Positions 1-64,000 of a stretch of 64,000 nucleotides of DNA are shown here, one piece after another. The notes under the pieces are model-generated. The model saw nothing but the letters and a program-made list of their open reading frames with translations. It ran no database searches and had not been told where the DNA came from. The number at the start of each line of letters is the position of its first letter. The stretch's first letter is position 1. The DNA is from an uncultured beta proteobacterium (GTDB lineage: Bacteria; Pseudomonadota; Gammaproteobacteria; Burkholderiales; Burkholderiaceae_C), in the NCBI GenBank assembly GCA_963740455.1, contig CAVUEF010000012.1, positions 148,298-212,297 on the forward strand. Direction: 5' to 3'. Both the position numbers and the translations under genes were made by a program.

Positions 1-2
1 TC

Positions 3-335
3 AACGAATGGCTGGTGGCAAACCATTACAAGCAGTTCAAGTCGCCGCCCGACTTCTTCACCGCAGGGGGCATGAGTGCCGCGATTGCGGTGGTCGAGGC
101 GCTGAAGAAGACCGCCGGCGACACGAACACCGAAAAGCTGATCAAGACCATGGAAGGTATGAGCTTCGAGACGCCCAAGGGGCGGATGACCTTCCGCAAG
201 GAAGACCACCAGTCCATGCAGTCGATGTTCCACTTCAAAATCAAGGTGGATCCGGCATTTGCCTGGGGCGTGCCGGAGTTGGTCCACGAGATCAAGCCCG
301 AAGAGATGCACGTGCCGATTCTCAACAAGCGCTGA
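3..335 (+). CDS. ABC transporter substrate-binding protein, C-terminal part (HAAT / branched-chain amino acid family); 5' end outside window
   Basis: Frame open from the window edge to TGA 333-335. Followed by two ABC ATPase and two HAAT-type permease genes. The tail (..MEGMSFETPKGRMTFRKEDHQSMQSMFHFKIKVD..) is typical of periplasmic Leu/Ile/Val-type binding proteins. Confidence 0.7.
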   Translation, partial: NEWLVANHYKQFKSPPDFFTAGGMSAAIAVVEALKKTAGDTNTEKLIKTMEGMSFETPKGRMTFRKEDHQSMQSMFHFKIKVDPAFAWGVPELVHEIKPEEMHVPILNKR

Positions 336-364
336 CCGGGTTTGGCCGCCACAAAGAAGCTGCC

Positions 365-1126
365 GTGCTCGAGACCAAGCATCTGACGATCCGGTTCGGC
401 GGGCATGTGGCGGTCGATCATGTGTCCTGCGCCTTTGCGCCGGGCAGCCTGACCGCCATCGTGGGGCCCAACGGCGCGGGCAAGACGACCTACTTCAACT
501 TGATCTCCGGGCAGTTGCCGGCAAGCGAGGGTCAGGTCTTGCTGAACGGGCAAGAACTGACCCGCATGCCGGCCTCTAGGCGCACCCATCTCGGCATCGG
601 GCGCGCCTTTCAGCTGACCCAGCTGTTCCCGAGACTGAGCGTGCTGGAGAACGTGCGCCTGGCGGTGCAATCGCGCCGCAAACAGGGGCTCAACTGGTGG
701 TCGGTCTGGCTCGACCACAAGGACGTTCTCGACCAGGCGCTGGCCTTGCTCGATCAGGTCCGGTTGGGCGACCAGGCCGACGCGCAAGCCAGCAGCCTGG
801 CGCACGGCGATCAGCGCAAGCTCGAGGTGGCGATACTGATGGCGCTCGATCCGCTGGTCTATATGTTCGACGAGCCGACCGCCGGCATGAGCGTCGATGA
901 GGTGCCGGTCGTGCTCGATCTGATTCGCGCGCTCAAAGGCCGTAAGGACCGCACGATCTTGCTGGTCGAGCACAAGATGGACGTGGTGCGCGAGCTGGCC
1001 GACCGCATCATCGTCCTGCACAACGGCAAGCTGATGGCCGACGGCCTGCCCGAAGACGTGATCGCCTCATCCGTGGTGCAAAACGCCTACCTCGGCGTCG
1101 TCTCCGACGAGGAGGCTGCGGCGTGA
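365..1126 (+). CDS. ABC transporter ATP-binding protein (LivG-like)
   Basis: Walker A GPNGAGKTT, signature LAHGDQRKLEVA, Walker B LVYMFDEP. In-frame GTG at 365 lies just after the upstream stop. The longer ORF from nt 8 overlaps the binding-protein gene and is Arg/Gly-rich junk. Confidence 0.85.
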   Translation: MLETKHLTIRFGGHVAVDHVSCAFAPGSLTAIVGPNGAGKTTYFNLISGQLPASEGQVLLNGQELTRMPASRRTHLGIGRAFQLTQLFPRLSVLENVRLAVQSRRKQGLNWWSVWLDHKDVLDQALALLDQVRLGDQADAQASSLAHGDQRKLEVAILMALDPLVYMFDEPTAGMSVDEVPVVLDLIRALKGRKDRTILLVEHKMDVVRELADRIIVLHNGKLMADGLPEDVIASSVVQNAYLGVVSDEEAAA

Positions 1127-1196
1127 GCGCGCCGGGCCGCCCCAAGCGCGAAAGCTCCCGCTCGGCGGGACCGCGCGCAGCGCGTAGGGTGCACCA
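1127..1196 (+). repeat. REP-like intergenic element (family GCCGGGCCGCCCCAAG..), copy A
   Basis: The first 27 nt match the copy at 49149-49204 with 2 mismatches, and the reverse copy at 7691-7757. It fills exactly the space between stop TGA 1124-1126 and start GTG 1197. It is bracketed by the direct repeat GTGAGCGCG (1123-1131 and 1197-1205). Confidence 0.7.
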
Positions 1197-2006
1197 GTGA
1201 GCGCGGCGCTGCTGACGCTGGAAGGCGTGCACACGCATATCGGCGCGTATCACATCCTGCACGGCGTCGATCTGGTGGTGCCGGCGGGCGAGCTGACCAT
1301 GCTGCTGGGACGCAATGGCGCGGGCAAGTCGACCACGCTGCGTACCATCATGGGCTTGTGGCCCGCCTCGAGCGGGCGCATCGCCTTTGACGGCCAGCCC
1401 ATCGGCGGCGCCGGTGTGAAGGCATCCACTCCCGACATCGCGTGCCGCGGCATCGCCTATGTGCCGGAAAGCATGGGCATCTTCTCCGACCTGACGGTGC
1501 GCGAGAACTTGCTGCTGGCGGCGCGCGGTGCGCGCAGCATCGAGCAGATCGACACGCAGCGACTCGACTGGCTGTTCACGCTGTTTCCGGCGCTGAAGAA
1601 ATTCTGGCTCCATCCGGCCGGCAAGCTCAGCGGCGGGCAGAAGCAGATGCTGGCCATCGCCCGCGCGATGGTCGAGCCGCGCCGCCTGCTTCTGATCGAC
1701 GAACCCAGCAAAGGCCTGGCACCCGCCATCGTGCGCAACATGATCGGCGCGCTGCTTGATCTCAAGCGCACGCAGACCACGGTGTTGCTGGTCGAACAGA
1801 ACTTCATGGTGGCGCGAGAACTCGGCGACCAGGTCGCGGTGATGGACAACGGTCGAATCGTGCACAGCGGCCGCATGGACGAGCTGGCACGCGACGAGGA
1901 CTTGCAGCAAAGGCTGCTGGGTTTGTCATTGACCGCGCACGAAGAAGACCCTGCGCGCCCGACCTCAAGACCGACGCAGCCGAAAACACCGTTCGAGACT
2001 GCCTGA
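1197..2006 (+). CDS. ABC transporter ATP-binding protein (LivF-like)
   Basis: GTG start. Walker A GRNGAGKST, signature LSGGQKQMLAIA, Walker B LLLIDEPS. Confidence 0.9.
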   Translation: MSAALLTLEGVHTHIGAYHILHGVDLVVPAGELTMLLGRNGAGKSTTLRTIMGLWPASSGRIAFDGQPIGGAGVKASTPDIACRGIAYVPESMGIFSDLTVRENLLLAARGARSIEQIDTQRLDWLFTLFPALKKFWLHPAGKLSGGQKQMLAIARAMVEPRRLLLIDEPSKGLAPAIVRNMIGALLDLKRTQTTVLLVEQNFMVARELGDQVAVMDNGRIVHSGRMDELARDEDLQQRLLGLSLTAHEEDPARPTSRPTQPKTPFETA

Positions 2007-2007
2007 A

Positions 2008-3033
2008 ATGACCATGCAACAAACCGCTGTCGCGAGCGCCGCGATCTCGATGCCGAAAGCCACGTTCGACTGGCTGCCGCTGGCCCTCGTGCCATTGCTC
2101 GCCTTGCTGATGTCGCCGCTCGTCGGCTCCGCTTCAAGCTGGATCACGCTCACCGCGGCCGGACTCGCGATGGGCCTGATCATCTTTGTGATCGCCTCGG
2201 GGCTGACGCTGGTGTTCGGGCTGATGGACGTGCTGAACTTCGGTCACGGCGTGTTCATCGCCCTGGGCGCATTCGTGGCGACCACGGTGCTGGGCGGCAT
2301 GACGGGCTGGACCACAGCGCCGTCGGCGCTGCTGAATCTGGCGGCGGTGTTCGTCGCCATGCTGGTGGCCATGAGCGTGGCCGCGGCCGTCGGGCTGGCG
2401 TTCGAGCGCGTGCTGATACGCCCGGTCTATGGCCAGCACCTGAAGCAGATCCTGATCACCATGGGCGGCATGATCATCGGCGAGGAGTTGATCAAGGTCG
2501 TGTGGGGCCCGCAGCAGATTCCGCTGCCGCTGCCCGAAGCCTTGCGCGGCGCCTATCTGTGGGGCGATGCCGCGGTCGAGAAGTACCGCGTGCTGGCTGT
2601 TGCGATCGGACTGGCGGTGCTGGCCGCCATGCTCTTTGTGCTGAATCGCACCAAGATCGGCCTGCTCGTGCGCGCCGGCGTGCAAGATCGCGAGATGGTC
2701 GAGAGCCTGGGCTACCGGATTCGCCGGCTCTTCGTCGGCGTGTTCGTCACCGGCTCGGCCTTGGCGGGTCTGGGCGGCGTGATGTGGGGTCTGTACCAGC
2801 AGAACGTGACGCCGCAAATGGGCGCCCAGGTGAATGTGCTGATCTTCATCGTCATCATCATCGGCGGGCTCGGCTCGACCCTGGGTTGCTTTGTCGGCGC
2901 CTTGCTGGTCGGGCTGCTGGCCAACTACACCGGTTTTTTGGTTCCGAAGCTGGCGATGTTTTCGAATATCGCGCTGATGGTCGCGATCCTGCTGTGGCGG
3001 CCGCAGGGCTTGTACCCGGTCACGAGTAGATAA
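2008..3033 (+). CDS. HAAT-family ABC transporter permease (LivH-like)
   Basis: 341-aa polytopic hydrophobic protein starting 1 nt after the ATPase gene stop. Composition and length fit LivH-type permeases. Confidence 0.85.
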   Translation: MTMQQTAVASAAISMPKATFDWLPLALVPLLALLMSPLVGSASSWITLTAAGLAMGLIIFVIASGLTLVFGLMDVLNFGHGVFIALGAFVATTVLGGMTGWTTAPSALLNLAAVFVAMLVAMSVAAAVGLAFERVLIRPVYGQHLKQILITMGGMIIGEELIKVVWGPQQIPLPLPEALRGAYLWGDAAVEKYRVLAVAIGLAVLAAMLFVLNRTKIGLLVRAGVQDREMVESLGYRIRRLFVGVFVTGSALAGLGGVMWGLYQQNVTPQMGAQVNVLIFIVIIIGGLGSTLGCFVGALLVGLLANYTGFLVPKLAMFSNIALMVAILLWRPQGLYPVTSR

Positions 3034-3035
3034 AA

Positions 3036-3136
3036 CTTGTGGGACAGACCATTGAGCGCAGCGAAAAGCTCTGTCCCCAACTGAAACCTTGTGGGAAAGA
3101 CCTTTGAGCGCAGCGAAAATCTCTGTCCCCAACTGA
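3036..3136 (+). repeat. Tandem pair of 49-bp hairpin-forming intergenic repeats (period 52 bp)
   Basis: Unit 1 is 3036-3084 and unit 2 is 3088-3136 (CTTGTGGGA[C/A]AGACC[A/T]TTGAGCGCAGCGAAAA[G/T]CTCTGTCCCCAACTGA). Each unit carries inverted arms GGGACAGA / TCTGTCCC plus an inner GAGC/GCTC stem. Confidence 0.85.
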
Positions 3137-3144
3137 CTAAAACG

Positions 3145-4200
3145 ATGCTGAACCGACTCCTCTCTCACGACCTGCCGCGCAACCGCTGGCTGGCTTTGCT
3201 GCTGCTGGCCATGGTGCTGGGCCTGGCGCTGGCACCGTTCATTTTTCCCGGCACAAAGGCGCTCGATGTGGCGGCCAAGATCATCGTCTTCACCTTGCTG
3301 GTGGCGAGTTACGACCTGCTGCTGGGCTATACCGGCATCGTCAGCTTCGCGCACACGATGTTCTTCGGCATCGGCGCCTACGGCGTGGCGATTGCCTGCG
3401 GCCGGCTCGGGCCGAGTTGGGCCGCGGTGGCGCTCGGACTGGCGGGCGCATCGGCCCTGTCCGTGCTGCTGTCGACGCTGATCGGCCTGTTCAGCCTGCG
3501 CGTGAAGGCGATCTTTTTCGCGATGATCACCTTGGCCGTCGCCTCGGCCTTCCTGACCCTGGCCTCGCAACTGTCGGCCTGGACCGGCGGCGAGGACGGC
3601 CTGAGCTTCAAGGTTCCCGAGGCCTTGCAACCCGGCACCCAGTACCTTGACGCGCCGCTGCTGGGGGTCACGATCGACGGCCGCCTGCTGAGCTATTACG
3701 TCTTGTTCGGCGTGGCTTGTGCGCTGGTGCTGGCGCTGCTGCGCATTGTCAATTCGCCGTTCGGCAGGGTGCTGCAGGCGATCCGCGAAAACGACTTTCG
3801 CGCCGAAGCGATCGGCTACCGCTTGATCGTCTATCGCACGCTGTCCAACGTCCTGTCCGCGCTGTTCGCCTGCGCGGCGGGCGCCTTGCTGGCCCTCTGG
3901 CTGCGCTACAACGGGCCCGACACCTCGCTGTCGTTCGAGATCATGCTCGACATCTTGCTGATCGTCGTGATCGGCGGCATGGGCACGATTTACGGCGCGC
4001 TGGTGGGCAGCGTGCTGTTCATGCTGGCACAGAGCTATCTGCAGAATTTGATGCAACTCGGCGCGGGCGTCTTCGAAGGCGTGCCGCTGCTGTCGCAGCT
4101 CTTGTCGCCCGACCGCTGGCTGCTCTGGCTGGGCGTGTTGTTCGTGCTGTCGGTCTACCACTTCCCCTCGGGCGTGGTGGGCCGGTTGCGAGGCAAGTGA
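3145..4200 (+). CDS. HAAT-family ABC transporter permease (LivM-like)
   Basis: Polytopic membrane protein. ATG 3145 (MLNRLLSHDL..) is chosen because the track start at 3091 would translate through repeat unit 2. Confidence 0.85.
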   Translation: MLNRLLSHDLPRNRWLALLLLAMVLGLALAPFIFPGTKALDVAAKIIVFTLLVASYDLLLGYTGIVSFAHTMFFGIGAYGVAIACGRLGPSWAAVALGLAGASALSVLLSTLIGLFSLRVKAIFFAMITLAVASAFLTLASQLSAWTGGEDGLSFKVPEALQPGTQYLDAPLLGVTIDGRLLSYYVLFGVACALVLALLRIVNSPFGRVLQAIRENDFRAEAIGYRLIVYRTLSNVLSALFACAAGALLALWLRYNGPDTSLSFEIMLDILLIVVIGGMGTIYGALVGSVLFMLAQSYLQNLMQLGAGVFEGVPLLSQLLSPDRWLLWLGVLFVLSVYHFPSGVVGRLRGK

Positions 4201-4232
4201 AAAGGGTCAGGTCTTGCCCTTGAAAGAATGCC

Positions 4233-5072
4233 ATGAAATTCAGCTCTCATTACCTGACTTGCGAAGGCCGCGAGATCCACTACACGCAGTGGGGCGCCGA
4301 ACACACCGAAACCGTGATCGCCTGGCATGGCCTGGCGCGTACCTGCCGCGACATGGACGACATTGCCGCCCAGCTGGCGAGCCGCTACCGCGTGATCTGC
4401 CCCGACACCCCGGGCCGCGGCCTGTCGCAGTGGAGCCCCGATCCCGCTCGCGAATACTGCCTGGCCTTCTATGTGCGGCAAGCCGCAGCGCTGGTCGACC
4501 AGCTCGGGCTGCAGAGTTTTCACTGGCTGGGCACCTCGATGGGCGGCGCCATCGGCACCCTGGCTGCCGCCACCACGCTGCGCGGACGCATCAAGCGCCT
4601 GGTGCTCAACGACAACGGCCCCCAGCTTGCCCAGGCCGCTATTGCCCGCATCCGCAGCTATGCGGGCAGCCCGCCGTCGTTTGCCACCGTCAGCGAACTC
4701 GAAGCGTATTTCCGAACCGTCTACAAACCTTATGGATTTCTCACCGACGCGCAGTGGCGGCGCCTCACCGAGACCTCGGTGAGGCGCCTGCCCGACGGCC
4801 GCGTGACGCCGCATTACGACCCCGCCATGGTGCAGCAGTTCATCCAGCATCCGAACGACTATGACTTGTGGGACGCCTGGGACCAGCTCGACATTCCGGT
4901 GCTGTGCCTGCGCGGCGAAGACTCCGACCTGCTGCTGGCCGAAACCGCCGAGCAGATGCGTGCGCGCGGTCCGAGGGCCGTCGTGGTCACCGTCGAAGGC
5001 TGCGGCCATGCGCCAGCCCTGAATGTGCCAGCGCAGTTCGAGCTGGTCGAGCGCTTTCTGGCGGGGGCCTGA
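4233..5072 (+). CDS. alpha/beta-fold hydrolase
   Basis: 279 aa. HG motif (WHGLART), nucleophile elbow GTSMGG, C-terminal GCGHAP histidine motif. Confidence 0.8.
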   Translation: MKFSSHYLTCEGREIHYTQWGAEHTETVIAWHGLARTCRDMDDIAAQLASRYRVICPDTPGRGLSQWSPDPAREYCLAFYVRQAAALVDQLGLQSFHWLGTSMGGAIGTLAAATTLRGRIKRLVLNDNGPQLAQAAIARIRSYAGSPPSFATVSELEAYFRTVYKPYGFLTDAQWRRLTETSVRRLPDGRVTPHYDPAMVQQFIQHPNDYDLWDAWDQLDIPVLCLRGEDSDLLLAETAEQMRARGPRAVVVTVEGCGHAPALNVPAQFELVERFLAGA

Positions 5073-5178
5073 AGCAGGCATCAGAAGACAGCCTTCGGCG
5101 CTCTTCCGCGAGTCTTTTCACCTTTCACATTTGATGCGTGATGTATGATGCAGTTCTTCACACACCCTGAAGTCTACG

Positions 5179-5412
5179 ATGCGTACCACCCTCGCAATTG
5201 ACGACGATGTCCTCGCAGCGGCAAAGCACCTCGCAGAGCGCGAGCAAAGAACCGTCGGCGAAGTGATCTCTTCACTAGCTAGGCAGGCGCTCGGCCGCAG
5301 CGGCCGTGGGTCGCGAACCGAACGCAACGGCATCCCACTTCTGCCTAGCAAGAAGAGCGCTTCGCCGGTCACACTAGAACTGGTCAATCGGCTCCGCGAC
5401 GAACAGCCGTGA
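5179..5412 (+). CDS. vapB: type II antitoxin (VapB-like)
   Basis: 77-aa protein (MRTTLAIDDDVLAAAKHLAEREQRTVGEVIS..). Its stop overlaps the GTG start of the downstream PIN gene (GTGA). Confidence 0.7.
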   Translation: MRTTLAIDDDVLAAAKHLAEREQRTVGEVISSLARQALGRSGRGSRTERNGIPLLPSKKSASPVTLELVNRLRDEQP

Positions 5413-5840
5413 TCCGATACCTGCTTGACGTCAACGTCCTCATCGCGCTGGTAGATCCAGCGCATGTTCAGCACGAAGGTGTTCATGAGTGGTTCGGCCG
5501 AATCGGACGCAAGGCGTTTGCCACATGCCCAATCACAGAAAATGGACTCCTGCGAATCGTTGGGCACCCAAAATACCCGAACTCCCCCGGACCACCGAGT
5601 ACTGTCACCGGCGCCCTACTGGCAATACGCGCACTTCCAGGGCATGACTTTTGGTCCGACAGCATCAGTCTGACTGACAGCGCGTTCGTTGATCCTTCGC
5701 TTCTGTCAAGTCACTCCAGAGTCACGGACAGCTACCTGCTTGCACTGGCTCGCGCGAACAAAGGTCAGCTAGCCACGCTGGATCACAAGCTTGCAACAGA
5801 GGTCGTTCCAGAAGGCAAGGCGTCACTCGCGCTCATCTGA
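5409..5840 (+). CDS. vapC: PIN-domain ribonuclease toxin (VapC family)
   Basis: 143 aa. N-terminal YLLDVNVLI acidic motif and C-terminal TDSYLLALA..LATLD motifs typical of PIN domains. Translationally coupled to the antitoxin. Confidence 0.8.
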   Translation: MIRYLLDVNVLIALVDPAHVQHEGVHEWFGRIGRKAFATCPITENGLLRIVGHPKYPNSPGPPSTVTGALLAIRALPGHDFWSDSISLTDSAFVDPSLLSSHSRVTDSYLLALARANKGQLATLDHKLATEVVPEGKASLALI

Positions 5841-6283
5841 TGCTAACCCCCACAGGGACTGCCCGCCGCGTCCTCGCGCCTTCCCAGCCCACCCCATGAC
5901 GGCCCACTCGGGCGTGTCCAACTGCGGTTTCTAGGTTGAATTTCCTCGTCAAGACTGGGTTGATTGCCGTTGCGAAGGTCGACAGGGCGAAGCGCTGAAC
6001 AGAGAACAGACTGCCACCCTACAGACGGCCTTGTTGCAGTGGCCGGCTGTATTGCCAAGTGGGCCGCCCCCATGTCAGACCTTGGCCCCCTGACAAGCAC
6101 TGATGGTCATCTACCTGACCCGCGCAGTTCAGTGCCGGTGGAGCGGTTCAGGGCATGGGCCTGACGCAGGCCTTTCGCGGAACTGCGGCCCGGCTTCGAT
6201 GCAGAACTGGCGCGCGATGCAAGCGCTTCGATCCGCCCCTAGAATGATTCCCCCGCCCCTCAAGCCACAGCTCTCACGCCGCC

Positions 6284-9200
6284 ATGTCCGAAGGCCTCAT
6301 CCGCATCCGCGGCGCTCGTCAGCACAATCTGAAGAATCTGGACCTCGACATCCGCACCGGCGAGATGACGGTGGTCACCGGGCCTTCGGGGTCGGGCAAG
6401 TCGAGCCTGGTGTTCGACACGCTGTATGCCGAGGGCCAGCGCCGCTACGTCGAGACCTTCAGCGCCTATGCGCGCCAGTTTCTGGATCGCATGGACCGCC
6501 CGGCGGTGGACCGGGTCGATGGCGTGCCGCCGGCGATTGCGATCGACCAGACCAATCCGGTGCGCACCTCGCGTTCGACCGTCGGCACGATGACAGAGCT
6601 GAACGACCACCTGAAGCTCTTGTACGCGCGCGCCGCGCAGCTGTTCGACCGCAAGACCGCGCAACCGGTGCGGCACGACACCGCGCAAAGCATTTATGCC
6701 GATCTGGTGGAGCGCGGCGCAAACAGTGGTGATCCAAGACTCATCCTGACCTTTCCGGTCGAATTGCCCGCCAACACCAGCGCCGAGCAGCTTGAGCAAT
6801 GGCTGTCGGCAAGCGGCTTCACGCGCGTGCAGGCCGAGCGCGAGATCGACACTGACCAAGGCAAACATAAGTTGCTGGATGTCGTGGCCGACCGCTTTCG
6901 CATCGCCAACGTCGACAAGCAGCGCGCGATGGAGGCAATCGAGCTCGCGCTCAAGCGCGGCGGCGGACGCCTCAATGTCTATGTGCCGGGGGCCGATGAA
7001 AGCGTGCCACCTGAGCTGTGGCGCTACTCGACCGGACTGCATTGCCCCGACAGCGAGCTGCGCTATCTGGAGCCGCAGCCGGGGCTGTTCTCGTTCAACT
7101 CGGCGATGGGCGCTTGCGAGACCTGCCGCGGCTTCGGCCGCGTCGTCGGCGTCGATCTGGGGCTGGTGATTCCCGACGCGAAGAAGACGCTGCGCGGCGG
7201 CGCCATCAAGACCATACAGACGCCAGCCTGGAAAGAGATCCAGGAAGACTTGCTGAAGCACGCCGGCGACGCCGGAATCCCGCGCGACACGCCGTGGAGT
7301 CAATTGCCGCAGGCGCAGCGCGACTGGGTGCTGAACGGCTCGCCGCATTGGGCCGGCAAGTGGAACAAGCAGTGGTATGGCGTGCACCGCTTCTTCGAAT
7401 ATCTGGAGAGCAAGTCGTACAAGATGCACATCCGCGTGCTCTTGTCCAAGTACCGAAGCTACACGCCTTGCACGGTGTGCGGCGGCGCGCGCCTCAAGTT
7501 GGAGCCACTGCTGTGGCGCGTCGGCGGCAAAGAACAGGCCGACATGGTGCTGCCCGCCGCGCAACGCTTCATGCCGATGGGTGCGGACTGGTCGCGCGAA
7601 CAGCTCGAAGCCCTGCCGGGGCTGAATCTGCACGACTTGATGCGGCTGCCGATCGCGCGCCTGCGCTTGTTCTTCGACGCTGATGATGACCCCCAAGACG
7701 CCGCTGGCGTCGCCCCCCCAGGGGGGAGTCGCCCGCTTGGGGCGGCCCGGCGCGGGCTACAACTGCCCAGCACCCTGCTCGACGATGCGCTGAAATTGCT
7801 GCTCGACGAAATCCGCACCCGGCTCAAATACCTGTGCGAGGTCGGCATCGGCTACTTGACGCTGGATCGCCAGAGCCGCACCTTGAGCGGCGGCGAGGTG
7901 CAGCGTATCAACCTGACGACGGCGCTCGGCACCTCGCTCGTCAACACCTTGTTCGTGCTCGACGAGCCCAGCATCGGCCTGCACCCGCGCGACATGAACC
8001 GCATCGTGCAGGCCATGCACCGGCTGCGCGACGCCGGCAACACGCTGGTGGTGGTCGAGCACGACCCGGCGGTGATGCTGGCCGCGGATCGGCTCATCGA
8101 CATGGGCCCAGGTCCGGGCGAGCGCGGCGGCGCCATCGTGTTCGACGGCACGCCTGAGGCGATCCGCCACGCCGATACGCTGACCGGCAACTACCTGGGC
8201 GCGCGCAAGCATGTGGGCCTGGGGCTGCGCCGCATGATAGAGCCGAGCACGCCGCGGCTGATTCTGGAAGGCGTGCGCGAACACAACGTGAAGAACCTGA
8301 CGGTCGAGTTTCCGCTGCAGCGACTGGTGGTGGTGACCGGCGTGTCGGGATCGGGCAAGTCGACGCTGATGCAGGACGTACTCTATCCGGCGTTGGCGCG
8401 CCATTTCGGCAAGCCGACCGAGACGCCGGGCCTGCACGAGCGGCTGCTCGGCGCCGATTGGTTGAGCGACGCGGTGTTCGTCGACCAGTCGCCAATCGGC
8501 AAGACGGCGCGCTCCAATCCGGCCAGCTATGTCGGCGCCTTCGACGAAATCCGCAAGCTGTTCGCCGACCTGCCCTTGGCAGATCAACGCGGCTACAAGG
8601 CCGGCAGCTTCAGCTTCAACGCGGGGGCAGGGCGCTGCCCGACCTGCGGCGGCTCGGGCTTCGAGCATGTCGAGATGCAGTTTCTGAGCGACGTCTATCT
8701 GCGCTGCCCCGACTGCGACGGCAAGCGCTTCCGCGCCGAGATTCTCGAAGTGAAGTTGTCGCGTGGCGAGCAGGACTTGAGCGTCGCCGAGGTGCTGGAT
8801 TTGACGGTGAGCGAGGCGACGCAGTTCTTCAAACATGACCGCGAGGTGCTGGTCAAATTGCAGCCGCTCAATGATGTCGGGCTTGAATACGTGAAGCTCG
8901 GCCAGCCGGTGCCCACGCTCAGCGGCGGCGAGGCGCAGCGCCTCAAGCTCGCCGGCTTTCTGGCCGAAGCGGCGAGCGGCGCGCGCCAGCCCATCGCCCG
9001 CAAAGGCACTTTGTTCCTGTTTGATGAGCCAACCACCGGCCTGCACTTCGACGACATCGCCAAGCTCATGCGCGCGCTGCGCAAGCTGCTCGCTGCCGGG
9101 CACTCGATGATCATCATCGAGCACAACCTCGACGTGGTGCGATCCGCCGACTGGATTGTCGATCTCGGCCCCGAGGGCGGCGACGCCGGCGGCGAAATCG

Positions 9201-12007
9201 TCTGCGTCGGCACGCCAGAAGACATCAAGGCGCACCCGACCTCGCACACGGGCCTGGCGCTGCGCGAGTATGCCGAGGCGCTGCATGCGCACAAGGTTGA
9301 AGAAGGTGTGCCGCTGCAATCCTTGCTGCGTCGGGTGCGTCAGCCGATCGACGAAAACATCCGCATCGTGAACGCGCGCGAACACAATCTGAAGTCGCTC
9401 GACGTGAGCATTCCGCGCGGTCGCTTCAACGTCATCACCGGCGTCAGCGGTTCGGGCAAATCGACGCTGGCCTTCGACATCCTGTTCAACGAAGGGCAGC
9501 GGCGTTATCTGGAATCGCTGAACGCCTATGCGCGCTCCATCGTCCAACCGGCGGGCCGGCCCGAGGTCGACGCGGTGTACGGCATTCCGCCGACCGTCGC
9601 GATCGAGCAGCGGCTGAGCCGCGGCGGGCGCAAGAGCACGGTCGCCACCGCCACCGAGGTCTGGCACTTTCTGCGCCTGCTGTATGTGAAGCTCGGCATC
9701 CAGCATTGCATCAAGGACGGCACGCCGGTGCGGCCGCAAAGCGTCGAGTCGATTGCCGCGCAATTGCTGCGCGACCACAAAGGCCAGCATGTCGGGCTGC
9801 TCGCGCCGCTGGTGGTGAACCGCAAGGGTCTCTACACCGACCTGGCGCGCTGGGCCAAGGCGCGCGGCCACAGCCACTTGCGCGTGGACGGCGAATTCGT
9901 TCCCGTCAACCCCTGGCCGCGACTCGACCGATTCAAGGAGCACACGCTTGAGCTACCGGTGGGCGACCTGACCGTCAGCGCCGACCATGAGACCGAGCTG
10001 CGCGAACTGCTCGCCAAGACGCTGGAGCTGGGCAAGGGCGTGATGCATCTGCTCAGCCCCCTGACCGGGCTGGGCGCGGCGCTGGCGAGCTTCGAGCCCA
10101 CCACCGGCATCGGCGATGTGAAGGTGTTCTCGACCAAGCGCGCCTGCCCGACCTGCGGCACCAGCTACGCCGAGCTCGACCCGCGCATGTTCTCGTACAA
10201 CAGCAAGCATGGCTGGTGCACCACCTGCGTGGGGACAGGTCTTGCCCTGACGCGCGAACAGCGCAAGGCGCTCGACGACACGCTCAAGGACGACGACAAC
10301 CGCGGCCGCGAGCAGAGCTTTCCGTCCGAAGAGCCCGAGGTCGAAGGCCTGGTCGATCTGCCCTGTCCGGACTGCCATGGCGCGCGCCTGAACCCGAGTG
10401 CGCTGGGCGTGAGCTTCGAGAACAAGAACATCAGCGAAGTCGCGAGCTGGTCGGTGCTGGACGCGCGCGCCTGGGTGAACGGCTTGCAACTGCTGGGCCG
10501 CGACGCCGAGATCGCGCGCGACGTGGTCAGCGAGATCAAGAGCCGGCTCAGCTTTCTCGAGGAAGTGGGCCTGGGCTACCTGACGTTGGACCGCGCCGCG
10601 CCGACGCTGAGCGGCGGCGAGGCCCAGCGCATCCGCCTGGCCGCGCAACTGGGCAGCAATCTGCAGGGCGTCTGCTATGTGCTCGACGAGCCGACCATCG
10701 GCCTTCACCCGCGCGACAACCAGATCCTGCTGGGCGCGCTGCAGACCTTGAGCGACAAGGGCAACACGCTGGTGGTGGTCGAGCACGACGAAGACACGAT
10801 ACGCCGCGCCGACCACATCATCGACATCGGCCCCGGCGCGGGCAAGCGCGGCGGCCGCCTGGTGGCCGAGGGCACGGTGGCCGACCTGGCGAATGCGCCC
10901 GACTCGGTCACCGGCCGCTTGCTGGCGCACCCGATGCGCCACCCGCAGCAGCCGCGCCGCGCCGTGAGCGAGAACGACCCGCATCTGCTCGTTGTCGACG
11001 CCACGCTGCACAACTTGCAAAAGCTCACCGTGCCGGTGCCTTTGCAACGGCTGGTCGGCGTGAGCGGCGTCAGCGGTTCGGGCAAGTCGACGCTGGCGCG
11101 CGACGTGCTGCTGAGCAATCTGCTGCAGGTGGTGGGACAGCGCCATCCGAAGCCGGTGTGGCGCGGTTGCGCCGAAGTGCTCGGTTGGGAGGCGGTCGAC
11201 CGCGTGCTCGAAGTCGACCAGACGCCGATCGGCAAGACGCCACGCTCCTGCCCGGCCACCTACATCGGCTTCTGGGACCCGATACGCAAGCTGTTTGCCG
11301 AGACGCTGGAGGCCAAGGCGCGCGGCTACGCGCCGTCGCGCTTCTCGTTCAACACCGGCCAGGGCCGCTGCCCGGGTTGCGAAGGTCAGGGCCTGAAGAC
11401 CATCGCGATGAGCTTTCTGCCCGACGTGAAAATCCTCTGCGACCAATGCCATGGCCAGCGCTTCAACCCCGAGACGCTGGCGGTGAGTTGGCGCGGACGC
11501 AGCATCGGCGACGTGCTGCGCATGGAGGTCGACGAGGCGGTCGAATTCTTCGCGCCCATGCCTGCCATCGCGCACCCGCTGCAATTGCTGAAGGACGTCG
11601 GCCTCGGTTATCTGACGCTGGGCCAGCCGTCGCCGACCTTGTCGGGCGGCGAGGCGCAACGCATCAAGCTGGTGAGCGAACTCGTCAAGGTGCGCGACGA
11701 CGTGACGCGGCGCGGGCAAAAGCCGCCGCACACGCTGTATGTGCTCGACGAGCCGACCGTGGGCCTGCACATGGCCGACGTGAGCAAGCTCATCCAGGTG
11801 CTGCACCGCCTGGTGAGCGGCGGCCACTCGGTGATCGTGATCGAGCACGATCTGGATGTGATGGCCGAATGCGACTGGGTCGTCGACTTGGGGCCCGAGG
11901 GCGGCCACGGCGGCGGGCGCATCGTCGCCGCAGGCACGCCCGAACAAGTGATGATGAGCGGCAACCACACCGGCGTGGCGCTGGCGCCGGTGCTGGCGCG
12001 CGGGTGA
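6284..12007 (+). CDS. tandem-duplicated UvrA-like excinuclease ATPase (two complete UvrA units in one 1907-aa polypeptide)
   Basis: Four Walker A loops (GPSGSGKSS, then GVSGSGKST three times). Four signature motifs (TLSGGEVQR, then TLSGGEAQR three times). Four Cys-rich zinc modules (e.g. [17 protein letters not shown]; [17 protein letters not shown]). The second unit begins near nt 9350 ([16 protein letters not shown]..). Confidence 0.9.
7691..7757 (-). repeat. REP-like element (same family as 1127-1196), copy B, embedded in-frame in the uvrA-like ORF
   Basis: The reverse complement reads GCCCGCGCCGGGCCGCCCCAAGCGGGCGA.., matching copies A and C. Internal C7/G6 palindrome, terminal CCCCAAG / CTTGGGG inverted repeat. 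Encodes the low-complexity stretch [22 protein letters not shown]. Confidence 0.6.
11843..12007 (+). repeat. 165-bp direct repeat, copy 1 (functional 3' end of the uvrA-like gene)
   Basis: 158 of 165 nt identical to 14507-14671. Confidence 0.9.
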
Positions 12008-12360
12008 ACGCTGCGCGGCGGGCGCCAGGGTTCAGGCGGCAAGAGAATCGAGCGGACTTGCCGCGCCGCCCGCCGCCACCTTGAGCTCCTGCGTGTCAAT
12101 CATGCGGGTGCTGGCATCGCGTGGCAGGGCAACTCCAGCACTGTGCGTATGTCGTCACTTTACCCACCTGTTGCTGGCTCCATTACGATCACAAAATGAA
12201 TCCTATATATCCTATATGCCGGTCTGTGACGAAATTCACAGAAGGCAATAAAACAGTCGATCGTATATGCGCAAGTCCCTGGTAATGAAATCCTGTTAAG
12301 CATATATTTTCCACGTCTCTAGCAAAGAATTTGGGGTGTCTTAATCAACAGGAGTTCCAC

Positions 12361-14241
12361 ATGTCTTCACGCAATTTCGGAAAGATCGCATTGGTCAGCA
12401 CAATCGCGGGCCTCTTTTTGGTCGGTTGTGGGGGTGGAAGTGGAGGTGGCAGCGTCCCACCGCCCGCGGCTTCGACGATTCTTTCCGGCACTGTTGCCGG
12501 GGGCGCAGCAGTGGTCGGCAACGTGATCGTCACTGACAGCAAGGGCGCTATCAAAACGGTAGAGATAGGAACTAACGGTCAGTATTCAATTGATGTGGTC
12601 GGCATGACCGGACCCTTCGTGCTCAAGGCTTCAGGTACGGTGGGCAACACCACGGTCACCTACTTTTCGGCAGCCACGACGGCAGATCTTGGCGGAACCG
12701 TCAACGTCACGCCTTTCACAGACCTGATCGTGTCAAACATTGCGGCGCAACTGGCTGTGAACTATTTCAGCGATCCCGCCAATGTCGCCAAGATTGGAAC
12801 CCTGATTACGCCAACCAGTTTGGCCGCAGCTGAAACGGCAATGCAGGCCAAATTGCAGCCTGTTCTTACAGCCATGAACCTTGGCACCAGCGTCGATCTG
12901 CTGCATCAGGCATTTACTGCTGATCACTCAGGTCTGGATGCAGTGCTTGATTTGGTCAAAGTGACGACGAATACGTCAACCAATATGGCGACGCTGACCA
13001 ACGCTCTGACTCAGGTCGTTATCGGCACCAACAATTCTGCCGCAGCCACGCTCGATGCCGCGCCGGTAGATAGCACCAAAATCACAGGCATCGACACCAC
13101 CACTGCGACCGACTTGCAGACGGTCGTCACCAAGCTCAATGCCTTTGCTGCCTTGTTTACGAGTGGCCTGCCGAGTATGGCGACACTGCAAAGCAGTGGC
13201 GTCTTTGATACGTCCAGCAATTTCATGATGGGGGGAAAGGCGTTTACCCAGTTTGCCACTGAACTGTCGACTGAGCAAAAAGCCATAGGCATGAAGTTCA
13301 GCAACGTGGCCATTGCACTTGACCCGTCGGGAACCTCGGGCACGTTGACAGCCACCATTTCCTCGAATGACAGTGGTTTTGGCGACGTCATTCAACTGAA
13401 GATGATCAAGGATGCAACTAAGGGCTGGTTGATCGAAGGAGATGGCCGCATTGCTGATTTCACAATCGCCGCCCGGGCGCAACTTGACCAATGGTCGCGT
13501 TTGTCTTCTGCTGGCATACCGGCGGGGTCCGGTACATCGATGTCGAACGGCATCTGGATCAATATTGACCCATTCGCCTACAACAGCAATCACGCGAGTG
13601 CAATGGCAGTGTCTGCGGTGATTACCGGCCCAGGGTTGCCTGTTGGCGGCATCAACATGGTGCAAGACTCCCAGAACACCTGGTTCGACGTGGCTGCATA
13701 CGGCAACAACAACCTGATACCGGAATGCGGTACACCAGTGAACACTCCAACTGGACCAGCGACCGCCACAGGTCAGTGTGTGAACGTGGCACAAGCACTC
13801 GACAACAGTATCTATACGGTAGTTTTGAAGGACAGCGGTGGGAACTCTCTCAACGGCGCGGGGTACCCGCTAACGCTGCCCAAACAGCCTTACAGCTACA
13901 GCGCGTTGGGCGCAGCCATGTTTCCGACCTTTACCGCCATTACCATTGGAGGTCAACCGATTACCCCGAGCACGGTGATCGCCAACTCGAATGTCGCCAT
14001 CAGCTGGACCATGCCATCAGGGGTTACAGCCAGGCATCTAAATGTCTGGGCAAATATCTCGACGGGTCAGTCATACTTCAATGTGCAGCAAAATCTTCTG
14101 AGTACCGCTACTCAAACCTTGGTCGCAATGGGAGCGCCGATGATGTCAAGCGGAACAGTTACCAATGCTGGAGTTTGGCTTGAGGGTGTCGATGCCTACG
14201 GGCGTAGATTTTCCACGTCCAAGTCGGTGCAGGCTCAGTAA
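12361..14241 (+). CDS. large secreted lipoprotein of unknown function
   Basis: ATG 12361 is preceded by AGGAG. Signal peptide plus lipobox (GLFLVGC) followed by a Gly/Ser linker. The N-terminal segment resembles a carboxypeptidase-regulatory-like beta-sandwich (ILSGTVAGGAAVVGNVIVTDSKG..). Thr/Ser/Asn-rich. GC is clearly below the flanks. Confidence 0.8.
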   Translation: MSSRNFGKIALVSTIAGLFLVGCGGGSGGGSVPPPAASTILSGTVAGGAAVVGNVIVTDSKGAIKTVEIGTNGQYSIDVVGMTGPFVLKASGTVGNTTVTYFSAATTADLGGTVNVTPFTDLIVSNIAAQLAVNYFSDPANVAKIGTLITPTSLAAAETAMQAKLQPVLTAMNLGTSVDLLHQAFTADHSGLDAVLDLVKVTTNTSTNMATLTNALTQVVIGTNNSAAATLDAAPVDSTKITGIDTTTATDLQTVVTKLNAFAALFTSGLPSMATLQSSGVFDTSSNFMMGGKAFTQFATELSTEQKAIGMKFSNVAIALDPSGTSGTLTATISSNDSGFGDVIQLKMIKDATKGWLIEGDGRIADFTIAARAQLDQWSRLSSAGIPAGSGTSMSNGIWINIDPFAYNSNHASAMAVSAVITGPGLPVGGINMVQDSQNTWFDVAAYGNNNLIPECGTPVNTPTGPATATGQCVNVAQALDNSIYTVVLKDSGGNSLNGAGYPLTLPKQPYSYSALGAAMFPTFTAITIGGQPITPSTVIANSNVAISWTMPSGVTARHLNVWANISTGQSYFNVQQNLLSTATQTLVAMGAPMMSSGTVTNAGVWLEGVDAYGRRFSTSKSVQAQ

Positions 14242-14271
14242 TACTAGGCGTGTAGCCTAGGTATTTGCCTA

Positions 14272-14313
14272 GCCCGTATTTGCCATTCTCATGGCAAATA
14301 CGGGCATTTTCTT
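14272..14313 (+). terminator. rho-independent terminator of the lipoprotein gene
   Basis: Perfect 14-bp stem GCCCGTATTTGCCA / TGGCAAATACGGGC with a 6-nt loop, followed by ATTTTCTT. Confidence 0.8.
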
Positions 14314-14506
14314 GTCGGTGGATTTGATATTTGCAAGCGGAGGCCACAAACAGGCAGTCACTCTGGACGATGCATATCCGCCGCCATGCAGCATCTGTGC
14401 GCTTGTCTGGACGCCGGTTCAGCGGCAGATAATCGCGTCCCGTCAGGCAGCGCCAATCCAGTCTGTGGCGGGCCAATGGTGAGTCTCGCTGCGGTTTGAA
14501 GGGGTT

Positions 14507-14671
14507 GAGCACGATCTGGATGTGATGGCGGAATGCGACTGGGTCGTCGACCTAGGGCCCGAGGGCGGCCATGGCGGCGGGCGCATCGTCGCCGCAGGCA
14601 CGCCCGAACAAGTGATGATGAGCGGCAGCCATACCGGCGTGGCGCTGGGGCCGGTGCTGGCGCGCGGGTGA
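14507..14671 (+). pseudogene. orphan 3'-terminal fragment of a uvrA-like gene (direct repeat copy 2)
   Basis: Encodes [54 protein letters not shown]-stop with no upstream gene body. There are 7 differences from copy 1: 5 nt in 4 synonymous codons and 2 non-synonymous. Confidence 0.85.
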
Positions 14672-14732
14672 GCGCGGCGCGACAAGAGCGGGCCACCTTT
14701 TCAAGTCCACACAACCAAGCTCGGAGGCTATC

Positions 14733-14817
14733 GTGGCAAATTCCAAACAAGTCGGCAGTCTCGTGGGCCCCGTTCTTGTCGCAATGCTCGTCTCAGAGTT
14801 CCCGCTTGTTCAGCCCC
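14733..14817 (+). pseudogene. 5' fragment of a small membrane-protein gene interrupted by the IS element
   Basis: GGAGG followed by GTG 14733. Reads MANSKQVGSLVGPVLVAMLVSEFPLVQP up to the IS end. Continues in-frame at 16734 once the IS and one TSD copy are removed. Confidence 0.7.
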
Positions 14818-16728
14818 CCCGAGTTCGACACCAAACGCTGTAAGTGGTTGATTTGTATAGAGGTGGCCTTGTCGGCTGCCACTACAGCAAGGACATCTGG
14901 GGGTTATGGATTGGTTTCTTGATGCTCAGAGCGGCCAGCACGGTGGTCTGCTGGGCGTTGATGGTGGAGATGCCCGAGAGGGGCGGCGCCTGGTTGATGC
15001 GCACGCTGTGCCGCTGAATTCGCCGCAACTGCGCCAACGCCCTCTCGGGGCTCAGCTCGCTCTTGGCCAGCTTCAAACGGTGGCGCATCACGCGGTAGAC
15101 GATCAGCGCCATGAAGCAAAGCATCGCGTGCGCGCGGATGCGTTCGGGCAGGCGGTGGTAGACGGGGGCGATGTCGATCTCGGACTTCAGCACCCTGAAG
15201 CCGCGCTCGATGTCGGCCAGCGCCTTGTAGCGCTGCACCACCTCTTGCGGCGTCAAGTCGGGCACGTTGGTCACGAGCAGCAGCTTGCCGTCCATCAGCT
15301 CGGCCTGCGCCTTGGCCGCCTCATCCACGGTATAGGTGAACAGCTCGCTCTTGAGGTCCACCTTCACAATCTTGGCCAGGTGGGCCTCGCAGACCTCGTG
15401 ATACAGACGCGCCTTGGCGCCGCTGTCAGAGAGCTTGCGGCCACGTGCGGTGACGCCGGCGTCCTGACCGTCAAGCTTGCCCGCCCACGCCTGCGCCTTG
15501 TTCTTCAGCGCCGCGATGCGCTCACTGCGCAACTGCGTCTGCTCACGAGCTCGCTCAGGGTGATGTGCCACGACCAGGCGCAGTTCGCGCCAGCGTGTCT
15601 CGTCGATGATCTCTTGCGTGGCCGCTCCAGCCTTGGCGTGAATGGCCTGCAACACGTCGGTGAACTCGCCGTAGCGCCGGCCTGGCACTGCCAGAATGAA
15701 TTCCAGCGCTTGCCCACTGGGCAGCTTGATCTTGCCCAACTCGTCCATATTGTCCAGCGACAGGAGCCCGCGGTCGGCCACTACCACCAGCCGCTTGATG
15801 TGCGCGAAGCGCGCCAGCACCTTCCTGAGCGTGGGCAGCAAGGTCGGCGACTCGGCCTGGTTGCCATCGAACACCTCGTGGTAGATCGGCAGACCCTCTG
15901 CCGTCTGCACCACGCCGAGCATGAACTGGCGTGCAATCACGCCCTCCTTGGCCATGCCGTAGCGGCGCACATCGCCACCCTGCTCACTCAGGCCCGCCGC
16001 GCGAATGGTCGTCAGGTCGTAGAACACCAACGAGAGGTCTTGATCGACCAAGGGACGCAACAGATCCGCGACCACCGCATCGACGCCGGCCTGATGGTCC
16101 ATGAGTGCATCCATGGCGCGAAGCAATTGCTGGTGCGTCAGGGCGGCCGAATCCACCTCGGGAATGCTCACCGTCTCCAGCCAGCGCAGCACGCCGAGCT
16201 TGGAGTCCGCGTCACACAGGCGGTTGAAGACCATCACCCGCAGCGCATGCTCCACAGGCGTGGTGTACCGTGCCTTGCGGAACACACCGGCCAGTCTGTC
16301 AAAGCCCAATTCGCGCCAGAGTTGATCGAGCGCCCAGACGTCACCCAAGGCAAGAGCGGATTCGAACTCGACCTGAGGAGGCGTGGCAGTGGCGGCCGGC
16401 AGGCCCTTGGCACGCAGCAAGCCGCCGAGCAAAGCATCAACGCCACCGCCGGATTCATCAAGTCGGCCAATCGTGGCGACGGTGCGCTGCCGGGGTTTGC
16501 CTTCCTCGTTGCGATAAGACTCAACGAGCTGAAGATAGCTGTGGCCGCCTGAACGAGTGAGCTTGATGAACATGCGGCAAGTGTAGCAACATGTTCAACA
16601 CTTGCCAACACGCAATACAACAGACATTGCCACTACACCAAAATTCAGGCACCAGATGCAAGTTGTTGATTTGATTGGGACCAAGCGTTCCAAATCAACG
16701 AAAAATGGGGTTTGGTGTCGAACTCGGG
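14818..16728 (-). mobile_element. IS1634-family (IS4 superfamily) insertion sequence, about 1.9 kb
   Basis: Perfect 19-bp terminal inverted repeats CCCGAGTTCGACACCAAAC (14818-14836) and GTTTGGTGTCGAACTCGGG (16710-16728). 6-bp target-site duplication AGCCCC (14812-14817 and 16729-16734). Single transposase ORF inside. Confidence 0.9.
14882..16573 (-). CDS. IS1634-family transposase
   Basis: 563 aa. The N-terminus MFIKLTRSGGHSYLQLVESYRNEEGKPRQRTVATIGRLD is the characteristic start of IS1634-type DDE transposases. Fills the IS. Confidence 0.85.
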   Translation of the reverse strand: MFIKLTRSGGHSYLQLVESYRNEEGKPRQRTVATIGRLDESGGGVDALLGGLLRAKGLPAATATPPQVEFESALALGDVWALDQLWRELGFDRLAGVFRKARYTTPVEHALRVMVFNRLCDADSKLGVLRWLETVSIPEVDSAALTHQQLLRAMDALMDHQAGVDAVVADLLRPLVDQDLSLVFYDLTTIRAAGLSEQGGDVRRYGMAKEGVIARQFMLGVVQTAEGLPIYHEVFDGNQAESPTLLPTLRKVLARFAHIKRLVVVADRGLLSLDNMDELGKIKLPSGQALEFILAVPGRRYGEFTDVLQAIHAKAGAATQEIIDETRWRELRLVVAHHPERAREQTQLRSERIAALKNKAQAWAGKLDGQDAGVTARGRKLSDSGAKARLYHEVCEAHLAKIVKVDLKSELFTYTVDEAAKAQAELMDGKLLLVTNVPDLTPQEVVQRYKALADIERGFRVLKSEIDIAPVYHRLPERIRAHAMLCFMALIVYRVMRHRLKLAKSELSPERALAQLRRIQRHSVRINQAPPLSGISTINAQQTTVLAALSIKKPIHNPQMSLL

Positions 16729-17027
16729 AGCCCCACCTTTACGACGCCCAGATTCCACCGGTCATCTATCTCTCTGGCGTCCTCATGTTTGTCGCCGGCT
16801 TGGTTGTGGTGAGAGTGCACAACACATGGGCACGCAACTGGACCGTTCTGATCACCCTGTCGGGTTGGTTTTTCCTCCTCCTGGGTCTTGTTCGCATGTT
16901 CGCGGCAAGCCAGTATCGGCAGGCAACGCAGGACGCAAGCTCGGTGATGTTCATGGTTCTCGAAGGCTGCCTCTTGGTCGTTGCCCTGACCATCACATTC
17001 AAATCGTACAGCCGGAGCACACCTTGA
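16729..17027 (+). pseudogene. 3' fragment of the IS-interrupted small membrane-protein gene
   Basis: Reads (Q)PHLYDAQIPPVIYLSGVLMFVAGLVVVRVHNTW..TITFKSYSRSTP-stop. The upstream part of track ORF 16602-17027 lies inside the IS right end. The reconstructed gene encodes about 125 aa with 3-4 TM helices. Confidence 0.7.
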
Positions 17028-17235
17028 ACCATCCGCTACGGGCACGAGAGCGGCCTCGACAAGCACTCCCGAAGTGATTGATACGTAGTGAAGGCTTCCC
17101 TTGCTTGGCGACAGCTGTCGAGCGGACGGCAAACTTCAAACGCACAACGCGCCGTCGGTTTGACGCGAGGAGTGCAACAAGAGAGGCCCGGGCTGCGCTT
17201 GACAGATCGACAGCCGGGCCCGTTGGCAGACAGCG

Positions 17236-19290
17236 CTACTTGGAGAGATCGATGGCGTACACGCCCTGGCCCTTGCCGCTGCCGTCATCAATGCTCACCA
17301 CGCTGACGTTGGTAAAGCCATCAGCCTGCGCCACCGTCAGCTTGCCACTGGCCGAGGTAAACGTCACTGGACCGGCAGTCGTCACCTTGGTGAAGCGCCA
17401 GCTACGTGCCGAGCCGTCGGCGGCCAGTGTCAGGTTCTTGCGCGCCTTGATGTAATTGATCAGCACATCGCGATTGGCATCGGGCGATGCGTAGATGGTG
17501 TTGACCGCGGTCAGCCCAAACTGGGTACCACTGGAGGCGCGGTAGTTGTTGGTCGCGATGATGAACTCGGCCGTGGTGCTGATGGGTACGCCCTTGTAGT
17601 TGAGGTTCTTGATACGGCTGCCCTTGGGCTGGGTCACGTCAATCTCATAGGTCAAGTCGAGTGACGTGAACATGTCAAAGTTGTAACCGGGGAAGCTTGA
17701 TATCAGCGCCTGCGCCGTGGTCAAGGCGGGGTCTATCTGGTTGAAGCGTTCGGCCGCCTTCTCCAGCCAGGTCTTGATACCTGCGCCATTGACTTTCACC
17801 GCATACACCGTGTTGGGGTACAGGTACAGGTCGGCGGCATTGTTGATGGCAATGGGGCCTTGCTTTACGTCGGTGAAATCGGTGCCGCCGGCAAACCCGC
17901 TCTTGAACGGCGCACTGACCGACAGCACTGGCAAGTCTTTGTACTGCGGCATGTTGGCGGCCACGTACTTGGCCACGTAGTCGGCCTGGGCGGCGTTCAC
18001 CACTTGGATGGCAGTGACATCGCCAATGTCAGCAAAGTAGGATGACAGGGGAAAATCAGACTGGCCGATAGGCGTCTTCACGTAGGCAATGGCGGCCTCA
18101 TGTTCGGTCTTCACGGTAGCGGCAATGGCGGGGTCCACTGCCACATAGGTTTTGGCCACCGCATCCAGCAAAGTCTTGCGAATACTGACGGCTGTTTTGC
18201 TTGTGTCGATGGTCCACTTGCCATTCTTCACCACCAAGCTGTAGTTGATGACCCCAATGGCCTTGCCCCAAAAGCTGGGCATCACAGCGGGCACACCGTT
18301 GAAGGTTCCCTTGACCTTGTCCACGCCGGGGGCGCCGCAGGCGGTGCTTGTGCAGGCGGCGTTCGGGAACTCGCTGTGCGAATGGCCCATCAGAATGCCG
18401 TCAATGCCAGCCACTTTGGCCAAGTGGTAGTTGGCGTTTTCCATGGTGGGGGTGTAGGTGCCGGTGTCCCAGCCGCCGTGCGATGCGGCGATGACGATGT
18501 CAGCACCTTCGGCACGGGCCATGGGCACGTACTTGGTGGCAGCTTCCACCACGCCCTGCACGTCAACCTTGCCGTCGAGCCAACGCTTGTCCCATAGCAG
18601 GAGGGGCGGAGGCGCAAAGCCAATCACAGCCACCTTGACGGTGCTTTCAATGGTGTTGCCGTCTTTGTCTTTGGCGACCACCTTCTTCTTGATGATGGTG
18701 TACGGCTTGTACAGCGGTGCACCGTCTTTCTTGCTGCTGACGTTGGCCAGCACCTGAGGGAATGACGGGCCTACACAAGTGGGTTGGCTGGCCACTGCCG
18801 CCATGCCGTCCACATTGAACTTGGTGGCCGTCACCTGCGACAAGTAGGGCAGGCCGTAGTTGAATTCATGATTACCCAGCGAACCAGCGTCAAATCCGAT
18901 CGCATCCATGGCCTTGTAGGTGGCCAACTCTTGGTTGCAAGCCAACGGGGTCACCAAGGCTTGGTAGTCAGCAAGGGCAGTGCCCTGGATGGTGTCGCCG
19001 TTGTCGATCAGCAAGTTATTGGGAAAGTCGGCACGGGCCTGCTTGATCAGCGTGGCTGTGCGCTCCAATCCCACACTCTTATCTTCTGCGAGTTTGAAGT
19101 AGTCGTAGCTGACCACATTGGCATGGAGATCGGTGGTCTCCAAAATGGTGAGCTGGGCAGTGGCCGAGTCAGGCAGGGTGCCAAGGTTATCCGCGCCGCC
19201 ACATGCGGCAAGACTGGCAGCTAAGGCTGCAACAAGTGCAACGGCCAAACCTGGCCGCGACAATGATCTAGATTGAGCGAACGGAACCAC
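17236..19290 (-). CDS. cpdB: bifunctional 2',3'-cyclic-nucleotide 2'-phosphodiesterase / 3'-nucleotidase (lipoprotein form)
   Basis: 684 aa. Lipobox LAAC. Metallophosphoesterase motifs ETTDLHANV, DNGDTIQG, GNHEFN and GHSH, plus a C-terminal 5'-nucleotidase domain. Confidence 0.85.
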   Translation of the reverse strand: MVPFAQSRSLSRPGLAVALVAALAASLAACGGADNLGTLPDSATAQLTILETTDLHANVVSYDYFKLAEDKSVGLERTATLIKQARADFPNNLLIDNGDTIQGTALADYQALVTPLACNQELATYKAMDAIGFDAGSLGNHEFNYGLPYLSQVTATKFNVDGMAAVASQPTCVGPSFPQVLANVSSKKDGAPLYKPYTIIKKKVVAKDKDGNTIESTVKVAVIGFAPPPLLLWDKRWLDGKVDVQGVVEAATKYVPMARAEGADIVIAASHGGWDTGTYTPTMENANYHLAKVAGIDGILMGHSHSEFPNAACTSTACGAPGVDKVKGTFNGVPAVMPSFWGKAIGVINYSLVVKNGKWTIDTSKTAVSIRKTLLDAVAKTYVAVDPAIAATVKTEHEAAIAYVKTPIGQSDFPLSSYFADIGDVTAIQVVNAAQADYVAKYVAANMPQYKDLPVLSVSAPFKSGFAGGTDFTDVKQGPIAINNAADLYLYPNTVYAVKVNGAGIKTWLEKAAERFNQIDPALTTAQALISSFPGYNFDMFTSLDLTYEIDVTQPKGSRIKNLNYKGVPISTTAEFIIATNNYRASSGTQFGLTAVNTIYASPDANRDVLINYIKARKNLTLAADGSARSWRFTKVTTAGPVTFTSASGKLTVAQADGFTNVSVVSIDDGSGKGQGVYAIDLSK

Positions 19291-19642
19291 AACAACTCCT
19301 GATAGTGAACGGCCAGTGCAATGTATCGGGACAATGTGACGAACAGGTGAACCTCTGCGTCGCTGCGCTGTCTTGCAGCGTTGCGTGCACGGTCCAGCCC
19401 CTGTGACACACTACAGTCCAGTAGCAAAATAGAAGTGCGGTGGGCAATGACCGAGAGGATCTTATGGTTGCGAACACGACAAGCGGTTCAATGAAGGTCA
19501 CATGCCTGAGCCGCATGTCTCATCACTCCGACGGACCCGCGCGACAAGCCGCGCCGGCCGGTGCGTTGCAAGGTCACGGCCGAGCACTCGGGCGGTCGTG
19601 CGAACTTGTGGGTAGCGTCCAGACTTTGCTGGAAGGCCGATC

Positions 19643-20056
19643 ATGACCATTGCCTGGCGCCCCTTGATGGCGGTGGGCGACGCGACCGTCGACGCTGACC
19701 ACCAGACGCTCATTGAGCTCATCAATGCAGTGGAGTTGATATTGCTCGCCGGTGGCGGTCGAGCCAAGCTGGCCACATCGCTGGACCAGTTGAGCACGTA
19801 TGCGAAAGAACACTTCGAACGCGAGGAGGGCCTGATGCGGCACACTGGCTTTGGCGGCCTGGAGCATCATCACCAAGCTCATCGGGGACTGCGCTCGCAG
19901 CTGGTGACACTTCGGACCAGCATCGAGGCTGCGGCGGATGATGCCCTTCCGCCCGAGGAGGTTGAGCGCCTGGCTGCGCTCTTGCGCCATTGGCTGCTGG
20001 ATCATGTCTTCAAGGAAGACATGTTGCTCAAGCCGTTTCTCAAAAGCCTCTCGTAG
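19643..20056 (+). CDS. hemerythrin-like metal-binding protein (bacteriohemerythrin)
   Basis: 137 aa. Di-iron ligand pattern DADHQTL, HFEREE, HHQAH, HWLLDHVFKED. Confidence 0.85.
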   Translation: MTIAWRPLMAVGDATVDADHQTLIELINAVELILLAGGGRAKLATSLDQLSTYAKEHFEREEGLMRHTGFGGLEHHHQAHRGLRSQLVTLRTSIEAAADDALPPEEVERLAALLRHWLLDHVFKEDMLLKPFLKSLS

Positions 20057-20163
20057 CCCACCCCGATCTTGAGCAGGCAACGCCAAGTTCGCTTGGTGGC
20101 CGACGGACCTCAAGCGTGCGACGCGTTGATCGGGCGTCTTGGCTGCTCGGCTTTGGCCACAGG

Positions 20164-20281
20164 TTCAAAGCTTGAAGTCGTAATCAATCGTCAGCGGCGC
20201 ATGGTCGCTGAAGCGCCGGTCGAGATAGATGGACTCGCGCCTGGCCAGCGCCGCGAGGCCGGACGTCGCCAAGTGGTAGTC
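20164..20281 (-). pseudogene. orphan 3'-terminal fragment of xthA (direct repeat copy)
   Basis: 116 of 118 nt identical to 21798-21915, the 3' end of the intact xthA gene. No gene body attached. Confidence 0.85.
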
Positions 20282-20743
20282 AATTGCACAAAAAACCGAA
20301 AGCGATGCCGGGATTTGACAGGTGCCGGTCAAGCGCCATCGGGGTCGTATCTCTTGCCCCGTGCATCAAGGTGGCTGAGTGCCAGCGCTGCGCAGCGAAA
20401 GTCGGCAGTCTGATTGAGACCGTCACTGATCGCGCCGAGTCAGTCGACGGCCCACGACCCAAAGTCGTCGCCCACCACGTTGTTTTTGGCACCCGAAAGA
20501 TCCCGTTCGATCGGCAGCAGCACATGCGAACGCCTCAAAGCGGCCATTTTCCTTATGGCGACAACCGAAAGACACACGACCAACACATTACCCGGCAAAA
20601 TCGATCAAGTGCTCTTGTGACGTTCGGGCCTTTGCCTATACAAACTAGGGAAGTGAATACCCCGTGTCGATGCGCTTTACACATGAATTGCGAGACCGCT
20701 CAACAAATCTTGTAAGTTGTTGAAGTTGCTGAGAAATTCTTTT

Positions 20744-20758
20744 TGGCATAGAAAGTGC
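20744..20758 (+). promoter_or_regulatory. candidate sigma-54 (-24/-12) promoter upstream of the PEP-CTERM gene
   Basis: TGGCAT-AGAAA-GTGC against consensus TGGCAC-N5-TTGC, with correct GG/GC spacing, about 40 nt upstream of ATG 20799. Confidence 0.35.
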
Positions 20759-20798
20759 GTGTAGATGCGCGTAACCAAGTCTATGAGGGGATCAGATA

Positions 20799-21419
20799 AT
20801 GAAACTCACTTTATCCGCCATTTTGCGGTCTTTTGCCGAAGCGGCCCTGTTGCTTGGCTTGCTGGCGGGAGCCACGTCTGGTTCAGCCACCGTGCTGACT
20901 GCGACAGACTCATCCTGGAAAATAACGCCGTCCGCGCCAGCTGCTGGCTGGAACAGCAACACAGTCTTCAATGATTCCGGGTGGCAATCCGCCACCGTGC
21001 TCGCTATTCCACCTTATTTAAGCGGAAATTACATCTGGAGTTCTGGCGGGCAGTTTTCCACAACCGAGACGCAGGTTTGGGCCAGGTCTGTTTTTAATCT
21101 CAGCACGCTTCCGTCGTCCGCCGTTCTCGACAGCGCCTTCGATGACGATGGCGATATCTTCATAAATGGGACTCAGGTGGTCAGCGATCACAATGGCGTG
21201 GCCAACGCCAATGCCTCCGTCTCCATCGCCTCGTACCTGACCCTTGGTGACAATTTGATCGCGTTTACCGCCACGGACAACTATCGGACATACGGCTACA
21301 ACCACGCTGCTGCCGCAGTAATTAACGCCACTTTCGCGCAGGTACCCGAACCTGCCACCCTCGCCCTGCTGGGGTTGGGACTCGCCGGCCTGGGGCTGAT
21401 GCGTCGCCGCGCAGCGTGA
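20799..21419 (+). CDS. PEP-CTERM sorting-domain secreted protein
   Basis: Signal peptide, then the C-terminal VPEPATLALLGLGLAGLGLMRRRAA (PEP motif, TM helix, Arg cluster). Lower GC than the flanks. Confidence 0.85.
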   Translation: MKLTLSAILRSFAEAALLLGLLAGATSGSATVLTATDSSWKITPSAPAAGWNSNTVFNDSGWQSATVLAIPPYLSGNYIWSSGGQFSTTETQVWARSVFNLSTLPSSAVLDSAFDDDGDIFINGTQVVSDHNGVANANASVSIASYLTLGDNLIAFTATDNYRTYGYNHAAAAVINATFAQVPEPATLALLGLGLAGLGLMRRRAA

Positions 21420-21797
21420 TATTGCCGCTACGACGCCCTGAACGTCGTCAATGTTTTGACTGGCATGCCAAACAGGTCTGCGAACTCCCCCGGGGGGGGT
21501 AAACCCAGACCTTGTTTTCCTTGCAAAACGCTTGGTCAACCAAGGCTTGGTTGATTTCGTACGGCTGCGATAGCCGATTCCGCGGTAGCGCGCTGGCGAC
21601 CCGACGACGGCGACGAGTGTCGGCACCCAGTCTTGCAGCGACATTCACCTTGCCGGTGCGAATGTCGGAATTGGCCGCGCGCTGACCCACGGCGCCACAG
21701 GCCCAAGGTCGGTTGCACACCACATTGCAGACCCCGAGCCGACCGCCTCTGAGCACTCGACGCGAAAGCTCAGCCGCGCCGGCCTTGGATTGATCGC

Positions 21798-21915
21798 TTC
21801 AAAGCTTGAAGTCGTAATCAATCGTCAGCGGCGCATGGTCGCTGAAGCGCCGGTCGAGATAGATGGACTCGCGCCTGGCCAGCGCCGCGAGGCCGGGCGT
21901 CGCCAAGTGATAGTC
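21798..21915 (-). repeat. 118-bp direct repeat copy inside the intact xthA 3' end
   Basis: Pairs with 20164-20281 (2 mismatches). Confidence 0.9.
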
Positions 21916-22602
21916 CAGACGCCAGCCCACATTGTTTGTGCGCGCTTGGCCGCGATTGCTCCACCAGGTGTATTGCTCGGCCCTGTCGTTGAGGGTGCGG
22001 AACACGTCGACCAGGCCGCCTTCGCCCAGCAGTCGGGTCATCCAGTCGCGCTCCTCGGGCAGGAAGCCGCTGTTCTTCAGATTGCCCTTCCAGTTCTTCA
22101 GATCTATCTCCTTGTGCGCGATGTTCACGTCGCCCACCAGAATGAATTCGCGCTCGGCCTTCAATTCCATCAGGTGGTCGTAGATCGCCTCCAGAAAGCG
22201 AAACTTTGCCTGCTGGCGTTCCTCGCCGCTGGAGCCGCTCGGGAAGTAGCAGCTGATCAAGCTGAGCTTGCGGCCCGGCTTGTCGTAGCGGGTCTCTATC
22301 CAGCGTCCCTCCAAGTCGAATTCGGCCACGCCGATGCCGCTGCGCACATCGCTGGGCGCGTGGCGCACATACAGACCGACGCCTGAATAGCCCTTCTTCT
22401 GCGCGAAGTGAAAGTGGCCTTGGTGATGGTGCGTGGCCTCGAACTTTCCGCTCACGTCGGAGGCCTGAGCCTTGACTTCTTGCACGCCCACTGCATCGGC
22501 GTCCTGCTGGACGAGCCAGTCAAAGAAGCCTTTCGTCGAGGCGGATCGGATGCCGTTGAGGTTGGCGGTAATGAGGCGCACGTTGGAAATCCCAAGTTTC
22601 AA
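21799..22602 (-). CDS. xthA: exodeoxyribonuclease III
   Basis: EEP-fold motifs: ANLNGIR, QEVK, GDVNIAH, WWSNRG, FSDHAPL. The real start may be GTG 22581 (VRLITANLNGIR). Confidence 0.9.
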   Translation of the reverse strand: MKLGISNVRLITANLNGIRSASTKGFFDWLVQQDADAVGVQEVKAQASDVSGKFEATHHHQGHFHFAQKKGYSGVGLYVRHAPSDVRSGIGVAEFDLEGRWIETRYDKPGRKLSLISCYFPSGSSGEERQQAKFRFLEAIYDHLMELKAEREFILVGDVNIAHKEIDLKNWKGNLKNSGFLPEERDWMTRLLGEGGLVDVFRTLNDRAEQYTWWSNRGQARTNNVGWRLDYHLATPGLAALARRESIYLDRRFSDHAPLTIDYDFKL

Positions 22603-22880
22603 ATTTCCAGTATCGCAGCTGTCGAGTCATCGCCTGTGGCGCGTCATTTTGACAACACAAGCGGACTCTCAGGGATTTACCAGGGTTCGCGGTTCCCGCG
22701 AATTGATACAGTCGCTCCGGCGATGAGCCAAACGTTTTCGCGCAAACGTTTGGCTTGAGTGCAGTGCCTAATAAGGCACTCGGGCTGCCGCGCACGACGC
22801 ACGAAGCGCGTCACAAGTACATGCCGCTGCCCTGCCCACCTGTCTATCTGACGCGGAAATCAACCAACCCTGGGGAAAAA

Positions 22881-25190
22881 ATGCATATGACTCGAAATTC
22901 CATCCGACCAAGCTTGCTGGCGCTCGCTGTAATTGCCGCTTTTCCCATGCAGGCGGTTCAGGCACAGGCCGCCGACCCGTCCGCCGCAGAAGCAAAAAGA
23001 GATCCGACCAAGCTCGAAGCCGTCATCGTGACGGCGAGCCGGCGCACCGAGAACCTGAAGGACGTGCCGATGTCGATTTCGACCATCAAGGCCGACGACC
23101 TGGATACCTACAACGCCAGCGGTCAGGATGTCCGCGCCTTGTCGGCGCGTGTGCCCAGCCTGAACATCGAATCCGACTTCGGTCGCTCGTTCCCGCGCTT
23201 CTATATCCGCGGCCTGGGCAATACCGATTTCGACCTGAACGCCTCGCAGCCGGTCGGCTTGGTCTATGACGACGTGGTGCAGGAAAGCCCGATGCTCAAG
23301 GGCTTTCCGGTGTTTGACGTGGCGCAGGTGGAAGTGCTGCGTGGCCCGCAGGGAACGCTGTTCGGCCGCAATTCGCCGGCGGGCGTCTTGAAGTTCGATT
23401 CGGCCAAGCCGGTCAAGCACCTCGAGGGTTATGCCTCGCTCGGCTTTGGCCGCTACCGCGCCGTCAACCTCGAAGCCATGATCAACGTGCCGCTGAACGA
23501 CGACTGGCAGGTGCGCATGGCTGGCATATCGCAAACCGCCAACGACCGCGTGCACAACCCGCTGCCCACCGGTACGCAAAATCTGGAAGGCTATGCGGAC
23601 CGCGCGGCGCGCGTTCAGGCCGCCTACAAGAACGGCAGCTTCAACGCACTGTTCAACTTGCATGGACGTGACTACAAGGGCAACGCCACGACTTTCCGCG
23701 CCAACATCATGAAGCGCGGCACCAACGATCTGGTCGATGGCTTCAACTATTCCAGCTATCCGTCCGATGGACTGAATTCGCAGACCCTCACCTCCACCGG
23801 CGCGAGCGCGCGCCTGCGCTGGGATCTGGTCGGCGTGACGATCAACTCGATCACCGCCTACGACCGCGCCACGTTCTACAGCCGCGGCGACGTCGATGGC
23901 GGTTTTGGCGGCGTATTCAACGGTCACCCTGTCGTGGGCCCCAACTATCCGGGGCAGCAGGCCTTGATTCCGTTCGCCGCGGAAACCGCCGACGGCCTGC
24001 CCTACCTGAGGCAGATGACGCAGGAACTGCGCGTCTCGTCCAATACCAAGGACGCCCTGCAATGGATTGGCGGCCTGTACTTCTTCAACGAGAAGATCCA
24101 GGTCGACAGCTTCAACTTCGACTCGTTCGCCCCTGGCAATCCGCAGAACGGTTACGCCGTCCAGCATCAGGAAGCGAAATCGTGGGCCGCCTTCGGCACG
24201 CTCAACTACGCCGTATCGGACCGGCTGAAACTGCGCGGCGGCCTGCGCTATACGGATGACAAGAAGGACTTCGACGCCTCGCGCACGACCACTCCAGGCG
24301 GCGGCGCCAACGTCGGCCCGCTGACGGCAAACCCGAAGTCGACCAACTGGAGCTGGGATGTCGGCGCCAACTACCTGCTCGACAAATCGACCACCCTGTT
24401 TGCGCGCGTCGCCACCGGCTACCGCGCACCGAGCATTCAGGGCCGCGTGCTGTTCGGCGATACGATTTCGGTGGCAAATTCAGAAAAGGCTTTGTCGTTT
24501 GAAGCCGGTTTCAAGGCCGATGTGCTGGACGACACCGCACGCCTGAGCGGCTCGGTATTCAGTTATCAAGTCAAGGATCTGCAACTGACTGCGGGCAGCG
24601 GCAGCGTCAACCAGAACCGGCTGGTGAACGCCAAGAAAGCCGTGGGCAGCGGCTTTGAGCTAGACGCGCAGGCCATCCTCAGCCGCGCGTGGAAGACCTC
24701 GCTGGGCCTGAGCTACAACGACACGCAGATCAAGGACCCCGACTTGTTTGTCGCGCCTTGCGGCAACGCCACGTTCCAGTTCTTGCTGGCCAACACTGGC
24801 TGCACCGTCACCAGCAAGCCGGGCCCGGTGGCAGGCACGGTCCTGATCGGTGGCAATCCCTTGCCGCGCGCACCCAAGTGGGTGGCCAACTGGACGCTCA
24901 AGTACAGCACCGAGGTGGCTGGCGGAGATCTGTATGTGGTCACCGATTGGGCTTACAAGGACTCGTACAACATGTTTCTGTACGAAGCCAAGGAGTACCG
25001 CGCCAAGGCCTCGCTGGAAGGCGGGCTGCGTGTCGGGTACAGCTTCAACGCCGGCAGGTATGAGGTCGCGGCCTATGTTCGCAACCTGACCAACCGCCAG
25101 CAACTGATCGCCGCCATCGACTTCAACAATCTGACCGGCATCGTGAACGAGCCGCGCAACTTTGGCGTTCAGTTCAAGGCGAACTTCTGA
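22881..25190 (+). CDS. TonB-dependent outer-membrane receptor
   Basis: ATG 22881 gives a signal peptide (..AAFPMQAVQAQA). TonB-box-like LEAVIVTASR, plug region, long beta-barrel, terminal ..FGVQFKANF. Confidence 0.9.
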   Translation: MHMTRNSIRPSLLALAVIAAFPMQAVQAQAADPSAAEAKRDPTKLEAVIVTASRRTENLKDVPMSISTIKADDLDTYNASGQDVRALSARVPSLNIESDFGRSFPRFYIRGLGNTDFDLNASQPVGLVYDDVVQESPMLKGFPVFDVAQVEVLRGPQGTLFGRNSPAGVLKFDSAKPVKHLEGYASLGFGRYRAVNLEAMINVPLNDDWQVRMAGISQTANDRVHNPLPTGTQNLEGYADRAARVQAAYKNGSFNALFNLHGRDYKGNATTFRANIMKRGTNDLVDGFNYSSYPSDGLNSQTLTSTGASARLRWDLVGVTINSITAYDRATFYSRGDVDGGFGGVFNGHPVVGPNYPGQQALIPFAAETADGLPYLRQMTQELRVSSNTKDALQWIGGLYFFNEKIQVDSFNFDSFAPGNPQNGYAVQHQEAKSWAAFGTLNYAVSDRLKLRGGLRYTDDKKDFDASRTTTPGGGANVGPLTANPKSTNWSWDVGANYLLDKSTTLFARVATGYRAPSIQGRVLFGDTISVANSEKALSFEAGFKADVLDDTARLSGSVFSYQVKDLQLTAGSGSVNQNRLVNAKKAVGSGFELDAQAILSRAWKTSLGLSYNDTQIKDPDLFVAPCGNATFQFLLANTGCTVTSKPGPVAGTVLIGGNPLPRAPKWVANWTLKYSTEVAGGDLYVVTDWAYKDSYNMFLYEAKEYRAKASLEGGLRVGYSFNAGRYEVAAYVRNLTNRQQLIAAIDFNNLTGIVNEPRNFGVQFKANF

Positions 25191-25273
25191 CGCTTGAGGT
25201 CTGGTGCCGGCCCGTCGCCGCAGTTTGACTGCGCGGCGGGCCTTTACGCTTGGGGATCAGCAGTCGTAAAGAC

Positions 25274-25400
25274 GCTTGCAGGCGGTCAGGCCTTCGTCAG
25301 GCGTCGCTCAAGCCGCAGGGCTTGAGCCCGTCGACTCAGCCTGCCCGCTTGCAGGCGGTCAGGCCTTCGTCAGGCGTCGCTCAAGCCGCAGGGCTTGAGC
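25274..25400. repeat. two 54-bp hairpin repeats (REP-like) in a convergent intergenic region
   Basis: Identical units at 25274-25327 and 25347-25400 (GCTTGCAGGCGGTCAGGCCTTCGTCAGGCGTCGCTCAAGCCGCAGGGCTTGAGC). Each has the 9-bp stem GCTCAAGCC/GGCTTGAGC. Located between the 3' ends of the TBDR gene and nirN. Confidence 0.85.
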
Positions 25401-25411
25401 TCGGTCCTGAC

Positions 25412-26968
25412 TCAGTGCGAGGTGCCTTCGGAGCGGGAGATCTTGTTCCAGACGTTGTACTTGCCCACCGGCTTGCTCATCGGCAGGCGCTTGACTTCCT
25501 TGAAAGTGGCCGCGTCATAGACGATCAGCGCGCCGTTCATTTCCCACAGGCTCGCCAGCGCGTAGCGGCCGTCCTTGGTGAACTCGATGTGGGCCAGCGT
25601 CTTGCCGGGCTCCTTGACTTGTGCCACGACTTTGAGCGTGCGCTTGTCGAAGATGGTGAGCGTGTCGTGGGCGGTCGGGCTCATCATCGAATCGGTCCAG
25701 GCATAGGGCGTGGCCTCGTGGCTGCGCACGAAAAAACCCGGCCCCGGTGTGGCGATGCTGGCCAGGTGCTTCCAGGTGCCCATGTCGATGACGTCGAGCA
25801 TGGCGCCCTTCAGGTTCGGGCTGACCAGCACGCGTCGCCCCTGGTAGCTGAAGGTGATGCCCGATCCCAGATGCGGCATGCCCGCAATCGGCAGCTCGGC
25901 AATTTTGCGCCGCACGTCCAGATTCACCACCTGGGCGCTGGGCTGGCCGTCGGCGTGCGGCCGTGTGGCGCCGAGCACATTGCGGTAGCTCTGGTCGAAG
26001 AAGAAGTCGTCGAGCGGCTCGTCGAGCAGGGTGCGGCGCACGCCGAAGTAGCCGGGCTTGGCAATGCCCTCGCCCATTTTGTAGTCGTGCACATAGCCGT
26101 CGAAAATCGGTTCGGCCTTGGGATCGTAGGAGATCTCCCACAGCTCGGCGATGTCCTTCATCGCCACGACGAAACTGTGGCGCGGCGCGGCGTCGTAGAC
26201 GGCCGAGACGCGCGAGCTCTGCTTGCCGTCGAGCGTCGCAGCCGGATAGATTCTCTGCAGCTTCAGGTCGGCGTCGAACAGCACCACCGTGTGCGGCAGA
26301 TAGTTGGCCGCCATCACCCAGCGCCCGTCGTCGCTGACCGCCACATTGCGCATATTCAACCCGGCGCGCACCTCGGCCACGATGGTCAGGTTCCACAGGT
26401 CGTACTTGGTGATCCAGCCGTCGCGCGAGCCAAAGAACACATAGCGTCCGTCGGGCGTGAACTTCGGTCCGCCGTGCAACGCGTAGCGGCTCTCGAAACG
26501 GTGGAAGACCTCGAAGCGGTCGCCGTCGACCAGCGAGACATGGTGGTCGCCGCCTTCGACGACGACGAACAAATTCATCGGATCGGCCCGCCACTGCGGC
26601 TTGGCCGGCAGTGTCTTGGCGTCAGCACGCTCGGTGTGCGAAGCGCGAATGTCGGCCTCGCTCCAGTGCGGCGCCGGGTTGACCGGCGTGTAGATGTACT
26701 GCACCAGGGCGGCGATCTCTTCGGCCTTGAGCTTGGCAGCAAAGCCTGCCATCTGCGTGGCCGGTCGGCCATTCGTGATGACTTTTTGCGCCTCGGGACG
26801 ACGCAAGCGCTCCAGGCTTTCAGGCAACAGCGCCGGGCCCATCAGGCCGAAGCGCTGCGGGCCGTGACAGCTGGCGCAATGCTCGGCGAACAGCGCCGGC
26901 GCATCGATGGCCTGCGCATGCACGGCACCCACCAGCAGGCCGGCCGCAATCACCCACCAGCGCTTCAT
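25412..26968 (-). CDS. nirN: cytochrome cd1-like heme d1 maturation protein NirN (dihydro-heme d1 dehydrogenase family)
   Basis: Start MKRWWVIAAG (ATGA overlap with the nirJ stop). Signal peptide, heme c site CASCHG, d1-type beta-propeller paralogous to NirS and NirF. Confidence 0.85.
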   Translation of the reverse strand: MKRWWVIAAGLLVGAVHAQAIDAPALFAEHCASCHGPQRFGLMGPALLPESLERLRRPEAQKVITNGRPATQMAGFAAKLKAEEIAALVQYIYTPVNPAPHWSEADIRASHTERADAKTLPAKPQWRADPMNLFVVVEGGDHHVSLVDGDRFEVFHRFESRYALHGGPKFTPDGRYVFFGSRDGWITKYDLWNLTIVAEVRAGLNMRNVAVSDDGRWVMAANYLPHTVVLFDADLKLQRIYPAATLDGKQSSRVSAVYDAAPRHSFVVAMKDIAELWEISYDPKAEPIFDGYVHDYKMGEGIAKPGYFGVRRTLLDEPLDDFFFDQSYRNVLGATRPHADGQPSAQVVNLDVRRKIAELPIAGMPHLGSGITFSYQGRRVLVSPNLKGAMLDVIDMGTWKHLASIATPGPGFFVRSHEATPYAWTDSMMSPTAHDTLTIFDKRTLKVVAQVKEPGKTLAHIEFTKDGRYALASLWEMNGALIVYDAATFKEVKRLPMSKPVGKYNVWNKISRSEGTSH

Positions 26969-28206
26969 GACTCGACCGCAGCGATGGGCACGCGGCGTTT
27001 TGTCTTGAACGGCGTGACCGCAAGCCGCGCGGCGCCGTCCGCCAGGCCGATCTCGGCATCGTCCAGGTAGCAGCCCGGGTCTTCGGCCCAGGGATTGCCG
27101 CTGACCTGCTCGGCGCGCACGCGCGTATTGCCGCCGCAGATGTCGAGATGCACGCAGCTGGCGCAGCGCCCTTCGACCGGTCGCGGCTGCGCCTTGAGCC
27201 CTGCCATCAAAGGCTCGCTGGTGTCGCTCCAGATCAAAGAGAAGGGCCGCTCGCGCACATTGCCCAAGGTGTGGTGCCACCACATCGTGTCGGGATGCAC
27301 CTGACCCAGGTTGTCGATATTGGCGACATTCACGCCCGACGAGTTGCCACCCCAGGCGACCAGGTGCTCGCGCAAGGCGGCGCCGAAACGCGCGTGCAGG
27401 TCGGGGTGGCGGCGCGCCAGCCAGTGCAGCAGCCAGGGGCCGTCGGCATCGTTGTTGCCGGTCACATATTCTTCGTCCAGGCCGTCGCGAGCCGCCTGCC
27501 AGGCGCGGTCGAACAGCAGGTCCAGGGTATCGCGCGTGGCCGCGAACTGCGCGTCCTTGGCGCGATGGATGTTGCCGCGGCCGGCGTAATTCAGGTGCGA
27601 GAAATAGAACTTGTCGACCTGTTCGTCGCGCATCAGTTGCAGCAAGGCCGGCAGGTCATGGGCGTTGAGCGCCGTCATCGTGAAGCGCAGCCCCACCTTC
27701 ACGCCACGCGCATGCAGATGGCGCACCGCGGCCAGACTGCGATCGAAGGCGCCTTCGAGGCGGCGGAATTTGTCGTGCGTTTCGCGCAAACCATCCAGGC
27801 TGATGCCGACATAGTCGAAGCCGGTGGCGGCAACCCGGTCGGCCATCGACTCATCGATCAAAGTGCCGTTGGTCGACAGACCCACATAGAAGCGCATGGC
27901 CTTGGCGCGGTCGGCGATCTCGAACAGGTCGGGCCGCATCAAGGGCTCTCCGCCGGACAAAATCAACACCGGCACCTTGTAGGCCTTCAGGTCGTCCATC
28001 ACGCCGAACACTTCGGCCGTGTTCAGCTCGCCCTCGTAGTCGTGGTCGGCCGACAGCGCGTAGCAGTGCTTGCAGGTGAGATTGCAGCGGCGTATCAGGT
28101 TCCAGATCACCACCGGACCGGGCGGCTGGTGCGCGCGCGCAACCGCCATCGCACCGCTGGCTTGAGCGTCGGCCAGCAGGCGCATGAATTGTGAGATACG
28201 GAACAT
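26965..28206 (-). CDS. nirJ: radical SAM heme d1 biosynthesis protein NirJ
   Basis: CNLTCKHC radical-SAM motif. C-terminal Cys cluster (CASCVHLDICGG). Position within the nir cluster. Confidence 0.9.
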   Translation of the reverse strand: MFRISQFMRLLADAQASGAMAVARAHQPPGPVVIWNLIRRCNLTCKHCYALSADHDYEGELNTAEVFGVMDDLKAYKVPVLILSGGEPLMRPDLFEIADRAKAMRFYVGLSTNGTLIDESMADRVAATGFDYVGISLDGLRETHDKFRRLEGAFDRSLAAVRHLHARGVKVGLRFTMTALNAHDLPALLQLMRDEQVDKFYFSHLNYAGRGNIHRAKDAQFAATRDTLDLLFDRAWQAARDGLDEEYVTGNNDADGPWLLHWLARRHPDLHARFGAALREHLVAWGGNSSGVNVANIDNLGQVHPDTMWWHHTLGNVRERPFSLIWSDTSEPLMAGLKAQPRPVEGRCASCVHLDICGGNTRVRAEQVSGNPWAEDPGCYLDDAEIGLADGAARLAVTPFKTKRRVPIAAVES

Positions 28207-28207
28207 G

Positions 28208-29233
28208 TCAGCTTTCTTTCAGGCGCAGACCGGTTTTCTTGAGGATGGCGCTGGAGTAAAGGATATCGTGCGCGCGGCAGGCGTCGCCGAGCAGGGCGCG
28301 AATCTGCATTGCCGCGATCTCGACTTCCTCGCGGCTGCGGCCGTGCAGCATCGCGAACAGGTTGTAGCGCCACTGCGGCAGTCTGCGTGGGCGTCGATAA
28401 CAGTGGCTCACCCCCGGCAGCGCGCCGACCTGCTCGCCCAAGGCATCGACCTGCGTGTCGTCGACATCCCATACCGTCATGCCGTTGGCGCTGAAGCCGA
28501 GCCGGTAATGGTTGGGCACGGCGCCGATGCGCCGCACCACGCCCTCGGCCAGCAGGCGTGCAAGACTCTCACGCACCACCGTGCCCGACACCCCGAGCAT
28601 GGCGCCGACCGCCTCGAAAGGACGCTCGACGAGCGGCAGTCCGCCTTGCGTGGTGGCGATCAAAGCACGCTCGAATTCACTGAGCGAGAAAGTGGTTTCA
28701 ACCCTGGGCCGGGCCAAGGCGGGGGCGGGTTGCTGCGCGCGCAGCTGCGGCGCAGGCGCCCCGTCCACCGGCAAGCGCAACTCGACAAAGAATTCGCGCT
28801 CCTTCGGGAACGCCAGCACCGGCAGGCCGATTTCGACCTCGATCGCGGCAAGCACCGCGTCGACTTCGTCCGCGCGCTCGGTGGCAAGCACAAACCACAT
28901 GTTCAGCTCGTGTTCGCGCCGGTAGTTGTGGGCCACCTCGGGCCAGGCATTGACGCGACGGGTGACGTCATCGAAGCGTGCTTCGGGCACGGCCACGGCG
29001 GCCAGCACGAAGCGTCCGCCCGCACGTTCGATCTGGTAGAGCGGGCCGAAGCGCGACAGCATGCCGCTCGCCACCAGGCCGTGCAGACGCCCGATCAGCA
29101 TCTCCTCGCTCAGGCCCAATGCGTCTGCCATGTCGGCAAACGGCCGGTCGCTCAGCGGCAAGCCGCCGTGCAGCGCGTCAATCAGCTGCGCGTCGCTCAG
29201 TGGTGGCGCCAGGTCGGCGTCAACTCGCAGCAT
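28208..29233 (-). CDS. nirGH: fused NirG-NirH siroheme decarboxylase subunits (AsnC/Lrp-like)
   Basis: 342 aa starting MLRVDADL. Two tandem Lrp/AsnC-like halves (..HNYRREHELNMWFVL.. and ..HCYRRPRRLPQWRYNLFAMLH..). Confidence 0.8.
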   Translation of the reverse strand: MLRVDADLAPPLSDAQLIDALHGGLPLSDRPFADMADALGLSEEMLIGRLHGLVASGMLSRFGPLYQIERAGGRFVLAAVAVPEARFDDVTRRVNAWPEVAHNYRREHELNMWFVLATERADEVDAVLAAIEVEIGLPVLAFPKEREFFVELRLPVDGAPAPQLRAQQPAPALARPRVETTFSLSEFERALIATTQGGLPLVERPFEAVGAMLGVSGTVVRESLARLLAEGVVRRIGAVPNHYRLGFSANGMTVWDVDDTQVDALGEQVGALPGVSHCYRRPRRLPQWRYNLFAMLHGRSREEVEIAAMQIRALLGDACRAHDILYSSAILKKTGLRLKES

Positions 29234-30257
29234 GCGACAACTCCTGAGCGAGCGACTCGCCCTGCCCCGCCGACGCAGACCAGGCGTCGGGCAGTTCGCG
29301 AAAGCGCCGCCCGCCGATCTGCTTGAAGCGTTTACGCGAGAACAGCATGGCACGCGGATGGTCTTGCAGCCCGCAGCCCGGGATGGCGCGCTCGAGCACG
29401 GCGCGCACGCTGTCGCGGTCGCGGCCATGCACCATGCAATAGAGGTTGTACGGCCAGCCAGGGGCGCGCTCGCGCCGGTAGGCCAGCGTGACGCCGGCTT
29501 CGCGTGCCAGCGCCATGCCGCAGGCATCGACGCGTGCGTCGGGCACATCGAATACCGTCATCGCATTCGCGGCAAAACCGAGCTCATGGTGGCGCACGAT
29601 GGCGCCAAAGCGGCGCAGCGTGCCGTGCTCGAGCCAGCGCTCGAGCGTGCGCATGACGGCGTCGGAGCTGCTGCCCAGTGCTTGCGCCCAGGCATCGAAA
29701 GGCCGCGCTATCAGCGGCAAGCCCTCTTCCACCAAGGCCGCCAGCGCCCATTCTTCGTCGGCCACCGGTGCCGGCGCGGCCGAGTGCGCAGCGCCTTGCC
29801 CGGCCGTGCTGTGGCGCAGGTCGAAACCGAGGTCGATGCGATAGGCGCGCTCCATGCGCAGCCGCAAGGCGGGCAGCCCGGTCGTCGCTTCGAGCTGCCG
29901 CATGGCTGCCTCGACGCACTGGGCATCGCGTCCGGTCATGACAAACCAGAGATTGAAATGATGTTCGCGTTCGTAGTTGTGGTTCACGCCAGGATGCAAG
30001 GACACCATGGCGGCCACCGCGTCCAGACGATCGACCGGCACCGCCATGGCCGACAGCAGCGCCGCGCCGCCCGTGCCCGCGCCGAATACGCCGCCGATGC
30101 GGCTCAAGGCGCCCTCGGCCAGCAGCTCGCGATAGGCTGCCATCACTTGCTGCGCAGGCATTGCCTGCACTGCAGCGATGTGCTCGAACGGTTCGCGCAG
30201 CAGCGGAAAGTCGCGCTGCCAGTTGTTGAGCAGTGCCAGGCGGGCAGCGTGGTGCAT
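29220..30257 (-). CDS. nirDL: fused NirD-NirL siroheme decarboxylase subunits (AsnC/Lrp-like)
   Basis: 345 aa starting MHHAARLALLNNWQRDFPL. Two tandem halves (..NHNYEREHHFNLWFVM.. and ..LAYRRERAPGWPYNLYCMVH..). 14-nt overlap with nirGH. Confidence 0.8.
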   Translation of the reverse strand: MHHAARLALLNNWQRDFPLLREPFEHIAAVQAMPAQQVMAAYRELLAEGALSRIGGVFGAGTGGAALLSAMAVPVDRLDAVAAMVSLHPGVNHNYEREHHFNLWFVMTGRDAQCVEAAMRQLEATTGLPALRLRMERAYRIDLGFDLRHSTAGQGAAHSAAPAPVADEEWALAALVEEGLPLIARPFDAWAQALGSSSDAVMRTLERWLEHGTLRRFGAIVRHHELGFAANAMTVFDVPDARVDACGMALAREAGVTLAYRRERAPGWPYNLYCMVHGRDRDSVRAVLERAIPGCGLQDHPRAMLFSRKRFKQIGGRRFRELPDAWSASAGQGESLAQELSHAAS

Positions 30258-30261
30258 GTGC

Positions 30262-31446
30262 CTAGAACCCGATGCGCGCGGCGCGCGAGGTAAGGAAGAT
30301 GCCGCTGGGCCCGGCCACCAGCAGCGTCGCCAGGGTCTGGAAGTTGCGCGTGTCGATCGCAACAATGTGGTCGGCGTCGCGTGCGCTGATCCATACCGCT
30401 TCGCCACGCGGCGTGAACTCCATGTGCAGCACCGCCTTGCCCGGCGACAGCGTGCGCACAACCTGGTGCGTCAAGGTGTCGATGACTTGCACGCGGTCGT
30501 AGTCGGGTACCGCGAAATTGACCCAGACTTGCCGCCCGTCGGGCTGCGCCATCACGAACACCGGCTGGCCGGCGACCTTAATGCGGGCCACTTCAAGCCA
30601 GGTCTGCGTGTCCACCACCAGCACTTCATGGTGACCGATGGCCGGCAGATAGACATAGCGCCCTGCCACCGACCAGCCACGCAGATGCGGCATCTTGAAC
30701 ACCGGCAAAGCCACCTCGCCCTTGCCATAACCGTCCAGGATGCGGCGCGCCTTGGGCACTGGCGCCCACAGGTCGACCAGCGCCAGGCCGTCCTCGCCGA
30801 ACAGTCCGGCGATGTAGTAGCGCCCATCGGGCGTGACCAGCGCGTCGTACGGCTGGCGGCCGATGTCGCTCAGTCGCGTGATCTTGGGCGCGCTCACATC
30901 CGACAGATCGGCGATCCAGATCGCGTTGCCATCGAACAGGCTGAATGCAAAACGCTGGCCCGGCAGATCGACCAGACCGACCACGCGCGACAACTTGCCC
31001 GGTGCGTACTCGGCGGGAATGTCTGCCACCAGTGCGAGTGTCTTGGCGTCAAACACCTTGACACCACCGGGCTGGTAATTCTGTGCAGCCACCAGCGTGC
31101 CGTCCGACGAGATCGCACCGCCGATAGAGTTGCCGGCCTGCATGATGCGTGCCTCGATGCGGCGCGTCAGCAAATTCACCTTGGTGAGACCTCCATCGCG
31201 GCCAAAGACATAGGCGACCGCGCCATCGCGCGAAAACACCACCGACGCGTGCGACAAGTCGCCCAGGCCGGTGACTTCGCCCAGCAGCGCGCGCGAACTG
31301 GTGTTGATCAGCGCCAGCGTGCCGCTGCCTCGTTCGATCACGACGCCCAGGTCGCCGGTGCCCACCGGCGACACCGTCATGCAGCCGGGCAGCAAGGCCG
31401 CGGTCGTCGATGCCGCCAGCAATGTCAGCAGTTCACGGCGCTTCAT
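30262..31446 (-). CDS. nirF: heme d1 biosynthesis protein NirF (cd1-propeller-like lipoprotein)
   Basis: Start MKRRELLTLL. Lipobox LLPGC. d1-type propeller without a heme c motif. ATGA overlap with the nirC stop. Confidence 0.85.
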   Translation of the reverse strand: MKRRELLTLLAASTTAALLPGCMTVSPVGTGDLGVVIERGSGTLALINTSSRALLGEVTGLGDLSHASVVFSRDGAVAYVFGRDGGLTKVNLLTRRIEARIMQAGNSIGGAISSDGTLVAAQNYQPGGVKVFDAKTLALVADIPAEYAPGKLSRVVGLVDLPGQRFAFSLFDGNAIWIADLSDVSAPKITRLSDIGRQPYDALVTPDGRYYIAGLFGEDGLALVDLWAPVPKARRILDGYGKGEVALPVFKMPHLRGWSVAGRYVYLPAIGHHEVLVVDTQTWLEVARIKVAGQPVFVMAQPDGRQVWVNFAVPDYDRVQVIDTLTHQVVRTLSPGKAVLHMEFTPRGEAVWISARDADHIVAIDTRNFQTLATLLVAGPSGIFLTSRAARIGF

Positions 31447-31784
31447 GGTCTTGCCCTCATCGGTTCTTCGGGAAAGCCCAGGGCGAGTTGCTGTGCAATC
31501 CACTGGGCGTCGGCCTGGCTGAGCAATGTGCGCCAGGGCGGCATCGGCGTGCCCGGCCGACCATGGTAAATCGTCGCAGCCAGCGACTCGACGGGTTTGT
31601 CTGCCAGCGCCTCGCGCGTCAGCGCGGGTCCGAGTCCCCCCGTCAGCCGCATGCCGTGGCAGGCGCCACAGTCCTGCCGCACCATGCGCGTCAACGTGCG
31701 TTGGCGCTCGACGGCGGGCGCACTGTCGGCGGCGTGCGCAACTGCGACGCCAAGCAAGAGCAGCGCCGCGAGCTTGCGCATCAT
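31443..31784 (-). CDS. nirC: cytochrome c55X NirC
   Basis: 113 aa starting MMRKLAALLLL. Signal peptide, CGACHG heme c motif, position between nirM and nirF. Confidence 0.8.
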   Translation of the reverse strand: MMRKLAALLLLGVAVAHAADSAPAVERQRTLTRMVRQDCGACHGMRLTGGLGPALTREALADKPVESLAATIYHGRPGTPMPPWRTLLSQADAQWIAQQLALGFPEEPMRARP

Positions 31785-31786
31785 GG

Positions 31787-32098
31787 TTAGGATTTGAGAA
31801 TCAGCTCGATCGCGGCTTTCAGATCGGCATCGCTGATCTTGTCGACCGGATTGGGCGCCATCGGAATCGGGCCGAACGTGCCCGAGCCGCCCGAGCGGAC
31901 CTTGGCCATCAGCTTGGCCATCACGTCCTGGCCCTTGTACTTGGCGGCAATGTCCTTGAACGCCGGGCCGACAATTTTCTTGTCCTTTGAATGGCAGGCC
32001 ATGCAGCCGGCCTTGGTCATGGCTTCTTCGGTGCTGGCCCAGGCGCCGGCGCTTGCCAGCGCCAGCGACGCGGCGATGATCAGAGAGGTCTTCTTCAT
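31787..32098 (-). CDS. nirM: cytochrome c551/c552 (class I c-type), NirM
   Basis: 103 aa. Signal peptide, CMACHS motif, distal Met region (GPIPMAPN). Confidence 0.85.
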   Translation of the reverse strand: MKKTSLIIAASLALASAGAWASTEEAMTKAGCMACHSKDKKIVGPAFKDIAAKYKGQDVMAKLMAKVRSGGSGTFGPIPMAPNPVDKISDADLKAAIELILKS

Positions 32099-32168
32099 GC
32101 GGAAATCCTTTGAAAATCCAGTCAGGGGAGCAGGGCGTGCCGAGTGTAGCGGCGAAGCACTTGCGTTC

Positions 32169-32213
32169 GCCCGACCGACTCGAGTCCGTGGCAGTCACGG
32201 CCTCAAGTCGGGC
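32169..32213 (-). terminator. intercistronic stem-loop between nirS and nirM (possible attenuator or mRNA-stabilising hairpin)
   Basis: Outer stem GCCCGAC/GTCGGGC enclosing CCGTG..CACGG and the GACTCGAGTC palindrome. No clear U-tract. Confidence 0.3.
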
Positions 32214-32228
32214 TGAGCTTCAGCAATC

Positions 32229-33992
<1,764 letters not shown>

Positions 33993-34036
33993 TCAATACT
34001 GGCTGCGATGGTCAGCCAGACACGGCATCGCCGTCC

Positions 34037-34050
34037 TTGAACCAGTTCAA
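34037..34050. promoter_or_regulatory. FNR/Dnr/NnrR-type binding site in the nirS-nirE divergent promoter region
   Basis: Perfect palindrome TTGAACCAGTTCAA (TTGA-N6-TCAA). Centred 84 nt upstream of the nirS ATG and 65 nt upstream of the nirE ATG. Confidence 0.75.
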
Positions 34051-34108
34051 GGACCCATGCACCTTAGGCCTGAACAATGCGCCAATGCCATCAGAAGGAC
34101 TCGAGCGA

Positions 34109-34933
34109 ATGAGTGTGATCAACGAACCGCTGCGCTTTGATGCGCCAACGCTCATGCCGCGCCCGGCCAAGGTGACGCTGGTGGGCGCCGGGCCGGGCGA
34201 TCCCGAGCTCTTGACGATCAAGGCCGCCAAGGCGCTGGAAGCGGCGACGCTGGTGCTGATCGACCATTTGGTGGGACCGGAGGTGCTGGAGCTCGTCCCT
34301 GCGTCGGCCCGGCGCATCTATGTCGGCAAGGAGTCCGGCCACCACAGCATGCCGCAGCAGGCCATCATCGAGCTGATGATAGATCTCGCCCGCAGCGGCA
34401 AGCCGGTGTTGCGGCTCAAAGGAGGTGACCCCTACATCTTTGGCCGCGGCGGTGAAGAGGCCCAGGCGCTGGCCGGCGCCGGCGTGCCGTTCGAAGTGAT
34501 CCCCGGCATCAGCGCGGCGCAGGGCGCTGCGGCGCTCGCCGGCATACCGCTGACGCACCGCGACCATGCCTGCTCGCTGGTGCTGACGACCGGGCATTTG
34601 CGCGGCGAAGGCGCCAAGCGCGGCGTCGATCTCGACTGGGGGCTGTTGGCCCGCCCCAACCAGACGGTGGTGGTCTATATGGGTGTGGCCACGCTGCCGG
34701 TGATCTGCCGCGAACTGGTCGCGCATGGCTTGCCCGCCGCCACACCGGCAGCGACCGTGGAGCGCGCCACGCGCGCCGACCAACGCACGGTGGTGGGCAC
34801 CCTGGCCACGCTGCCCGGGCTGGCTCTCGCGCATGACGTGAAGTCACCGGCGCTGATCATCATCGGCGGCGTGGTGTCGCTGCACGCGACGCTGGGATCA
34901 TCTGCTGTCGAGCAGCGACTGGCCGCGCCCTGA
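34109..34933 (+). CDS. nirE: uroporphyrinogen-III C-methyltransferase (NirE/CobA)
   Basis: GAGPGDPELLT motif and RLKGGDPYIFGRGGEE. Start ATG 34109 is preceded by GAAGGA (alternative ATG 34085). Divergent from nirS. Confidence 0.9.
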   Translation: MSVINEPLRFDAPTLMPRPAKVTLVGAGPGDPELLTIKAAKALEAATLVLIDHLVGPEVLELVPASARRIYVGKESGHHSMPQQAIIELMIDLARSGKPVLRLKGGDPYIFGRGGEEAQALAGAGVPFEVIPGISAAQGAAALAGIPLTHRDHACSLVLTTGHLRGEGAKRGVDLDWGLLARPNQTVVVYMGVATLPVICRELVAHGLPAATPAATVERATRADQRTVVGTLATLPGLALAHDVKSPALIIIGGVVSLHATLGSSAVEQRLAAP

Positions 34934-34942
34934 GGCGATGAC

Positions 34943-36850
34943 TCAGCCTTGAGGCGGCGCAGCCGACGGCAAGAACGCATCCGAAAAGCACATGTCGTCG
35001 CCGAGCCCGTGCGCGATGAAGGTCGGCACCGCCGCCTCGACCATCTTGACTGAGCCGCACACATAGACCTCGAACCCGCGCATGTCGGGAAAGTCGGCCA
35101 GCATGGCCTCGTGGACCAACCCGCGCCGTCCGGTCCATGCATCAAGCGGTTCGGCATCCGAGAGCACCGGCACGAAATGGAAGTTGGCATGCTCGCGCTG
35201 CCACTGTTCGGCAAGTTCGACCATGTACAGATCTTGCGGACGACGCGCGCCCCAGTAGAGCCACATCGGCCGCGTCAAGCCGCGCTGGAACGCGTCTTCG
35301 ACAATGCTCTTGACCGGCGCAAAGCCGGTCGCACCCGCCACGAACAGGATAGTCCGCTCGCTCTCGCGCAAGGTGAAGTTGCCCAGCGGCCCTTCGAAGT
35401 GAAGCGCGTCGCCCACCTTCATGTCGGTGAACACATGGCCGGTGAACCGACCGCCCGGAATGCGCCGCACATGCAGCTCGATGCGATCATTGTGATGCGG
35501 CGCATTGGCGAACGAGAATGCGCGTCGCCGGCCGTCGTCGGGAACGATGTTGATGTACTGGCCGGCGACAAAATCAATGCGCTCGGCGCCGGGCAGCACA
35601 ACGGTGAGCCGGGTCAGATCTTCGGTGAGGCGCTCAATTCTCTCGATGCGCCCGACATGGGCGCGCGGCGTCTCCCGCACCGCGTCCATCTCGCCCGCCA
35701 CCTCGATTTCGAGGTCCGACAAAGGCGTGGCGCAGCACATCAAGGCCTTGCCTTGGGCGCGCTGACTGTCTGGCAAGGCAGCACGCTGGTAGGCGCCATG
35801 GTCGACGCTGCCGTGCGACACCGTGCACAGACACACGCCGCAGCCGCCGTTGCGGCACTCATAGGGCAGGTTCAGGCCTTCGCGCAAGCCGGCCTCGAGC
35901 AAGGTCTCGCCGGCGCGGATGGCGACGGGGTCTTGCCGGCCTTGCACCGTCATGCGGAACTCCCCTGCCTTGGCGCGCCTGAATTTCGGCGGAAGCCAGG
36001 GCAGCGCCGCGATCAGCAAGGTCGCTGCGCCGAGCAGCGCCCATACGTTTGCCAGCGGCCACACATAGAGCAGCGGAAACACCGTCAGGTAGAACCAGTC
36101 GAGTTGCAGCAGCGCCGGCGCGATGTCGAGCTGCGCCGCGCCGCCCTGGCTCAGCGCGGGCTTGATCAGCGACAGTGCCAGCAGCGTCAACGCCACGCTG
36201 ATCAGAATCGGTCGCGGCGGGAGCGTCTTGGCTTTGGGAACGCGCTGCACATGGATCCACATCAGCAGCAGCACGAGCAGCGGAATGCCGATATGCATGA
36301 ACGACAGCAGCGAGAAGAAGCGGTCGTTGACGCTGGTCGTGTAGATGAAGTTGCGCACCAAGCTGCCACCAAAACCGGGCAGCCAGTCGAGCCACTCGAA
36401 GCTGGCCACAATGACGAACTGCGCCAGCTGATCCCAGGGCAGCATATAGCCGTTGATGCCCGATATATAGACGCCCCAGATCAGCGCCACGCCGCTGACC
36501 CACGAGAACCAGCGAAAGCCGCGCATGCGGTTGAAGGCAAAGTGGCGCAGCATGTGCAGCAGCATCGTCAGCACCATCGCGTCCGAGGCATAGCGATGCA
36601 GGCTGCGCAAAATGCCGCCCGCGAACCACTGGCCGTGCGTCAAGGCCTCGACCGAGCCGTACGCGCCGGCCACACCGGTCTCGAAAAACGCATACAGGTA
36701 CAGCCCGCTGCCGGCCACCAGCCAGAACAGCGCAAAGCTGATCTCGCCCAGGTGGTACAGGGGATTGAGCCGGTCGCCAAAGGCGCGGTTGAAGAGCGCC
36801 TCGACACGCATGAAACACCACTGCAACAGCGACTGAAGGCGCGTCATCAT
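34943..36850 (-). CDS. fusion protein: diheme cytochrome b (bc1-type N-terminal domain) + [2Fe-2S] ferredoxin + FAD/NAD(P)H ferredoxin-reductase module
   Basis: 635 aa. Two bis-His pairs spaced 14 residues apart (RSLHRYASDAMVLTMLLHMLR; FMHIGIPLLVLLLMWIHVQR). Plant-type cluster motif CRNGGCGVC..CC. FNR motifs RAFSFAN, GPLGNF, AGATGFAP, YVCGS. ATGA overlap with the upstream gene. Confidence 0.8.
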   Translation of the reverse strand: MMTRLQSLLQWCFMRVEALFNRAFGDRLNPLYHLGEISFALFWLVAGSGLYLYAFFETGVAGAYGSVEALTHGQWFAGGILRSLHRYASDAMVLTMLLHMLRHFAFNRMRGFRWFSWVSGVALIWGVYISGINGYMLPWDQLAQFVIVASFEWLDWLPGFGGSLVRNFIYTTSVNDRFFSLLSFMHIGIPLLVLLLMWIHVQRVPKAKTLPPRPILISVALTLLALSLIKPALSQGGAAQLDIAPALLQLDWFYLTVFPLLYVWPLANVWALLGAATLLIAALPWLPPKFRRAKAGEFRMTVQGRQDPVAIRAGETLLEAGLREGLNLPYECRNGGCGVCLCTVSHGSVDHGAYQRAALPDSQRAQGKALMCCATPLSDLEIEVAGEMDAVRETPRAHVGRIERIERLTEDLTRLTVVLPGAERIDFVAGQYINIVPDDGRRRAFSFANAPHHNDRIELHVRRIPGGRFTGHVFTDMKVGDALHFEGPLGNFTLRESERTILFVAGATGFAPVKSIVEDAFQRGLTRPMWLYWGARRPQDLYMVELAEQWQREHANFHFVPVLSDAEPLDAWTGRRGLVHEAMLADFPDMRGFEVYVCGSVKMVEAAVPTFIAHGLGDDMCFSDAFLPSAAPPQG

Positions 36851-38250
36851 GGCAAGTTCCGGGTCGCAGCCGGGCGCCGCATCGCGCGAATCATGACGAC
36901 CACAAACAGCAGCCCGCCAACAATGGCCACCAGGCCGCCCAGGCCCATCAACCCCATGCCGGCGATCTCACCGAAGCCGCGCAGCACCTGCTCGGCGCCG
37001 GCCACCTTGCGCTGCACGCCATAGCCCCCCGACCAGACCAGGCCGGTGATATGCATCAGCTGGCCCACGCCGTAGACGCCGGGCTGCAAGGCCGCGAGGC
37101 GGCCGCTCGGCGCGGCGTAACCCAATTGCGGCAGCAAGTGATAAGCCAGGCCCATCAGCGCCAGCGTGACCCCGACGATGCAGCCGTGGTAATGCGCCGG
37201 AATGCGCACGTCGGCACCATTGATGAAGACGCCGATCAGCCCGCCCGACGCGAACAGCACGATGGACCAGATGAGTGCTGCGCGCAAGGCGCGGGTCGTC
37301 GTCTCGCTGCGCGGCATGGACGGCAGTGCCAGCACCACCGCCAAGGCAATCGGCACGATCGCCACGCCGCCGCCCAGGCGCATCGCCCAGGTCAGCAGAT
37401 TGCGGTGCTCGACCGACGCGATCGGGTAGGCGAGATAGGCGTAAGGCGTGACGAATACGCCCACCAGCGCCAGCACGAACATCAGCAAGGCGATGCGGGG
37501 GCTCAGCAGCAGCTTGGCGCCACACGCGCTGGCCAGCCACAGCCAGGCCACCAGCATCAGCAAGGTCCAGGTGAACTGGAGCGCATGCCCGCCGCCCCAG
37601 AACAGGACTTCGTAGTACATCTTGCCGACCAGCATCGGCGGCGTTGTCGCGAACGACCAGGCAAAGGCCAGCAAAGCCACCGCTGCCGAGACGGCGGCGG
37701 CATTCAGCCCGAAGTGCAGCACACCATCGCCGCCGAAGCCCAGGCCGAGCTTGGGCGCAGTGAACAAGCTGCGCAGCACGAGCACACCGGCGCCGAGCGC
37801 AAAAATCAGCAGGCCGGCCATGAACAGCGGGCGCTCAAGCACCGGGATGTAATTGGCCATGATGGGGTCGCCGTGCCCGATGAACGCCGCCAGCGCCATC
37901 AGGCTGGCACCCGTCCCGCTCAAGCCCAGAGCCGCCCAGCCCCAGGCCAGGCCGCGCGTCGATCCGTTCAGACTCCAGAGCAGCCCCGCCAGCGCCACAA
38001 ACCACACCAGCACCGACAGATCGACATGCACGACCAGCGCGACGCGAAAGAAATCCGCGCCGGGCAGGATCTGGTTGATGAGCGGCGTGCGCGACGCCAC
38101 CAGCAGCACCGAGAACAAGCCCGCGCCGATCAGCGCAATCAGTCCGAGCCACAACCAGGCGCGCGCCAGTTGACGCTGCGTGTCGCGCGGTACCGCCAGC
38201 GTGTACGGGTGGCCGTCGGCCAGTGAAGGGTCGAATGGAGTGGATGTCAT
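36847..38250 (-). CDS. highly divergent heme-copper-oxidase subunit-I-like 12-TM protein (stand-alone; NnrS-like alternative not excluded)
   Basis: 467 aa. Histidines at HCO-like spacing: H75 (VVHVD), H222 (FWGGGHALQF, compare cbb3 WWYGHNAVGF), E281-H282 where HCOs have HH, H353/H355 (AHYHG). ATGA overlaps at both ends. Confidence 0.5.
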   Translation of the reverse strand: MTSTPFDPSLADGHPYTLAVPRDTQRQLARAWLWLGLIALIGAGLFSVLLVASRTPLINQILPGADFFRVALVVHVDLSVLVWFVALAGLLWSLNGSTRGLAWGWAALGLSGTGASLMALAAFIGHGDPIMANYIPVLERPLFMAGLLIFALGAGVLVLRSLFTAPKLGLGFGGDGVLHFGLNAAAVSAAVALLAFAWSFATTPPMLVGKMYYEVLFWGGGHALQFTWTLLMLVAWLWLASACGAKLLLSPRIALLMFVLALVGVFVTPYAYLAYPIASVEHRNLLTWAMRLGGGVAIVPIALAVVLALPSMPRSETTTRALRAALIWSIVLFASGGLIGVFINGADVRIPAHYHGCIVGVTLALMGLAYHLLPQLGYAAPSGRLAALQPGVYGVGQLMHITGLVWSGGYGVQRKVAGAEQVLRGFGEIAGMGLMGLGGLVAIVGGLLFVVVMIRAMRRPAATRNLP

Positions 38251-38765
38251 CGCAGTGTGATCCCGCCCTTGGCCGGATCGAAGTCGATCACCAGAATTTG
38301 CGCCGGTTTCAATGTCACGCTGGCTTCGCGCACAAAGTCGAAGCCTGGCGTGCGCACATCGTTCTTCAGCCGGATCGCCAGCTGATGGGTGCCGGCGCTG
38401 ACCTGCAGGCGCTGGTAGAAGGCCGATGCACCGTCGCGCGACAGGCCCGAAGGCATCGCTACATGGTGCAGCACGCGCTTGCCATCGAGGTCGAGCTCCA
38501 CCGTGATCGGCGAGCGCTCGCGCGGACACACCACCGGCGCGCGCATATTGGGCGGCAGCTTGGCCAGCTCTTGCGGCGTCGCCTTGTGGCACGCCGACAC
38601 CGGCAAGCCCTGGTGGTTGAAGCTGAACTTGATCAAGGCCTGGTCGGGCGCCAGGTGGCGGTACGGCGGCCAGTTGGAGAACGCGCCAATGAACAGCGCG
38701 AACAATCCGTACAGCAGCGCCTGCGCGATCCAGGCCTTCGGGGTGAATGGGGTCTTGTCAGTCAT
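38247..38765 (-). CDS. membrane-anchored periplasmic protein of unknown function (single N-terminal TM helix plus a beta-rich domain of about 130 aa)
   Basis: 172 aa starting MTDKTPFTPKAWIAQALLYGLFALFIGAF. No CXXCH and no CuA motif. 8-nt overlap upstream and ATGA overlap downstream. Confidence 0.6.
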   Translation of the reverse strand: MTDKTPFTPKAWIAQALLYGLFALFIGAFSNWPPYRHLAPDQALIKFSFNHQGLPVSACHKATPQELAKLPPNMRAPVVCPRERSPITVELDLDGKRVLHHVAMPSGLSRDGASAFYQRLQVSAGTHQLAIRLKNDVRTPGFDFVREASVTLKPAQILVIDFDPAKGGITLR

Positions 38766-40296
38766 GGGATGGGGTAAGGCATTGTGCCCGCAAGGCAAGC
38801 CGCTGGCGCAAGCGCAGCAAGGCCGCTTGCAAGGTGGACTCTGCGCCCGCATCGGCCCAGGCCAGTTCGAGTTGATCAAGTGGCACCGAGTCGCGCAGGT
38901 GGGGCTCACGCAGCCCTTTCAGCCGCTCGGCGGTCCAGCGTTGGCCGAGCCGGAATTCGCAGCCGCCTTGCGAGCAGCCGCTGACCAGCACGCCGTCGGC
39001 ACCGTCGCGCAACGCGTACTCGATGAACGAGGGCGGCAGCTGGCCGGCGCACATCAGGCTGAAGACAACAACATCGGGGGCTTCGAGCGCGCTGACCTTG
39101 GCACCGCAATCGCAGCCAAACACGACGATCTTGTGCGGCGCATCGGCCAGTCCTTGCGAGAGGCGCCGGCGCAGTGCGCCGATGGGGGCGGACGGCATGT
39201 CGATGCCGGTGACAAGTTCCGCCGCGCCGCGAAACGGTGTGGACGAGGGGCAGGCGCCAACGCAGATGCCGCAGCTCGCGCACAGGTCGGCGTCGACCTG
39301 TGCCATCTGGCGGATGCTGCGCACGGGATGCGCCACCATCGTCACCGCGGCATACGGGCAGTCGTCGAAGCAGCGACGGCAGCCGTTGCAATTGGCCGCG
39401 TCGACCACGGCAATCGGCGCCACCGCAGCTTGCGGCAGATAGGGCAGCGCGAACAGCAGCAAGAGCGCCGCCGACAGCAGCGTCCAGACGAAACCGGGCG
39501 AGGTCGCGTAGACGAGCGGATGCACAAACAGGAGCAGCCAATCAAAGCTCAGCGCGCCGGGCACGCTCGCCAGATCGGCTGGTGCCTGACTCATCACCGG
39601 CGCGACCAGCGCCAATCCGAGCAGGGTCAAACCGGTACCGATGGCCAGCGGGCGCGGCGGAAACACCGCCGCGCGGCTGATGCGCTGAATATGGAACCAC
39701 AGCGCGAACACCGACAGCAGCGGCACGCCCAGGTGCACGAACACCAGCAGCGAGAAGAGGCGGTCGCTCAGCGACGCCGCGTTGAGAAAGTTGCGCGTCA
39801 ACGGCGCGGCAAAGAGCGGCAGCCGGTCCAGCCACTCGGCCGTGGCGAGCGCCGAGAACTGGCCGAGCTGGTCCCAGTTCAACCAGAAGCCGCCAATCGC
39901 GCTGATGAAAACCAGCAGCAGCAAGGGCACGCCGGTGAGCCACGAGAAGCGGCGAAAACCGCGGTAGCGGCCGAACAGCGCCTCGCGCAGCAGATGGCCG
40001 AGCATCAGCACGACAAAGGCATCGGCCGCATAGCGGTGCAGGCTGCGCAGCACGCCGCCCAAATACCACTGTTGACGTGAGAGCTGGTCAATTGATCGAT
40101 ACGCGTCGGCCACCGAGGTATCGAGCGCCGCATACAGGTAGATGCCGCTCAAACCCAGCAACCAGAACATCATGAAGGCCAGCGTGCCCAGGTGCCGCAG
40201 GGGATTGAGGCCGGAGCCGAACGCGCCATCGAAACCGTGCTCGCAGCGCCGGTAGCCGGCCAGCGCCAGCAGGCGGATCGATCGCAGCGGGTGCAT
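38758..40296 (-). CDS. fusion protein: diheme cytochrome b (paralog of the 34943-36850 N-domain) + 2x[4Fe-4S] ferredoxin + MvhD/FlpD-like domain
   Basis: 512 aa. Bis-His pairs RSLHRYAADAFVVLMLGHLLR and FVHLGVPLLSVFALWFHIQR. Cluster motifs CNGCRRCFDDCP and CASCGICVGACP. MvhD-like segment VVFGCDCGAKV..MCAGQLPPSFIEYALRDGADGVLVSGCSQGGCEF. Confidence 0.75.
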   Translation of the reverse strand: MHPLRSIRLLALAGYRRCEHGFDGAFGSGLNPLRHLGTLAFMMFWLLGLSGIYLYAALDTSVADAYRSIDQLSRQQWYLGGVLRSLHRYAADAFVVLMLGHLLREALFGRYRGFRRFSWLTGVPLLLLVFISAIGGFWLNWDQLGQFSALATAEWLDRLPLFAAPLTRNFLNAASLSDRLFSLLVFVHLGVPLLSVFALWFHIQRISRAAVFPPRPLAIGTGLTLLGLALVAPVMSQAPADLASVPGALSFDWLLLFVHPLVYATSPGFVWTLLSAALLLLFALPYLPQAAVAPIAVVDAANCNGCRRCFDDCPYAAVTMVAHPVRSIRQMAQVDADLCASCGICVGACPSSTPFRGAAELVTGIDMPSAPIGALRRRLSQGLADAPHKIVVFGCDCGAKVSALEAPDVVVFSLMCAGQLPPSFIEYALRDGADGVLVSGCSQGGCEFRLGQRWTAERLKGLREPHLRDSVPLDQLELAWADAGAESTLQAALLRLRQRLALRAQCLTPSHD

Positions 40297-40302
40297 CAGG
40301 AC

Positions 40303-41130
40303 TCAGCTCGGCCGCGCTGCGCGCCGCAGGCGCCGCTGGTTGCGCCATTCGAGCAGAAAGAACCAGACCATGGCCAGCGCGAAGGTCACGCCGCCAGCGA
40401 TCTCGATGACCAATCCGTAATTCGTTCGGTAGGTGCCGGTCACCGGGTCGTACACGGTGCACAGAATGCGCACGCGGTCAATCAGCTCGGACAGCGGCAG
40501 GCCGGCCGGCATCGGCTGGTCGCGCAGCAGCAGCCGCATCGGCTCGCCGAGCTTGTCGCGCGACAGGTTTTCGCCATACACCTGGGCATAGACGCGACCG
40601 CGCGGGTCGAGCACCGACACCGCCAGCAAGTGATCGAAACCGGCCGGCGTGGCCACATAGCTGAAGCCGAAGTCGCGCGTCAAGGCGTCGACCGAGGCCT
40701 GCGGCGGGCTCAGAAACTGCCAGTTCGGCGCCTTGATGCGCATTTGCGCCGCAAACGAGCGCATCGCCGCCGGCGAATCGGACGGCTGGTTGAAACCGAT
40801 GCTGACGACGCTGAACTTGTCGGCACCGAACACCTGGCTCAATTGGTCGACGGCCTCGGCCAGCGACTTGGTGGTGGTCGGACAGACCTGGAAGCAACCC
40901 GTGTAGATGAAGCTCACCAACAGCGGCTTGCCGCGATAGTCGGCGAGCCGCACCAAGCGACCTTGCGTGTCGAGCAGTTGATGCGCGCCCACGTCGCGGC
41001 CGATGGCGGCCTGGCTGTCGCGCAGGGCGCTCGCCGCGTCAAGCGCGGGCGTGGCGCTACCGGCCGGTTGCGCAGCGAGCGGCGCGACCAGCACGGCCCA
41101 CAGCAGTGCCAGCGCAGCGCGGGAGTTCAT
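40303..41130 (-). CDS. senC: SCO1/SenC copper chaperone with a C-terminal membrane extension
   Basis: Start MNSRAALALL (ATGA overlap with the ctaB stop). CFQVCP (CxxxC) motif and conserved His (FDHLLAVS). C-terminal TM helix. Confidence 0.85.
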   Translation of the reverse strand: MNSRAALALLWAVLVAPLAAQPAGSATPALDAASALRDSQAAIGRDVGAHQLLDTQGRLVRLADYRGKPLLVSFIYTGCFQVCPTTTKSLAEAVDQLSQVFGADKFSVVSIGFNQPSDSPAAMRSFAAQMRIKAPNWQFLSPPQASVDALTRDFGFSYVATPAGFDHLLAVSVLDPRGRVYAQVYGENLSRDKLGEPMRLLLRDQPMPAGLPLSELIDRVRILCTVYDPVTGTYRTNYGLVIEIAGGVTFALAMVWFFLLEWRNQRRLRRAARPS

Positions 41131-42026
41131 CGCAACAGACCGTCGAGCGTCGCTGCCGCAAGCACCATGCTCAGCTGCACCAGCGACGCGAAGAACGCGC
41201 CCATCGCCGTCTTGCGATTGGTGTCGCGCAACAGCTGCCAGGTCTTGTGCACGAAGTGCGCGCCGCCCGTGGCAGCGCCCATCAAGTAGATCGGGCCGGC
41301 GCCAAAAAACGCTGGCAACAACGACGCGCCAACCAGTGCCAGGGTGCTGTAAAAAACAATCTGCGCCGCACGCTGCGGCCCCACCACGACGGGCAGCATG
41401 GGCACACCTGCGGCCGCATAGTCGGCCTGATTGGCGATGGCCAGGCTCCAGAAATGCGGTGGCGTCCAGAGGAACAGCACGCATGCCAGCAGCAGCGGCA
41501 GCGCGCTGATCTGGGGGTTGACCGCGGCCGCGCCGGCCAGCACGGCAAAACTACCGGCCAGGCCGCCGATCACGATATTCAGCGAGCTGCGCCGCTTCAG
41601 CCACAAGGTGTAGACCACGCCATAGAAGAACGCACCCAGAAACGTGTACAGCGCGGCCATACCGTTCAACACCAGCCAGGCGGCGGCCACCGCACCTGCC
41701 AGTAGCAGGGCGATCAGCACCAGCCAGGCCGGCGAATGCGGCAACGCGCCGGTCACGAAAGCCCGACCGCGCGTGCGCGCCATCAGGCGATCGGTGTCGG
41801 CCTCGGCGTACTGGTTGAACGCGCCGGCCGCGGCCGACGACACCAGTACCGACAGGGCCAGCACCACCACTTGCCAGACAGCGGGCGCAGGGCCCGGCGT
41901 GACCGCCAGCCCGACCAGCGCGGTGATCATGATCATCACGCCGATGCGCAGTTTGAACAGGCCGAGCACCTCGCGGACGAGGCCGACGGCAGATCGTTGC
42001 GCGGGATGTGCCGCGGTCGTGCTCAT
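41127..42026 (-). CDS. ctaB: protoheme IX farnesyltransferase (heme O synthase)
   Basis: 299-aa UbiA-family polytopic protein (..NQYAEADTDRLMARTRGR.., ..WTPPHFWSLA..). Confidence 0.9.
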   Translation of the reverse strand: MSTTAAHPAQRSAVGLVREVLGLFKLRIGVMIMITALVGLAVTPGPAPAVWQVVVLALSVLVSSAAAGAFNQYAEADTDRLMARTRGRAFVTGALPHSPAWLVLIALLLAGAVAAAWLVLNGMAALYTFLGAFFYGVVYTLWLKRRSSLNIVIGGLAGSFAVLAGAAAVNPQISALPLLLACVLFLWTPPHFWSLAIANQADYAAAGVPMLPVVVGPQRAAQIVFYSTLALVGASLLPAFFGAGPIYLMGAATGGAHFVHKTWQLLRDTNRKTAMGAFFASLVQLSMVLAAATLDGLLR

Positions 42027-42030
42027 GACA

Positions 42031-43731
42031 TCAGCTCAGTCCCCAGACCTGGGACAGGTACTTCCAGTTGATGAAGTAGTACAGCACGAAGGACACCAGG
42101 AACACCATCGCCAGCGCGAAGGTACCCGGCGCGGCAAACCCGGCCGAACCGTAGGTCTGTGCCGCGATGGTCGGCGCCGTGGGTGGAATCGGTGTGAACT
42201 TCGGGCTCACCGTGCCGCTGTCGAGCTTCTTGCCCCACAACAGCGAACCGACGGTCACAAAGATGTAGATCCCCCCGCCGACAATGGCGGCAATGCCGAA
42301 GATGCCGACCAGACCCATCATCAGGTAGGCGGCGCCCGGCCATTCATAGGCCATCGGCGAGCCGTTGAAGGCCAGGTCCCAGTGGCGGCGCGGAACACCC
42401 AGCGTGCCCGCACCCATCATGACCAGCACGAAGCCGTACATCGACAGGCCGAACAGATAGGGCTGCCACTGTGCCAGCTTGGGCGCGATCATCTCGCGCT
42501 TGAACAGCACCGGGATCAGAAAGTAGGTCAGCGCCATGAAGGTCAGGGTGGTCCCGATCACCACCGTGGCGTGGAAATGGCCCGGCACGTAGATGGTGTT
42601 GTGGATGATCATGTTGAGCTGTTCTGTGCCCATCATGACGCCCGAGATGCCGCCCAGGAAACCGAAGCCGATGATCGAGATGAACACGCCCGAGAACACC
42701 GGGTTGCCCCAGGGCGCCTTGCGCAGCCATTCGAACAGGCCCTTGTTGTAGCCCTTGGCGCGCTGCGCGACTTCGATCGCGCCGGGGATGGTGAGTCCGT
42801 GGATCATCGAGGCCAGCACCGCGAAATACATGAAGTAGCTGGTGTTGACGACCTTCCACGCGGTCGACATGCCGGGGTCGGCGAGCAGGTGGTGTGCGCT
42901 GGCGAGTTGCAGGAACAGGATGTAGAGCAGGAAGGCGCCGCGGCTGACGCGCTCGCTCATCGGCTTGGCGCCGAACGCGATGGCCGCCACCGCGTACCAG
43001 ATCGAGATGTGCGCGGCCACGTTGATCTGCTGCGACGAGTGGCCGAAGGCCCACCAGATGGTGCGGTACATGAGCGGATCAACCGCCTTGATGACGCCCA
43101 CCGACAGCAAGAAGGTGGGGATCAGGATGATGGCGCCCGACGCGATCGTGAACACGGCGATGATCGCCGCGGTGATGGCACCGAACGTGACCAGCGGCAC
43201 CGAGCCCTGGTAGGTCTTTTCGCGCTTGGCCACGACCAGCGTGCCGAAGAAGACAAAGCACGCGATAAGCGCGCCGACGGCGAACAGAATCAGTCCGAGG
43301 TAGAAATGCGGCGCGGCCATCATCGGCACGTACGACGTCATCATGACACTGGAGCCGCCCTGGAACACGGCGACATTGTTCATGATCCCGCCGATCAGCA
43401 TCAAGGCGAAGGCCAGCCACGCCATCTTGGGCGTCGCGAGCCGACAGCGCAACAGCGTTGACGACGCGAAATACAGGACGGCGATCTCGAAGAAGATGAC
43501 CCAGAAAATCAGCATGTCGATGCCGTGCGCGGTGAGCACCTGGTAGAAGGTGTCGGCCGCGAGCCAATGCACGGCGGGCCAGCGAGTCAACGCCACGCCG
43601 ATGGCCAGGATGCCACCGATGAGCAGGAACACGACCGCGACGAACGCGTTGGCCTTCATCAATTTTTCGGCATTGGCCTCGAATTGCAGTCCCGAGCGCG
43701 GGCAGGTTCGATAAGTTGTTGTTACGGACAT
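42031..43731 (-). CDS. heme-copper oxidase subunit I, B-family-like, lacking the cross-link tyrosine (candidate NO reductase of the sNOR/eNOR type)
   Basis: All six His ligands are present (LTAHG; WWAFGHSSQQ; ASAHHLL; PGHFHAT). Helix VI reads GHSSQQ instead of GHP(E/I)VY. ATG 43731 is preceded by GGAGG (alternative ATG 43755). Confidence 0.8.
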   Translation of the reverse strand: MSVTTTYRTCPRSGLQFEANAEKLMKANAFVAVVFLLIGGILAIGVALTRWPAVHWLAADTFYQVLTAHGIDMLIFWVIFFEIAVLYFASSTLLRCRLATPKMAWLAFALMLIGGIMNNVAVFQGGSSVMMTSYVPMMAAPHFYLGLILFAVGALIACFVFFGTLVVAKREKTYQGSVPLVTFGAITAAIIAVFTIASGAIILIPTFLLSVGVIKAVDPLMYRTIWWAFGHSSQQINVAAHISIWYAVAAIAFGAKPMSERVSRGAFLLYILFLQLASAHHLLADPGMSTAWKVVNTSYFMYFAVLASMIHGLTIPGAIEVAQRAKGYNKGLFEWLRKAPWGNPVFSGVFISIIGFGFLGGISGVMMGTEQLNMIIHNTIYVPGHFHATVVIGTTLTFMALTYFLIPVLFKREMIAPKLAQWQPYLFGLSMYGFVLVMMGAGTLGVPRRHWDLAFNGSPMAYEWPGAAYLMMGLVGIFGIAAIVGGGIYIFVTVGSLLWGKKLDSGTVSPKFTPIPPTAPTIAAQTYGSAGFAAPGTFALAMVFLVSFVLYYFINWKYLSQVWGLS

Positions 43732-43744
43732 GGTGCCCTCCGCC

Positions 43745-44284
43745 TTACTTGACATAGATGCGGCCCACCATCGTGTGATGGCCGATGCCGCAGTATTCGT
43801 TGCAGACTACCGAGAAGGTACCGGCCTGGTTGGGCGTGACGGTGACCACATGCTCGTAGCCCGGCACGATCTGGATATTGATATTGGCCGGCTGCAGCGA
43901 GAAGCCGTGGTTGTAGTCCATCGACGTCAGGTGCAAGCGATAGGTCTTGTCCTTCTCGAACTCGACGATGGGCCAGAATTTCCAGAGGCTTGCGACGATG
44001 TAGACATCACTGCCGGGCGGCGGCGCAACAACCGGAATCTTGTCGGCGGTCTCGGTGCGCACCGTGTACTTGTCGACCACCGCCTGGGCCTTGGCGGTGA
44101 ACATCGCCGAGGTGGTCTTGTAGGTCTCGGTGGAGAGATTCTGTTTGCCGTAGACATGCCAGCCGACCATCATGGCGAACATGATCAGACACCAGATCAG
44201 GGCAATCACGATCCAGGTGCCTTCGACACGGTCCAGCGGGTGTTTCCACCAAAGTCGTTCTGCGGGGGGCAGGATAGCGCTCAT
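43745..44284 (-). CDS. heme-copper oxidase subunit II with an intact CuA site
   Basis: 179 aa. One TM helix and a cupredoxin domain with DYNHGF and CNEYCGIGHHTM (H..CxExCGxxHxxM). Confidence 0.85.
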   Translation of the reverse strand: MSAILPPAERLWWKHPLDRVEGTWIVIALIWCLIMFAMMVGWHVYGKQNLSTETYKTTSAMFTAKAQAVVDKYTVRTETADKIPVVAPPPGSDVYIVASLWKFWPIVEFEKDKTYRLHLTSMDYNHGFSLQPANINIQIVPGYEHVVTVTPNQAGTFSVVCNEYCGIGHHTMVGRIYVK

Positions 44285-44308
44285 ATTGCTCGTCCTCGTG
44301 ATGGTTGT

Positions 44309-44464
44309 TTACTTGGCCAAAGGCACGGTGAGGATGTCGATGACGCCCCACAACGTGTAAACAACCATCGGCACCATCACGCCCAGAAAGAGCAGCAGAA
44401 ACGGGTTGTCGAGCAATTGCTGCATCATCGGAATCTTCTCGTCGGGGTTATTCGTGTCGCTCAT
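44309..44464 (-). CDS. small single-TM oxidase-associated subunit
   Basis: 51 aa (MSDTNNPDEKIPMMQQLLDNPFLLLFLGVMVPMVVYTLWGVIDILTVPLAK). AGGAGA lies before the ATG. 24 nt upstream of subunit II. First gene of the operon. Confidence 0.6.
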   Translation of the reverse strand: MSDTNNPDEKIPMMQQLLDNPFLLLFLGVMVPMVVYTLWGVIDILTVPLAK

Positions 44465-44522
44465 GGTGTCTCCTCTGGATACTCGATAGAACCGGCGCAA
44501 TTCTGGAACCGGCCGACGCCGA

Positions 44523-44536
44523 TTGACTTGAACCAA
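44523..44536. promoter_or_regulatory. imperfect FNR/Dnr-like box upstream of the oxidase operon
   Basis: TTGACTTGAACCAA (TTGA-N6-CCAA, one mismatch in the right half), about 65 nt upstream of ATG 44464, in the divergent region shared with ctaA. Confidence 0.3.
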
Positions 44537-44618
44537 GATAAGAATGCGCGATGTTGACATCAATGTTCCACGCTGTGCTCGCTCATATCTACGGGTTAGA
44601 CCTATCAGGGAATTCCGC

Positions 44619-45581
44619 ATGAACATGACCCAGCGTCGACAAACCTGGCTGCGACGTGCGGCCCTGTTGTGTGCGGCACTGGTGCTGGCCATCACCAGTC
44701 TGAGCGCCTTCATTCGGCTCTCGCAAGCGGGCTTGGGTTGCAGCGAATGGCCGCAGTGTTATGGCAGCCGCTTGCGTGACGCACAGCATGGCCGCGTGGC
44801 CAGCGTCACGGACAGCGCTGCGGTCGTCGCCGCGCGGCTCACGCATCGCGTGGTGGCGGTGACCGCCTTGCTGCTCGTGATTGCGATGGTGGTGCTGTGC
44901 TTCGGCAATCGGCCCTTCCTGCTGCGTGAGGGCATGCTGGCGTTGGCCTTGCTCGCCTTGGCGCTGGGATTGGCGGTACTCGGCCGCTGGACCGCAGGGA
45001 CGCGCGTGCCGGCGGTGGCGATCGGCAACTTGCTGGGCGGTCTGCTGATGCTGGCGCTGAGCTGGCGGTTGGCAGCCCGCGCGGCGCCGCGGCTCGACTC
45101 GCGATTGCGCTTCTGGGCAAGGATGGGGGCGGCAGTGTTGCTCATCCAGGTGACTGCGGGGGCACTGCTCAGCGCATCGTATGCGGGTCTGAGCTGTGCC
45201 GGAGCGCTGGATTGCCTGCGCACGGCGCAAGCCGCGCAGTGGCCTTGGCACGCCTTGAACCCGTGGCGCGAACCGGTGTTCGACGCCATGCAAAGCGCGC
45301 CGAACCCCGCGGGCGCACTCGTCCAACTGGTGCACCGCGGCGGCGCGCTGCTGACCTTGCTGGTGTTGGCCCCGCTGGGCGTGGCGGTGCTGCGTGGCGC
45401 GCACCAACGCGAGGGCGCGGCACTGCTGGCGCTGCTGGTCATCCAGATCGGCGTGGGCGTGCTCATGCCGATCGCGTCCCTGCCGCTGGGCTTGGCGCTG
45501 GCTCACAACATCGTTGCCGCATTGTTGCTGGCGACACTGGTCCGCCTAGAATGCGCTTCCATGAGTCAGGAGAAGCCCTAG
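44619..45581 (+). CDS. ctaA: heme A synthase (COX15/CtaA family)
   Basis: Start MNMTQRRQTW. GLGCSEWPQCYG motif, conserved His in TM helices (LTHRV, LVHRG, LAHNI), 8 TM helices. Confidence 0.85.
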   Translation: MNMTQRRQTWLRRAALLCAALVLAITSLSAFIRLSQAGLGCSEWPQCYGSRLRDAQHGRVASVTDSAAVVAARLTHRVVAVTALLLVIAMVVLCFGNRPFLLREGMLALALLALALGLAVLGRWTAGTRVPAVAIGNLLGGLLMLALSWRLAARAAPRLDSRLRFWARMGAAVLLIQVTAGALLSASYAGLSCAGALDCLRTAQAAQWPWHALNPWREPVFDAMQSAPNPAGALVQLVHRGGALLTLLVLAPLGVAVLRGAHQREGAALLALLVIQIGVGVLMPIASLPLGLALAHNIVAALLLATLVRLECASMSQEKP

Positions 45582-45596
45582 TGGAAATGCGCCAAT

Positions 45597-46279
45597 TCGA
45601 CGTGCCGCGCTACCTGTCGGTGCTGCCGCTGTTCAACGACATGAGCCCGACCGAGTTGGAAGGCCTGGCCAGCGGCTGCACGCTGCGCCGGTTGGCGCGC
45701 GGCGACGCGGTATTTCGCGTGGGCGAACCCTGCGAAGCATTCCACGTCACCGTGATGGGCCAGGTCAAGCTGTTCGCGATTTCGCCCGCGGGTCAGGAAA
45801 AAGTCATCGAGCTGGTCGGCCCCGGCCAGAGCTTTGCCGAGGCGCTGATGTTCACCGACAAGCCCTACATCATCAATGCGCAGGCGCTCACCGACACGTT
45901 GCTGCTGACTGTGCAAAAGAGCGCCGTGCTGGCCGAAATCGACCGGGACAGGCGCTTCGCGCTGCGCATGCTGGCGGGCATTTCGCGCCGTCTGCACGCG
46001 CTGGTGGGCGACGTCGAAGCCTATGCGCTGCACAGCGGTTTGCAGCGCGTGATCGGCTACCTGCTGCGCGACCAGGCGCCCGAAGATGAAAGCTCGAATG
46101 GCGAGGTCACCGTGTCGCTGCCGGTGAGCAAGGCCACCATCGCGTCGCGCTTGTCGCTGACGCCCGAATACTTTTCGCGCGTGCTGCACGAGCTGGAAGC
46201 CAAAGGCTTTATCGAGGTCGACAAGCGCGACATACGGATTCGCGACCCGCAGGCGCTGGCACGCTACCAGGCGTCCTGA
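45597..46279 (+). CDS. Crp/Fnr-family transcriptional regulator, Dnr/NnrR type
   Basis: cNMP-binding-like fold and a C-terminal HTH with the E--SR recognition motif (TPEYFSRVL). No N-terminal FNR Cys cluster. Sits beside the nir and oxidase genes. GTG 45591 is an alternative start. Confidence 0.85.
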
Positions 46280-46353
46280 ACCGGCCGTGCCGGCTCTTTC
46301 TGGGTGGGTCTGCGGGCCTTGCCGGTGAGGGCAAGGCGTGGCGCTGTCAGGGG

Positions 46354-46728
46354 CTATTCGGTGACGATGTGCCACACCGTCCTGAAATTGTCGCCGCTGC
46401 GGTCGCCGGCTTTCTGGTCGGCCTGATAGAGGTACAGCGGCTTGCCTTTGTAGGCCCACTGCTTGGCGCCATCGTCGCGCGTGATGATCGAATAGGCGCC
46501 TGTCGGTGCATCGCCGTCAGCCGCCATCAAGGGTGGCCAGAGCGTGGCGCAAGGTCCGTTGCACATGCTTTTGCCGCTGTTCGCCGCGTCCTTGTCGAAG
46601 CTGTAGAGCGTCATGCCGTTGGGCGCGACCAGCACGCCTTGGGCCACTGTGGGCGCTGCTGCGCTGGCGACGCCGACCGCAAGCATCAGGGCGGCGGTGA
46701 TGGCGCCGAGGGAGAATATTTTGGACAT
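46354..46728 (-). CDS. secreted protein with repeated Y-x-[FY]-x-x-D motif (Lipoprotein_15-like family)
   Basis: 124 aa. Signal peptide and two repeats (MTLYSFDKD, KPLYLYQADQ). Confidence 0.75.
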   Translation of the reverse strand: MSKIFSLGAITAALMLAVGVASAAAPTVAQGVLVAPNGMTLYSFDKDAANSGKSMCNGPCATLWPPLMAADGDAPTGAYSIITRDDGAKQWAYKGKPLYLYQADQKAGDRSGDNFRTVWHIVTE

Positions 46729-46915
46729 GGACGACTCCGCAAAGGTTGATCAGGTGGACAGGCAGGCTTGAACAGTCTTGTCAGCGCTGCGGCAAGACGG
46801 CGCTGACAAGGACGTAGACGCCCGCGCGTCCGACCTTATTCCTGCGCCAGTCAAAAATAGTCGATGGGTCGGGTCGAGCGGCATCGTCCCGACTGCCGCT
46901 CGATATACTGCCCGC

Positions 46916-47905
46916 ATGAATGCTTCCCCTGGTATCGACGCGCCTCGGGTGCTGCAAGTGGCGCGTGAGGCCCTGGCCATCGAGGCAGGCGCCCTCAACA
47001 GCATGATGTTGAACCTGGGCGACGAGATTGCACAAGCGGTGGCGACCGTGCTGTCATGTCGCGGTCGCGTGGTGGTGATGGGTATGGGCAAGAGCGGTCA
47101 TGTGGGGCGCAAGATCGCCGCCACGCTGGCCTCCACCGGTACGCCGGCCATGTTCGTGCACCCCGGCGAAGCCAGCCACGGCGACCTCGGCATGGTCACG
47201 CCGCAAGACCTTGTACTGGCCTTGTCCAATTCGGGCGAGAGCGACGAGCTCAACGCCATTCTGCCGGTGCTCAAACGGCTTGGCGTCAAGCTCATCGCGA
47301 TGACCGGCGGCGCCGAATCCGCGCTGGCCCGCCATGCCGACGTGGTGTTGAACAGCCATGTCGACAAGGAAGCCTGCCCGCTGAATCTGGCACCCACGGC
47401 CAGCACGACGGCGCAGATGGCCCTTGGCGATGCGCTGGCCGTCGCCTTGCTCGACGCGCGCGGCTTTCGTGCCGAAGACTTTGCACGCTCGCATCCCGGC
47501 GGCTCGCTGGGCCGCAAGCTGCTCACCCATGTGCATGATCTGATGCGCAGCGGCGAGGCGCTGCCGCGCGTTGCGCCAGACGCTTCATTCACCGACATGA
47601 TGCGCGAGATGTCGGCCAAGAGCCTCGGCCTGGCCGTGGTGGTGGGTGCGCAAGACCAGGTGCTGGGCGTGTTCACCGACGGCGACCTGCGCCGCCTGAT
47701 CGAGGCGGGCCGCGACTTGCGTGGCTTGCGCGCGCACGAAGTGATGAACCCGCGCCCGCGCACCGTACTGCCGCAGGCGCTCGCGGTCGATGCCGCCGAT
47801 CTGATGGAAGAGGCACGCATCACCGTGGTGTTGGTGGTGAACGCGGCCCATCAGTTGCTGGGCGCGCTGAGCATCAATGACTTGATGCGCGCCAAGGTCA
47901 TTTGA
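46916..47905 (+). CDS. kdsD: arabinose-5-phosphate isomerase (KdsD/KpsF)
   Basis: SIS domain (GMGKSGHVGRKIAATLASTG) plus two C-terminal CBS repeats. Followed by kdsC and lptC. Confidence 0.9.
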   Translation: MNASPGIDAPRVLQVAREALAIEAGALNSMMLNLGDEIAQAVATVLSCRGRVVVMGMGKSGHVGRKIAATLASTGTPAMFVHPGEASHGDLGMVTPQDLVLALSNSGESDELNAILPVLKRLGVKLIAMTGGAESALARHADVVLNSHVDKEACPLNLAPTASTTAQMALGDALAVALLDARGFRAEDFARSHPGGSLGRKLLTHVHDLMRSGEALPRVAPDASFTDMMREMSAKSLGLAVVVGAQDQVLGVFTDGDLRRLIEAGRDLRGLRAHEVMNPRPRTVLPQALAVDAADLMEEARITVVLVVNAAHQLLGALSINDLMRAKVI

Positions 47906-48483
47906 TGCTGCCGCGTCTGCAGTTTCCGCCCGAGCTCCTGCTCAAGGCCCAGGGTGACGGCCTTGGCCTCAAGGCTGCCATCTTCGACGTGGACGGCGTG
48001 CTCACCGACGGCCGCATCTACGTCGGCGAGCAAGGCGAAATCTTCAAGGCCTTTTCGACGCTGGACGGCCATGGCCTGAAGCTGCTGGTGCAGGCCGGCA
48101 TCACTCCCATCATCATCACCGGACGCGACTCGCCCGCGGTGCGTCGCCGCATCGCTGATCTGGGCCTGCCCCATGCCTTGTATGGCATCAAGGACAAGCT
48201 CGCGGCGGCCGAGCCGCTGCTGGCGCAGTTGGGTCTGCGCTGGTCGGAGGTCGCGGCCCTGGGCGACGACTGGCCGGATCTGCCGCTGATGGTGCGCGCC
48301 GCGTTCGCGTGCGCGCCGCCACAGGCCCATGCCGAGGTGCGTGCCGTGGCGCAACACCTGACCCTCGCCGCGGCAGGACATGGCGCGGCGCGCGAGTTCT
48401 GCGACATCTTGTTGATGGCTTGCGGACGTTATGCCGCCTTGCTGGCCGCTCAGCTCGATACGCTGGACCAGGATCCGCGCTGA
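47905..48483 (+). CDS. kdsC: 3-deoxy-D-manno-octulosonate 8-phosphate phosphatase
   Basis: HAD-IIIA motifs IFDVDGVLTDG and GDDWPD. TGATG overlap with kdsD (TTG 47902 is an alternative start). Confidence 0.9.
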   Translation: MLPRLQFPPELLLKAQGDGLGLKAAIFDVDGVLTDGRIYVGEQGEIFKAFSTLDGHGLKLLVQAGITPIIITGRDSPAVRRRIADLGLPHALYGIKDKLAAAEPLLAQLGLRWSEVAALGDDWPDLPLMVRAAFACAPPQAHAEVRAVAQHLTLAAAGHGAAREFCDILLMACGRYAALLAAQLDTLDQDPR

Positions 48484-49148
48484 TGGCAGGCCAGCCGTTT
48501 GCACGTCAACGCGCACCCGGCTGGCTGTACGGCGTGCAAGAGCTCCTGTCGGCCTATTTGCCGATGCTTCTGATGAGCGTGCTGGCGCTGGGCACCTGGT
48601 GGCTGGTCAAAAACACGCCGGTGCCGCTGAGCCCCACCCAGGACGCGCCCAAGCGCCACGAACCCGACTACCAGATGCAGGGATTTGATGTGCAGCGTTT
48701 TGACGCCAAGGGCGCGCTGCGCGTGCGTGTTTCGGGACGGGAAATGCGCCACTACCCCGACACCAATACGCTGGAGATTGACGACGTGCGGGTGCACGCG
48801 ACCGGCGCCGACGGTGCCGTCCTGATCGCCAAGGCCGCACGCGGTGTGAGCAACGCCGACGGTAGCGAAGTGCAATTGCTGGGCGCGGCACGCGTGCAGC
48901 GCTTTGTGCGCGACGCGAGCGGCCTGCTGGCTAGCGCGCCGCAGGTCGACATCCAGGGCGAGTTTGTGCAGGTCTTTGTCGCGCTCGAGCGGCTGCGTTC
49001 CGACCGGCCCGTGCGCGTCAGCTACCCGGGCGGCGAATTGCATGCCCAGTCGCTGGATTACGACAATCTCAAGGGTCTGCTCGAAGTCACCGGACGCAGC
49101 CGGCTGCAACTGTCGCCGCCGCGTTCAGGCAGACGATCTGCGCCATGA
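48483..49148 (+). CDS. lptC: LPS export system protein LptC
   Basis: ATG overlaps the kdsC stop. N-terminal TM anchor followed by an OstA-like beta-jellyroll sequence. Conserved kdsD-kdsC-lptC order. Confidence 0.8.
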   Translation: MAGQPFARQRAPGWLYGVQELLSAYLPMLLMSVLALGTWWLVKNTPVPLSPTQDAPKRHEPDYQMQGFDVQRFDAKGALRVRVSGREMRHYPDTNTLEIDDVRVHATGADGAVLIAKAARGVSNADGSEVQLLGAARVQRFVRDASGLLASAPQVDIQGEFVQVFVALERLRSDRPVRVSYPGGELHAQSLDYDNLKGLLEVTGRSRLQLSPPRSGRRSAP

Positions 49149-49204
49149 GCCCGCCGGGCCGCCCCAAGGGCGAATTCCGAGGGGCGCCGCCCGAAGGCAG
49201 TCCA
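49149..49204 (+). repeat. REP-like intergenic element (family GCCGGGCCGCCCCAAG..), copy C
   Basis: GCCCGCCGGGCCGCCCCAAGGGCGAATTCCGAGGGGCGCCGCCCGAAGGCAGTCCA. Fills exactly the gap between the lptC stop (49146-49148) and GTG 49205. Internal stem CGCCCC/GGGGCG. Confidence 0.7.
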
Positions 49205-49984
49205 GTGAACGCTCTGGCGCCGCTCGTTTACATCACCGGCGCGTCCAGCGGCATAGGCCAGGCCTTGGCTCAAGCCTACTACCGCGCCGGTTGGCGCCTG
49301 GCATTGGTCGCGCGGCGCAGCGCTGAGCTGCTTGAGTGGGCCCGGGTCGCGGGCTTCGAGCCGTCACGCTGCCAAGTGTATGGCGCCGATGTGCGCAACA
49401 TCTCCGCCATCACGCAGGCAGGCCGGGACTGCCTTGCCAGCCAGGGACTGCCTGACGTCGTGGTCGCCAACGCCGGCATCAGCCTCGCCATGGACAGCGC
49501 CGACATCGATGATCTGGACGTGATGCGAGCCACCTTGGAGACCAATGTCCTGGGCATGGCGGCGACCTTTCAGCCCTTCGTGGCACCGCTGCGCAAGCGC
49601 GGGGCTGGCACCCTCGTCGGCATTGCCAGCGTGGCCGCCATACGCGGCCTGCCCGGCCACGCCGCCTACTGCGCCAGCAAGGCGGCCGTGGTCAGTTATT
49701 GCGAAAGCCTGCGAGGCGAATGCCGGGCCTCGGGCGTCAAGGTGGTGACCTTGCTGCCGGGCTTTGTCGCCACGCCGTTGACCAGCAAGAACCGCTACCC
49801 GATGCCGTTCCTGATGTCGGCCGACGTGTTTGCCGAACATGCTTTGCAGGCCATCAGTGCGGGCGTCAGTTACCGAGTGATTCCTTGGCAGATGAGCATC
49901 GTGGCCAAGCTGATGAGCCTGCTGCCCAATGCCGTGTTTGACCGTCTGCTGGTCGGACGACCGCGCAAACACAAGCAAGTTTGA
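49205..49984 (+). CDS. SDR-family oxidoreductase
   Basis: GTG 49205 gives VNALAPLVYITGASSGIGQ (TGxxxGxG close to the N-terminus). Catalytic YCASK. The track start at 49145 would translate the repeat element. Confidence 0.85.
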   Translation: MNALAPLVYITGASSGIGQALAQAYYRAGWRLALVARRSAELLEWARVAGFEPSRCQVYGADVRNISAITQAGRDCLASQGLPDVVVANAGISLAMDSADIDDLDVMRATLETNVLGMAATFQPFVAPLRKRGAGTLVGIASVAAIRGLPGHAAYCASKAAVVSYCESLRGECRASGVKVVTLLPGFVATPLTSKNRYPMPFLMSADVFAEHALQAISAGVSYRVIPWQMSIVAKLMSLLPNAVFDRLLVGRPRKHKQV

Positions 49985-50075
49985 CGCGTGGGGCCAGGTC
50001 TTGTCCTTCTCGCTGAGCTGACCTCAACAGACCAGAAACCTTGCGGGATGGGTCTTCCCGTCGCTGCGGAAATTG

Positions 50076-50098
50076 AAAAGGGCGCCAGTGGCGCCCTT
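50076..50098 (-). terminator. rho-independent terminator of the RNA-binding protein gene
   Basis: Stem AAGGGCGCC / GGCGCCCTT with a 3-nt loop. On the minus strand it is followed by TTTTCAATTT. Confidence 0.75.
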
Positions 50099-50139
50099 GC
50101 TTGCAATCGATGTGTGGTTGAACGCGCAGCGATTGGCTT

Positions 50140-50625
50140 TCAGTAACCGCCGCGGCTACCGCCGCCGCCGCCAAAGCCGCCACCACCGCTGCGGCCACCA
50201 CCACCACCGCCGCTGCCGCCGCCGAAGCCGCCGCCACCGCTGCGACCACCACCGCCGCCGCCGCCACCGCCGCCGAAGCCGCCACCACCGCTGCGACCAC
50301 CACCGCCACCGCCGCCGCCGAAGCCGCCACCGCCGCTGCGGCCACCACCGCCGCCACCGAAGCCGCCCGGACGCTCTTCACGTGGGCGGGCCTCGTTCAC
50401 GACAATAGCGCGACCTTCCAGCGCTTGGCCGTTCATGCCGTTGACAGCGGCTTGCGCCTCAGCGTCAGAACTCATTTCGACAAAGCCGAAACCTTTTGAG
50501 CGACCGGTGTCGCGATCCATCATGACCTTTGCGGAGGTCACAGTGCCGAATTGGCTGAAAGACTCTTGCAGAGACTCATCACGCACGCTGTAAGCGAGGT
50601 TGCCGACGTAAAGCTTGTTTCCCAT
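50140..50625 (-). CDS. RRM (RNP-1) RNA-binding protein with a glycine/arginine-rich tail
   Basis: RNP-2 LYVGNL and RNP-1 KGFGFVEM. C-terminal RSGGGGFGGGGGG repeats. Confidence 0.9.
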   Translation of the reverse strand: MGNKLYVGNLAYSVRDESLQESFSQFGTVTSAKVMMDRDTGRSKGFGFVEMSSDAEAQAAVNGMNGQALEGRAIVVNEARPREERPGGFGGGGGGRSGGGGFGGGGGGGGRSGGGGFGGGGGGGGGGRSGGGGFGGGSGGGGGGRSGGGGFGGGGGSRGGY

Positions 50626-50874
50626 GGGGAAGCCCTTTCAATTCCAGATAACCATGTGGAGCTTCAACCCATCGTGAACCATTCAGGCGACGGCGCGGCG
50701 TCCATACACAGACCTTTGATTATCAGTACGCTGTCTGGCCTGTGCAAAGCGATGTGGTCCCAAGTGTTGTTTTTCAGTCGCGCGGTCGAATCAGTCGTCG
50801 CACGAAAATTGCACGGCAGCGTCGAAAGCAGCCTCCCGCATGAGTGGTGGTAGACAAGGCCGTCACAATGCGGC

Positions 50875-51513
50875 ATGGACTTATACAAGCCCCTGGTTGC
50901 GTTGTTGGCCATCGTCAATCCGGTGGGTGTGGTGCCGTTCTTCATCCACTTCACGCAGAACTTCAGCCGCCAGCAGCGCCAGCGCACGATACGTGTGAGT
51001 GCCTTCACGGCTTTTTGCGTGATTGCCCTGAGCGCCTTGATGGGCTTGAGGTTGATCGAGTTCTTCGGCATCTCGCTGGCGTCGTTCCAGGTAGGCGGCG
51101 GCACGCTGCTCCTGATCAGCTCGTTGCAAATGCTGAACGCCCATCCGGCGGACAGCAGCAAGGAGGACGTTGACGAAGGCGCAAGCAAGGCTGACGCGGG
51201 GGCCAGCATCGCCGTGGTCCCGCTGACCATTCCGCTACTCACCGGTCCGGCCACCATCTCGACCATGGTGATCTACGCCCAAAAAACGCGCCACTGGTGG
51301 GAGATCGCGGTGCTGGTGGGCTATGGCGTGGTGGTGGCGCTGGTCACTTATGCGGTCTTCAGCGCATCGGGCCGCATCGCCCGCGTGCTGGGCCAGACCG
51401 GCATCAACATCATGACGCGGCTGATGGGCTTGATTCTGGCTGCGTTAGCTGTAGAACTGCTGGCCGATGGCCTGATCAAGCTGTTTCCGGTGCTGGCCAC
51501 CCATATCAATTGA
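50875..51513 (+). CDS. MarC-family (UPF0056) integral membrane protein
   Basis: 212 aa, 6 TM helices. N-terminal LLAIVNPVGVVPFF motif. Confidence 0.8.
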   Translation: MDLYKPLVALLAIVNPVGVVPFFIHFTQNFSRQQRQRTIRVSAFTAFCVIALSALMGLRLIEFFGISLASFQVGGGTLLLISSLQMLNAHPADSSKEDVDEGASKADAGASIAVVPLTIPLLTGPATISTMVIYAQKTRHWWEIAVLVGYGVVVALVTYAVFSASGRIARVLGQTGINIMTRLMGLILAALAVELLADGLIKLFPVLATHIN

Positions 51514-51524
51514 CCGAGGCGCTT

Positions 51525-53180
51525 GTGAGTACTCCCGAGTTCGACTACATCATCGTGGGCGCCGGCACGGCCGGCTGTCTGCTTGCCAACCGGCTCAGCG
51601 CTGACGCCGGCAAGCGCGTTTTGCTGATCGAGGCCGGTGGCAAGGACGACTACCACTGGATCCATATCCCGGTCGGCTATCTGCACTGCATAGGCAATCC
51701 GCGCACCGATTGGCTCTACAACACCGAGCCCGATGCCGGACTGAACGGACGCAGCCTGCGCTATCCGCGTGGCAAGGTGCTCGGCGGCAGCTCCAGCATC
51801 AACGGCATGATTTACATGCGGGGCCAAGCGCGCGATTACGACGACTGGGCGCAAGCGACGGGCGACGCCAGTTGGCAATGGCAGCACTGCCTGCCGGCCT
51901 TCAAGCAGCATGAAAACCATTGGCGACTCGACGCCCCCCAAGGCCAGCAGGCGTTTGCCGCCAGCCATGGGCATGGTGGCGAATGGCGCGTGGAAAAGCA
52001 GCGTCTGCGCTGGGACATTCTCGACGCCTTCGCGCGCGCCGCCCAAGAAGCCGGCATACCGGCCACCGACGACTTCAACAGCGGCAACAATGAAGGCGTC
52101 GGCTATTTCGAAGTGAATCAGAAAAGCGGCTGGCGCTGGAACACCACCAAGGCGTTCTTGCGCCCCACCAGCATGGCCCGGTTCAATTTCGAGTTGTGGT
52201 CGGGTACGCAAGTGACCCTCCTGATGCTGGAGCGCGACGCGAGCGGCGCGCTGCGCTGCAGCGGCGTGCAAGCGCACACGCCGGAAGGTGCCGAGGAAGC
52301 CAGGCTCAAACCGGGCGGTGAAATGCTGCTCGCGGCGGGGTCGATAGGCTCGCCGCAAATCCTGCAGCTCTCCGGGATCGGGCCTGCCGCGCACCTGCAA
52401 AGCTTGGGGATTGAGGTCAAGCACGACTTGCCCGGTGTCGGCGCCAATCTGCAAGACCATTTGCAGATACGCGCAGTCTTCAAGGTGCAGGGTGCCAAGA
52501 CCCTGAACACCTTGGCCGCCCACTGGTGGGGCAAGGCCGCGATCGGTCTGGAATACCTGCTCAAGCGCAGCGGCCCGATGAGCATGGCGCCTTCGCAACT
52601 CGGCGCCTTCACGCGCAGCAGCCCGGACAAGACCTGGCCCGACCTCGAATATCACGTCCAGCCGCTCTCGCTCGACGCGTTCGGCGAGCCGCTGCACGGC
52701 TTCAATGCGTTCACCGCCAGCGTCTGCAATCTCAACCCGACCAGCCGCGGCAGCGTGATGCTGCGATCACCCAGATTTGACGACGCGCCGGCCATCGCAC
52801 CCAACTACCTGAGCACGCCCGAGGACCGGAAAATCGCCGCCGAAAGCCTGCGCCTGACACGGCGCATCGTCGCGCAGCCCGCACTCAAGCGCTATCAGCC
52901 CGAAGAATTCAAGCCCGGCCTGCAGTACCAGAGCGACGAAGAGCTGGCGCGCCTGGCCGGCGATATCGCCACCACCATCTTCCACCCGGTGGGCACCTGC
53001 AAGATGGGACGCGCCGATGAACTGATGGCCGTCGTCGACAGCCATTTGCGCGTGCGCGGTGTGTCAGGCTTGCGCGTGGTCGACGCCAGCGTCATGCCCG
53101 CCATCACCAGCGGCAACACCAACTCGCCGACGCTAATGATTGCCGAACGCGCTGCGGCGTGGATACGGGCGGGCGAGTAG
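51525..53180 (+). CDS. GMC-family FAD oxidoreductase (choline dehydrogenase-like)
   Basis: GTG 51525 gives VSTPEFDYIIVGAGTAGCLLANRLS. GMC signatures (GGSSSINGM; HPVGTCKMG). The upstream part of the track ORF overlaps the MarC gene. Confidence 0.85.
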   Translation: MSTPEFDYIIVGAGTAGCLLANRLSADAGKRVLLIEAGGKDDYHWIHIPVGYLHCIGNPRTDWLYNTEPDAGLNGRSLRYPRGKVLGGSSSINGMIYMRGQARDYDDWAQATGDASWQWQHCLPAFKQHENHWRLDAPQGQQAFAASHGHGGEWRVEKQRLRWDILDAFARAAQEAGIPATDDFNSGNNEGVGYFEVNQKSGWRWNTTKAFLRPTSMARFNFELWSGTQVTLLMLERDASGALRCSGVQAHTPEGAEEARLKPGGEMLLAAGSIGSPQILQLSGIGPAAHLQSLGIEVKHDLPGVGANLQDHLQIRAVFKVQGAKTLNTLAAHWWGKAAIGLEYLLKRSGPMSMAPSQLGAFTRSSPDKTWPDLEYHVQPLSLDAFGEPLHGFNAFTASVCNLNPTSRGSVMLRSPRFDDAPAIAPNYLSTPEDRKIAAESLRLTRRIVAQPALKRYQPEEFKPGLQYQSDEELARLAGDIATTIFHPVGTCKMGRADELMAVVDSHLRVRGVSGLRVVDASVMPAITSGNTNSPTLMIAERAAAWIRAGE

Positions 53181-53190
53181 GGCTGTTTGC

Positions 53191-54567
53191 TCAGCGCGCG
53201 AAGCGCGCTTCCAGATAAGCCAGCAGCGTGCGTATCGTCTGCGCCTCGCCGCCGATCGGCCGGCCGGGACGCGCCACATCGTTCCACGCAAACAGGTCGA
53301 TGTGCAGCCAGTCCTGCTGCTCGGGCACGAAGTATTCGAGGAAGAGCGCTGCGTTGATCGCGCCGGCCAGCGCATTGCGGCCGGTGTTGACGATGTCGCC
53401 GATGCTCGATGCGATGCCTTCCTGATACGGCGCCCACAGCGGCATATGCCAGAGCGGGTCATCGAGCTTCAAGCCCAGATCCACCAGTGCGCGCGCCGTA
53501 TCGACGTGCCTGGCGAACAGCGCCGGCAACTGCGCGCCCAAGGCCACGCGGGCGGCACCGGTCAAGGTGGCCAGGTCGATGATGAGTTCGGGCTTTCCTT
53601 CAGCAGCGTAGGCCAAGGCATCGCTGAGTACCACGCGCCCTTCGGCATCGGTGTTGCCGATCTCGATGTGCAGGCCCTTGCGGGTCTTGATCACATCGCC
53701 GGGACGGTAGGCATTGCCGGCCACGGCGTTCTCGACGGCCGGGATCAGGAGCTGCAAACGCACCGGCAGCTTGAACGCCATGATGAGCGTGGCCAGGCCC
53801 AGGGCATTGGCGGCGCCGCCCATGTCCTTCTTCATCTGCCGCATGCCGTCGGCGCTCTTCAGATCCAGCCCGCCCGAGTCGAAACAGACGCCCTTGCCGA
53901 CCAGGCTGATGAGCGGGTCGCCCGCCTTGCCCCAGTTCAGTTCGATCAGGCGCGGCGCGCGCGTGGCGGCCCGCCCCACGGCGTGGATGGCCGGAAAATT
54001 CTGCTGCAACAGGGCGTCGCCGACCACCTGTTTGAACTTGGCACCATGCTGCTTGGCGACCAGCGCGACGGCCTTGGCAAGTTCCAGCGGGCCCATGTGT
54101 TCGGCCGGCGTGTTGACCAGGTCGCGCGTAGCGCAGATCGCGGTGGCCAAGGCCACACCGCGCTGCGCCTGCTGGCTCGATGCCAGCTGCAATTGCGCGC
54201 TGGCGCGTTGGCGCGGCTTGTACAAATCGAACTGATAGCTGCCCAGCTCCCACGCCATGGCAGCCAGCTCGGGGTCGAGCTGCAAGCCCTCGGACGACAG
54301 CTTGTAGCTGCCTTCGGGCAGCGTGGCGGGCAGGCTCGCCAGCGCAAACGGATGCGCGTCGTGGGCAACGCCGGCCAGCACTGCGGCCAGGCGGCCATCG
54401 GCGCCGGGCAGCAGGGCATGGGTGTCGGGCGCGCCCTTGAAACCCAGCGCAGCCAGCCAGTTGCGGGTCGGTTTGGGCAGTCGGGCGGCCAGCGCCGCAA
54501 AGCCGGCGCGGTCCACCAAGCTGATGGGAATGGTGGCCGCGGCGGGCTTCTTGAGCAGAACAGTCAT
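53191..54567 (-). CDS. M17-family leucyl aminopeptidase
   Basis: Start MTVLLKKP. VGKGVCFDSGG and the NTDAEGR signature. Confidence 0.85.
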   Translation of the reverse strand: MTVLLKKPAAATIPISLVDRAGFAALAARLPKPTRNWLAALGFKGAPDTHALLPGADGRLAAVLAGVAHDAHPFALASLPATLPEGSYKLSSEGLQLDPELAAMAWELGSYQFDLYKPRQRASAQLQLASSQQAQRGVALATAICATRDLVNTPAEHMGPLELAKAVALVAKQHGAKFKQVVGDALLQQNFPAIHAVGRAATRAPRLIELNWGKAGDPLISLVGKGVCFDSGGLDLKSADGMRQMKKDMGGAANALGLATLIMAFKLPVRLQLLIPAVENAVAGNAYRPGDVIKTRKGLHIEIGNTDAEGRVVLSDALAYAAEGKPELIIDLATLTGAARVALGAQLPALFARHVDTARALVDLGLKLDDPLWHMPLWAPYQEGIASSIGDIVNTGRNALAGAINAALFLEYFVPEQQDWLHIDLFAWNDVARPGRPIGGEAQTIRTLLAYLEARFAR

Positions 54568-54649
54568 GGAGGGTCCTTGAGAGCGATGAGGGATGGGCGC
54601 GCGCCCGTCATTTTGCTCCGCGTGCCAGCTTCGCCCTGGCCGCAGCAGC

Positions 54650-54994
54650 TCAATCGGCTTGGCACAAGCGCTGCCACAAGGTCTGCGTCTGTGCGTCTTG
54701 CACCGCCACTGCGGCACTCACGCGCAGCGCTCTGAGCAGGCGCGCCAAGGTTTCGGGCTGGGGCGTCAGCGGGCCGGCAAAACGCAGCGTCGGGCCCTGC
54801 CCGATCAACAGCGCCGGGAATGTCTCGACGTCGAAGTCGCCGATCAGCTCGCTCTGATCCTCGATGTCGATCCAAGTGAAGCGCGCGTCGGCGAACTCAA
54901 GCGCCAGCGCATCGAACACGGGCCGGTACTCGTCGCAGGTGCGGCACCAGGCGGCGCACAGGCACACCACAAGCCAGGAGTTTTCTGGGCTCAA
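54650..54994 (-). CDS. thioredoxin-fold protein
   Basis: 114 aa with a WCRTC (WCxxC) active-site motif near the N-terminus. 9 nt downstream of the FGE-like gene. Confidence 0.7.
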   Translation of the reverse strand: MSPENSWLVVCLCAAWCRTCDEYRPVFDALALEFADARFTWIDIEDQSELIGDFDVETFPALLIGQGPTLRFAGPLTPQPETLARLLRALRVSAAVAVQDAQTQTLWQRLCQAD

Positions 54995-55003
54995 GGGCAG
55001 CTT

Positions 55004-55999
55004 TCAGTCGGCCTCGCGCAGCAGCCGCATGCCCACCAAGGTGTAGCGCGTGGACATGGTGTTCCAGTTGCGGTACGAGGCGCGCGCATAAAACGCCCAG
55101 GTATGCCAAGAGCCGCCACGGCGCACGCGCACCTCACCATCGGGGGGACCTTTCGGATCATCGACCGGCGAGCGGGCGTAATAGTCTTCGCCATACCAGT
55201 CGGCGACCCATTCCCAGGCGTTGCCATGCATGTCGTACAGACCCCAGGCATTCGGCGCGAAGCTGCCGACCGGCGCGGTGAAGGCAAAACCGTCGGCGCC
55301 CTTCAGCGCAAATGCCTGCCACTTGGGCCAGTTCTTGGCCGAGTCGGCGTCGAACACATTGGCCACACCCAGCAGCGATTTCGGGTCATCGCCGCTGGAG
55401 TAGCGCGTGCGGCTGCCAGCGCGGGCCGCATATTCCCACTCGGCCTCGGTGGGCAAGCGGTAGGTCTTGCCCTCGCTCTTGCTGAGCCATTGCGCCATCG
55501 CCACGGCGTCGTTCCAGGTCACATTCAGCACCGGATGCGCGTCGCTCTGGGGAAACCCGGGGTTTTGCCAGGAATATCGGGGGTCGCGGCCCTCGAAGGC
55601 GTCGCCACGCCGGGTCGCGGCCGGATCGTACTTCGGGTTGTAGCCATAGCCGCCCGTGCCATCGGCAATCGATTCCGGCACATAGCCCGATGCCGCCAGA
55701 AAGCGCCGGAACTGACCCACCGTGACCTCGAACTGCCCGAGGTAGAAGGGGCGCGTGATGCGCACCCGGTGCACCGGTGCCTCGTCGGCCAGCAGCTCGA
55801 AACGCTTGACATCGTATTGTGGATAGGCCTGTGCCAATTGCGCCGGGCTTGCGTCGCTGCCCATCAAGAACTCGCCGGCCGGTATGCGCACAAACCTCAT
55901 GCCCAGCGAGTTCTCGAGGGTCACGCCAGTTGCCGTCGCGGCGCAGCCGACGAGCAGCAGCGCCATCAACAGGGTCAGTGAAATACGTGCATACATCAA
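55004..55999 (-). CDS. formylglycine-generating-enzyme-family (SUMF1/EgtB-like) lipoprotein
   Basis: Lipobox LLVGC. FGE-sulfatase domain motifs RLPTEAEWEYAAR, GNAWEWVADW, RVRRGGSW. Confidence 0.8.
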   Translation of the reverse strand: MMYARISLTLLMALLLVGCAATATGVTLENSLGMRFVRIPAGEFLMGSDASPAQLAQAYPQYDVKRFELLADEAPVHRVRITRPFYLGQFEVTVGQFRRFLAASGYVPESIADGTGGYGYNPKYDPAATRRGDAFEGRDPRYSWQNPGFPQSDAHPVLNVTWNDAVAMAQWLSKSEGKTYRLPTEAEWEYAARAGSRTRYSSGDDPKSLLGVANVFDADSAKNWPKWQAFALKGADGFAFTAPVGSFAPNAWGLYDMHGNAWEWVADWYGEDYYARSPVDDPKGPPDGEVRVRRGGSWHTWAFYARASYRNWNTMSTRYTLVGMRLLREAD

Positions 56000-56472
56000 G
56001 AATTCCTCAGTAGACAGCCGGGCGGCTCGCTGCTTGACGCCCGGGCAAGTGCCGGTCCGGTGGCTGGCTCAAAGATTTGTGACTTTGTGTCAACCATTGT
56101 CACTTGACTTGCGTTTGGGTCTGAGAAGCCCGCTCGTCAAGTGTCCGGGCTGCATCAAGAAGGCACGTCATGAATCTCGCACCGCAGAGCCACCAAATCC
56201 CCGTCAAGCGCACAAACACCGAGTCTCCTCAGGAGAAAGGCCGCAAGTACGAGCCTTTCGATGGCGGCAGGGTCACCGGCGACCAGCGCAGCGTGACACG
56301 CGCCCGGCGCATGGATAGCAAGCGCTGACCGACCTGAGGCGTCAAGGCCTCGGTACCGCAAAACAGGCTCACCTCGGTGGGCCTGAGTCATTTCAGGGGC
56401 GCTGCTGAAAGCGTCATGCCCGGCGTCCCGCATCGGTTACGCTGTGAGCCCGACAGAAAAGGATGATCTCTC

Positions 56473-57453
56473 ATGCAATATCGACGTCTGGGCCGTAGCG
56501 GCCTGCAGTTGAGCGAGTTGTCGCTCGGGTCCTGGGTGACCTATCACAACCAGGTCGACACCAAAGCGGCCACCGAAATGCTGGCCGCGGCGTTTGACGC
56601 CGGCATCAACTTCTTTGACAACGCCGAGGTCTATGCCAAGGGTCAGAGCGAAGTCGTGATGGGCGAGGCCTTCAAGGCTCTGAAATGGCCGCGGCTGAAT
56701 TTCGTGGTGTCGACCAAGTTCTTCTGGGGGCTTGAGCGCGAAGGCATGGCGGTCAACCGCCGCGACACCTTGAACCGCAAGTACCTGATGCAGGCCATCG
56801 ACGGCTCGCTCAAGCGCATGCAGCTCGACTTCATCGACCTGATTTATTGCCATCGCGCCGACCCGCACACACCGGTCGAAGAAACCGTGCGGGCCATGAG
56901 CGACATCATCGACCAGGGCAAGGCCTTGTACTGGGGCACCAGCGAATGGAGCGCCGACGAAATACGCGCCGCCTACGAGGTTGCCGAGCGGCATCATCTG
57001 CACAAGCCGGTGATGGAGCAGCCGCAATACCATCTGTTCCACCGCCAGCGCGTCGAGCAGGAATACGCGCGGCTTTACGAGGACATCGGCCTGGGTCTGA
57101 CCACCTGGAGTCCGCTGGCCTCGGGCCTGTTGACCGGCAAATACCAGGCCGGCATACCCGAGGGCAGCCGCGGCGCACTGGAGAGCATGGCCTTCTTGCG
57201 CGACGGCCTGACCGATCCGACGAAGAATGCCGCCGTTGCGAAGCTCGCCGAAATTGCCGCCGAGCTTGGCGGCAATGTGGCGCAGCTGGCGATTGCCTGG
57301 GTCAACAAGAACCCGCGCGTCTCGACCGTGATTCTGGGCGCCAGCAAGCTCAGCCAGTTGCAGGACAACCTGGGCGCCTTGGCCATCACACCCAAGCTCA
57401 CGCCCGAGGTGGTGGCACGCATCGACGCCATCGCCAAGCCGCTCGCCGTTTAA
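56473..57453 (+). CDS. aldo/keto reductase (Kv-beta-like subfamily)
   Basis: 326 aa. [22 protein letters not shown]-terminus, [19 protein letters not shown] motifs. Confidence 0.85.
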
Positions 57454-58263
57454 GCCTGCGACTCGCCCGCGTCTTGCTCGAAGCCCTGGGCTTTGAGCAG
57501 GGCGCGCAGCTGCCCGGAAATCCTGCCCATCGCAATCGGGCTGTACTTCAGCTCGCTCGTATAGAACTGCGCCAAAGTCTTGATGCCATGCGCTTCGAAC
57601 TGGGCCGCCATATCGGGACCCATGTCGAGATAGCGCTTCCAGCCGCTGGCTTCGCGCGCCTGGTACAGCGCCGTGATCTCCGCGTCGCTGTGCGCCCGAT
57701 AGACCTCGTCGTGCACATAGGCGCGCAGCGGCAGGCGCTCGCGCGCCGCCGGAGCCTCGTCCGGATAGCCGACCACCAGGCTGGTGACCGGAAACACGGT
57801 CTCGGGCAGCTCCAGAAATTCGGCAATCGCGGGCGCTTCGTTGAGCGTCGTGCCCATATAGCAAATCCCGAGACCGCGCGCTTCGAACGCCAGCGCAACG
57901 GTTTGCGACAGGATGATGGCGTCGAACGCTGCGACCAGGAAGCCGTGGAAGTTGTTGAAGTTGTCGCGCGCGCCGTGCATGCGCAGCCAGTGGCGCGTGC
58001 GCTGCGTGTCGGCATTGAAGGTGATGACGAGCGGCGCTTGCCGCACCATGTCCTGCCGAAGATGCAGCTCGTACAGGCGCGCGCGGCGCGCGGCATCGCG
58101 CGTCAGCACCATGCTGAAGGTGTTCAGATTGCCCGAGCTCGAGGCGCCCGCAATCGCATCAGCGCAGCACCTCTTCGATCAGCGCCGGCTCGATCGGTGT
58201 GCTCTGGTACTTGCGTATCGAGCGGTGCGCGCGCAACAGCGCGGAGAGATCGGTAGGGCTCAT
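57450..58263 (-). pseudogene. NfsA-like NADPH nitroreductase gene with a +1 frameshift (or sequencing error) near nt 58160
   Basis: ATG 58263 opens MSPTDLSALLRAHRSIRKYQSTPIEPALIEEVLR and hits TGA at 58161-58159. The homologous continuation (..ADAIAGASSSGNLNTFSMVLTRD..) runs in the adjacent frame to stop 57450. The largest intact ORF (from 58112) lacks the N-terminal FMN-binding segment. Confidence 0.55.
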
Positions 58264-58458
58264 GGGGTATTTCCAGGGTCAGGTGTTGACGACGATGTCA
58301 CGCACGCGGCTGCTTGGACAGGCGATTCGACCAGCGGCCGGCCGCCGCAATGACGGCTCGCATGGGCACCAGTCTAGCGGCGGCGCAAGCGGTTCAAGCG
58401 TGGCTTGGGTCACCAAGTAAAATCCACGGTTTCCCCTCAACGCAAATCCGGACCTCCC

Positions 58459-60519
58459 ATGGGCAACACCGCTGTCAGTTCCACCTCCCTGATGGCCAAC
58501 GCGATTCGCGCATTGGCCATGGACGCCGTACAGCAGGCCAACTCGGGACATCCCGGCGCGCCGATGGGCATGGCCGAGATGGCCGTCGCGCTGTGGCGCC
58601 GCCACCTCAAGCACAATCCGGCCAATCCGCAATGGGCGAATCGCGACCGCTTTGTGCTGAGCAACGGCCACGGCTCGATGCTGATCTACGCCTTGCTGCA
58701 CCTGACCGGCTACGCGATGCCGATGAGTGAGCTGCGCAACTTCCGCACCCTGCACAGCAAGACGCCGGGCCACCCCGAGGCGGGGCTCACGCCCGGCGTC
58801 GAGACCACCACCGGCCCCTTGGGCCAGGGCCTCAGCAATGCGGTGGGCATGGCGCTGGCCGAGAAGCTGCTCGCCCATGAATTCAATCGCGACGGCCACG
58901 CCATCGTCGACCATCACACCTATGTGTTCATGGGTGACGGCTGCCTGATGGAAGGCATCAGCCACGAAGCCTGCGCCCTGGCCGGTGCGTGGAAACTGAG
59001 CAAGCTGATCGCGCTGTACGACGACAACGGCATTTCGATCGACGGCCAGGTCGCGCCCTGGTTCATCGACAACACGCCAAAGCGTTTCGAGGCCTATGGC
59101 TGGAACGTGATCGCCGATGTCGACGGCCAAGACGTGGCTGCGGTCGATGCGGCCATCGCCAAGGCCAAATCAAGCGCGACCCGGCCCACGCTGATCTGCT
59201 GCAAGACCACCATCGGCAAGGGCGCGCCGAACCGCGGCGGCACGGCCAAGGCGCATGGCGAGCCGCTCGGCGCCGACGAGATCAAGCTGACACGCGAGGC
59301 GCTGGCTTGGCCGCACGCACCGTTCGTGATTCCCGAAGAGGTCTATACGTCCTGGGATTGCCGCCACACCGGCCTGGCTGCCGAGAGCGCCTGGGTCGAT
59401 GCGTTCGAAGCCTATGGCAAGGCCTATCCCGACTTGGCGCTCGAACTGAATCGCCGCATGAACGGCACACTGCCCAAGCACTTCGCCCAGGTCGCGGTCG
59501 ACGCCGTGATTGCCGCGCACACTTCGGCGCAGACTGTCGCCAGCCGCAAGGCCAGCCAGATCGCGCTGGAGGCATTCACCGGCGCGCTGCCCGAACTGCT
59601 GGGCGGCAGCGCCGACCTGACCGGCTCGAATCTGACCAACACCAGCCATACGCCGGCGCTGCGCTTCGACGCCGACGGCGCCAGCAACGGTGGCCGCCAC
59701 ATCAACTACGGCGTGCGCGAATTCGGCATGGCCGCCATCATGAACGGCGTCGCCCTGCATGGCGGATTCATTCCCTATGGCGGCACGTTCCTGACCTTCA
59801 GCGACTACAGCCGCAATGCCATCCGCATGGCAGCGCTGATGAAGTTGCGCGTCGTGCACGTGTTCACGCACGACTCGATCGGCCTGGGTGAAGACGGCCC
59901 GACGCACCAGAGCATCGAGCATGCCGCCAGCCTGCGTCTGATCCCGGGGCTGGACGTCTGGCGCCCGGCCGACACGGCCGAGACAGCCGTGGCCTGGACC
60001 ATGGCGATCGCCAACGCCGAGCGCCCCAGCGCGCTGCTGCTGAGCCGGCAGAACCTGCCCTATGCACCCAAGGCGGGCTCGGACGCGGCACCCGATTCGT
60101 CCGGGCTGGACGCCATCGCCAAGGGCGCTTATGTGCTGGCCGAACCCTCCGAGGTGGGGTTGGGCAAGAAGCCGAAAGCCGTCATCATCGCCACCGGCTC
60201 CGAGGTGCAGCTCGCGCTGCATGCGCAGCAGCTGTTGGCCCAAAGCGGCATTGCCGTGCGTGTCGTCTCGATGCCCAGCAACACCGTGTTCGACCGCCAG
60301 TCGGTGGACTACAAGAAAAGCGTGCTGCCGACAGGCGTGCCGCGCATCGCCGTCGAAATGGGTGTCACCGACGGTTGGTGGAAATACGGCTGCGCCGCGG
60401 TGGTCGGTATCGACCGCTACGGCGAATCGGCGCCGGCGCCGGCGCTCTTCAAACACTTCGGCTTCACGGTTGAAAATGTGGTGGACACTGTCAAGGTGGT
60501 GCTTGGCAAAAAGCGTTGA
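58459..60519 (+). CDS. tkt: transketolase
   Basis: Start [29 protein letters not shown] and [15 protein letters not shown] motifs. Confidence 0.95.
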
Positions 60520-60529
60520 TGGGTGTTGA

Positions 60530-61582
<1,053 letters not shown>

Positions 61583-61604
61583 GCAAGTTTCGCAACGAGA
61601 CGAG

Positions 61605-61627
61605 AAGGCCCTGCGGGGCCTTTTTGC
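61605..61627 (+). terminator. rho-independent terminator after gap
   Basis: Stem AAGGCCC / GGGCCTT with loop TGCG, followed by TTTGCGTTT. Confidence 0.7.
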
Positions 61628-61840
61628 GTTTCGGCCGCCTCGGGCCGTGAGTGCCTGGACCGGCCAATTGTTACCCGAGGTAAAGCCGCGCCAGATCGGC
61701 ACACGCCCGCTTCCAATCCAGGCCCATCTGAGGTCTGATGCGGCAGCTGATCTGCTTGTCTTGCCGCCCTTCCTGCGCCCCTGACCGGACACCATGGCCT
61801 GCGTCACCACTGAACTGAAATCGACCGAGAGCATTGCACG

Positions 61841-63925
61841 ATGAAATTCCTTCGTTCCGTATGGCTGATCACGGCGCTCGGCGTCCTGCCGGCCTTGCCC
61901 TCGGGTATCGCTGCTGCTGCGACGAACGCGGCGACCACGCCCGTGGCGGCGGCAGCAAGCGCGCGCCTGATCGTGCGGTTCAAGGCCGGCGCGGCCAGCC
62001 TGCGCGCCAAGGCCCTGTCGGCCAACGCCAGCGCCAGCGACGCGGCCAGCATCACGCAAAGCCGGGCGCAAAACCTGGGTCGCCGCATGGGCCTTGCGCT
62101 GGTGGCCGGACGCGCGCTCGACGAACGCACCCAGGTCGTCACCGCAAGCGGCCAGGACGCCCGCGCGCTGGCGCAAAGCCTGAGCCGCGACGCCGAGGTC
62201 GAATGGGTCGCCATCGACCAGCGCCGCCAGCATTACGCCGTGCCGAGCGACCCGCGATTTCTGAGCTCGGCCGACACGGGCGTGTCGGGCGGGCCGAGCG
62301 TCGGCCAGTGGTATCTGAAAGCGCCCGACCCGGTCGGCTACTCGCCGGTACGGCCCGGCGGCAACATCGTCTCCAGCATCAACGCCGTCGGCGCCTGGGA
62401 TCACACGACCGGCAGCGCCAGCATCGTGGTGGCCGTGCTCGACACCGGCGTGCGCTATGACCACCCTGATCTGACTGACAAGCTGCTGCCCGGCTACGAC
62501 ATGATCAGCCAGGCCGTGATTGCCAATGACGGCGATGCGCGCGACCCCGATGCCAGCGACCCGGGCGATTGGGTCAGCGTCCAAGACACGACCGGCGTCA
62601 ATCAGGCGACCTTCGCGGGCTGCACGATCGGGGACAGCTCCTGGCACGGCACACAGACAGCGGGACTGATCGGCGCGATGAGCAACAATGGCGTTGGCAT
62701 GGCCGGCGTCTCGTGGGGCTCGAAAATCCTGCCGGTGCGGGTGCTGGGCAAATGCGGCGGCTACGACTCCGACATCGTGGCCGGCATGCGGTGGGCGGCC
62801 GGGCTGAGCGTGCCCGGCGAGCCGGTCAACCCGACGCCGGCGCGGGTGTTGAACCTGAGCCTGGGCAGCAACGGCAGTTGCGACACGAATGCCAGCACCA
62901 ACCCCGGAGGAGCGTCCGCTGCCGGCACCGCCACGCTGTACGTCGAGGCCATCAGGGACGTGAATGCGCAGGGCGCGGTCGTGGTGGTGGCGGCCGGCAA
63001 TACCACCGGACACGCCGTCAATCTGCCTGCCAACTGCGCCGGCGTGATTGGCGTGGTGGCGTTGCGCCACGTCGGCACCAAGGTCGGATTTTCGGATATC
63101 GGGCCCGAGATCACCATCGCAGCACCGGGCGGCAACTGCGTCAACGTCGGGCCACACGATCCTTGCCTGTACCCGATGCTCAGCACCAGCAACAGCGGTC
63201 TCACCGGGCCCGCACTGAGCACCTATACCGATGCCTACAACTACGCGGTGGGCACCAGTTTCACGGCGCCTTTGGTCGCCGGCACCGTGGCCTTGATGCT
63301 GTCGCAACGACCAAGCTTGCTGCCCGGCGAAATCATCAAGGTGCTCAAGGGCACGGCGCGCGCCTTCCCCAGCCCGAGCACCAACACCGGCACGCCGGTC
63401 TGCACCGTCCCTACGGCCAGCTCTGTCGACCAGCTCGAATGCCATTGCACCACCAGCACGTGCGGCGCGGGCATGCTCGACGCTTCGGCCGCCGTCGCCG
63501 CCGTGGCGGGTTTGCAGGCCCGCATCACCTCGACCCCGGCGGCGGCGCAAGTCGGCCAAGCGGTGCAACTCAGCGGCGCAGACAGCCAAACCGGCACCGG
63601 CCGGGGCATCAGCACCTATGCGTGGACGCTGGTGGACGGTGGCGGCGTCGTGAGCGGGTTCAGCTCGTCCACCAATGCCAGCACCGCCACGCTGCTGGCC
63701 AGCACGGCGGCAGGCAGCTTCACGGTGCGCTTGACCGTGACCGACGACCTGGGCTTGAGCGCCAGCAGCGACGCCAGCATCACGGTGGTGCCGGTGTCCG
63801 CACCCGCGCCCAGCCCGACACCCAGCGGCAGCGGTGGCGGCGCGGTCAGCCTTGCCTGGCTGCTGGGCTTGGCGCTCGCTGTGGCCGGCCTGGGGCTGGG
63901 TCGCCGCCGGTCTGCGCGGCGCTGA
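61841..63925 (+). CDS. secreted S8 (subtilisin-like) serine peptidase with a GlyGly-CTERM-type sorting tail
   Basis: Signal peptide. Catalytic triad contexts VAVLDTGV, SWHGTQTAG, GTSFTAPLVAG. C-terminus SGGGAVSLAWLLGLALAVAGLGLGRRRSARR. Confidence 0.9.
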   Translation: MKFLRSVWLITALGVLPALPSGIAAAATNAATTPVAAAASARLIVRFKAGAASLRAKALSANASASDAASITQSRAQNLGRRMGLALVAGRALDERTQVVTASGQDARALAQSLSRDAEVEWVAIDQRRQHYAVPSDPRFLSSADTGVSGGPSVGQWYLKAPDPVGYSPVRPGGNIVSSINAVGAWDHTTGSASIVVAVLDTGVRYDHPDLTDKLLPGYDMISQAVIANDGDARDPDASDPGDWVSVQDTTGVNQATFAGCTIGDSSWHGTQTAGLIGAMSNNGVGMAGVSWGSKILPVRVLGKCGGYDSDIVAGMRWAAGLSVPGEPVNPTPARVLNLSLGSNGSCDTNASTNPGGASAAGTATLYVEAIRDVNAQGAVVVVAAGNTTGHAVNLPANCAGVIGVVALRHVGTKVGFSDIGPEITIAAPGGNCVNVGPHDPCLYPMLSTSNSGLTGPALSTYTDAYNYAVGTSFTAPLVAGTVALMLSQRPSLLPGEIIKVLKGTARAFPSPSTNTGTPVCTVPTASSVDQLECHCTTSTCGAGMLDASAAVAAVAGLQARITSTPAAAQVGQAVQLSGADSQTGTGRGISTYAWTLVDGGGVVSGFSSSTNASTATLLASTAAGSFTVRLTVTDDLGLSASSDASITVVPVSAPAPSPTPSGSGGGAVSLAWLLGLALAVAGLGLGRRRSARR

Positions 63926-64000
63926 TCAGCGGCTCGCCGCGCTGGCCGTCGCGCCCGGGGCGGAGGCGGGCGCCGATGCCGACGCCGACGCTTCGGCTGG

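Follow-up and report, generated by a model that had tools for sequence, protein, structure and literature searches.

A conserved four-gene module beside an eNOR nitric oxide reductase operon, with a possible role in haem A maturation and electron supply

Nine co-directional and tightly packed open reading frames, g1 to g9 in order of transcription, occupy the minus strand at 34943-44464 of the window, the whole 64,000-nucleotide stretch of DNA that was analysed. The first five form a typical operon for eNOR, a nitric oxide reductase described only recently, and the last four (g6-g9) are a real and widespread module, noted in passing in a 2026 bioRxiv preprint on Ferrigenium straubiae (10.64898/2026.01.22.701106). 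From gene content, ligand conservation, the folds of g8 and g7, genomic associations and a regulatory box, we infer tentatively (probability about 40%) that g6-g9 and the divergent ctaA gene function in haem A (or haem As) maturation and electron supply for eNOR; g6-g9 probably do not encode a second terminal or respiratory enzyme. The loss of CuB/FeB ligands in g8, the breadth of its family beyond NO reduction and the likeness of the soluble half of g9 to oxygenase reductases are new here.

The operon, its flanks and the eNOR genes

Successive genes are separated by gaps of 24 nt (g1/g2), 13 nt (g2/g3), 4 nt (g3/g4) and 6 nt (g5/g6), or overlap through ATGA (g4/g5, g7/g8 and g8/g9) or by 8 nt (g6/g7), in agreement with the first-pass annotation, which had described nine minus-strand genes with no gap above 24 nt, three ATGA overlaps and one 8-nt overlap, and whose domain assignments were all recovered in Pfam and NCBIfam profile searches. 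The same nine-gene set was found again in dozens of genomes when the neighbourhoods of related loci were compared, and the arrangement is therefore not due to chance.

As had been proposed, the operon lies between the nirS/haem d1 genes on one side and ctaA with a Dnr/NnrR-type regulator on the other. It is flanked by a NirE-like tetrapyrrole methylase gene (33938-34933) and nirS (32229-33959), with nirF-like, NirDL-like and nirN-like genes further on. On the opposite flank, the haem A synthase gene ctaA (44544-45581, plus strand; PF02628, E 1.7e-30) is transcribed divergently from the operon and belongs to the conserved cluster, being present in 49 of the 69 related genome loci whose flanks reach at least 3 kb on each side. 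Directly downstream of it lies a gene for a Crp/Fnr regulator (about 45587-46279, plus strand, start codon inferred), assigned by using the window ORF as a tblastn query, which matched genes at two related loci (L001 and L002) that carry cNMP_binding and HTH_Crp_2 domains. The first-pass annotation listed no norCB or qnor gene in the 64 kb, and no COX1/NorB-type domain was found among the 30 large ORFs scanned outside the operon. A candidate FNR/Dnr-type box, TTGGTTCAAGTCAA (44523-44536, no strand assigned; 8 of 10 consensus positions), sits in the 79-nt divergent intergenic region common to g1 and ctaA, approximately 65 nt upstream of the g1 start codon. Boxes in which 8 or more of the 10 positions match precede g1 in 50/60 related loci, compared with 2/60 control segments.

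The operon opens with g1 (44309-44464), which has GAGGAG just upstream and encodes a single-helix membrane protein of 51 residues. It has no Pfam or NCBIfam family, is kept at the same position in related loci and is possibly a small eNOR subunit, by analogy with subunit IIa of ba3 oxidase. The eNOR subunit II gene g2 (43745-44284, 179 aa; COX2 Pfam and CoxB/NosZ C-terminal matches) encodes one transmembrane helix and a cupredoxin domain whose CuA motif was read from the translation (H126 ... C162-N-E-Y-C166-G-I-G-H170-H-T-M173). For the catalytic subunit I gene g3 (42031-43731, 566 aa; COX1 223 bits), the start at 43731 is more likely than an upstream ATG at 43755 (42031-43755, 574 aa, which would give an 11-nt overlap with g2), since it is preceded by a GGAGG motif and a 566-residue database protein is 100% identical. 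The best solved relatives of g3 are the B-family oxidases 7deg and ba3 (E 1e-47 to 1e-43). Its HH (SAHHLL) and HFH motifs are retained, and GHSSQQ aligns opposite GHPVVY, placing Gln at the position of the cross-linked Tyr, a diagnostic criterion for eNOR (PMC8756737), by which the earlier description of this half as a CuA-type NOR locus can be made more precise. Haem O synthase (CtaB/CyoE) is encoded by g4 (41127-42026, 299 aa; UbiA Pfam; TIGR01473 255.7 bits, above the curated cutoff of 210.3), and a SCO1/SenC copper chaperone with a CFQVC motif and a C-terminal membrane anchor by g5 (40303-41130, 275 aa; PF02630 56.8 bits). Both haem sites of eNOR hold modified haem A and the purified two-subunit enzyme is active alone (PMC11214002); g6-g9 are thus dispensable for catalysis itself.

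Proteins of the g6-g9 module

Two of the four genes encode fusions of a six-helix dihaem cytochrome b with cytoplasmic redox domains. In g6 (38758-40296, 512 aa; Cytochrome_B, two Fer4 and FlpD/MvhD in Pfam and NCBIfam), these are a 2x[4Fe-4S] ferredoxin domain and an MvhD/FlpD [2Fe-2S]-type domain, with H87, H101, H188, H202, eight ferredoxin Cys and four MvhD Cys invariant in 97 homologues. In g9 (34943-36850, 635 aa; Cytochrome_B, Fer2, FAD_binding_6 and NAD_binding_1 in Pfam and NCBIfam), they are a plant-type [2Fe-2S] ferredoxin and an FAD/NAD(P)H ferredoxin-reductase module, with H85, H99, H186, H200 and C332, C337, C340, C372 invariant in 87 homologues. In its soluble half, g9 most resembles the NADH-dependent reductases that serve multicomponent oxygenases, the closest being a P450 reductase (5ogx), BenC, T4moF and MmoC. 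The two cytochrome b domains are 52% identical and retain a DW[F/L] motif where cytochrome b has its PEWY Qo-site loop, and an LPWDQ motif resembling LPWGQ. Each fusion is individually dispensable, g6 or g9 being missing from some related loci.

The product of g7 (38247-38765, 172 aa) is a membrane-anchored periplasmic beta-sandwich protein that occurs in every compared locus having g6 or g9; its 2,419 homologues are all unnamed, and the Cys pair C59 and C80 is invariant. The AF2 model (pLDDT 87.8) comprises one transmembrane helix and eight strands. A comparison with the PDB gave no significant fold match, the weak ones being Ig-like or CBM-type with no cupredoxin among them, and no metal motif or Pfam family was found. 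Neither g7 nor g8 has an NCBIfam model.

The 12-helix g8 protein (36847-38250, 467 aa) is a paralogue of haem-copper oxidase (HCO) subunit I, detected by COX1 with only 42.9 bits and by hhalign against g3 with a probability of 99.6 and a residue mapping; a PDB sequence search gave no match. Its AF2 model (pLDDT 92.8) has ba3 subunit I among its best folds (TM about 0.7). In g8 both haems retain their His ligands and the first CuB/FeB His is in place, but the other two of the three, the helix-VII His pair, are absent, as is the cross-linked Tyr, for which reason the protein does not look like a catalytic subunit. The high-spin haem pocket is retained, with only His222 and Gln225 on the distal side, and both haem-ligand sets and a propionate-binding R/K pair are invariant in the family, which comprises about 1,500 clusters at 50% identity and has relatives in at least 595 species genomes.

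The second half had been put forward as uncharacterised, which stands insofar as no characterised complex matches it and its database names are 'hypothetical' or generic only; however, the same genes are already listed in the F. straubiae eNOR operon (10.64898/2026.01.22.701106). That preprint labels g8 an 'eNOR scaffold protein of unknown function', regards g9 as a putative quinol:NAD+ oxidoreductase, and reports g8, g9 and g6 in the proteome under denitrifying conditions, the score of g8 falling between those of eNOR I and Sco1.

Genomic contexts of the g8 family

Related loci were collected with g8 as the search query, so that g8 is present in each by construction; the carriers are mostly heterotrophic Burkholderiales, Rhodocyclales and Xanthomonadales relatives. 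In eNOR clusters, g6-g9 are placed between ctaB/SCO1 and ctaA, and in at least 14 loci g8 or g9 is followed by a ctaA gene of the same orientation. The suggested neighbourhood search confirmed that the module recurs widely, but only with the eNOR cluster: where flanks sufficed, none of the 82 genome loci had g8 with g6, g7 or g9 apart from it. In a distant lineage (L133), g8 lies between ctaB and ctaA in a canonical aa3 cluster, coxII-coxI[GHPEVY]-cox11-coxIII-SURF1-x-ctaB / g8 / ctaA, and the same ctaB / g8 / ctaA arrangement is found in L096, L097 and L148; these aa3 clusters are without g6, g7 and g9. Elsewhere g8 adjoins ctaA (L092, L110) or SCO1 and SURF1 (L095), and of the 13 non-eNOR metagenome loci flanked by at least 3 kb, 10 have ctaA, ctaB or SURF1. 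On two low-GC contigs (L089, L099) it lies among housekeeping genes. The conserved-residue signature is identical in eNOR, aa3, ctaA-adjacent and SCO1/SURF1-adjacent contexts. Fusions join g8 to CtaB (P0246/L083, with eNOR-like I and II encoded just upstream), to a cytochrome b domain (P0121) and, in four cluster representatives, to a TPR domain, each seen on a single short contig or in one cluster representative, for which an assembly or gene-calling artefact is conceivable. The g8 family is not tied to NO reduction, and its common neighbours are haem O/A genes. The ligand loss in g8, the confinement of g6, g7 and g9 to eNOR clusters wherever flanks sufficed and these neighbours, found even in aa3 clusters, leave the proposal of a self-contained module feeding an HCO-like catalytic subunit not the best supported.

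Maturation module or respiratory enzyme

In the maturation reading, g8 would be a subunit-I look-alike that binds two haems without a CuB/FeB centre and acts as a membrane scaffold or carrier, taking haem O from CtaB and presenting it to CtaA, and/or keeping haem A ready to be inserted into eNOR subunit I. Cytoplasmic NAD(P)H would be oxidised by g9, with electrons passing from FAD through [2Fe-2S] to the n-side and then the p-side haem b, and g6 may provide a second cytoplasmic entry through its [2Fe-2S]/[4Fe-4S] centres. Through the two cytochrome b domains these electrons would cross the membrane and reach the p-side haems of g8 and/or CtaA, serving as reductant for the O2-dependent haem A synthase reaction under microoxic denitrifying conditions, in which the Fnr/Dnr-type regulator would switch the operon on; g7 could be a periplasmic adaptor linking the cytochrome b proteins and g8. 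Counted in favour were the non-catalytic look of g8, its haem O/A gene neighbours, the CtaB, cytochrome b and TPR fusions, the oxygenase-reductase likeness of g9, the haem A need of eNOR, the dispensability of g6 and g9 and the conserved box. Counted against were the adjacency of ctaA and ctaB, equally expected if g8 were another haem-A-containing enzyme, the possible artefacts among the fusions, the copies among housekeeping genes, the heavy cost, for a maturation step, of making two large redox proteins that hold six or seven cofactors, and the F. straubiae score of g8, which fits a structural partner too. Since canonical aa3 systems make haem A without any g8, g6 or g9, the module is not generally required.

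The path conserved on paper (FNR module, [2Fe-2S], two b haems and two g8 haems) would also suit a separate terminal reductase, in which g6 and g9 pass electrons from NAD(P)H or an Fe-S donor to g8. There, at a site made of haem alone, NO would be reduced or O2 scavenged, with g7 standing in as a 'subunit II' devoid of cofactors, and the complex would support eNOR and NirS by detoxification or by protection from O2. The cytochrome b fusion suggests direct contact with g8, the gene order, a membrane-anchored beta-sandwich protein followed by an HCO-like one, looks like that of subunits II and I, the box is of Fnr/Dnr type, nirS adjoins the operon in the window and several related loci, and the proteins are expressed in denitrifying F. 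straubiae. However, this reading is unlikely given the family-wide ligand and Tyr loss in g8, as a binuclear centre is common to all characterised HCO oxygen and NO reductases (PMC11214002), and given the lack of cupredoxin similarity and metal motif in g7, the presence of the same g8 signature in aa3 clusters or beside ctaA without g6, g7 or g9 and so with no electron input, the restriction of g6, g7 and g9 to eNOR clusters in those of the 82 genome loci where flanks sufficed, and the faster evolution of g8 than of eNOR subunit I (best database matches of about 73% and about 90% identity, respectively).

Docking of the cytochrome b fusions and g8 onto eNOR seems quite improbable, whether quinol oxidation and NO reduction were coupled to NAD+ reduction by reverse electron flow or NAD(P)H or quinol electrons went straight to eNOR, bypassing cytochrome c. 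The quinol:NAD+ oxidoreductase idea comes from the preprint (10.64898/2026.01.22.701106), and such a supercomplex would agree with the strict co-occurrence of g6, g7 and g9 with eNOR in the loci examined, with the PEWY/LPWGQ likeness of the cytochrome b motifs and with an architecture like that of SoxABCD-type oxidases, in which cytochrome b feeds an HCO (weak NCBIfam SoxA/SoxB/SoxC matches). However, there is no evident reason for the mostly heterotrophic carriers to run electrons in reverse, the step from quinol to NAD+ is endergonic by about 0.4 V and could proceed only with bifurcation, the operon encodes no Rieske-type high-potential acceptor, and the soluble half of g9 belongs to NADH-oxidising components; moreover, eNOR comes with its own CuA entry site and is active with two subunits, and the g8 copies in aa3 clusters and the CtaB fusion would be left unexplained. 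It is very improbable that g8, its haems kept reduced by g6 and g9, is a sensor or decoy that binds NO or O2 without turnover and controls or safeguards the assembly of haem-A enzymes, for although the high-spin pocket is retained and the family is conserved across oxidase types, no signalling domain lies in or beside g8 and the regulator of the cluster is an ordinary Crp/Fnr protein.

For the maturation reading, a parallel is found in yeast, where the haem A synthase Cox15 needs the ferredoxin/ferredoxin-reductase pair Yah1/Arh1 (review PMC7140478); the ferredoxin and reductase modules of g9 are exactly this kind of pair.

Architecture and conservation of the operon

The nine open reading frames (g1-g9) of the operon proposed in the first-pass annotation fill positions 34943-44464 of the minus strand and are joined as described there, with intergenic gaps of 24, 13, 4 and 6 nt, three ATGA stop/start overlaps (g4/g5, g7/g8 and g8/g9) and an 8-nt overlap between g6 and g7; use of an upstream ATG of g3 would turn the 13-nt gap into an 11-nt overlap. 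Profile searches, NCBIfam included, reproduced every domain call. COX2 was matched by g2, COX1 by g3 (223 bits), haem O synthase by g4 (ctaB; above the NCBIfam curated cutoff), SCO1/SenC by g5, Cytochrome_B with two Fer4 domains and FlpD/MvhD by g6, and Cytochrome_B with Fer2, FAD_binding_6 and NAD_binding_1 by g9; the COX1 match of g8 reached only 42.9 bits and no NCBIfam model was hit, and no family was found for the small transmembrane (TM) protein g1 or the TM-anchored beta protein g7. The operon is followed downstream by genes for a NirE-like methylase, nirS and nirF-like, NirDL-like and nirN-like genes, and is flanked upstream by the divergent ctaA and then a Crp/Fnr-type regulator. In agreement with the reported absence of norCB and qnor, a COX1/NorB-type domain was detected in 0 of 30 large open reading frames scanned outside the operon. 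Within the operon, no promoter-like sites and 8 terminator-like sites were found, the latter against 8.1 expected, which is background and uninformative. Upstream of g1, an FNR/Dnr-type box (TTGAT-N4-ATCAA) matching at 8 or more of 10 positions was present in 50 of 60 loci and in 2 of 60 control segments, the copy in the window being TTGGTTCAAGTCAA at 44523-44536. Across the whole window, 34 sites lay within two mismatches of TTGATNNNNATCAA, compared with 10.0 +/- 3.4 in shuffled sequences, none of which reached 34; this excess may be compositional or stem from numerous Fnr/Dnr sites.

Several further features of the window were recorded. Two proteins combine cytochrome c and cytochrome d1 domains: nirS at 32229-33959 (-), of 576 aa, and a 623-aa NirN- or NirS-like paralogue at 25412-27283 (-), which matches d1 in two stretches and is extended by about 120 aa at its N-terminus. 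Upstream of the nir genes, the stretch from about 12000 to 22000 has a G+C content of 0.55-0.62, compared with about 0.65 elsewhere, and since a DDE transposase open reading frame (14882-16573 (-)) lies within it, this suggests an inserted or mobile segment. A single 1,907-aa open reading frame at 6284-12007 (+) contains UvrA interaction and UvrA DNA-binding domains together with several ABC ATPase modules, and looks duplicated or class II UvrA-like because it is about twice the normal length of UvrA.

Two look-ups of g8 homologues recovered the same nine genes with a divergent ctaA and a Crp/Fnr gene, in genomic settings that were not otherwise related. When each species, represented by a single genome, was searched with a g8 alignment, at least 595 matching stretches were obtained, of which the best 80 come from Beta- and Gammaproteobacteria, including Rhodoferax, Curvibacter, Piscinibacter, Ramlibacter, Comamonas, Castellaniella, Simplicispira, Noviherbaspirillum, Dokdonella, Steroidobacteraceae and Rhodocyclaceae; in the loci examined, g8 lies in a cluster for eNOR (a nitric oxide reductase, here g2 and g3) wherever the contig extends far enough. 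Cultured carriers include Castellaniella sp. GW247-6E4, Comamonas faecalis JCM 17561, Simplicispira lacusdiani, Ramlibacter cellulosilyticus, Ramlibacter monticola, Piscinibacter caeni MQ-18, Curvibacter sp. PAE-UM and Noviherbaspirillum sp. ST 5-3. The genes g6-g9, which had been singled out as a module, recur with eNOR in dozens of genomes of Beta- and Gammaproteobacteria. Two gene orders were observed, g5-g6-g7-g8-g9 and g5-g9-g7-(g6)-g8, with ctaA either divergent upstream or on the same strand after g8 or g9. Some loci are missing g6 (for example L020, L030, L031, L043, L066 and L070) and others g9 (L034, L053 and L064), g7 is present wherever g6 or g9 occurs, and g8 is present throughout by design, having served as the query. 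When eNOR subunit I was used instead, all relatives returned were at least 87% identical, so that this search is blind to distant eNOR operons without g8. A tblastn search of plasmids with g8 gave no match.

The nitric oxide reductase of the first half

The closest solved relatives of subunit I (g3) are B-family oxidases (7deg_A, E 2e-47; Thermus thermophilus ba3, E about 1e-43), compared with E values of only about 1e-7 for A-family structures. In the alignment, GHSSQQ stands opposite GHPVVY, replacing the cross-linked Tyr by Gln, and the Gln-bearing motif recurs in g3 homologues of related loci. Since a Gln at this position is the published diagnostic of eNOR (PMC8756737), g3 was assigned to this class. 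The haem-ligating His residues and the three that bind the non-haem metal are all retained in g3 (the His of GHSSQQ, HH of SAHHLL, HFH of helix X and the His of LTAHGID), and g2, besides matching COX2 in Pfam, carries the full CuA motif of a cupredoxin (H...CxEyCxxxHxxM). A haem A-type cofactor is indicated by genetic linkage only, through ctaB within the operon and the divergent ctaA. Judged by these sequence features, the first half (g1-g5) encodes an eNOR, a known enzyme type, and its likening in the first-pass annotation to CuA-type NOR-like loci can be narrowed accordingly by the Gln signature. NO reduction that is not accompanied by O2 reduction has been demonstrated biochemically only for the Rhodothermus marinus enzyme (PMC11214002), which shares with g2 and g3 a B-family-related subunit I with Gln for the cross-linked Tyr, a CuA subunit II, haem A dependence with ctaA inside or adjoining the operon, and occurrence in denitrifiers without cNOR and qNOR. 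The purified two-subunit R. marinus enzyme (PMC11214002) is the counterpart of the first three operon genes only, and genes of the g6-g9 types are absent from its description (Murali et al. 2024, PMC11214002).

A divergent eNOR-like subunit I, 53% identical to g3, was observed at 954-2483 (+) of locus L083, where it reads GHPSQQ and SEHHIL; the subunit II of this locus has no detectable COX2 match in Pfam.

g8 and its membrane partners

The AF2 model of g8 (pLDDT 92.8) has 12 helices in the fold of haem-copper oxidase subunit I, its best Foldseek matches being foremost ba3 subunit I and also subunit I of aa3, cbb3 and NOR enzymes, and its profile aligns with that of g3 with a probability of 99.6. 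In this alignment H75 corresponds to the low-spin haem ligand, H353 and H355 to the helix-X haem ligands, R414-K415 to the Arg pair at the haem propionates and H222 to the first CuB/FeB His, and the helix-VII HH pair is lost, being replaced by Y272-A273. Of the three His residues (or two His and Asp, as in gNOR) that form a CuB/FeB site, H222 alone is kept. Neither the cross-linked Tyr nor a NOR substitute is found, the residue at i+4 after H222 being Phe, with an invariant Q225 at i+3, and no redox-active partner (CuA cupredoxin or cytochrome c) could be recognised in g7. H75, H222, Q225 and H353-Y-H355 show little or no variation among 120 diverse g8 homologues. From the mapping and conservation of these ligands, g8 is most probably a two-haem protein without a binuclear centre. 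A replacement 2-His-1-carboxylate site at E281-H282, invariant in close relatives, was rejected as a family feature because it is not conserved across the g8 family, with His in just 35 of 120 members.

Compared with T. thermophilus ba3 subunit I, g8 shares the 12-helix fold (TM-score about 0.7), the His ligands of both haems, the first CuB His and the Arg/Lys pair at the haem propionates, but the helix-VII His pair and hence the CuB/FeB site are gone, as are the cross-linked Tyr and a redox-active subunit II. In sequence it is barely similar to haem-copper oxidase subunit I, with 42.9 bits for COX1 and no phmmer match in the PDB. The NCBI pipeline gives the ligand-deficient g8 and eNOR subunit I the same label, 'cbb3-type cytochrome c oxidase subunit I', so that genome surveys of oxidase and NOR content misclassify both, and g8-type genes mis-annotated in this way inflate oxidase counts.

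A single search gave 6,682 matches to g8, and at 50% identity the family comprises 1,494 clusters, 624 of them with E <1e-30. In a metagenome scan with distant g8 members as the query, which also returned many canonical eNOR clusters, the family was found not to be confined to eNOR. One aa3 cluster, confirmed with Pfam, contains coxII, coxI (GHPEVY), cox11, coxIII, SURF1, an unassigned gene x and ctaB, followed by g8 and ctaA (L133), and g8 is arranged likewise in three others (L096, L097 and L148); elsewhere g8 directly adjoins ctaA (L092 and L110) or SCO1 and SURF1 (L095), or lies amid housekeeping genes on low-GC contigs (L089 and L099). Of the non-eNOR loci, 13 had 3 kb or more of flanking sequence on each side; 10 of these contain ctaA, ctaB or SURF1, and none carries g6, g7 or g9. 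In all contexts g8 keeps a common signature (H75, N133-Y134, E214, W218, H222, Q225, T287, M290, H353-Y-H355, Q389 and R414-K415), and its contexts appear to be linked by the synthesis of haem O/A and the assembly of oxidases rather than by NO chemistry. Fusions were found to CtaB in one cluster representative (P0246/L083, just after eNOR-like subunits II and I), to a cytochrome b in another (P0121) and to a C-terminal TPR domain in four; each rests on little data and is a lead, the contigs with the TPR and cytochrome b fusions being too short to give context.

A third, nir-linked context was observed in L110/L113 (12195-14324 (-) and surroundings), where g8 is flanked on one side by a long (470-aa) CtaA and two nirS-like genes and on the other by a 709-aa multi-[4Fe-4S] protein, with no eNOR genes within 10 kb. 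The CtaA of the window (44544-45581 (+)) scores 106 bits against Pfam COX15-CtaA, compared with 264-377 bits for CtaA of aa3-type loci, and has N162 in TM4, a position at which His is found in 30 of the 84 CtaA sequences aligned; this His to Asn change was rejected as a marker of an eNOR-specific subtype, eNOR loci being divided between Asn (42) and His (22).

The cytochrome b domains of g6 and g9 are six-helix domains, 52% identical to each other, that match Pfam Cytochrome_B at about 61-62 bits. All four haem-ligand His residues are present in both, H87/H101/H188/H202 of g6 being invariant in 97 homologues and H85/H99/H186/H200 of g9 in 87, and the PEWY motif of a bc-type Qo site is replaced by DW[F/L]. 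Because the number of helices is even, the C-terminal domains (2x[4Fe-4S] and MvhD in g6; [2Fe-2S] and FNR in g9) are predicted to be cytoplasmic. The FlpD domain of g6 (PF02662, 50.5 bits) has invariant C395, C416, C441 and C446, and g6 resembles the C-terminal region of HdrA2 (E 6e-24). In g9 the order Fer2, FAD_binding_6, NAD_binding_1 is that of BenC/MmoC-type reductases, with scores of 211 bits for BenC and 187 bits for MmoC that lie below the equivalog cutoffs; the soluble half matches 5ogx (a P450 reductase; E 1e-53) and 1krh (E 2.5e-42) in the PDB, is nearest to NADH-dependent oxygenase reductase components (P450 reductase, BenC, T4moF and MmoC), and has invariant [2Fe-2S] Cys ligands. 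Those components are soluble proteins with a cognate oxygenase, but g9 is fused to a six-helix cytochrome b, and CtaA, the sole oxygenase-like candidate in the cluster, would be its putative partner. With the cytochrome b of bc1/b6f and SoxC, g6 and g9 share the four invariant His, two TM b haems and the helix C/D motifs, and as in Sulfolobus SoxABCD a cytochrome b is encoded with a haem-copper-oxidase-type protein and a copper-less membrane-anchored partner; they differ in having six helices, a C-terminally fused cytoplasmic Fe-S or flavin domain and DW[F/L] for PEWY, and in lacking a Rieske protein and cytochrome c1/f. No Rieske or c1 gene was found in the operon or the conserved cluster. 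The partner g7 is predicted to consist of one helix and a beta-sandwich on the periplasmic side that contains an invariant pair of Cys residues; it has no family match and no metal motif beyond that pair. It was considered as a degenerate cupredoxin or subunit II, and this was rejected, as the confident AF2 model gave no significant PDB match with Foldseek, only generic Ig-like/CBM-type folds at E >5e-3 (best 6e-3) and no cupredoxin. Any likeness of g7 to subunit II would be an architectural analogy only.

These properties bear on the proposal of the first-pass annotation that g6-g9 form a second respiratory enzyme, a separate NAD(P)H-fed reductase. The electron path through the module and the cytochrome b::g8 fusion speak for such an enzyme, but g8 has no binuclear centre, g7 is cofactor-less and the aa3-linked copies of g8 stand without the electron-input genes g9 and g6 and without g7, which makes a second enzyme of this kind unlikely.

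Proposed function and comparison with known systems

The reading favoured here, to which a probability of about 0.4 is assigned and of which we infer every functional step, is that g6-g9 together with ctaA form a haem A maturation and electron-supply module for eNOR. A haem-handling role is suggested for g8 because haem O/A synthesis and oxidase assembly are common to all copies and the metal site is lost; it would be a haem-handling paralogue of subunit I, possibly a scaffold that links CtaB and CtaA with the apo-enzyme. The haems of CtaA lie near the periplasmic face, as in the Bacillus subtilis structure. Haem A synthase needs O2 and reductant, and the TM dihaem wire of g9 could bring electrons from cytoplasmic NAD(P)H to haems near that face, which is also the site of the haems of oxidase subunit I. 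In the same scheme g6 would be a second electron entry point and g7, found only alongside cytochrome b proteins, an adaptor. The presence of ctaB in the operon and of ctaA beside it fits the haem A dependence of eNOR. More generally, and somewhat more tentatively, the g8 family may be an unrecognised, widespread assembly factor of haem A enzymes derived from subunit I, with g9 and g6 as the missing donors of bacterial haem A synthase, passing electrons from cytoplasmic NAD(P)H through the membrane to the p-side haems of CtaA and g8.

A closely similar operon is described in Ferrigenium straubiae strain KS (bioRxiv 10.64898/2026.01.22.701106), with genes for eNOR II, eNOR I, haem O synthase, Sco1 and the g9, g7, g8 and g6 types; its order is g9-g7-g8-PerM-g6 with ctaA not in the operon, compared with g6-g7-g8-g9 and a divergent ctaA in the window. 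The same preprint (10.64898/2026.01.22.701106) names g8 a COX1-like 'eNOR scaffold protein' and introduces 'Cytbc1CCC-like proteins 1 and 2', and reports g9, g8 and g6 in the proteome during denitrifying Fe(II) oxidation. The second half, which the first-pass annotation did not recognise, had therefore already been noticed and named (10.64898/2026.01.22.701106), although it was never characterised and is without a characterised counterpart, as that annotation held. The cytochrome b fusions were considered unusual and possibly markers of Ferrigenium (10.64898/2026.01.22.701106); their presence in dozens of genomes of Beta- and Gammaproteobacteria argues against this. New here are the ligand loss in g8, the breadth of its family, the link to ctaA/ctaB in aa3 clusters, the g8 fusions, the affinity of g9 to oxygenase reductases and the conserved Fnr/Dnr box.

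The function proposed in the preprint (10.64898/2026.01.22.701106), a quinol:NAD+ oxidoreductase, differs from that favoured here. A supercomplex with eNOR, working in this way or by a forward NADH/quinol:NO route, would account for the strict co-occurrence, but is rendered improbable by thermodynamics, the lack of any Rieske-type partner, the heterotrophy of most carriers and the aa3-linked copies of g8. A haem-based sensor or decoy is very improbable, and the remaining probability falls to something else.

Nature is thought to have few commoner N2O-producing enzymes than eNOR, of which the two core subunits alone have been studied, and across dozens of Beta- and Gammaproteobacterial genomes it is accompanied by four further conserved membrane redox proteins. 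If these supply or insert haem A, the donor of bacterial haem A synthase, the route of haem A to subunit I and the service of an O2-dependent cofactor pathway to anaerobic respiration all become testable, and the second half offers a handle on bacterial haem A biogenesis and eNOR assembly. How haem A for eNOR is made under near-anoxic denitrification is a question raised in the preprint (10.64898/2026.01.22.701106), and the proposed roles of g8, g9 and g6, if true, would explain the loading of eNOR in denitrifiers at very low O2. If the module is instead an NAD(P)H-fed reductase or a supercomplex, denitrification energetics in its carriers need revising.

For haem A maturation, the nearest known parallel is yeast haem A synthase Cox15, whose partners are a ferredoxin, Yah1, and a ferredoxin reductase, Arh1 (PMC7140478). 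Shared with that system (PMC7140478) is the genetic linkage of CtaA/Cox15 to donor modules that pass electrons from NAD(P)H through FAD to [2Fe-2S]; both modules are found in g9, but fused to a TM dihaem cytochrome b, and its FNR module belongs to the BenC/MmoC type and not to the adrenodoxin-reductase type. Unlike the Cox15 system, the window adds a haem-copper-oxidase-like protein, g7 and a second Fe-S protein. The likeness of g8 to Surf1/Shy1, CtaM and CbaX, membrane proteins of oxidase clusters that aid the delivery of haem A to subunit I, lies in the proposed role only: g8 has no sequence or fold relationship to them and is a full-length paralogue of its putative client, and SURF1 itself co-occurs with g8 in aa3-type clusters.

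Follow-up and report, generated by a model that had tools for sequence, protein, structure and literature searches.

A widespread HCO-like protein with two predicted haem sites and no copper/iron site, encoded in an eNOR and haem-a biosynthesis cluster

Introduction

The window examined here, a 64,000-nucleotide stretch of DNA from an uncultured beta proteobacterium, raises the question of what a divergent relative of haem-copper oxidase (HCO) subunit I, which we call HCOL (HCO-like protein), contributes to the genes around it. The original prediction was of a stand-alone HCO homologue in which a Glu-His pair takes the place of two metal-binding histidines, suggesting an active site like that of a nitric oxide reductase (NOR).

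Much of what can be said about HCOL depends on its neighbour, an NO reductase of the eNOR type. Enzymes of this type, of which that of Rhodothermus marinus has been characterised, carry modified haem a in both haem sites, require microoxia for their expression, and have CtaA in many of their operons (PMC11214002). Haem A synthase requires O2 (PMC12808453), and the eukaryotic enzyme receives its electrons from ferredoxin (PMC12670532). How haem a for eNOR is made under anoxia is a question raised in a 2026 preprint, which lists a Ferrigenium gene syntenic with HCOL as an "eNOR scaffold protein of unknown function" and detects its product in the proteome (bioRxiv 10.64898/2026.01.22.701106). Our literature search for a CuB-less HCO family, or for an oxygen-independent partner of haem A synthase, found nothing beyond the label given in that preprint.

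Results

Genes around HCOL

The following features were assigned in the window.

34943..36850, minus strand: di-haem cytochrome b joined to plant-type [2Fe-2S] ferredoxin, FAD-binding and NAD(P)H-binding domains; start overlaps the HCOL stop (ATGA)
36847..38250, minus strand: HCOL, 467 aa, 12 TM (open reading frame, Pfam, AlphaFold2, Foldseek and alignments)
38247..38765, minus strand: 172-aa protein with one N-terminal TM helix and a beta-sandwich domain; stop codon overlaps the HCOL start (ATGA)
38758..40296, minus strand: di-haem cytochrome b (N-terminal bc1-type domain) with two [4Fe-4S] ferredoxin motifs and an MvhD/FlpD domain
40303..41130, minus strand: SCO1/SenC copper chaperone; start chosen at MNSRAAL, longest reading frame to 41484
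41127..42026, minus strand: haem O synthase (CtaB/CyoE); TIGR01473, 255.7 bits against a cut-off of 210.3
42031..43755, minus strand: eNOR-type HCO subunit I; W-W-A-F-G-H-S-S-Q-Q (Gln at the cross-link Tyr position), His-His, H-F-H
43745..44284, minus strand: eNOR subunit II, a cupredoxin with the CuA motif C-N-E-Y-C-G-I-G-H-H-T-M
44544..45581, plus strand: haem A synthase (COX15/CtaA), divergent from the eNOR operon
45587..46279, plus strand: Crp/Fnr-family regulator; start approximate

The 467-residue reading frame is real, although its strand was absent from the original prediction, and it is flanked by redox fusion proteins as had been noted. It does not stand alone. HCOL overlaps the gene on either side by ATGA, which indicates translational coupling to the TM-anchored beta-sandwich protein and to the di-haem cytochrome b-[2Fe-2S]-FAD-NAD(P)H reductase. 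Nor is a subunit II missing from the locus, as had been supposed: eNOR-type subunit I and the CuA subunit II are encoded about 4 to 6 kb upstream in one co-directional cluster. The order is eNOR II, eNOR I (GHSSQQ), haem O synthase, Sco, cytochrome b-2[4Fe-4S]-MvhD, the small beta-sandwich protein, HCOL and cytochrome b-[2Fe-2S]-FAD-NAD, with CtaA and the Crp/Fnr regulator diverging from it and nirS adjoining. This order recurs in a second locus (L001) and in most related loci, and it marks HCOL as an accessory gene of a cluster for eNOR and haem-a biosynthesis.

Gln at the cross-link Tyr position is the diagnostic residue of eNOR (PMC8756737 Table A4) and rules out an sNOR assignment for the HCO at 42031..43755. 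Two H-x13-H pairs are kept in the cytochrome b domains of both fusions, and the soluble part of the fusion at 34943..36850 is closest to the oxygenase reductases BenC, MmoC and AntC. In the 172-aa protein, C59, C80, H51 and N73-M74-R75 are conserved. It has no Pfam family match, and its AlphaFold model, built with database homologues, gave generic beta-sandwich matches alone in Foldseek (E of at least 3e-3), so that a cupredoxin or Cox11-like subunit is unsupported.

Fold and superfamily placement of HCOL

Pfam COX1 (PF00115) matches HCOL above its cut-off (42.9 bits against 34.8, E 4e-11, residues 28-421), and NnrS membership is ruled out, PF05940 giving no Pfam match at E<=10 and NCBIfam no NnrS match. 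The AlphaFold2 model (pLDDT 92.8, pTM 0.93) contains 12 long helices, in agreement with the 12-TM prediction and with the subunit-I fold. In Foldseek, the top matches of this model are all HCO subunit I, headed by the nearest solved structure, Thermus thermophilus ba3 subunit I (PDB 1XME/1EHK; E ~2e-8, TM 0.67-0.74, 19-20% identity), and cNOR structures are the weakest HCO matches (E 3e-5). A 55-sequence HCOL profile matched solely B-family ba3 among PDB sequences (E 2.5e-17), with cNOR structures absent; searching the PDB sequences with the single HCOL sequence and a shallow profile found nothing. Profile-profile comparison of 121 HCOL with 82 eNOR sequences gave a probability of 99.9 and an E of 5e-36. 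With a single A-type COX1, hhalign aligned the C-terminal third alone (probability 51%) and gave no information on helix VII. By these comparisons HCOL is placed as a genuine, if strongly divergent, member of the HCO superfamily in its B-family/eNOR branch.

Haem and metal ligand positions

All of the residues singled out in the original prediction are present (H75 in VVHVD, H222 in FWGGGHALQF, E281-H282, H353/H355 in AHYHG), and their conservation among orthologues, named beforehand as a test that could refute it, separates them into two sets. H75, H222, H353 and H355 are near-invariant across ~390 relatives and conserved at 97-100% in diverse ones; E281 and H282 are not conserved across the family. 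From the alignments, H75 (helix II) and H355 (helix X) are the predicted bis-His ligands of a low-spin haem and H353 (helix X) the predicted proximal ligand of a high-spin haem, corresponding to ba3 H72, H386 and H384; an equivalent of ba3 H233 is kept as well. The distal His is H222, accompanied by W218 and Q225, which are likewise invariant, and the propionate-binding residues are kept as R414 and K415. The invariants of the family as a whole are haem-related residues only, while positions 270-272 and 281-282 vary. The low-spin bis-His site and the high-spin proximal His are, by alignment, both retained in HCOL.

The distal metal site is a different matter. CuB or FeB is held by three His, one on helix VI and two at the end of helix VII; in HCOL, H222 is present and invariant and the helix-VII pair is missing. 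Two deep alignments, the 55-sequence profile against ba3 and the 121-versus-82 comparison with eNOR, are ungapped from helix VI onward and put the His-His position at Y270-A271/Y272. The spacing agrees, as H222+49 is residue 271 and the neighbouring eNOR has the same spacing. The equivalents of ba3 H282/H283 are Ala/Tyr, these positions are variable and hydrophobic or aromatic throughout the family, and no clade has more than one of the three non-haem metal ligands.

The residue four positions past H222 is F226, the equivalent of ba3 Y237, and not Tyr, as had been pointed out; across the family it is F, Y or L, and the cross-linked tyrosine of O2-reducing HCOs (A, B and C families) is not found. 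Helix VII offers no alternative invariant Tyr (Y272 reaches 100% only in the close clade), and helix VIII has no conserved K-channel residues, those of ba3 included; no recognisable K-channel is left in HCOL. The NOR signatures do not fit HCOL either. In cNOR and qNOR, FeB is bound by three His and a Glu at H+4, where HCOL has Phe and no His-His pair. The eNOR signature, which combines three His ligands and a CuA subunit II with Gln where the cross-linked Tyr would stand (PMC8756737 Table A4; PMC11214002), is found in the neighbour at 42031..43755; in HCOL, Q225 stands at H+3 and F226 at H+4. By alignment, HCOL has lost both helix-VII copper/iron ligands and has F226 in the place of the catalytic Tyr, Gln or Glu.

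HCOL and eNOR subunit I, then, share their fold, superfamily branch, haem ligands, helix VI G-H-x-x-Q and operon, and probably the same dependence on haem-a-type cofactors. HCOL differs in lacking the helix-VII His-His pair, in having Phe rather than Gln at H+4, in being ~100 residues shorter, and in being coupled to cytochrome b fusion reductases in place of a CuA subunit of its own. There is a precedent for an HCO with a replaced CuB-type ligand in gNOR, where Asp stands for one active-site His (PMC11214002). Compared by its published features, gNOR retains the remaining ligands and is paired with a cupredoxin subunit that lacks CuA, whereas HCOL has lost both helix-VII ligands, has its Glu away from the ligand positions, and has a small partner that is not cupredoxin-like by Foldseek.

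The E281-H282 pair

The expectation of an altered active site was correct as far as the distal site and the ligands of two haems are concerned, but a carboxylate-for-His, NOR-like FeB is not borne out. E281-H282 sits 10 residues past the His-His position, at the start of model helix 280-311 (helix VIII), and is not conserved across the family; nor does HCOL have the Glu that cNOR and qNOR carry at H+4. Its identification with the His-His pair rested on a shallow hhalign alignment, gapped and of zero confidence at that point, and is ruled out by the deeper alignments and the spacing. Close relatives conserve the pair in 119/120 cases; diverse members have E in ~48% and H in ~29-36%, a TPR-fused clade has [E/D]-F, and variation is seen even among relatives of 40-57% identity. 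As read from these alignments, E281-H282 is no substitute for CuB/FeB, and the reading of HCOL as an independent NO reductase built on a Glu-His metal site is rejected.

The pair does follow the company that HCOL keeps, being present in 102 of 116 loci with cytochrome b partners and in 2 of 11 without. We propose that E281-H282 is a clade-specific feature tied to those partners and that, together with H400 and E214 (the four residues lie close to helix ends on the periplasmic side), it may form a docking site or a periplasmic-side metal site; the placement of E281, H282, H400 and M290 relative to the haem pocket is drawn from the alignment and helix boundaries.

This association bears on an alternative that we consider unlikely but substantial, in which HCOL is a catalytic terminal reductase and forms, with the cytochrome b-ferredoxin-FNR fusion, a self-sufficient NAD(P)H:NO (or NAD(P)H:O2) oxidoreductase for NO detoxification or O2 scavenging during denitrification. 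Catalysis would take place at the high-spin haem and distal H222 (a haem-only site, cf. P450nor and flavohaemoglobin) or at a clade-specific metal bound by E281/H282(/H400/E214). The invariance of both haem sites, the distal His, W218 and Q225 is consistent with such an enzyme, as are an electron path from NAD(P)H encoded in full by translationally coupled genes, a natural cytochrome b-HCOL fusion (P0121), the adjoining nirS and Crp/Fnr regulator, and the expression of an orthologous protein under denitrifying conditions, but the family-wide loss of two metal ligands, the position and variability of the Glu-His pair, the lack of conserved K-channel residues on helix VIII, and the presence of an eNOR in the same operon all count against it.

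Distribution and gene neighbourhoods of the HCOL family

HCOL is found in at least 599 species-level genomes and forms ~1,500 clusters at 50% identity. Where at least 8 kb of flank was available on both sides (63 loci), the neighbours were Sco (57), eNOR I (55), subunit II (54), the small protein (54), both cytochrome b fusions (53-54) and CtaB (49). CtaA occurs in 63 of 72 loci with adequate flanks and is directly adjacent in 41. In minimal contexts the arrangement is 5-aminolevulinate synthase-CtaA<>HCOL with no HCO nearby; some lineages pair HCOL with A-type (GHPEVY) oxidase-CtaB-Sco operons, and one natural protein joins HCOL to haem O synthase (P0246). The TPR-fused clade is encoded in cytochrome c maturation clusters, flanked by ResB-CcsA and CcsA-thioredoxin, and carries a 13th TM helix, which is predicted to place the TPR domain in the periplasm. 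The likeness to CcsBA/ResBC and to CcmF with the TPR protein CcmI/NrfG lies in this setting; those proteins have an unrelated fold, and HCOL of the window has neither a TPR domain nor adjacent maturation genes. Across the family, the constant neighbours serve haem processing: adjacent CtaA, fused CtaB, ALA synthase and, in the TPR-fused clade, CcsBA. Many members have no reductase partner and stand beside CtaA alone, and this, together with the clade embedded among cytochrome c maturation genes, speaks further against a catalytic role. Median identity of relatives to the window protein is 69% for HCOL and 85% for eNOR I, an apparent evolutionary rate like that of biogenesis genes and faster than that of the catalytic subunit.

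The scaffold gene of Ferrigenium straubiae (IMG gene 2878407321; KEGG K02274, COX subunit I), compared through its operon description and gene table, is very probably an HCOL orthologue: it occupies the corresponding place in its operon, preceded by a small hypothetical gene and surrounded by those for eNOR II/I, haem o synthase, Sco1 and the two cytochrome b fusions. HCOL in turn answers to the "eNOR scaffold protein" description, being a COX1-like gene in an eNOR II/I-CtaB-Sco operon with both fusions. The preprint names the protein without analysing it. The proposal made for Ferrigenium (bioRxiv 10.64898/2026.01.22.701106) would have HCOL as the structural scaffold that nucleates a supercomplex of eNOR and the two cytochrome b fusions, coupling NO reduction or quinol oxidation to NAD+ reduction by reverse electron flow. 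The components are all found together and are expressed together in the proteome, but we regard this as quite improbable, as a pure scaffold would need neither four invariant haem ligands nor propionate binders, some family members lack eNOR or cytochrome b partners, and heterotrophs that have no need of reverse electron flow (Comamonadaceae, Castellaniella and Ramlibacter) commonly carry the cluster.

The adjacency of CtaA invites one further idea, purely speculative and very improbable in our view, that HCOL is a nitric-oxide-dismutase-like or other supplier of O2, giving the O2-dependent haem A synthase its oxidant locally under near-anoxic denitrification. An altered distal site within an HCO scaffold, the microoxia that eNOR expression requires and the preprint's question about haem a supply would all suit this idea; the restriction of PDB profile matches to the B family rather than the qNOR-type NOD branch, the lack of a conserved second metal site, and a NAD(P)H reductase that dismutation would not need do not.

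Discussion

A key outcome of this analysis is that HCOL is, on the sequence evidence, a widespread and uncharacterised relative of respiratory oxidase subunit I that has kept two haem sites and lost the copper/iron site. We tentatively favour, at somewhat less than an even chance, the explanation that HCOL is a CuB-less, two-haem accessory protein for redox or haem handling, fed by NAD(P)H through the cytochrome b fusion and serving haem-a cofactor biogenesis. Electrons would pass from cytoplasmic NAD(P)H through FAD to the 2Fe-2S cluster of the fusion, cross the membrane by way of its two b haems to the periplasmic side, where the HCO haems lie, and move laterally to the low-spin and then the high-spin haem of HCOL. 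Rather than NO respiration, this module would serve the making or insertion of haem-a-type cofactors for eNOR (CtaB to CtaA to eNOR I), as a partner of haem A synthase that delivers reductant, holds haem or does both.

Such a role would parallel that of the mitochondrial ferredoxin and ferredoxin reductase (Yah1/FDX1 and Arh1/FDXR), a NAD(P)H-FAD-[2Fe-2S] supply to the haem A synthase Cox15. The HCOL cluster similarly holds a [2Fe-2S]-FAD-NAD module, here fused to a membrane cytochrome b and clustered with CtaA and CtaB, but eukaryotes have no HCO-like protein in this system and the bacterial link is one of gene neighbourhood only.

Several points weigh against an accessory role. Haem-a-using enzymes are themselves often encoded beside ctaA/ctaB, so that a catalytic enzyme containing haem a would suit this neighbourhood too. 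Known haem chaperones such as Surf1 and CcmE are small, and a 12-TM protein with a high-spin haem and a distal His looks like an enzyme. CtaA functions in many bacteria without such a partner. In addition, the constraint on Glu-His in cytochrome b loci suggests a possibly catalytic or metal-binding feature that the accessory model leaves unexplained.

It is tempting to go further and imagine that HCOL enables haem a synthesis at vanishing O2, although we give this only a small chance. Perhaps NO-dismutase-like or oxygenase-type chemistry at its CuB-less high-spin haem makes or concentrates the oxidant that haem A synthase uses, or perhaps HCOL and the NAD(P)H-cytochrome b fusion are the long-sought electron donor system of CtaA in bacteria.

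The family matters in several ways. In metagenomic surveys its members can be counted in error as oxidases or NORs, and if HCOL were catalytic after all, it would be the first HCO to operate without a binuclear centre. By published estimates, much of the N2O produced in the environment comes from eNOR-type NO reductases, which depend on the O2-requiring haem-a pathway (PMC11214002). Accompanying both eNOR and haem A synthase is a widespread family that seems to keep two haems, to have no copper/iron site, and to be linked to NAD(P)H through membrane cytochrome b fusions. If HCOL is indeed a partner of CtaA in redox or haem handling, it would bear both on which donor supplies bacterial haem A synthase with electrons in the cell and on how eNOR is matured at very low O2; an oxidant-supplying or CtaA-donating HCOL, if real, would explain how denitrifiers build a haem-a-dependent eNOR under near-anoxia.

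A divergent haem-copper oxidoreductase

The gene under study encodes a protein resembling haem-copper oxidoreductases (HCOs), here called HCOL:

36847-38250, minus strand: HCOL open reading frame (ATG at 38250, stop at 36847-36849, 467 aa)

All residues on which the original prediction was built are present, namely H75 (VVHVD), H222 (FWGGGHALQF), E281-H282 and H353/H355 (AHYHG), and the position H222+4 is indeed not Tyr, being occupied by Phe. HCOL matches the COX1 profile (PF00115) over residues 28-421 with 42.9 bits (E 4e-11; Pfam gathering score, applied as cut-off, 34.8), and has no match to NnrS in Pfam even at E<=10; none of the NCBIfam models matches it. The AlphaFold2 model, computed from an alignment of 55 diverse homologues, has 12 long helices (pLDDT 92.8, pTM 0.93), and its Foldseek matches in the PDB are exclusively HCO subunit I chains, headed by Thermus thermophilus ba3 oxidase (E ~2e-8, TM 0.67-0.74, 19-20% identity), with cNOR structures as the lowest-ranked HCO type (E 3e-5). 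Searched against PDB sequences, a 55-sequence HCOL profile found B-family structures only (ba3, E 2.5e-17; 7DEG, 3.6e-14). These matches and the model together establish HCOL as a real, strongly divergent homologue of HCO subunit I from the B-family side of the superfamily, that is, an HCO-fold protein of the B/eNOR branch.

Loss of the helix-VII metal ligands

Scored over ~390 sequences of the HCOL family, H75, H222, H353, H355, W218, G221 and Q225 are 95-100% conserved, as are N133-Y134-x-P136, M290, R414 and K415, and H400 is invariant in the standard-length clades and L or M in relatives carrying a C-terminal TPR domain (the TPR-fused clade). The conservation of E281-H282 among orthologs did not extend beyond close relatives (119/120): diverse standard-length members have Glu at 281 in ~48% of cases and His at 282 in ~29-36% (otherwise Phe or Tyr), the TPR-fused clade has Glu or Asp followed by Phe, and the pair varies even within HCOL's own cluster of 40-57% identical proteins (EH, EF, DH, FH, QH).

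Two deep alignments locate the equivalent of the His-His pair elsewhere. An hmmsearch comparison of the 55-sequence profile with ba3 places the pair on HCOL 270-272 (Y-A-Y), and hhalign of 121 diverse members against 82 eNOR sequences (probability 99.9, E 5e-36) concurs; neither alignment contains a gap in the stretch of helices VI to VIII. This placement is supported by the spacing, as H222+49 is residue 271, and the distance from the helix-VI His to the His-His pair is likewise 49 residues both in the neighbouring eNOR subunit I (eNOR I) and in ba3 (H233/H282). E281-H282 is matched to the T-W-K segment with which helix VIII opens, and in the model helix VII spans 251-274 and the next helix begins at 280. 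A shallow profile alignment of 24 close sequences with one eNOR sequence had equated E281-H282 with the His-His pair; it needed a 10-residue gap in a stretch aligned without confidence, is contradicted by both deeper alignments, and was rejected.

From the deep alignments, the spacing and the helix boundaries, we conclude that HCOL has lost both helix-VII metal ligands, and that E281-H282 is a separate feature, probably of the periplasmic end. Position 272 is Tyr in every close relative and Tyr, Phe or His elsewhere, and family conservation reveals no conserved polar residues marking a K-channel on helix VIII. As judged from sequence, HCOL keeps two haem sites and one distal His and has lost the binuclear-centre ligands and the catalytic residue. 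The original prediction holds in part: HCOL is an HCO that has diverged and whose active site is altered, but it is not the Glu-for-His FeB variant first proposed.

The eNOR operon and its neighbourhood

The other part of the original prediction to fall is the description of HCOL as stand-alone. It belongs to a co-directional run of genes (44284 to 34943) that encodes, in order, a CuA subunit II, an HCO subunit I, haem O synthase (TIGR01473 match above cut-off), Sco1/SenC, a di-haem cytochrome b-2[4Fe-4S]-MvhD/FlpD fusion (cyt b-FeS), a 172-aa protein, HCOL, and a di-haem cytochrome b-[2Fe-2S]-FAD-NAD(P)H fusion (cyt b-FNR). HCOL is translationally coupled to the cyt b-FNR reductase, with ATGA overlaps at both the 172-aa gene/HCOL and the HCOL/cyt b-FNR junctions. 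The genes for haem A synthase (CtaA) and a Crp/Fnr regulator diverge from the operon. The operon's subunit I carries W-W-A-F-G-H-S-S-Q-Q and retains both His-His and H-F-H; a Gln in place of the cross-link Tyr is diagnostic of eNOR, sNOR having Asn there (PMC8756737 Table A4), and G-H-x-S-Q-Q is present in 87/87 partner subunits I from related loci.

The eNOR cluster is directly adjoined on its downstream side by a complete region for cd1 nitrite reductase (26965-34933), with cobA/nirE and the haem-d1 cluster of nirS:

32229-33959, minus strand: nirS
33938-34933, plus strand: uroporphyrinogen methyltransferase

This region also holds genes for a small cytochrome c, nirF-like, nirD/L/G/H-like and radical-SAM nirJ-like proteins. 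Among the large ORFs listed across the window norCB is absent, and the NO reductase accompanying nirS in this part of it may therefore be eNOR.

Among the partner proteins, each cytochrome b domain keeps two H-x13-H pairs, the signature of a transmembrane di-haem wire, and the soluble part of cyt b-FNR is closest to the NADH-FAD-[2Fe-2S] reductase components of oxygenases (BenC, MmoC, AntC). The 172-aa protein, a beta-sandwich anchored by a TM helix, has a conserved pair of Cys residues; it has no Pfam match, only generic Foldseek matches, and 2,419 'hypothetical' homologues, none of them informative. E-H is kept in 102/116 HCOL loci with cytochrome b partners, and x-H in 110/116, as compared with 2/11 for loci with room for such partners but lacking them; E-H, and above all H282, tracks the presence of these partners, a correlation confounded by shared ancestry.

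Elsewhere in the window, a 1,907-aa ORF (6284-12007, plus strand) opens with a UvrA-type motif that includes GPSGSGKS; at about twice the ordinary UvrA length, it may be a duplicated or fused paralogue. G+C is 0.55-0.62 at 12001-22000, against 0.64-0.68 in the flanking regions; this stretch, which holds a 563-aa ORF (14882-16573, minus strand) and a 137-aa ORF (19643-20056), may be an acquired segment.

Distribution and constraint of the HCOL family

More than 6,600 relatives of HCOL are on record in databases, and clustering at 50% leaves 1,494 representatives; the species-level genomes with relatives number at least 599. The nearest are from Burkholderiales and other Beta- and Gammaproteobacteria, with Curvibacter, Piscinibacter, Comamonas, Simplicispira, Ramlibacter, Castellaniella and Noviherbaspirillum as cultured carriers. 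Where at least 8 kb was available on both sides (n=63), the neighbours were Sco (57 loci), eNOR I (55), subunit II (54), cyt b-FeS-MvhD (54), the 172-aa protein (54), cyt b-FNR (53) and CtaB (49). HMM searches found CtaA in 63 of 72 adequately flanked loci; it directly adjoins the HCOL gene in 41, being downstream on the same strand in 23 and upstream and divergent in 13.

Median identity to the window proteins over 58 loci with the whole cluster
eNOR I: 85%
Subunit II: 79%
CtaB: 71%
HCOL: 69%
cyt b-FNR: 65%
cyt b-FeS: 63%
172-aa protein: 58%
Sco: 57%
CtaA: 48%

HCOL is clearly constrained, yet its rate is that of the accessory genes rather than that of the catalytic subunit.

More distant family members have simpler surroundings. 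Four loci (L087, L089, L091, L144) combine 5-aminolevulinate (ALA) synthase, CtaA divergent from HCOL, and a tetrapyrrole methylase, with no HCO within 10 kb of HCOL. Distant members also occur as a divergent CtaA-HCOL pair followed by Sco and, further on, NirS; several metagenomic loci encode, between that pair and nirS, a NosR/NirI-like membrane protein (FMN_bind + Fer4_5; L094:3982-5592, L095:5378-6982). In low-GC lineages the operon beside HCOL encodes either an A-type oxidase (GHPEVY) with Sco and CtaB (L108) or an A-type-like COX1 with CtaB and CtaA (L152). A GyrI-like small-molecule-binding protein takes the 172-aa protein's place between CtaA and HCOL in two low-GC loci (L152:9365-9967, L161:9365-9964), where the associated oxidase subunit I is A-type-like, not eNOR. 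Natural fusions join HCOL to haem O synthase (P0246, whose partner subunit I is eNOR-type) and to cytochrome b (P0121).

In the large TPR-fused clade, the C-terminal extension comprises an extra (13th) TM helix and the TPR domain:

L085:10001-12034: TPR-fused HCOL relative
L086:10001-11863: TPR-fused HCOL relative

In Polaromonas and Magnetococcales the gene lies between ResB-CcsA and a second CcsA with thioredoxin, in multihaem cytochrome c/NHL-repeat clusters of the extracellular electron transfer type, with no eNOR nearby at these loci; such a setting points to participation in cytochrome c maturation by System II. The Magnetococcales locus also encodes a second, standard-length paralogue (L086:17805-19184, minus strand) ~6 kb from the TPR-fused copy, with LFWGAGHVLQF and IPSHYHGSI and no His-His.

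HCOL is obligately partnered in the genome with haem-a/o biosynthesis genes and, in the window's clade, also with two membrane cytochrome b fusion reductases. The family's common denominator is haem-processing machinery (CtaA, CtaB, ALA synthase, CcsBA), not NO reduction as such.

A possible role in haem a supply

In a survey presenting new families of NOR, both sites of eNOR are reported to hold a modified haem a (As), CtaA is found in many eNOR operons, and eNOR expression required microoxia; the main text of that survey describes no HCOL-type protein (PMC11214002). Haem A synthase requires O2 (PMC12808453), and in eukaryotes ferredoxin together with its reductase supplies the enzyme with electrons (PMC12670532).

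We tentatively favour a role for HCOL as a partner of CtaA, serving as reductant and/or haem holder. Electrons from NAD(P)H would pass through the FAD and 2Fe-2S centres of cyt b-FNR, cross the membrane on the b haems, and arrive in HCOL, at the low-spin haem first and the high-spin haem next; the module so fed would help in making the haem-a-type cofactors of eNOR or in handing them over. The main rival, which we consider unlikely, casts HCOL as an enzyme in its own right that reduces NO or O2 with electrons from NAD(P)H, either at a site with haem alone or with a metal site on the periplasmic side that is specific to its clade. The neighbourhood evidence is compatible with such an enzyme, since haem-a enzymes too are encoded beside ctaA and ctaB.

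The same operon has been described in Ferrigenium straubiae in a May 2026 preprint, in which gene 2878407321 (IMG 'hypothetical protein'; KEGG K02274, COX subunit I), whose product was found in the proteome, is listed as 'eNOR scaffold protein' of unknown function, and the two cytochrome b fusions are speculated to form a quinol:NAD+ supercomplex (bioRxiv 10.64898/2026.01.22.701106). That HCOL is a supercomplex scaffold seems to us improbable, more so than either a biogenesis or a reductase function would be. The preprint also asks how O2-dependent haem a synthesis runs under anoxia (bioRxiv 10.64898/2026.01.22.701106); an O2-supplying, NO-dismutase-like HCOL we regard as very improbable, again behind biogenesis and reductase functions.

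So far merely named in passing, the HCOL family is a large and essentially uncharacterised accessory family. It matters for its link to haem a biogenesis in denitrifiers, and because a conserved HCO that has lost its binuclear centre is unusual.

Follow-up and report, generated by a model that had tools for sequence, protein, structure and literature searches.

Genomic organization of the locus

The window analyzed here is a stretch of 64,000 nucleotides from an uncultured beta proteobacterium, in which nine tightly packed genes form an operon adjoining a full nirS cluster (Table 1). These genes encode, in operon order, a small membrane protein, a CuA subunit, an eNOR-type oxidase, heme O synthase, the copper chaperone SenC, a paralogous cytochrome b fusion, a small conserved protein, an oxidase-like protein and the protein under study, in which a cytochrome b is fused to ferredoxin, FAD and NAD(P)H domains. 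ATGA overlaps are found at three junctions; one of them joins the TGA of the oxidase-like gene to the ATG of the fusion gene, which ends 9 nt from a convergent nirE/cobA gene. Genes encoding 50-60 amino acids hold the place of the first operon gene in three other loci (L087, L088 and L090). Between positions 34000 and 45000, a scan yielded no promoter-like sites, and the frequency of terminator-like sites did not exceed that in shuffled sequences. An FNR/Dnr-like box is present ahead of the operon; as boxes of this pattern occur 19 times in the whole window versus 13.5 expected, i.e., at chance level, it is favored by its position alone. The strict FNR box TTGAT-N4-ATCAA has no match near the operon.

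Table 1. Features of the operon and of its upstream flank, with positions in the window
Feature	Position	Strand	Description
Cytochrome b fusion gene (protein under study)	34943..36850	-	635 aa; cytochrome b : [2Fe-2S] ferredoxin : FAD : NAD(P)H fusion; final operon gene (ORF call, Pfam)
Membrane domain, residues 1-290	35981..36850	-	Cytochrome b6-like helices A-D and two further TM helices
Plant-type [2Fe-2S] ferredoxin domain, residues 298-390	35681..35959	-	Pfam Fer2, 6.3e-15
FAD-binding domain, residues 400-495	35366..35653	-	Pfam FAD_binding_6
NAD(P)H-binding domain, residues 500-612	35015..35353	-	Pfam NAD_binding_1, 2.9e-22
Oxidase-like protein	36847..38250	-	467 aa; 12 TM; weak Pfam COX1 match, 42.6 bits; stop overlaps start of fusion gene
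Small conserved protein	38247..38765	-	~172 aa; one TM helix and periplasmic domain, two invariant Cys
Paralogous cytochrome b fusion	38758..40296	-	512 aa; six-TM diheme domain, then 2x[4Fe-4S] ferredoxin and MvhD/FlpD-like domain (Pfam)
SCO1/SenC copper chaperone	40303..41130	-	Pfam; start overlaps CyoE stop
Heme O synthase (CyoE/CtaB)	41127..42026	-	TIGR01473, 255.7 bits, exceeds cut-off
eNOR-type heme-copper subunit I	42031..43755	-	574 aa; Pfam COX1, 5.7e-66
Subunit II	43745..44284	-	Pfam COX2; intact CuA motif (H...CNEYCGIGHHTM)
51-aa membrane protein	44309..44464	-	First operon gene (sequence)
FNR/Dnr-like box	44523..44536	.	TTGACTTGAACCAA; pattern TTG-N8-CAA; ~60 nt upstream of first operon gene
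Heme A synthase (CtaA)	44544..45581	+	Divergent from operon; Pfam COX15-CtaA
Crp/Fnr-family regulator, Dnr/Nnr-like	45587..46279	+	Pfam; without N-terminal Cys cluster

A preliminary description of the fusion gene did not mention the eNOR-type oxidase further upstream. Its subunit I contains the motifs WWAFGHSSQQ (GH239SSQQ243), AHH and GHFH, with Gln replacing the cross-link Tyr, and this Gln motif recurs at loci L087, L088 and L090. Replacement of the cross-link Tyr by Gln is the signature of eNOR (PMC8756737), a class in which the Rhodothermus marinus enzyme is a proven NO reductase and whose operons often include CtaA (PMC11214002). Here, CyoE is encoded within the operon and CtaA adjacent to it, which is indirect evidence for a predicted heme A-type cofactor. 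Judged by motifs, subunits I and II combine the Gln marker, the six metal-ligand His and a CuA-bearing subunit II. The true oxidase of the operon is thus of the eNOR type, and NO reduction is its predicted activity; assignment as sNOR was rejected, the Tyr position being occupied by Gln (eNOR) rather than by Asn. Related loci hold NnrS, hemerythrin and NosR. Together with the eNOR Gln, CuA, CtaA, the nirS cluster, and the Dnr-like regulator and boxes, they suggest that the operon is linked to NO metabolism.

The diheme domain of the paralogous fusion is 51% identical to that of the protein under study and conserves its His pairs. The small protein has no Pfam match; its homologs, 40-46% identical, are encoded at L081, L082, L087, L088 and L090. 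It was considered as a degenerate cupredoxin subunit II, a possibility rejected as hhalign revealed no similarity to COX2.

The oxidase-like protein had been described as HCO-like. In favor of this description, beyond its weak COX1 match, hhalign paired it with the COX1 protein of the operon at 99.4%, and its AF2 model (pTM 0.84) has ba3 subunit I as top Foldseek match (TM 0.68-0.72). Sequence and profile searches against the PDB were without match, and the fold search alone identified it. The protein retains the TM2 His, the TM6 His (WGGGH) and the TM10 HYH, but the TM7 His-His is missing and a Tyr is invariant in its place, according to motifs compared across four lineages. Indeed, no His-His pair occurs anywhere in the oxidase-like proteins of these lineages, and hhalign places Tyr/Ala at the site. 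Since two of the three CuB His which are expected in a heme-copper oxidoreductase are absent, this protein is not an ordinary heme-copper oxidase and, by its sequence, may be non-catalytic.

Architecture of the cytochrome b fusion protein

The preliminary description proposed that a single polypeptide combines a bc1-type cytochrome b, a plant-type iron–sulfur cluster and an FAD/NAD(P)H module, and each of these elements was recovered. All Pfam matches exceed their gathering cut-offs: Cytochrome_B (PF00033) covers residues 27-202 with 62 bits versus a cut-off of 27.2, accompanied by Cytochrom_B_N_2, and is followed by Fer2 (residues 301-376), FAD_binding_6 (402-492) and NAD_binding_1 (503-607). 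The two bis-His pairs, H85/H99 and H186/H200, are each spaced by 14 as described, and the cluster motif reads C332-x4-C337-x2-C340...C372. All four reductase motifs which had been listed are likewise present, namely RAFS (443-446) and GPLGNF (487-492) for the flavin and AGATGFAP (505-512) and CG (598-599) for NAD(P)H. The claim that the heme scaffold differs from that of NOX and MsrQ also held, as ferric reductase PF01794, FAD_binding_8 and NAD_binding_6 are absent from the Pfam matches at E <= 0.01.

The Pfam score, the conserved His pairs and the alignment with cytochrome b6 place the membrane domain in the cytochrome b/b6 superfamily (PF00033). Its closest relatives are quinol-handling cytochromes b (ExtP, 98 bits; b6, 72 bits), and b6 is also found among the PDB matches. 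In the alignment with Chlamydomonas cytochrome b6, H85/H99 of helix B match the b6 His pair and H200 the second helix-D His; the first helix-D His falls at a gap, which fits a one-residue difference in spacing. Residues 197-295 have no match to the Cytochrom_B_C model, to subunit IV or to any PDB chain. The C helix contains the motif LPWDQ, which resembles the LPWGQ of bc complexes, and an invariant D251-W252 ahead of the last TM helix is reminiscent of the PEWY motif of the bc-complex quinol-oxidation site. The latter likeness leaves room for a quinone as the partner of this protein.

The soluble module has the organization of class IB ferredoxin-NAD(P)H reductases, with Fer2 followed by an FAD domain (RxYS) and an NAD(P)H domain (GxxGxxP and CG). 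Its nearest solved structures are GcoB (1.1e-53), BenC (2.5e-42), carbazole and toluene oxygenase reductases, and NqrF; these PDB relatives carry the names of reductase or electron-transfer components. GcoB, BenC, NqrF and their kin are NADH-oxidizing donors and share the Fer2-FAD-NAD order. In addition, the FAD/NAD part of the protein model superimposes on Fre (1qfj) with a TM score of 0.91. The protein is no equivalog of BenC, AntC, MmoC or NqrF, with scores of 211.5, 182.1, 187.5 and 118.8 versus NCBIfam cut-offs of 430, 402, 500 and 295, respectively.

Conservation and gene order

Whether this architecture reflects an assembly fusion of two genes had been raised as a possible refutation. 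This possibility is ruled out, as the architecture recurs in hundreds of genomes. One cultured carrier is Simplicispira lacusdiani (L055). The complete domain set is present in 120 of the 120 best database clusters, which share 70-100% identity with the protein, and relatives occur in at least 589 species-level genome stretches of a collection of species-representative genomes. Among 81 orthologs from separate genomes, 79-81 retain the four heme-ligand His, the four cluster Cys and the residues of the flavin/NAD motifs, both bis-His pairs and the four cluster Cys being invariant (81/81 each). Similarly, the His, Cys and flavin/NAD motifs are invariant in 35 database proteins. In a plasmid collection, no full-length fusion of this type was found; the only related entry is a Defluviimonas plasmid with the FeS-type operon.

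The overlap of the fusion gene with its upstream neighbor, correctly noted in the preliminary description, had been taken to indicate a 1:1 partnership with the HCO-like protein. In all 69 of the related loci, the oxidase-like gene is indeed the immediate upstream neighbor, but this pairing is not constant across other lineages. In related loci, the small protein (59/60), the FeS-type cytochrome b (58/60), and SenC and CyoE (53/53) are nearly as regular or fully so. When wider lineages are compared, eNOR, SenC, one cytochrome b fusion and the small protein are the partners which stay constant. In other lineages, the only cytochrome b fusion of this operon is that of the FeS/MvhD type, and the oxidase-like gene may be present or absent. 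Alphaproteobacteria, among other lineages, have the operon without the protein under study, which is thus not essential to the core function.

In all lineages examined (the window, L081, L082, L083, L087, L088 and L090), SenC is located directly upstream of a cytochrome b fusion. By hydropathy, SenC has an N-terminal anchor and an additional C-terminal TM helix. Bacillus cbaD, which follows senC and which we take to match 'orf1' of AOB, is described as a six-TM protein of ~190 aa and thus seems not to be a cytochrome b. A PCuAC-like protein and CtaG are encoded at L082.

The Fer2/FNR-type fusion is the sole cytochrome b at L040 and L075, and at L081 it is located between SenC and the small protein, without the oxidase-like gene between them. 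In many lineages, the same cytochrome b domain bears 2x[4Fe-4S] and FlpD instead. Input modules thus look interchangeable on one cytochrome b membrane domain, as far as can be judged from these sequences. Locus L082 also contains a CysJ-like (diflavin) cytochrome b fusion, P0158. It is a singleton whose relatives are ordinary CysJ genes beside CysI, and it is possibly an assembly chimera, as the DNA of its cytochrome b part and that of the adjacent gene are 100% identical. The argument for reductase swapping which could be drawn from P0158 was down-weighted for these reasons.

Proposed electron path and alternative functions

The cytoplasmic location claimed for the FNR module agrees with the predicted topology. 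With six TM helices and 16 K+R on the cytoplasmic side versus two on the periplasmic side, the N-terminus and the Fer2-FAD-NAD module are predicted to be cytoplasmic. The [2Fe-2S] domain begins ~12 residues past the last helix, close to the N-side heme (H99/H200), the ligands of the P-side heme being H85/H186. The membrane part of the AF2 model is poor (mean pLDDT 65.8). The cytoplasmic module, the proximity of the cluster to the N-side heme and the reductase-type solved relatives make a wire from NAD(P)H through FAD, [2Fe-2S] and two successive b hemes structurally plausible. NAD(P)H would reduce the FAD, which would reduce the [2Fe-2S] cluster directly beneath the membrane; the cluster would then reduce the N-side heme b and the latter the P-side heme b. 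Outward flow is downhill, whereas an inward transfer from b hemes to NAD(P)+ would oppose the membrane potential and be strongly uphill.

We tentatively propose, with slightly less than even confidence, that the protein conducts electrons across the membrane as a wire equipped with a cytoplasmic NAD(P)H dehydrogenase of its own, and that it serves as an accessory electron-input subunit of an eNOR-type NO reductase module. The module would also comprise the sister cytochrome b with its iron–sulfur/MvhD-like input domains, the small periplasmic protein, SenC and, in this lineage, the oxidase paralog without the CuB His. The direction of flow, the physical complex, the acceptor and the substrate are what we infer here. 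The P-side heme would most likely deliver electrons to a heme of the oxidase-type subunits, with NO (or O2) as end acceptor, and NO removal by this route would not depend on the quinone/cytochrome c chain. As the CuA site of eNOR is intact, a periplasmic entry for electrons exists, and the need for a cytoplasmic donor is not obvious. A literature search found no experimental work on any member of this protein family.

In a more far-reaching version, which we consider unlikely, the second half of the operon would encode an unrecognized respiratory or detoxifying complex, an NADH:NO oxidoreductase of new design which bypasses quinones and cytochrome c. Such a complex would couple cytoplasmic NAD(P)H directly to the reduction of NO (or O2) in the membrane. 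Its parts would be the small periplasmic subunit, the oxidase-fold protein, whose remodeled active site would be poor in copper His, and a pair of bc-type cytochrome b wires, of which one would take its electrons from NAD(P)H and the other through a ferredoxin/MvhD-like input.

The kinship of the N-domain with quinol-handling cytochromes b is also compatible with a stand-alone NAD(P)H:quinone oxidoreductase, whose b hemes would reduce ubiquinone in the cytochrome b domain and feed the quinone pool of denitrification. LPWDQ and D251-W252, with the likenesses noted above, point in the same direction, as does NqrF, a subunit of an NADH:quinone reductase in which the same Fer2-FAD-NAD module is carried by a membrane anchor. 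A parallel would be the ferredoxin/FNR-to-b6f route which has been proposed for cyclic electron flow. However, no similarity to subunit IV or to a cytochrome b C-domain is detectable past helix D, and the use of electrons from the cytoplasm to reduce quinone on the P side would be wasteful of membrane potential. Translational coupling at the end of an eNOR/SenC operon, as seen in 69 of 69 loci, is moreover not expected of a general dehydrogenase, and such a function has, in our opinion, only a modest chance of being correct.

Somewhat more doubtful is a role in maturation or maintenance, in which the protein would bring the reducing power of NAD(P)H to the periplasmic face and keep SenC, copper or the CuA/heme centers of eNOR reduced, either during assembly or after NO damage. 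The invariable position of SenC upstream of a cytochrome b fusion supports such a role, as do the abundant assembly genes, with CyoE and SenC here and the PCuAC-like protein and CtaG in L082. The extra C-terminal TM helix of SenC could dock to a membrane partner. Hemerythrin genes, whose family includes NO-damage repair proteins, accompany the module. Such a role would be comparable to that proposed for NosR towards N2O reductase, or to that of ferric/cupric reductases in metal uptake. Nevertheless, b hemes carry single electrons and, at their usual potentials, are suited to the reduction of Cu(II), not of disulfides, and two different cytoplasmic input modules would be superfluous in an assembly factor. 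The translational coupling to the oxidase-like structural gene rather suggests a stoichiometric subunit.

Finally, operation in reverse, as a quinol:NAD(P)+ reductase which re-oxidizes the quinol of succinate dehydrogenase and makes NAD(P)H under anoxia, has been attributed to an unusual Accumulibacter cytochrome b/b6 and could exploit the reversibility in principle of FNR-type modules and the high-potential branch, NO reduction, which this operon also encodes, perhaps by Q-cycle-like bifurcation with the other electron going to the oxidase. It is nonetheless highly improbable, as electrons would have to climb steeply from ubiquinol (~+90 mV) to NAD(P)+ (-320 mV; established values) while moving inward against the membrane potential, the protein has no evident energy-coupling element and the closest solved relatives of its module are all NADH-oxidizing donors.

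Comparison with known systems and significance

In 2006, Garcia Martin et al. reportedly described a "novel cytochrome b/b6" of the betaproteobacterium Candidatus Accumulibacter, in which a cytochrome b/b6 N-domain, with its TM helices, is joined to domains for ferredoxin, flavin and NAD(P). Through this protein, the architecture is probably already in the literature. In papers on EBPR (PMC4930944, PMC2289847, PMC9041414), an unusual Accumulibacter cytochrome b/b6, or "quinol reductase", is proposed to re-oxidize quinol; this runs the wire in the direction opposite to the one proposed here, and these papers show no link to an eNOR operon. None of the best 80 of the 589 loci from the genome collection is named Accumulibacter. 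If the Accumulibacter protein does belong to this family, the operon context casts doubt on its explanation in EBPR as a quinol:NAD(P)+ reductase of the anaerobic TCA cycle.

The proposed wire is reminiscent of NOX, FRE and STEAP proteins, in which two stacked bis-His b hemes spanning the bilayer share a polypeptide with a cytoplasmic FAD/NAD(P)H dehydrogenase, electrons passing from NAD(P)H to flavin, inner heme and outer heme. Its heme scaffold is nevertheless unrelated, a four-helix cytochrome b/b6 bundle (PF00033) rather than a six-TM ferric reductase domain, an additional [2Fe-2S] cluster is placed between flavin and heme, and the FNR module is of the BenC/NqrF class. Similarly, the E. 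coli diheme membrane protein MsrQ (YedZ), which serves a periplasmic enzyme, receives its electrons from Fre, a cytoplasmic NAD(P)H:flavin reductase belonging to the same FNR subfamily. However, Fre and MsrQ are separate proteins, MsrQ has a ferric-reductase domain, no iron–sulfur cluster is involved and the client is a molybdoenzyme rather than an oxidase-type protein. NqrF, BenC, GcoB and MmoC have the same Fer2-FAD-NAD order and motifs, and NqrF is also tethered to the membrane and sends electrons to intramembrane centers, but none of them contains hemes, NqrF has a single anchor helix and the NCBIfam scores fall far under the cut-offs. If the wire works as proposed, it would represent a second, independent solution to the task of NADPH oxidases, built on the bc1/b6f cytochrome b fold.

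With the cytochromes b of b6f and bc1 complexes, the protein shares the helix A-D bundle and the heme ligands, helix B aligning directly and helix D matching except for the difference of one residue in spacing. It differs by having only two helices past helix D, which lack detectable similarity to subunit IV, by its fused donor module and by an operon with no gene for a Rieske protein or for cytochrome c1/f. For chloroplasts, delivery of electrons by ferredoxin/FNR to a b6-type cytochrome at its N-side heme is an idea of long standing. A covalent fusion of ferredoxin, FNR and cytochrome b6 thus offers a natural model for this debated step of cyclic electron flow. In Sulfolobus SoxABCD, the cytochrome b SoxC also works beside a heme-copper subunit, SoxB, without a Rieske/c1 chain, and the paralogous fusion has a weak match to SoxC, but SoxC receives electrons from quinol and lacks cytoplasmic redox domains. 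NosR/NapGH proteins compare best with the FeS/MvhD-type paralog: these membrane proteins with cytoplasmic [4Fe-4S] clusters stand beside a periplasm-facing N-oxide reductase and are needed for its supply or activity. Their folds are unrelated, NosR having a periplasmic FMN domain and no b hemes.

The wire, if it functions as proposed, would also tie eNOR, a poorly understood class, to cytoplasmic reductant. Reports describe eNOR enzymes as environmentally common and of relevance to N2O emission, and a link to reductant would affect models of NO detoxification, energy yield and N2O in Betaproteobacteria of wastewater and soil. Finally, a family with the oxidase fold which lacks the copper His merits study by itself.

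Architecture and Conservation of the Fusion Protein

The last gene of the operon listed in the table encodes a protein of 635 residues in which Pfam recognizes Cytochrome_B (residues 27-202), Fer2 (301-376), FAD_binding_6 (402-492) and NAD_binding_1 (503-607), all well over gathering scores. These assignments bear out the three-part architecture, i.e., a cytochrome b, a [2Fe-2S] ferredoxin and an NAD(P)H reductase, claimed in the preliminary description. The two histidine pairs with a spacing of 14 residues (H85/H99 and H186/H200), the cluster motif (C332-x4-C337-x2-C340...C372) and the flavin and nicotinamide motifs RAFS, GPLGNF, AGATGFAP and CG were likewise found as described. When the protein is aligned to Chlamydomonas cytochrome b6, H85, H99 and H200 fall on histidine residues of b6, and a gap appears at the first helix-D histidine, in line with a one-residue spacing difference. 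The four histidines, the four cysteines and the flavin/NAD motif residues are kept in 79-81 of 81 orthologs from separate genomes and are invariant in 35 database proteins. Across eight cytochrome b fusions from six lineages, the four histidines are invariant, together with an Asp-Trp pair ahead of the last helix.

The fusion is real, conserved and common. All domains are present in the 120 best database clusters (120/120; 70-100% identity), and a search of other genomes, performed on one genome per species, revealed 589 stretches with relatives, which rules out an assembly artefact. The best 80 of these 589 relatives belong nearly all to Burkholderiales-type MAGs, along with the isolate Simplicispira lacusdiani, whose ortholog is found in NZ_QXGR01000001. 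Clustering at 50% leaves essentially one representative of the full-length fusion (the database protein P0121, 58% identity), and the family is therefore compact. Its members are named by NCBI "cytochrome b N-terminal domain-containing protein," "2Fe-2S iron-sulfur cluster-binding protein" or "FAD-binding oxidoreductase."

The AF2 model, whose membrane part is weak (mean pLDDT 65.8), contains six transmembrane helices, A-D and two more. With the helices placed in this way, 16 Lys and Arg residues fall in predicted cytoplasmic segments and 2 in periplasmic ones, which puts the N-terminus in the cytoplasm along with the C-terminal Fer2-FAD-NAD module. This predicted topology, anticipated in the preliminary description, is the one needed for NAD(P)H use. 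The P-side heme site would be formed by H85 and H186 and the N-side site by H99 and H200, an arrangement as in bc complexes, and the [2Fe-2S] domain starts about 12 residues past the last helix, directly beneath the predicted N-side heme.

Operon Organization and the Putative Nitric Oxide Reductase

Features of the operon and of other parts of the window
Feature	Position	Strand	Remarks
51-aa membrane protein	44309-44464	-	first operon gene
Subunit II	43745-44284	-	CuA motif intact
Subunit I	42031-43755	-	574 aa
Heme O synthase (CyoE)	41127-42026	-	
SenC/SCO1	40303-41130	-	
Cytochrome b paralog (FeS type)	38758-40296	-	fused to 2x[4Fe-4S] and MvhD/FlpD-like domain
Small protein, ~172 aa	38247-38765	-	one TM helix, periplasmic domain, two invariant Cys
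Oxidase-like protein	36847-38250	-	12 TM
Fer2/FNR-type cytochrome b fusion	34943-36850	-	last operon gene
Crp/Fnr regulator	45587-46279		no FNR Cys cluster
TTG-N8-CAA box	44523-44536		TTGACTTGAACCAA
TTG-N8-CAA box	34037-34050		TTGAACCAGTTCAA
nirSCFDLGHJN cluster and nirE	25412-34933		complete
UvrA-type ORF, 1907 aa	6284-12007	+	
Low-G+C stretch	12001-16573		G+C 0.55 vs about 0.65
DDE transposase gene	14882-16573	-	adjoins low-G+C stretch

Three gene pairs of the operon overlap by ATGA: CyoE/SenC (41127-41130), small protein/oxidase-like protein (38247-38250) and oxidase-like protein/fusion (36847-36850), the last being the overlap reported in the preliminary description. Simple scans of 34000-45000 found no promoter-like sites, and terminator-like sites were no commoner than in shuffled sequences. 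Divergent upstream genes encode heme A synthase and the Crp/Fnr regulator. TTG-N8-CAA boxes occur about 60 nt before the first operon gene and before nirS; they are only suggestive, the pattern being at chance level across the window. Downstream, the cytochrome cd1 nitrite reductase cluster comprises nirS, a c-type cytochrome gene, nirF, nirDL, nirGH, nirJ and nirN; nirE/cobA is encoded on the other strand and converges on the fusion gene across a gap of 9 nt. The small protein has no family match, and SenC carries an extra C-terminal transmembrane helix beside its usual N-terminal anchor.

Subunit I contains WWAFGH239SSQQ243, with Gln at the position of the cross-linked Tyr of oxygen reductases, and keeps AHH and GHFH. 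A Gln at this position marks eNOR, Asn being found in sNOR and in the Bacillus CuA-NOR (PMC8756737, Table A4). By this motif, the oxidase (42031-44284) is assigned as an eNOR-type nitric oxide reductase, and GHSSQQIN also occurs in the matching genes of three distant loci. The purified Rhodothermus marinus eNOR reduces NO and contains heme of A-type, and CtaA is frequent in eNOR operons (PMC11214002).

An Oxidase Paralog Without Copper Histidines

The oxidase-like protein, named "cbb3-type cytochrome c oxidase subunit I" by NCBI, matches Pfam COX1 only marginally (42.6 bits) and has no relatives in the PDB by sequence or by profile. In profile-profile comparison, it aligns over its full length to the eNOR subunit of the operon with 99.4% probability, and its AF2 model (pTM 0.84) resembles subunit I of ba3 oxidase (TM 0.68-0.72). 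The TM2 His, the TM6 His (WGGGH) and the TM10 HYH are kept; WGGGH is followed by LQF and hence no Tyr is present there. At the site of the TM7 His-His there is instead an invariant Tyr, and in the four lineages compared HH does not occur at any position of the protein. TM8 has at its beginning a Glu/Gln-His pair that is only semi-conserved. From the kept and replaced histidines, the protein is predicted to be able to bind two hemes but unable to form a normal CuB/FeB site.

Gene Context Across Relatives

The oxidase-like gene lies directly upstream of the fusion in all 69 close-relative loci with enough flank. In close relatives, the small protein (59/60), the FeS-type cytochrome b (58/60), and SenC with CyoE (53/53) are also retained. 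The 1:1 partnership of fusion and oxidase-like protein suggested in the preliminary description thus stands within the Burkholderiales-type subgroup but fails in wider lineages: two MAG loci (L087 and L088) carry eNOR, SenC, a cytochrome b of the FeS/FlpD kind, the small protein, hemerythrin and the oxidase-like gene without the Fer2/FNR fusion, CyoE lying between eNOR and SenC in L087 only. A Defluviimonas plasmid (L090) has eNOR-CyoE-SenC-cytochrome b(FeS/FlpD)-small protein-hemerythrin and neither the oxidase-like gene nor the fusion. In locus L081, a Fer2/FNR-type protein (57% identical) occupies the FeS-type slot between SenC and a small-protein homolog, and in L040 and L075 this type is the sole cytochrome b fusion. 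These wider lineages reduce the constant set to eNOR, SenC, one cytochrome b fusion and the small protein.

Every locus seen has a SenC gene immediately upstream of a cytochrome b fusion, and the small protein follows a fusion, directly or past one hemerythrin gene, in every lineage that has it. The FeS-type paralog is far more widespread than the Fer2/FNR type and recurs in the examined alpha- and betaproteobacterial eNOR-type loci. In the window, the membrane domains of the two fusions are 51% identical. The cytoplasmic modules are of two kinds, which seem to be alternative inputs attached to a common membrane domain. Genes for NnrS, hemerythrin, NosR and nirS found in related loci point to NO metabolism.

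Proposed Mechanism and Alternatives

The nearest PDB relatives of the soluble module are GcoB (1.1e-53), BenC, other oxygenase reductases and NqrF, whose PDB names denote reductase or electron-transfer components; the protein scores far under the NCBIfam cut-offs of these specific families. All these relatives oxidize NADH, and electrons leave via the [2Fe-2S] cluster. This kinship argues for outward electron flow, as do energetics: by established redox values, a transfer from b hemes to NAD(P)+, directed inward and opposed by the membrane potential, is strongly uphill. The best-supported reading is an NAD(P)H-oxidizing transmembrane wire, in which electrons would pass from NAD(P)H to FAD, [2Fe-2S], the N-side heme and the P-side heme, and the "NOX-like" reading of the preliminary description is a reasonable hypothesis. 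Operon logic and translational coupling favor a heme of the oxidase-type subunits as the acceptor, which would result in NAD(P)H-linked reduction of NO (or O2). This whole chain, down to NO or O2, is plausible but tentative.

Alternatively, the protein could reduce quinone with NAD(P)H at a site in its cytochrome b domain. The ExtP cytochrome b gives the N-domain its highest score, and the LPWDQ and DW motifs resemble elements of the Qo site of bc complexes; we regard this reaction as unlikely. Somewhat less likely still is a role in eNOR assembly or repair, in which the protein would provide periplasmic SenC/copper with reducing power; to this role the invariable position of SenC upstream of a cytochrome b fusion would correspond. 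Operation in reverse as a quinol:NAD(P)+ reaction, as attributed to an Accumulibacter protein, is highly improbable given the uphill transfer involved.

Relation to Known Systems

An Accumulibacter protein with the same architecture was reportedly noted by Garcia Martin et al. in 2006. As the architecture seems to have been noticed then, the fusion by itself can probably not count as a discovery. Two findings are new to our knowledge: the position of the fusion in an eNOR operon, where it would be an accessory and interchangeable input module, and the adjoining oxidase paralog without copper histidines. The literature searched contained no biochemical study of any member of the family. Among characterized systems, those that come closest in function are NOX/ferric reductases and Fre-MsrQ, with the wire logic in common but an unrelated heme domain; NqrF and BenC-type reductases, with the donor module in common; and SoxABCD, in which a cytochrome b is paired with an oxidase subunit.

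The Accumulibacter protein is cited in the EBPR literature as a "novel cytochrome," an "unusual cytochrome b/b6" or a "quinol reductase," which is said to allow succinate dehydrogenase to work in its forward direction when conditions are anoxic (PMC4930944, PMC2289847, PMC9041414). In another Accumulibacter study, sco1, a cytochrome and a ferredoxin-NADP reductase are among the genes drawn near denitrification genes, and a "ba3" oxidase is expressed anaerobically in clade IIA (PMC6446978). This gene set and oxidase would both fit the operon of the window.

A Flavodoxin-Type Fusion and Other Observations

In a metagenomic contig (L082; 1695-3506 and 8001-10484), the final cytochrome b carries a fused flavodoxin-FAD-NAD module, a singleton among the proteins searched. 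The reductase part is a relative of CysJ with kin in sulfite reductase operons, and the cytochrome b DNA is 100% identical to that of the neighboring FeS-type paralog for 807 bp or more. The repeat stops precisely at the domain boundary with the reading frame intact, and this speaks for a real fusion of recent origin; the protein results either from such recent shuffling of domains or from chimeric assembly. It is tempting to see here one NAD(P)H reductase replacing another, and we give this case reduced weight.

Elsewhere in the window, the 1907-aa ORF has duplicated UvrA-type domains (UvrA interaction and DNA-binding domains, several ABC ATPase sites) and looks like a double-length UvrA paralog. 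The low-G+C stretch beside the transposase gene is possibly an insertion.
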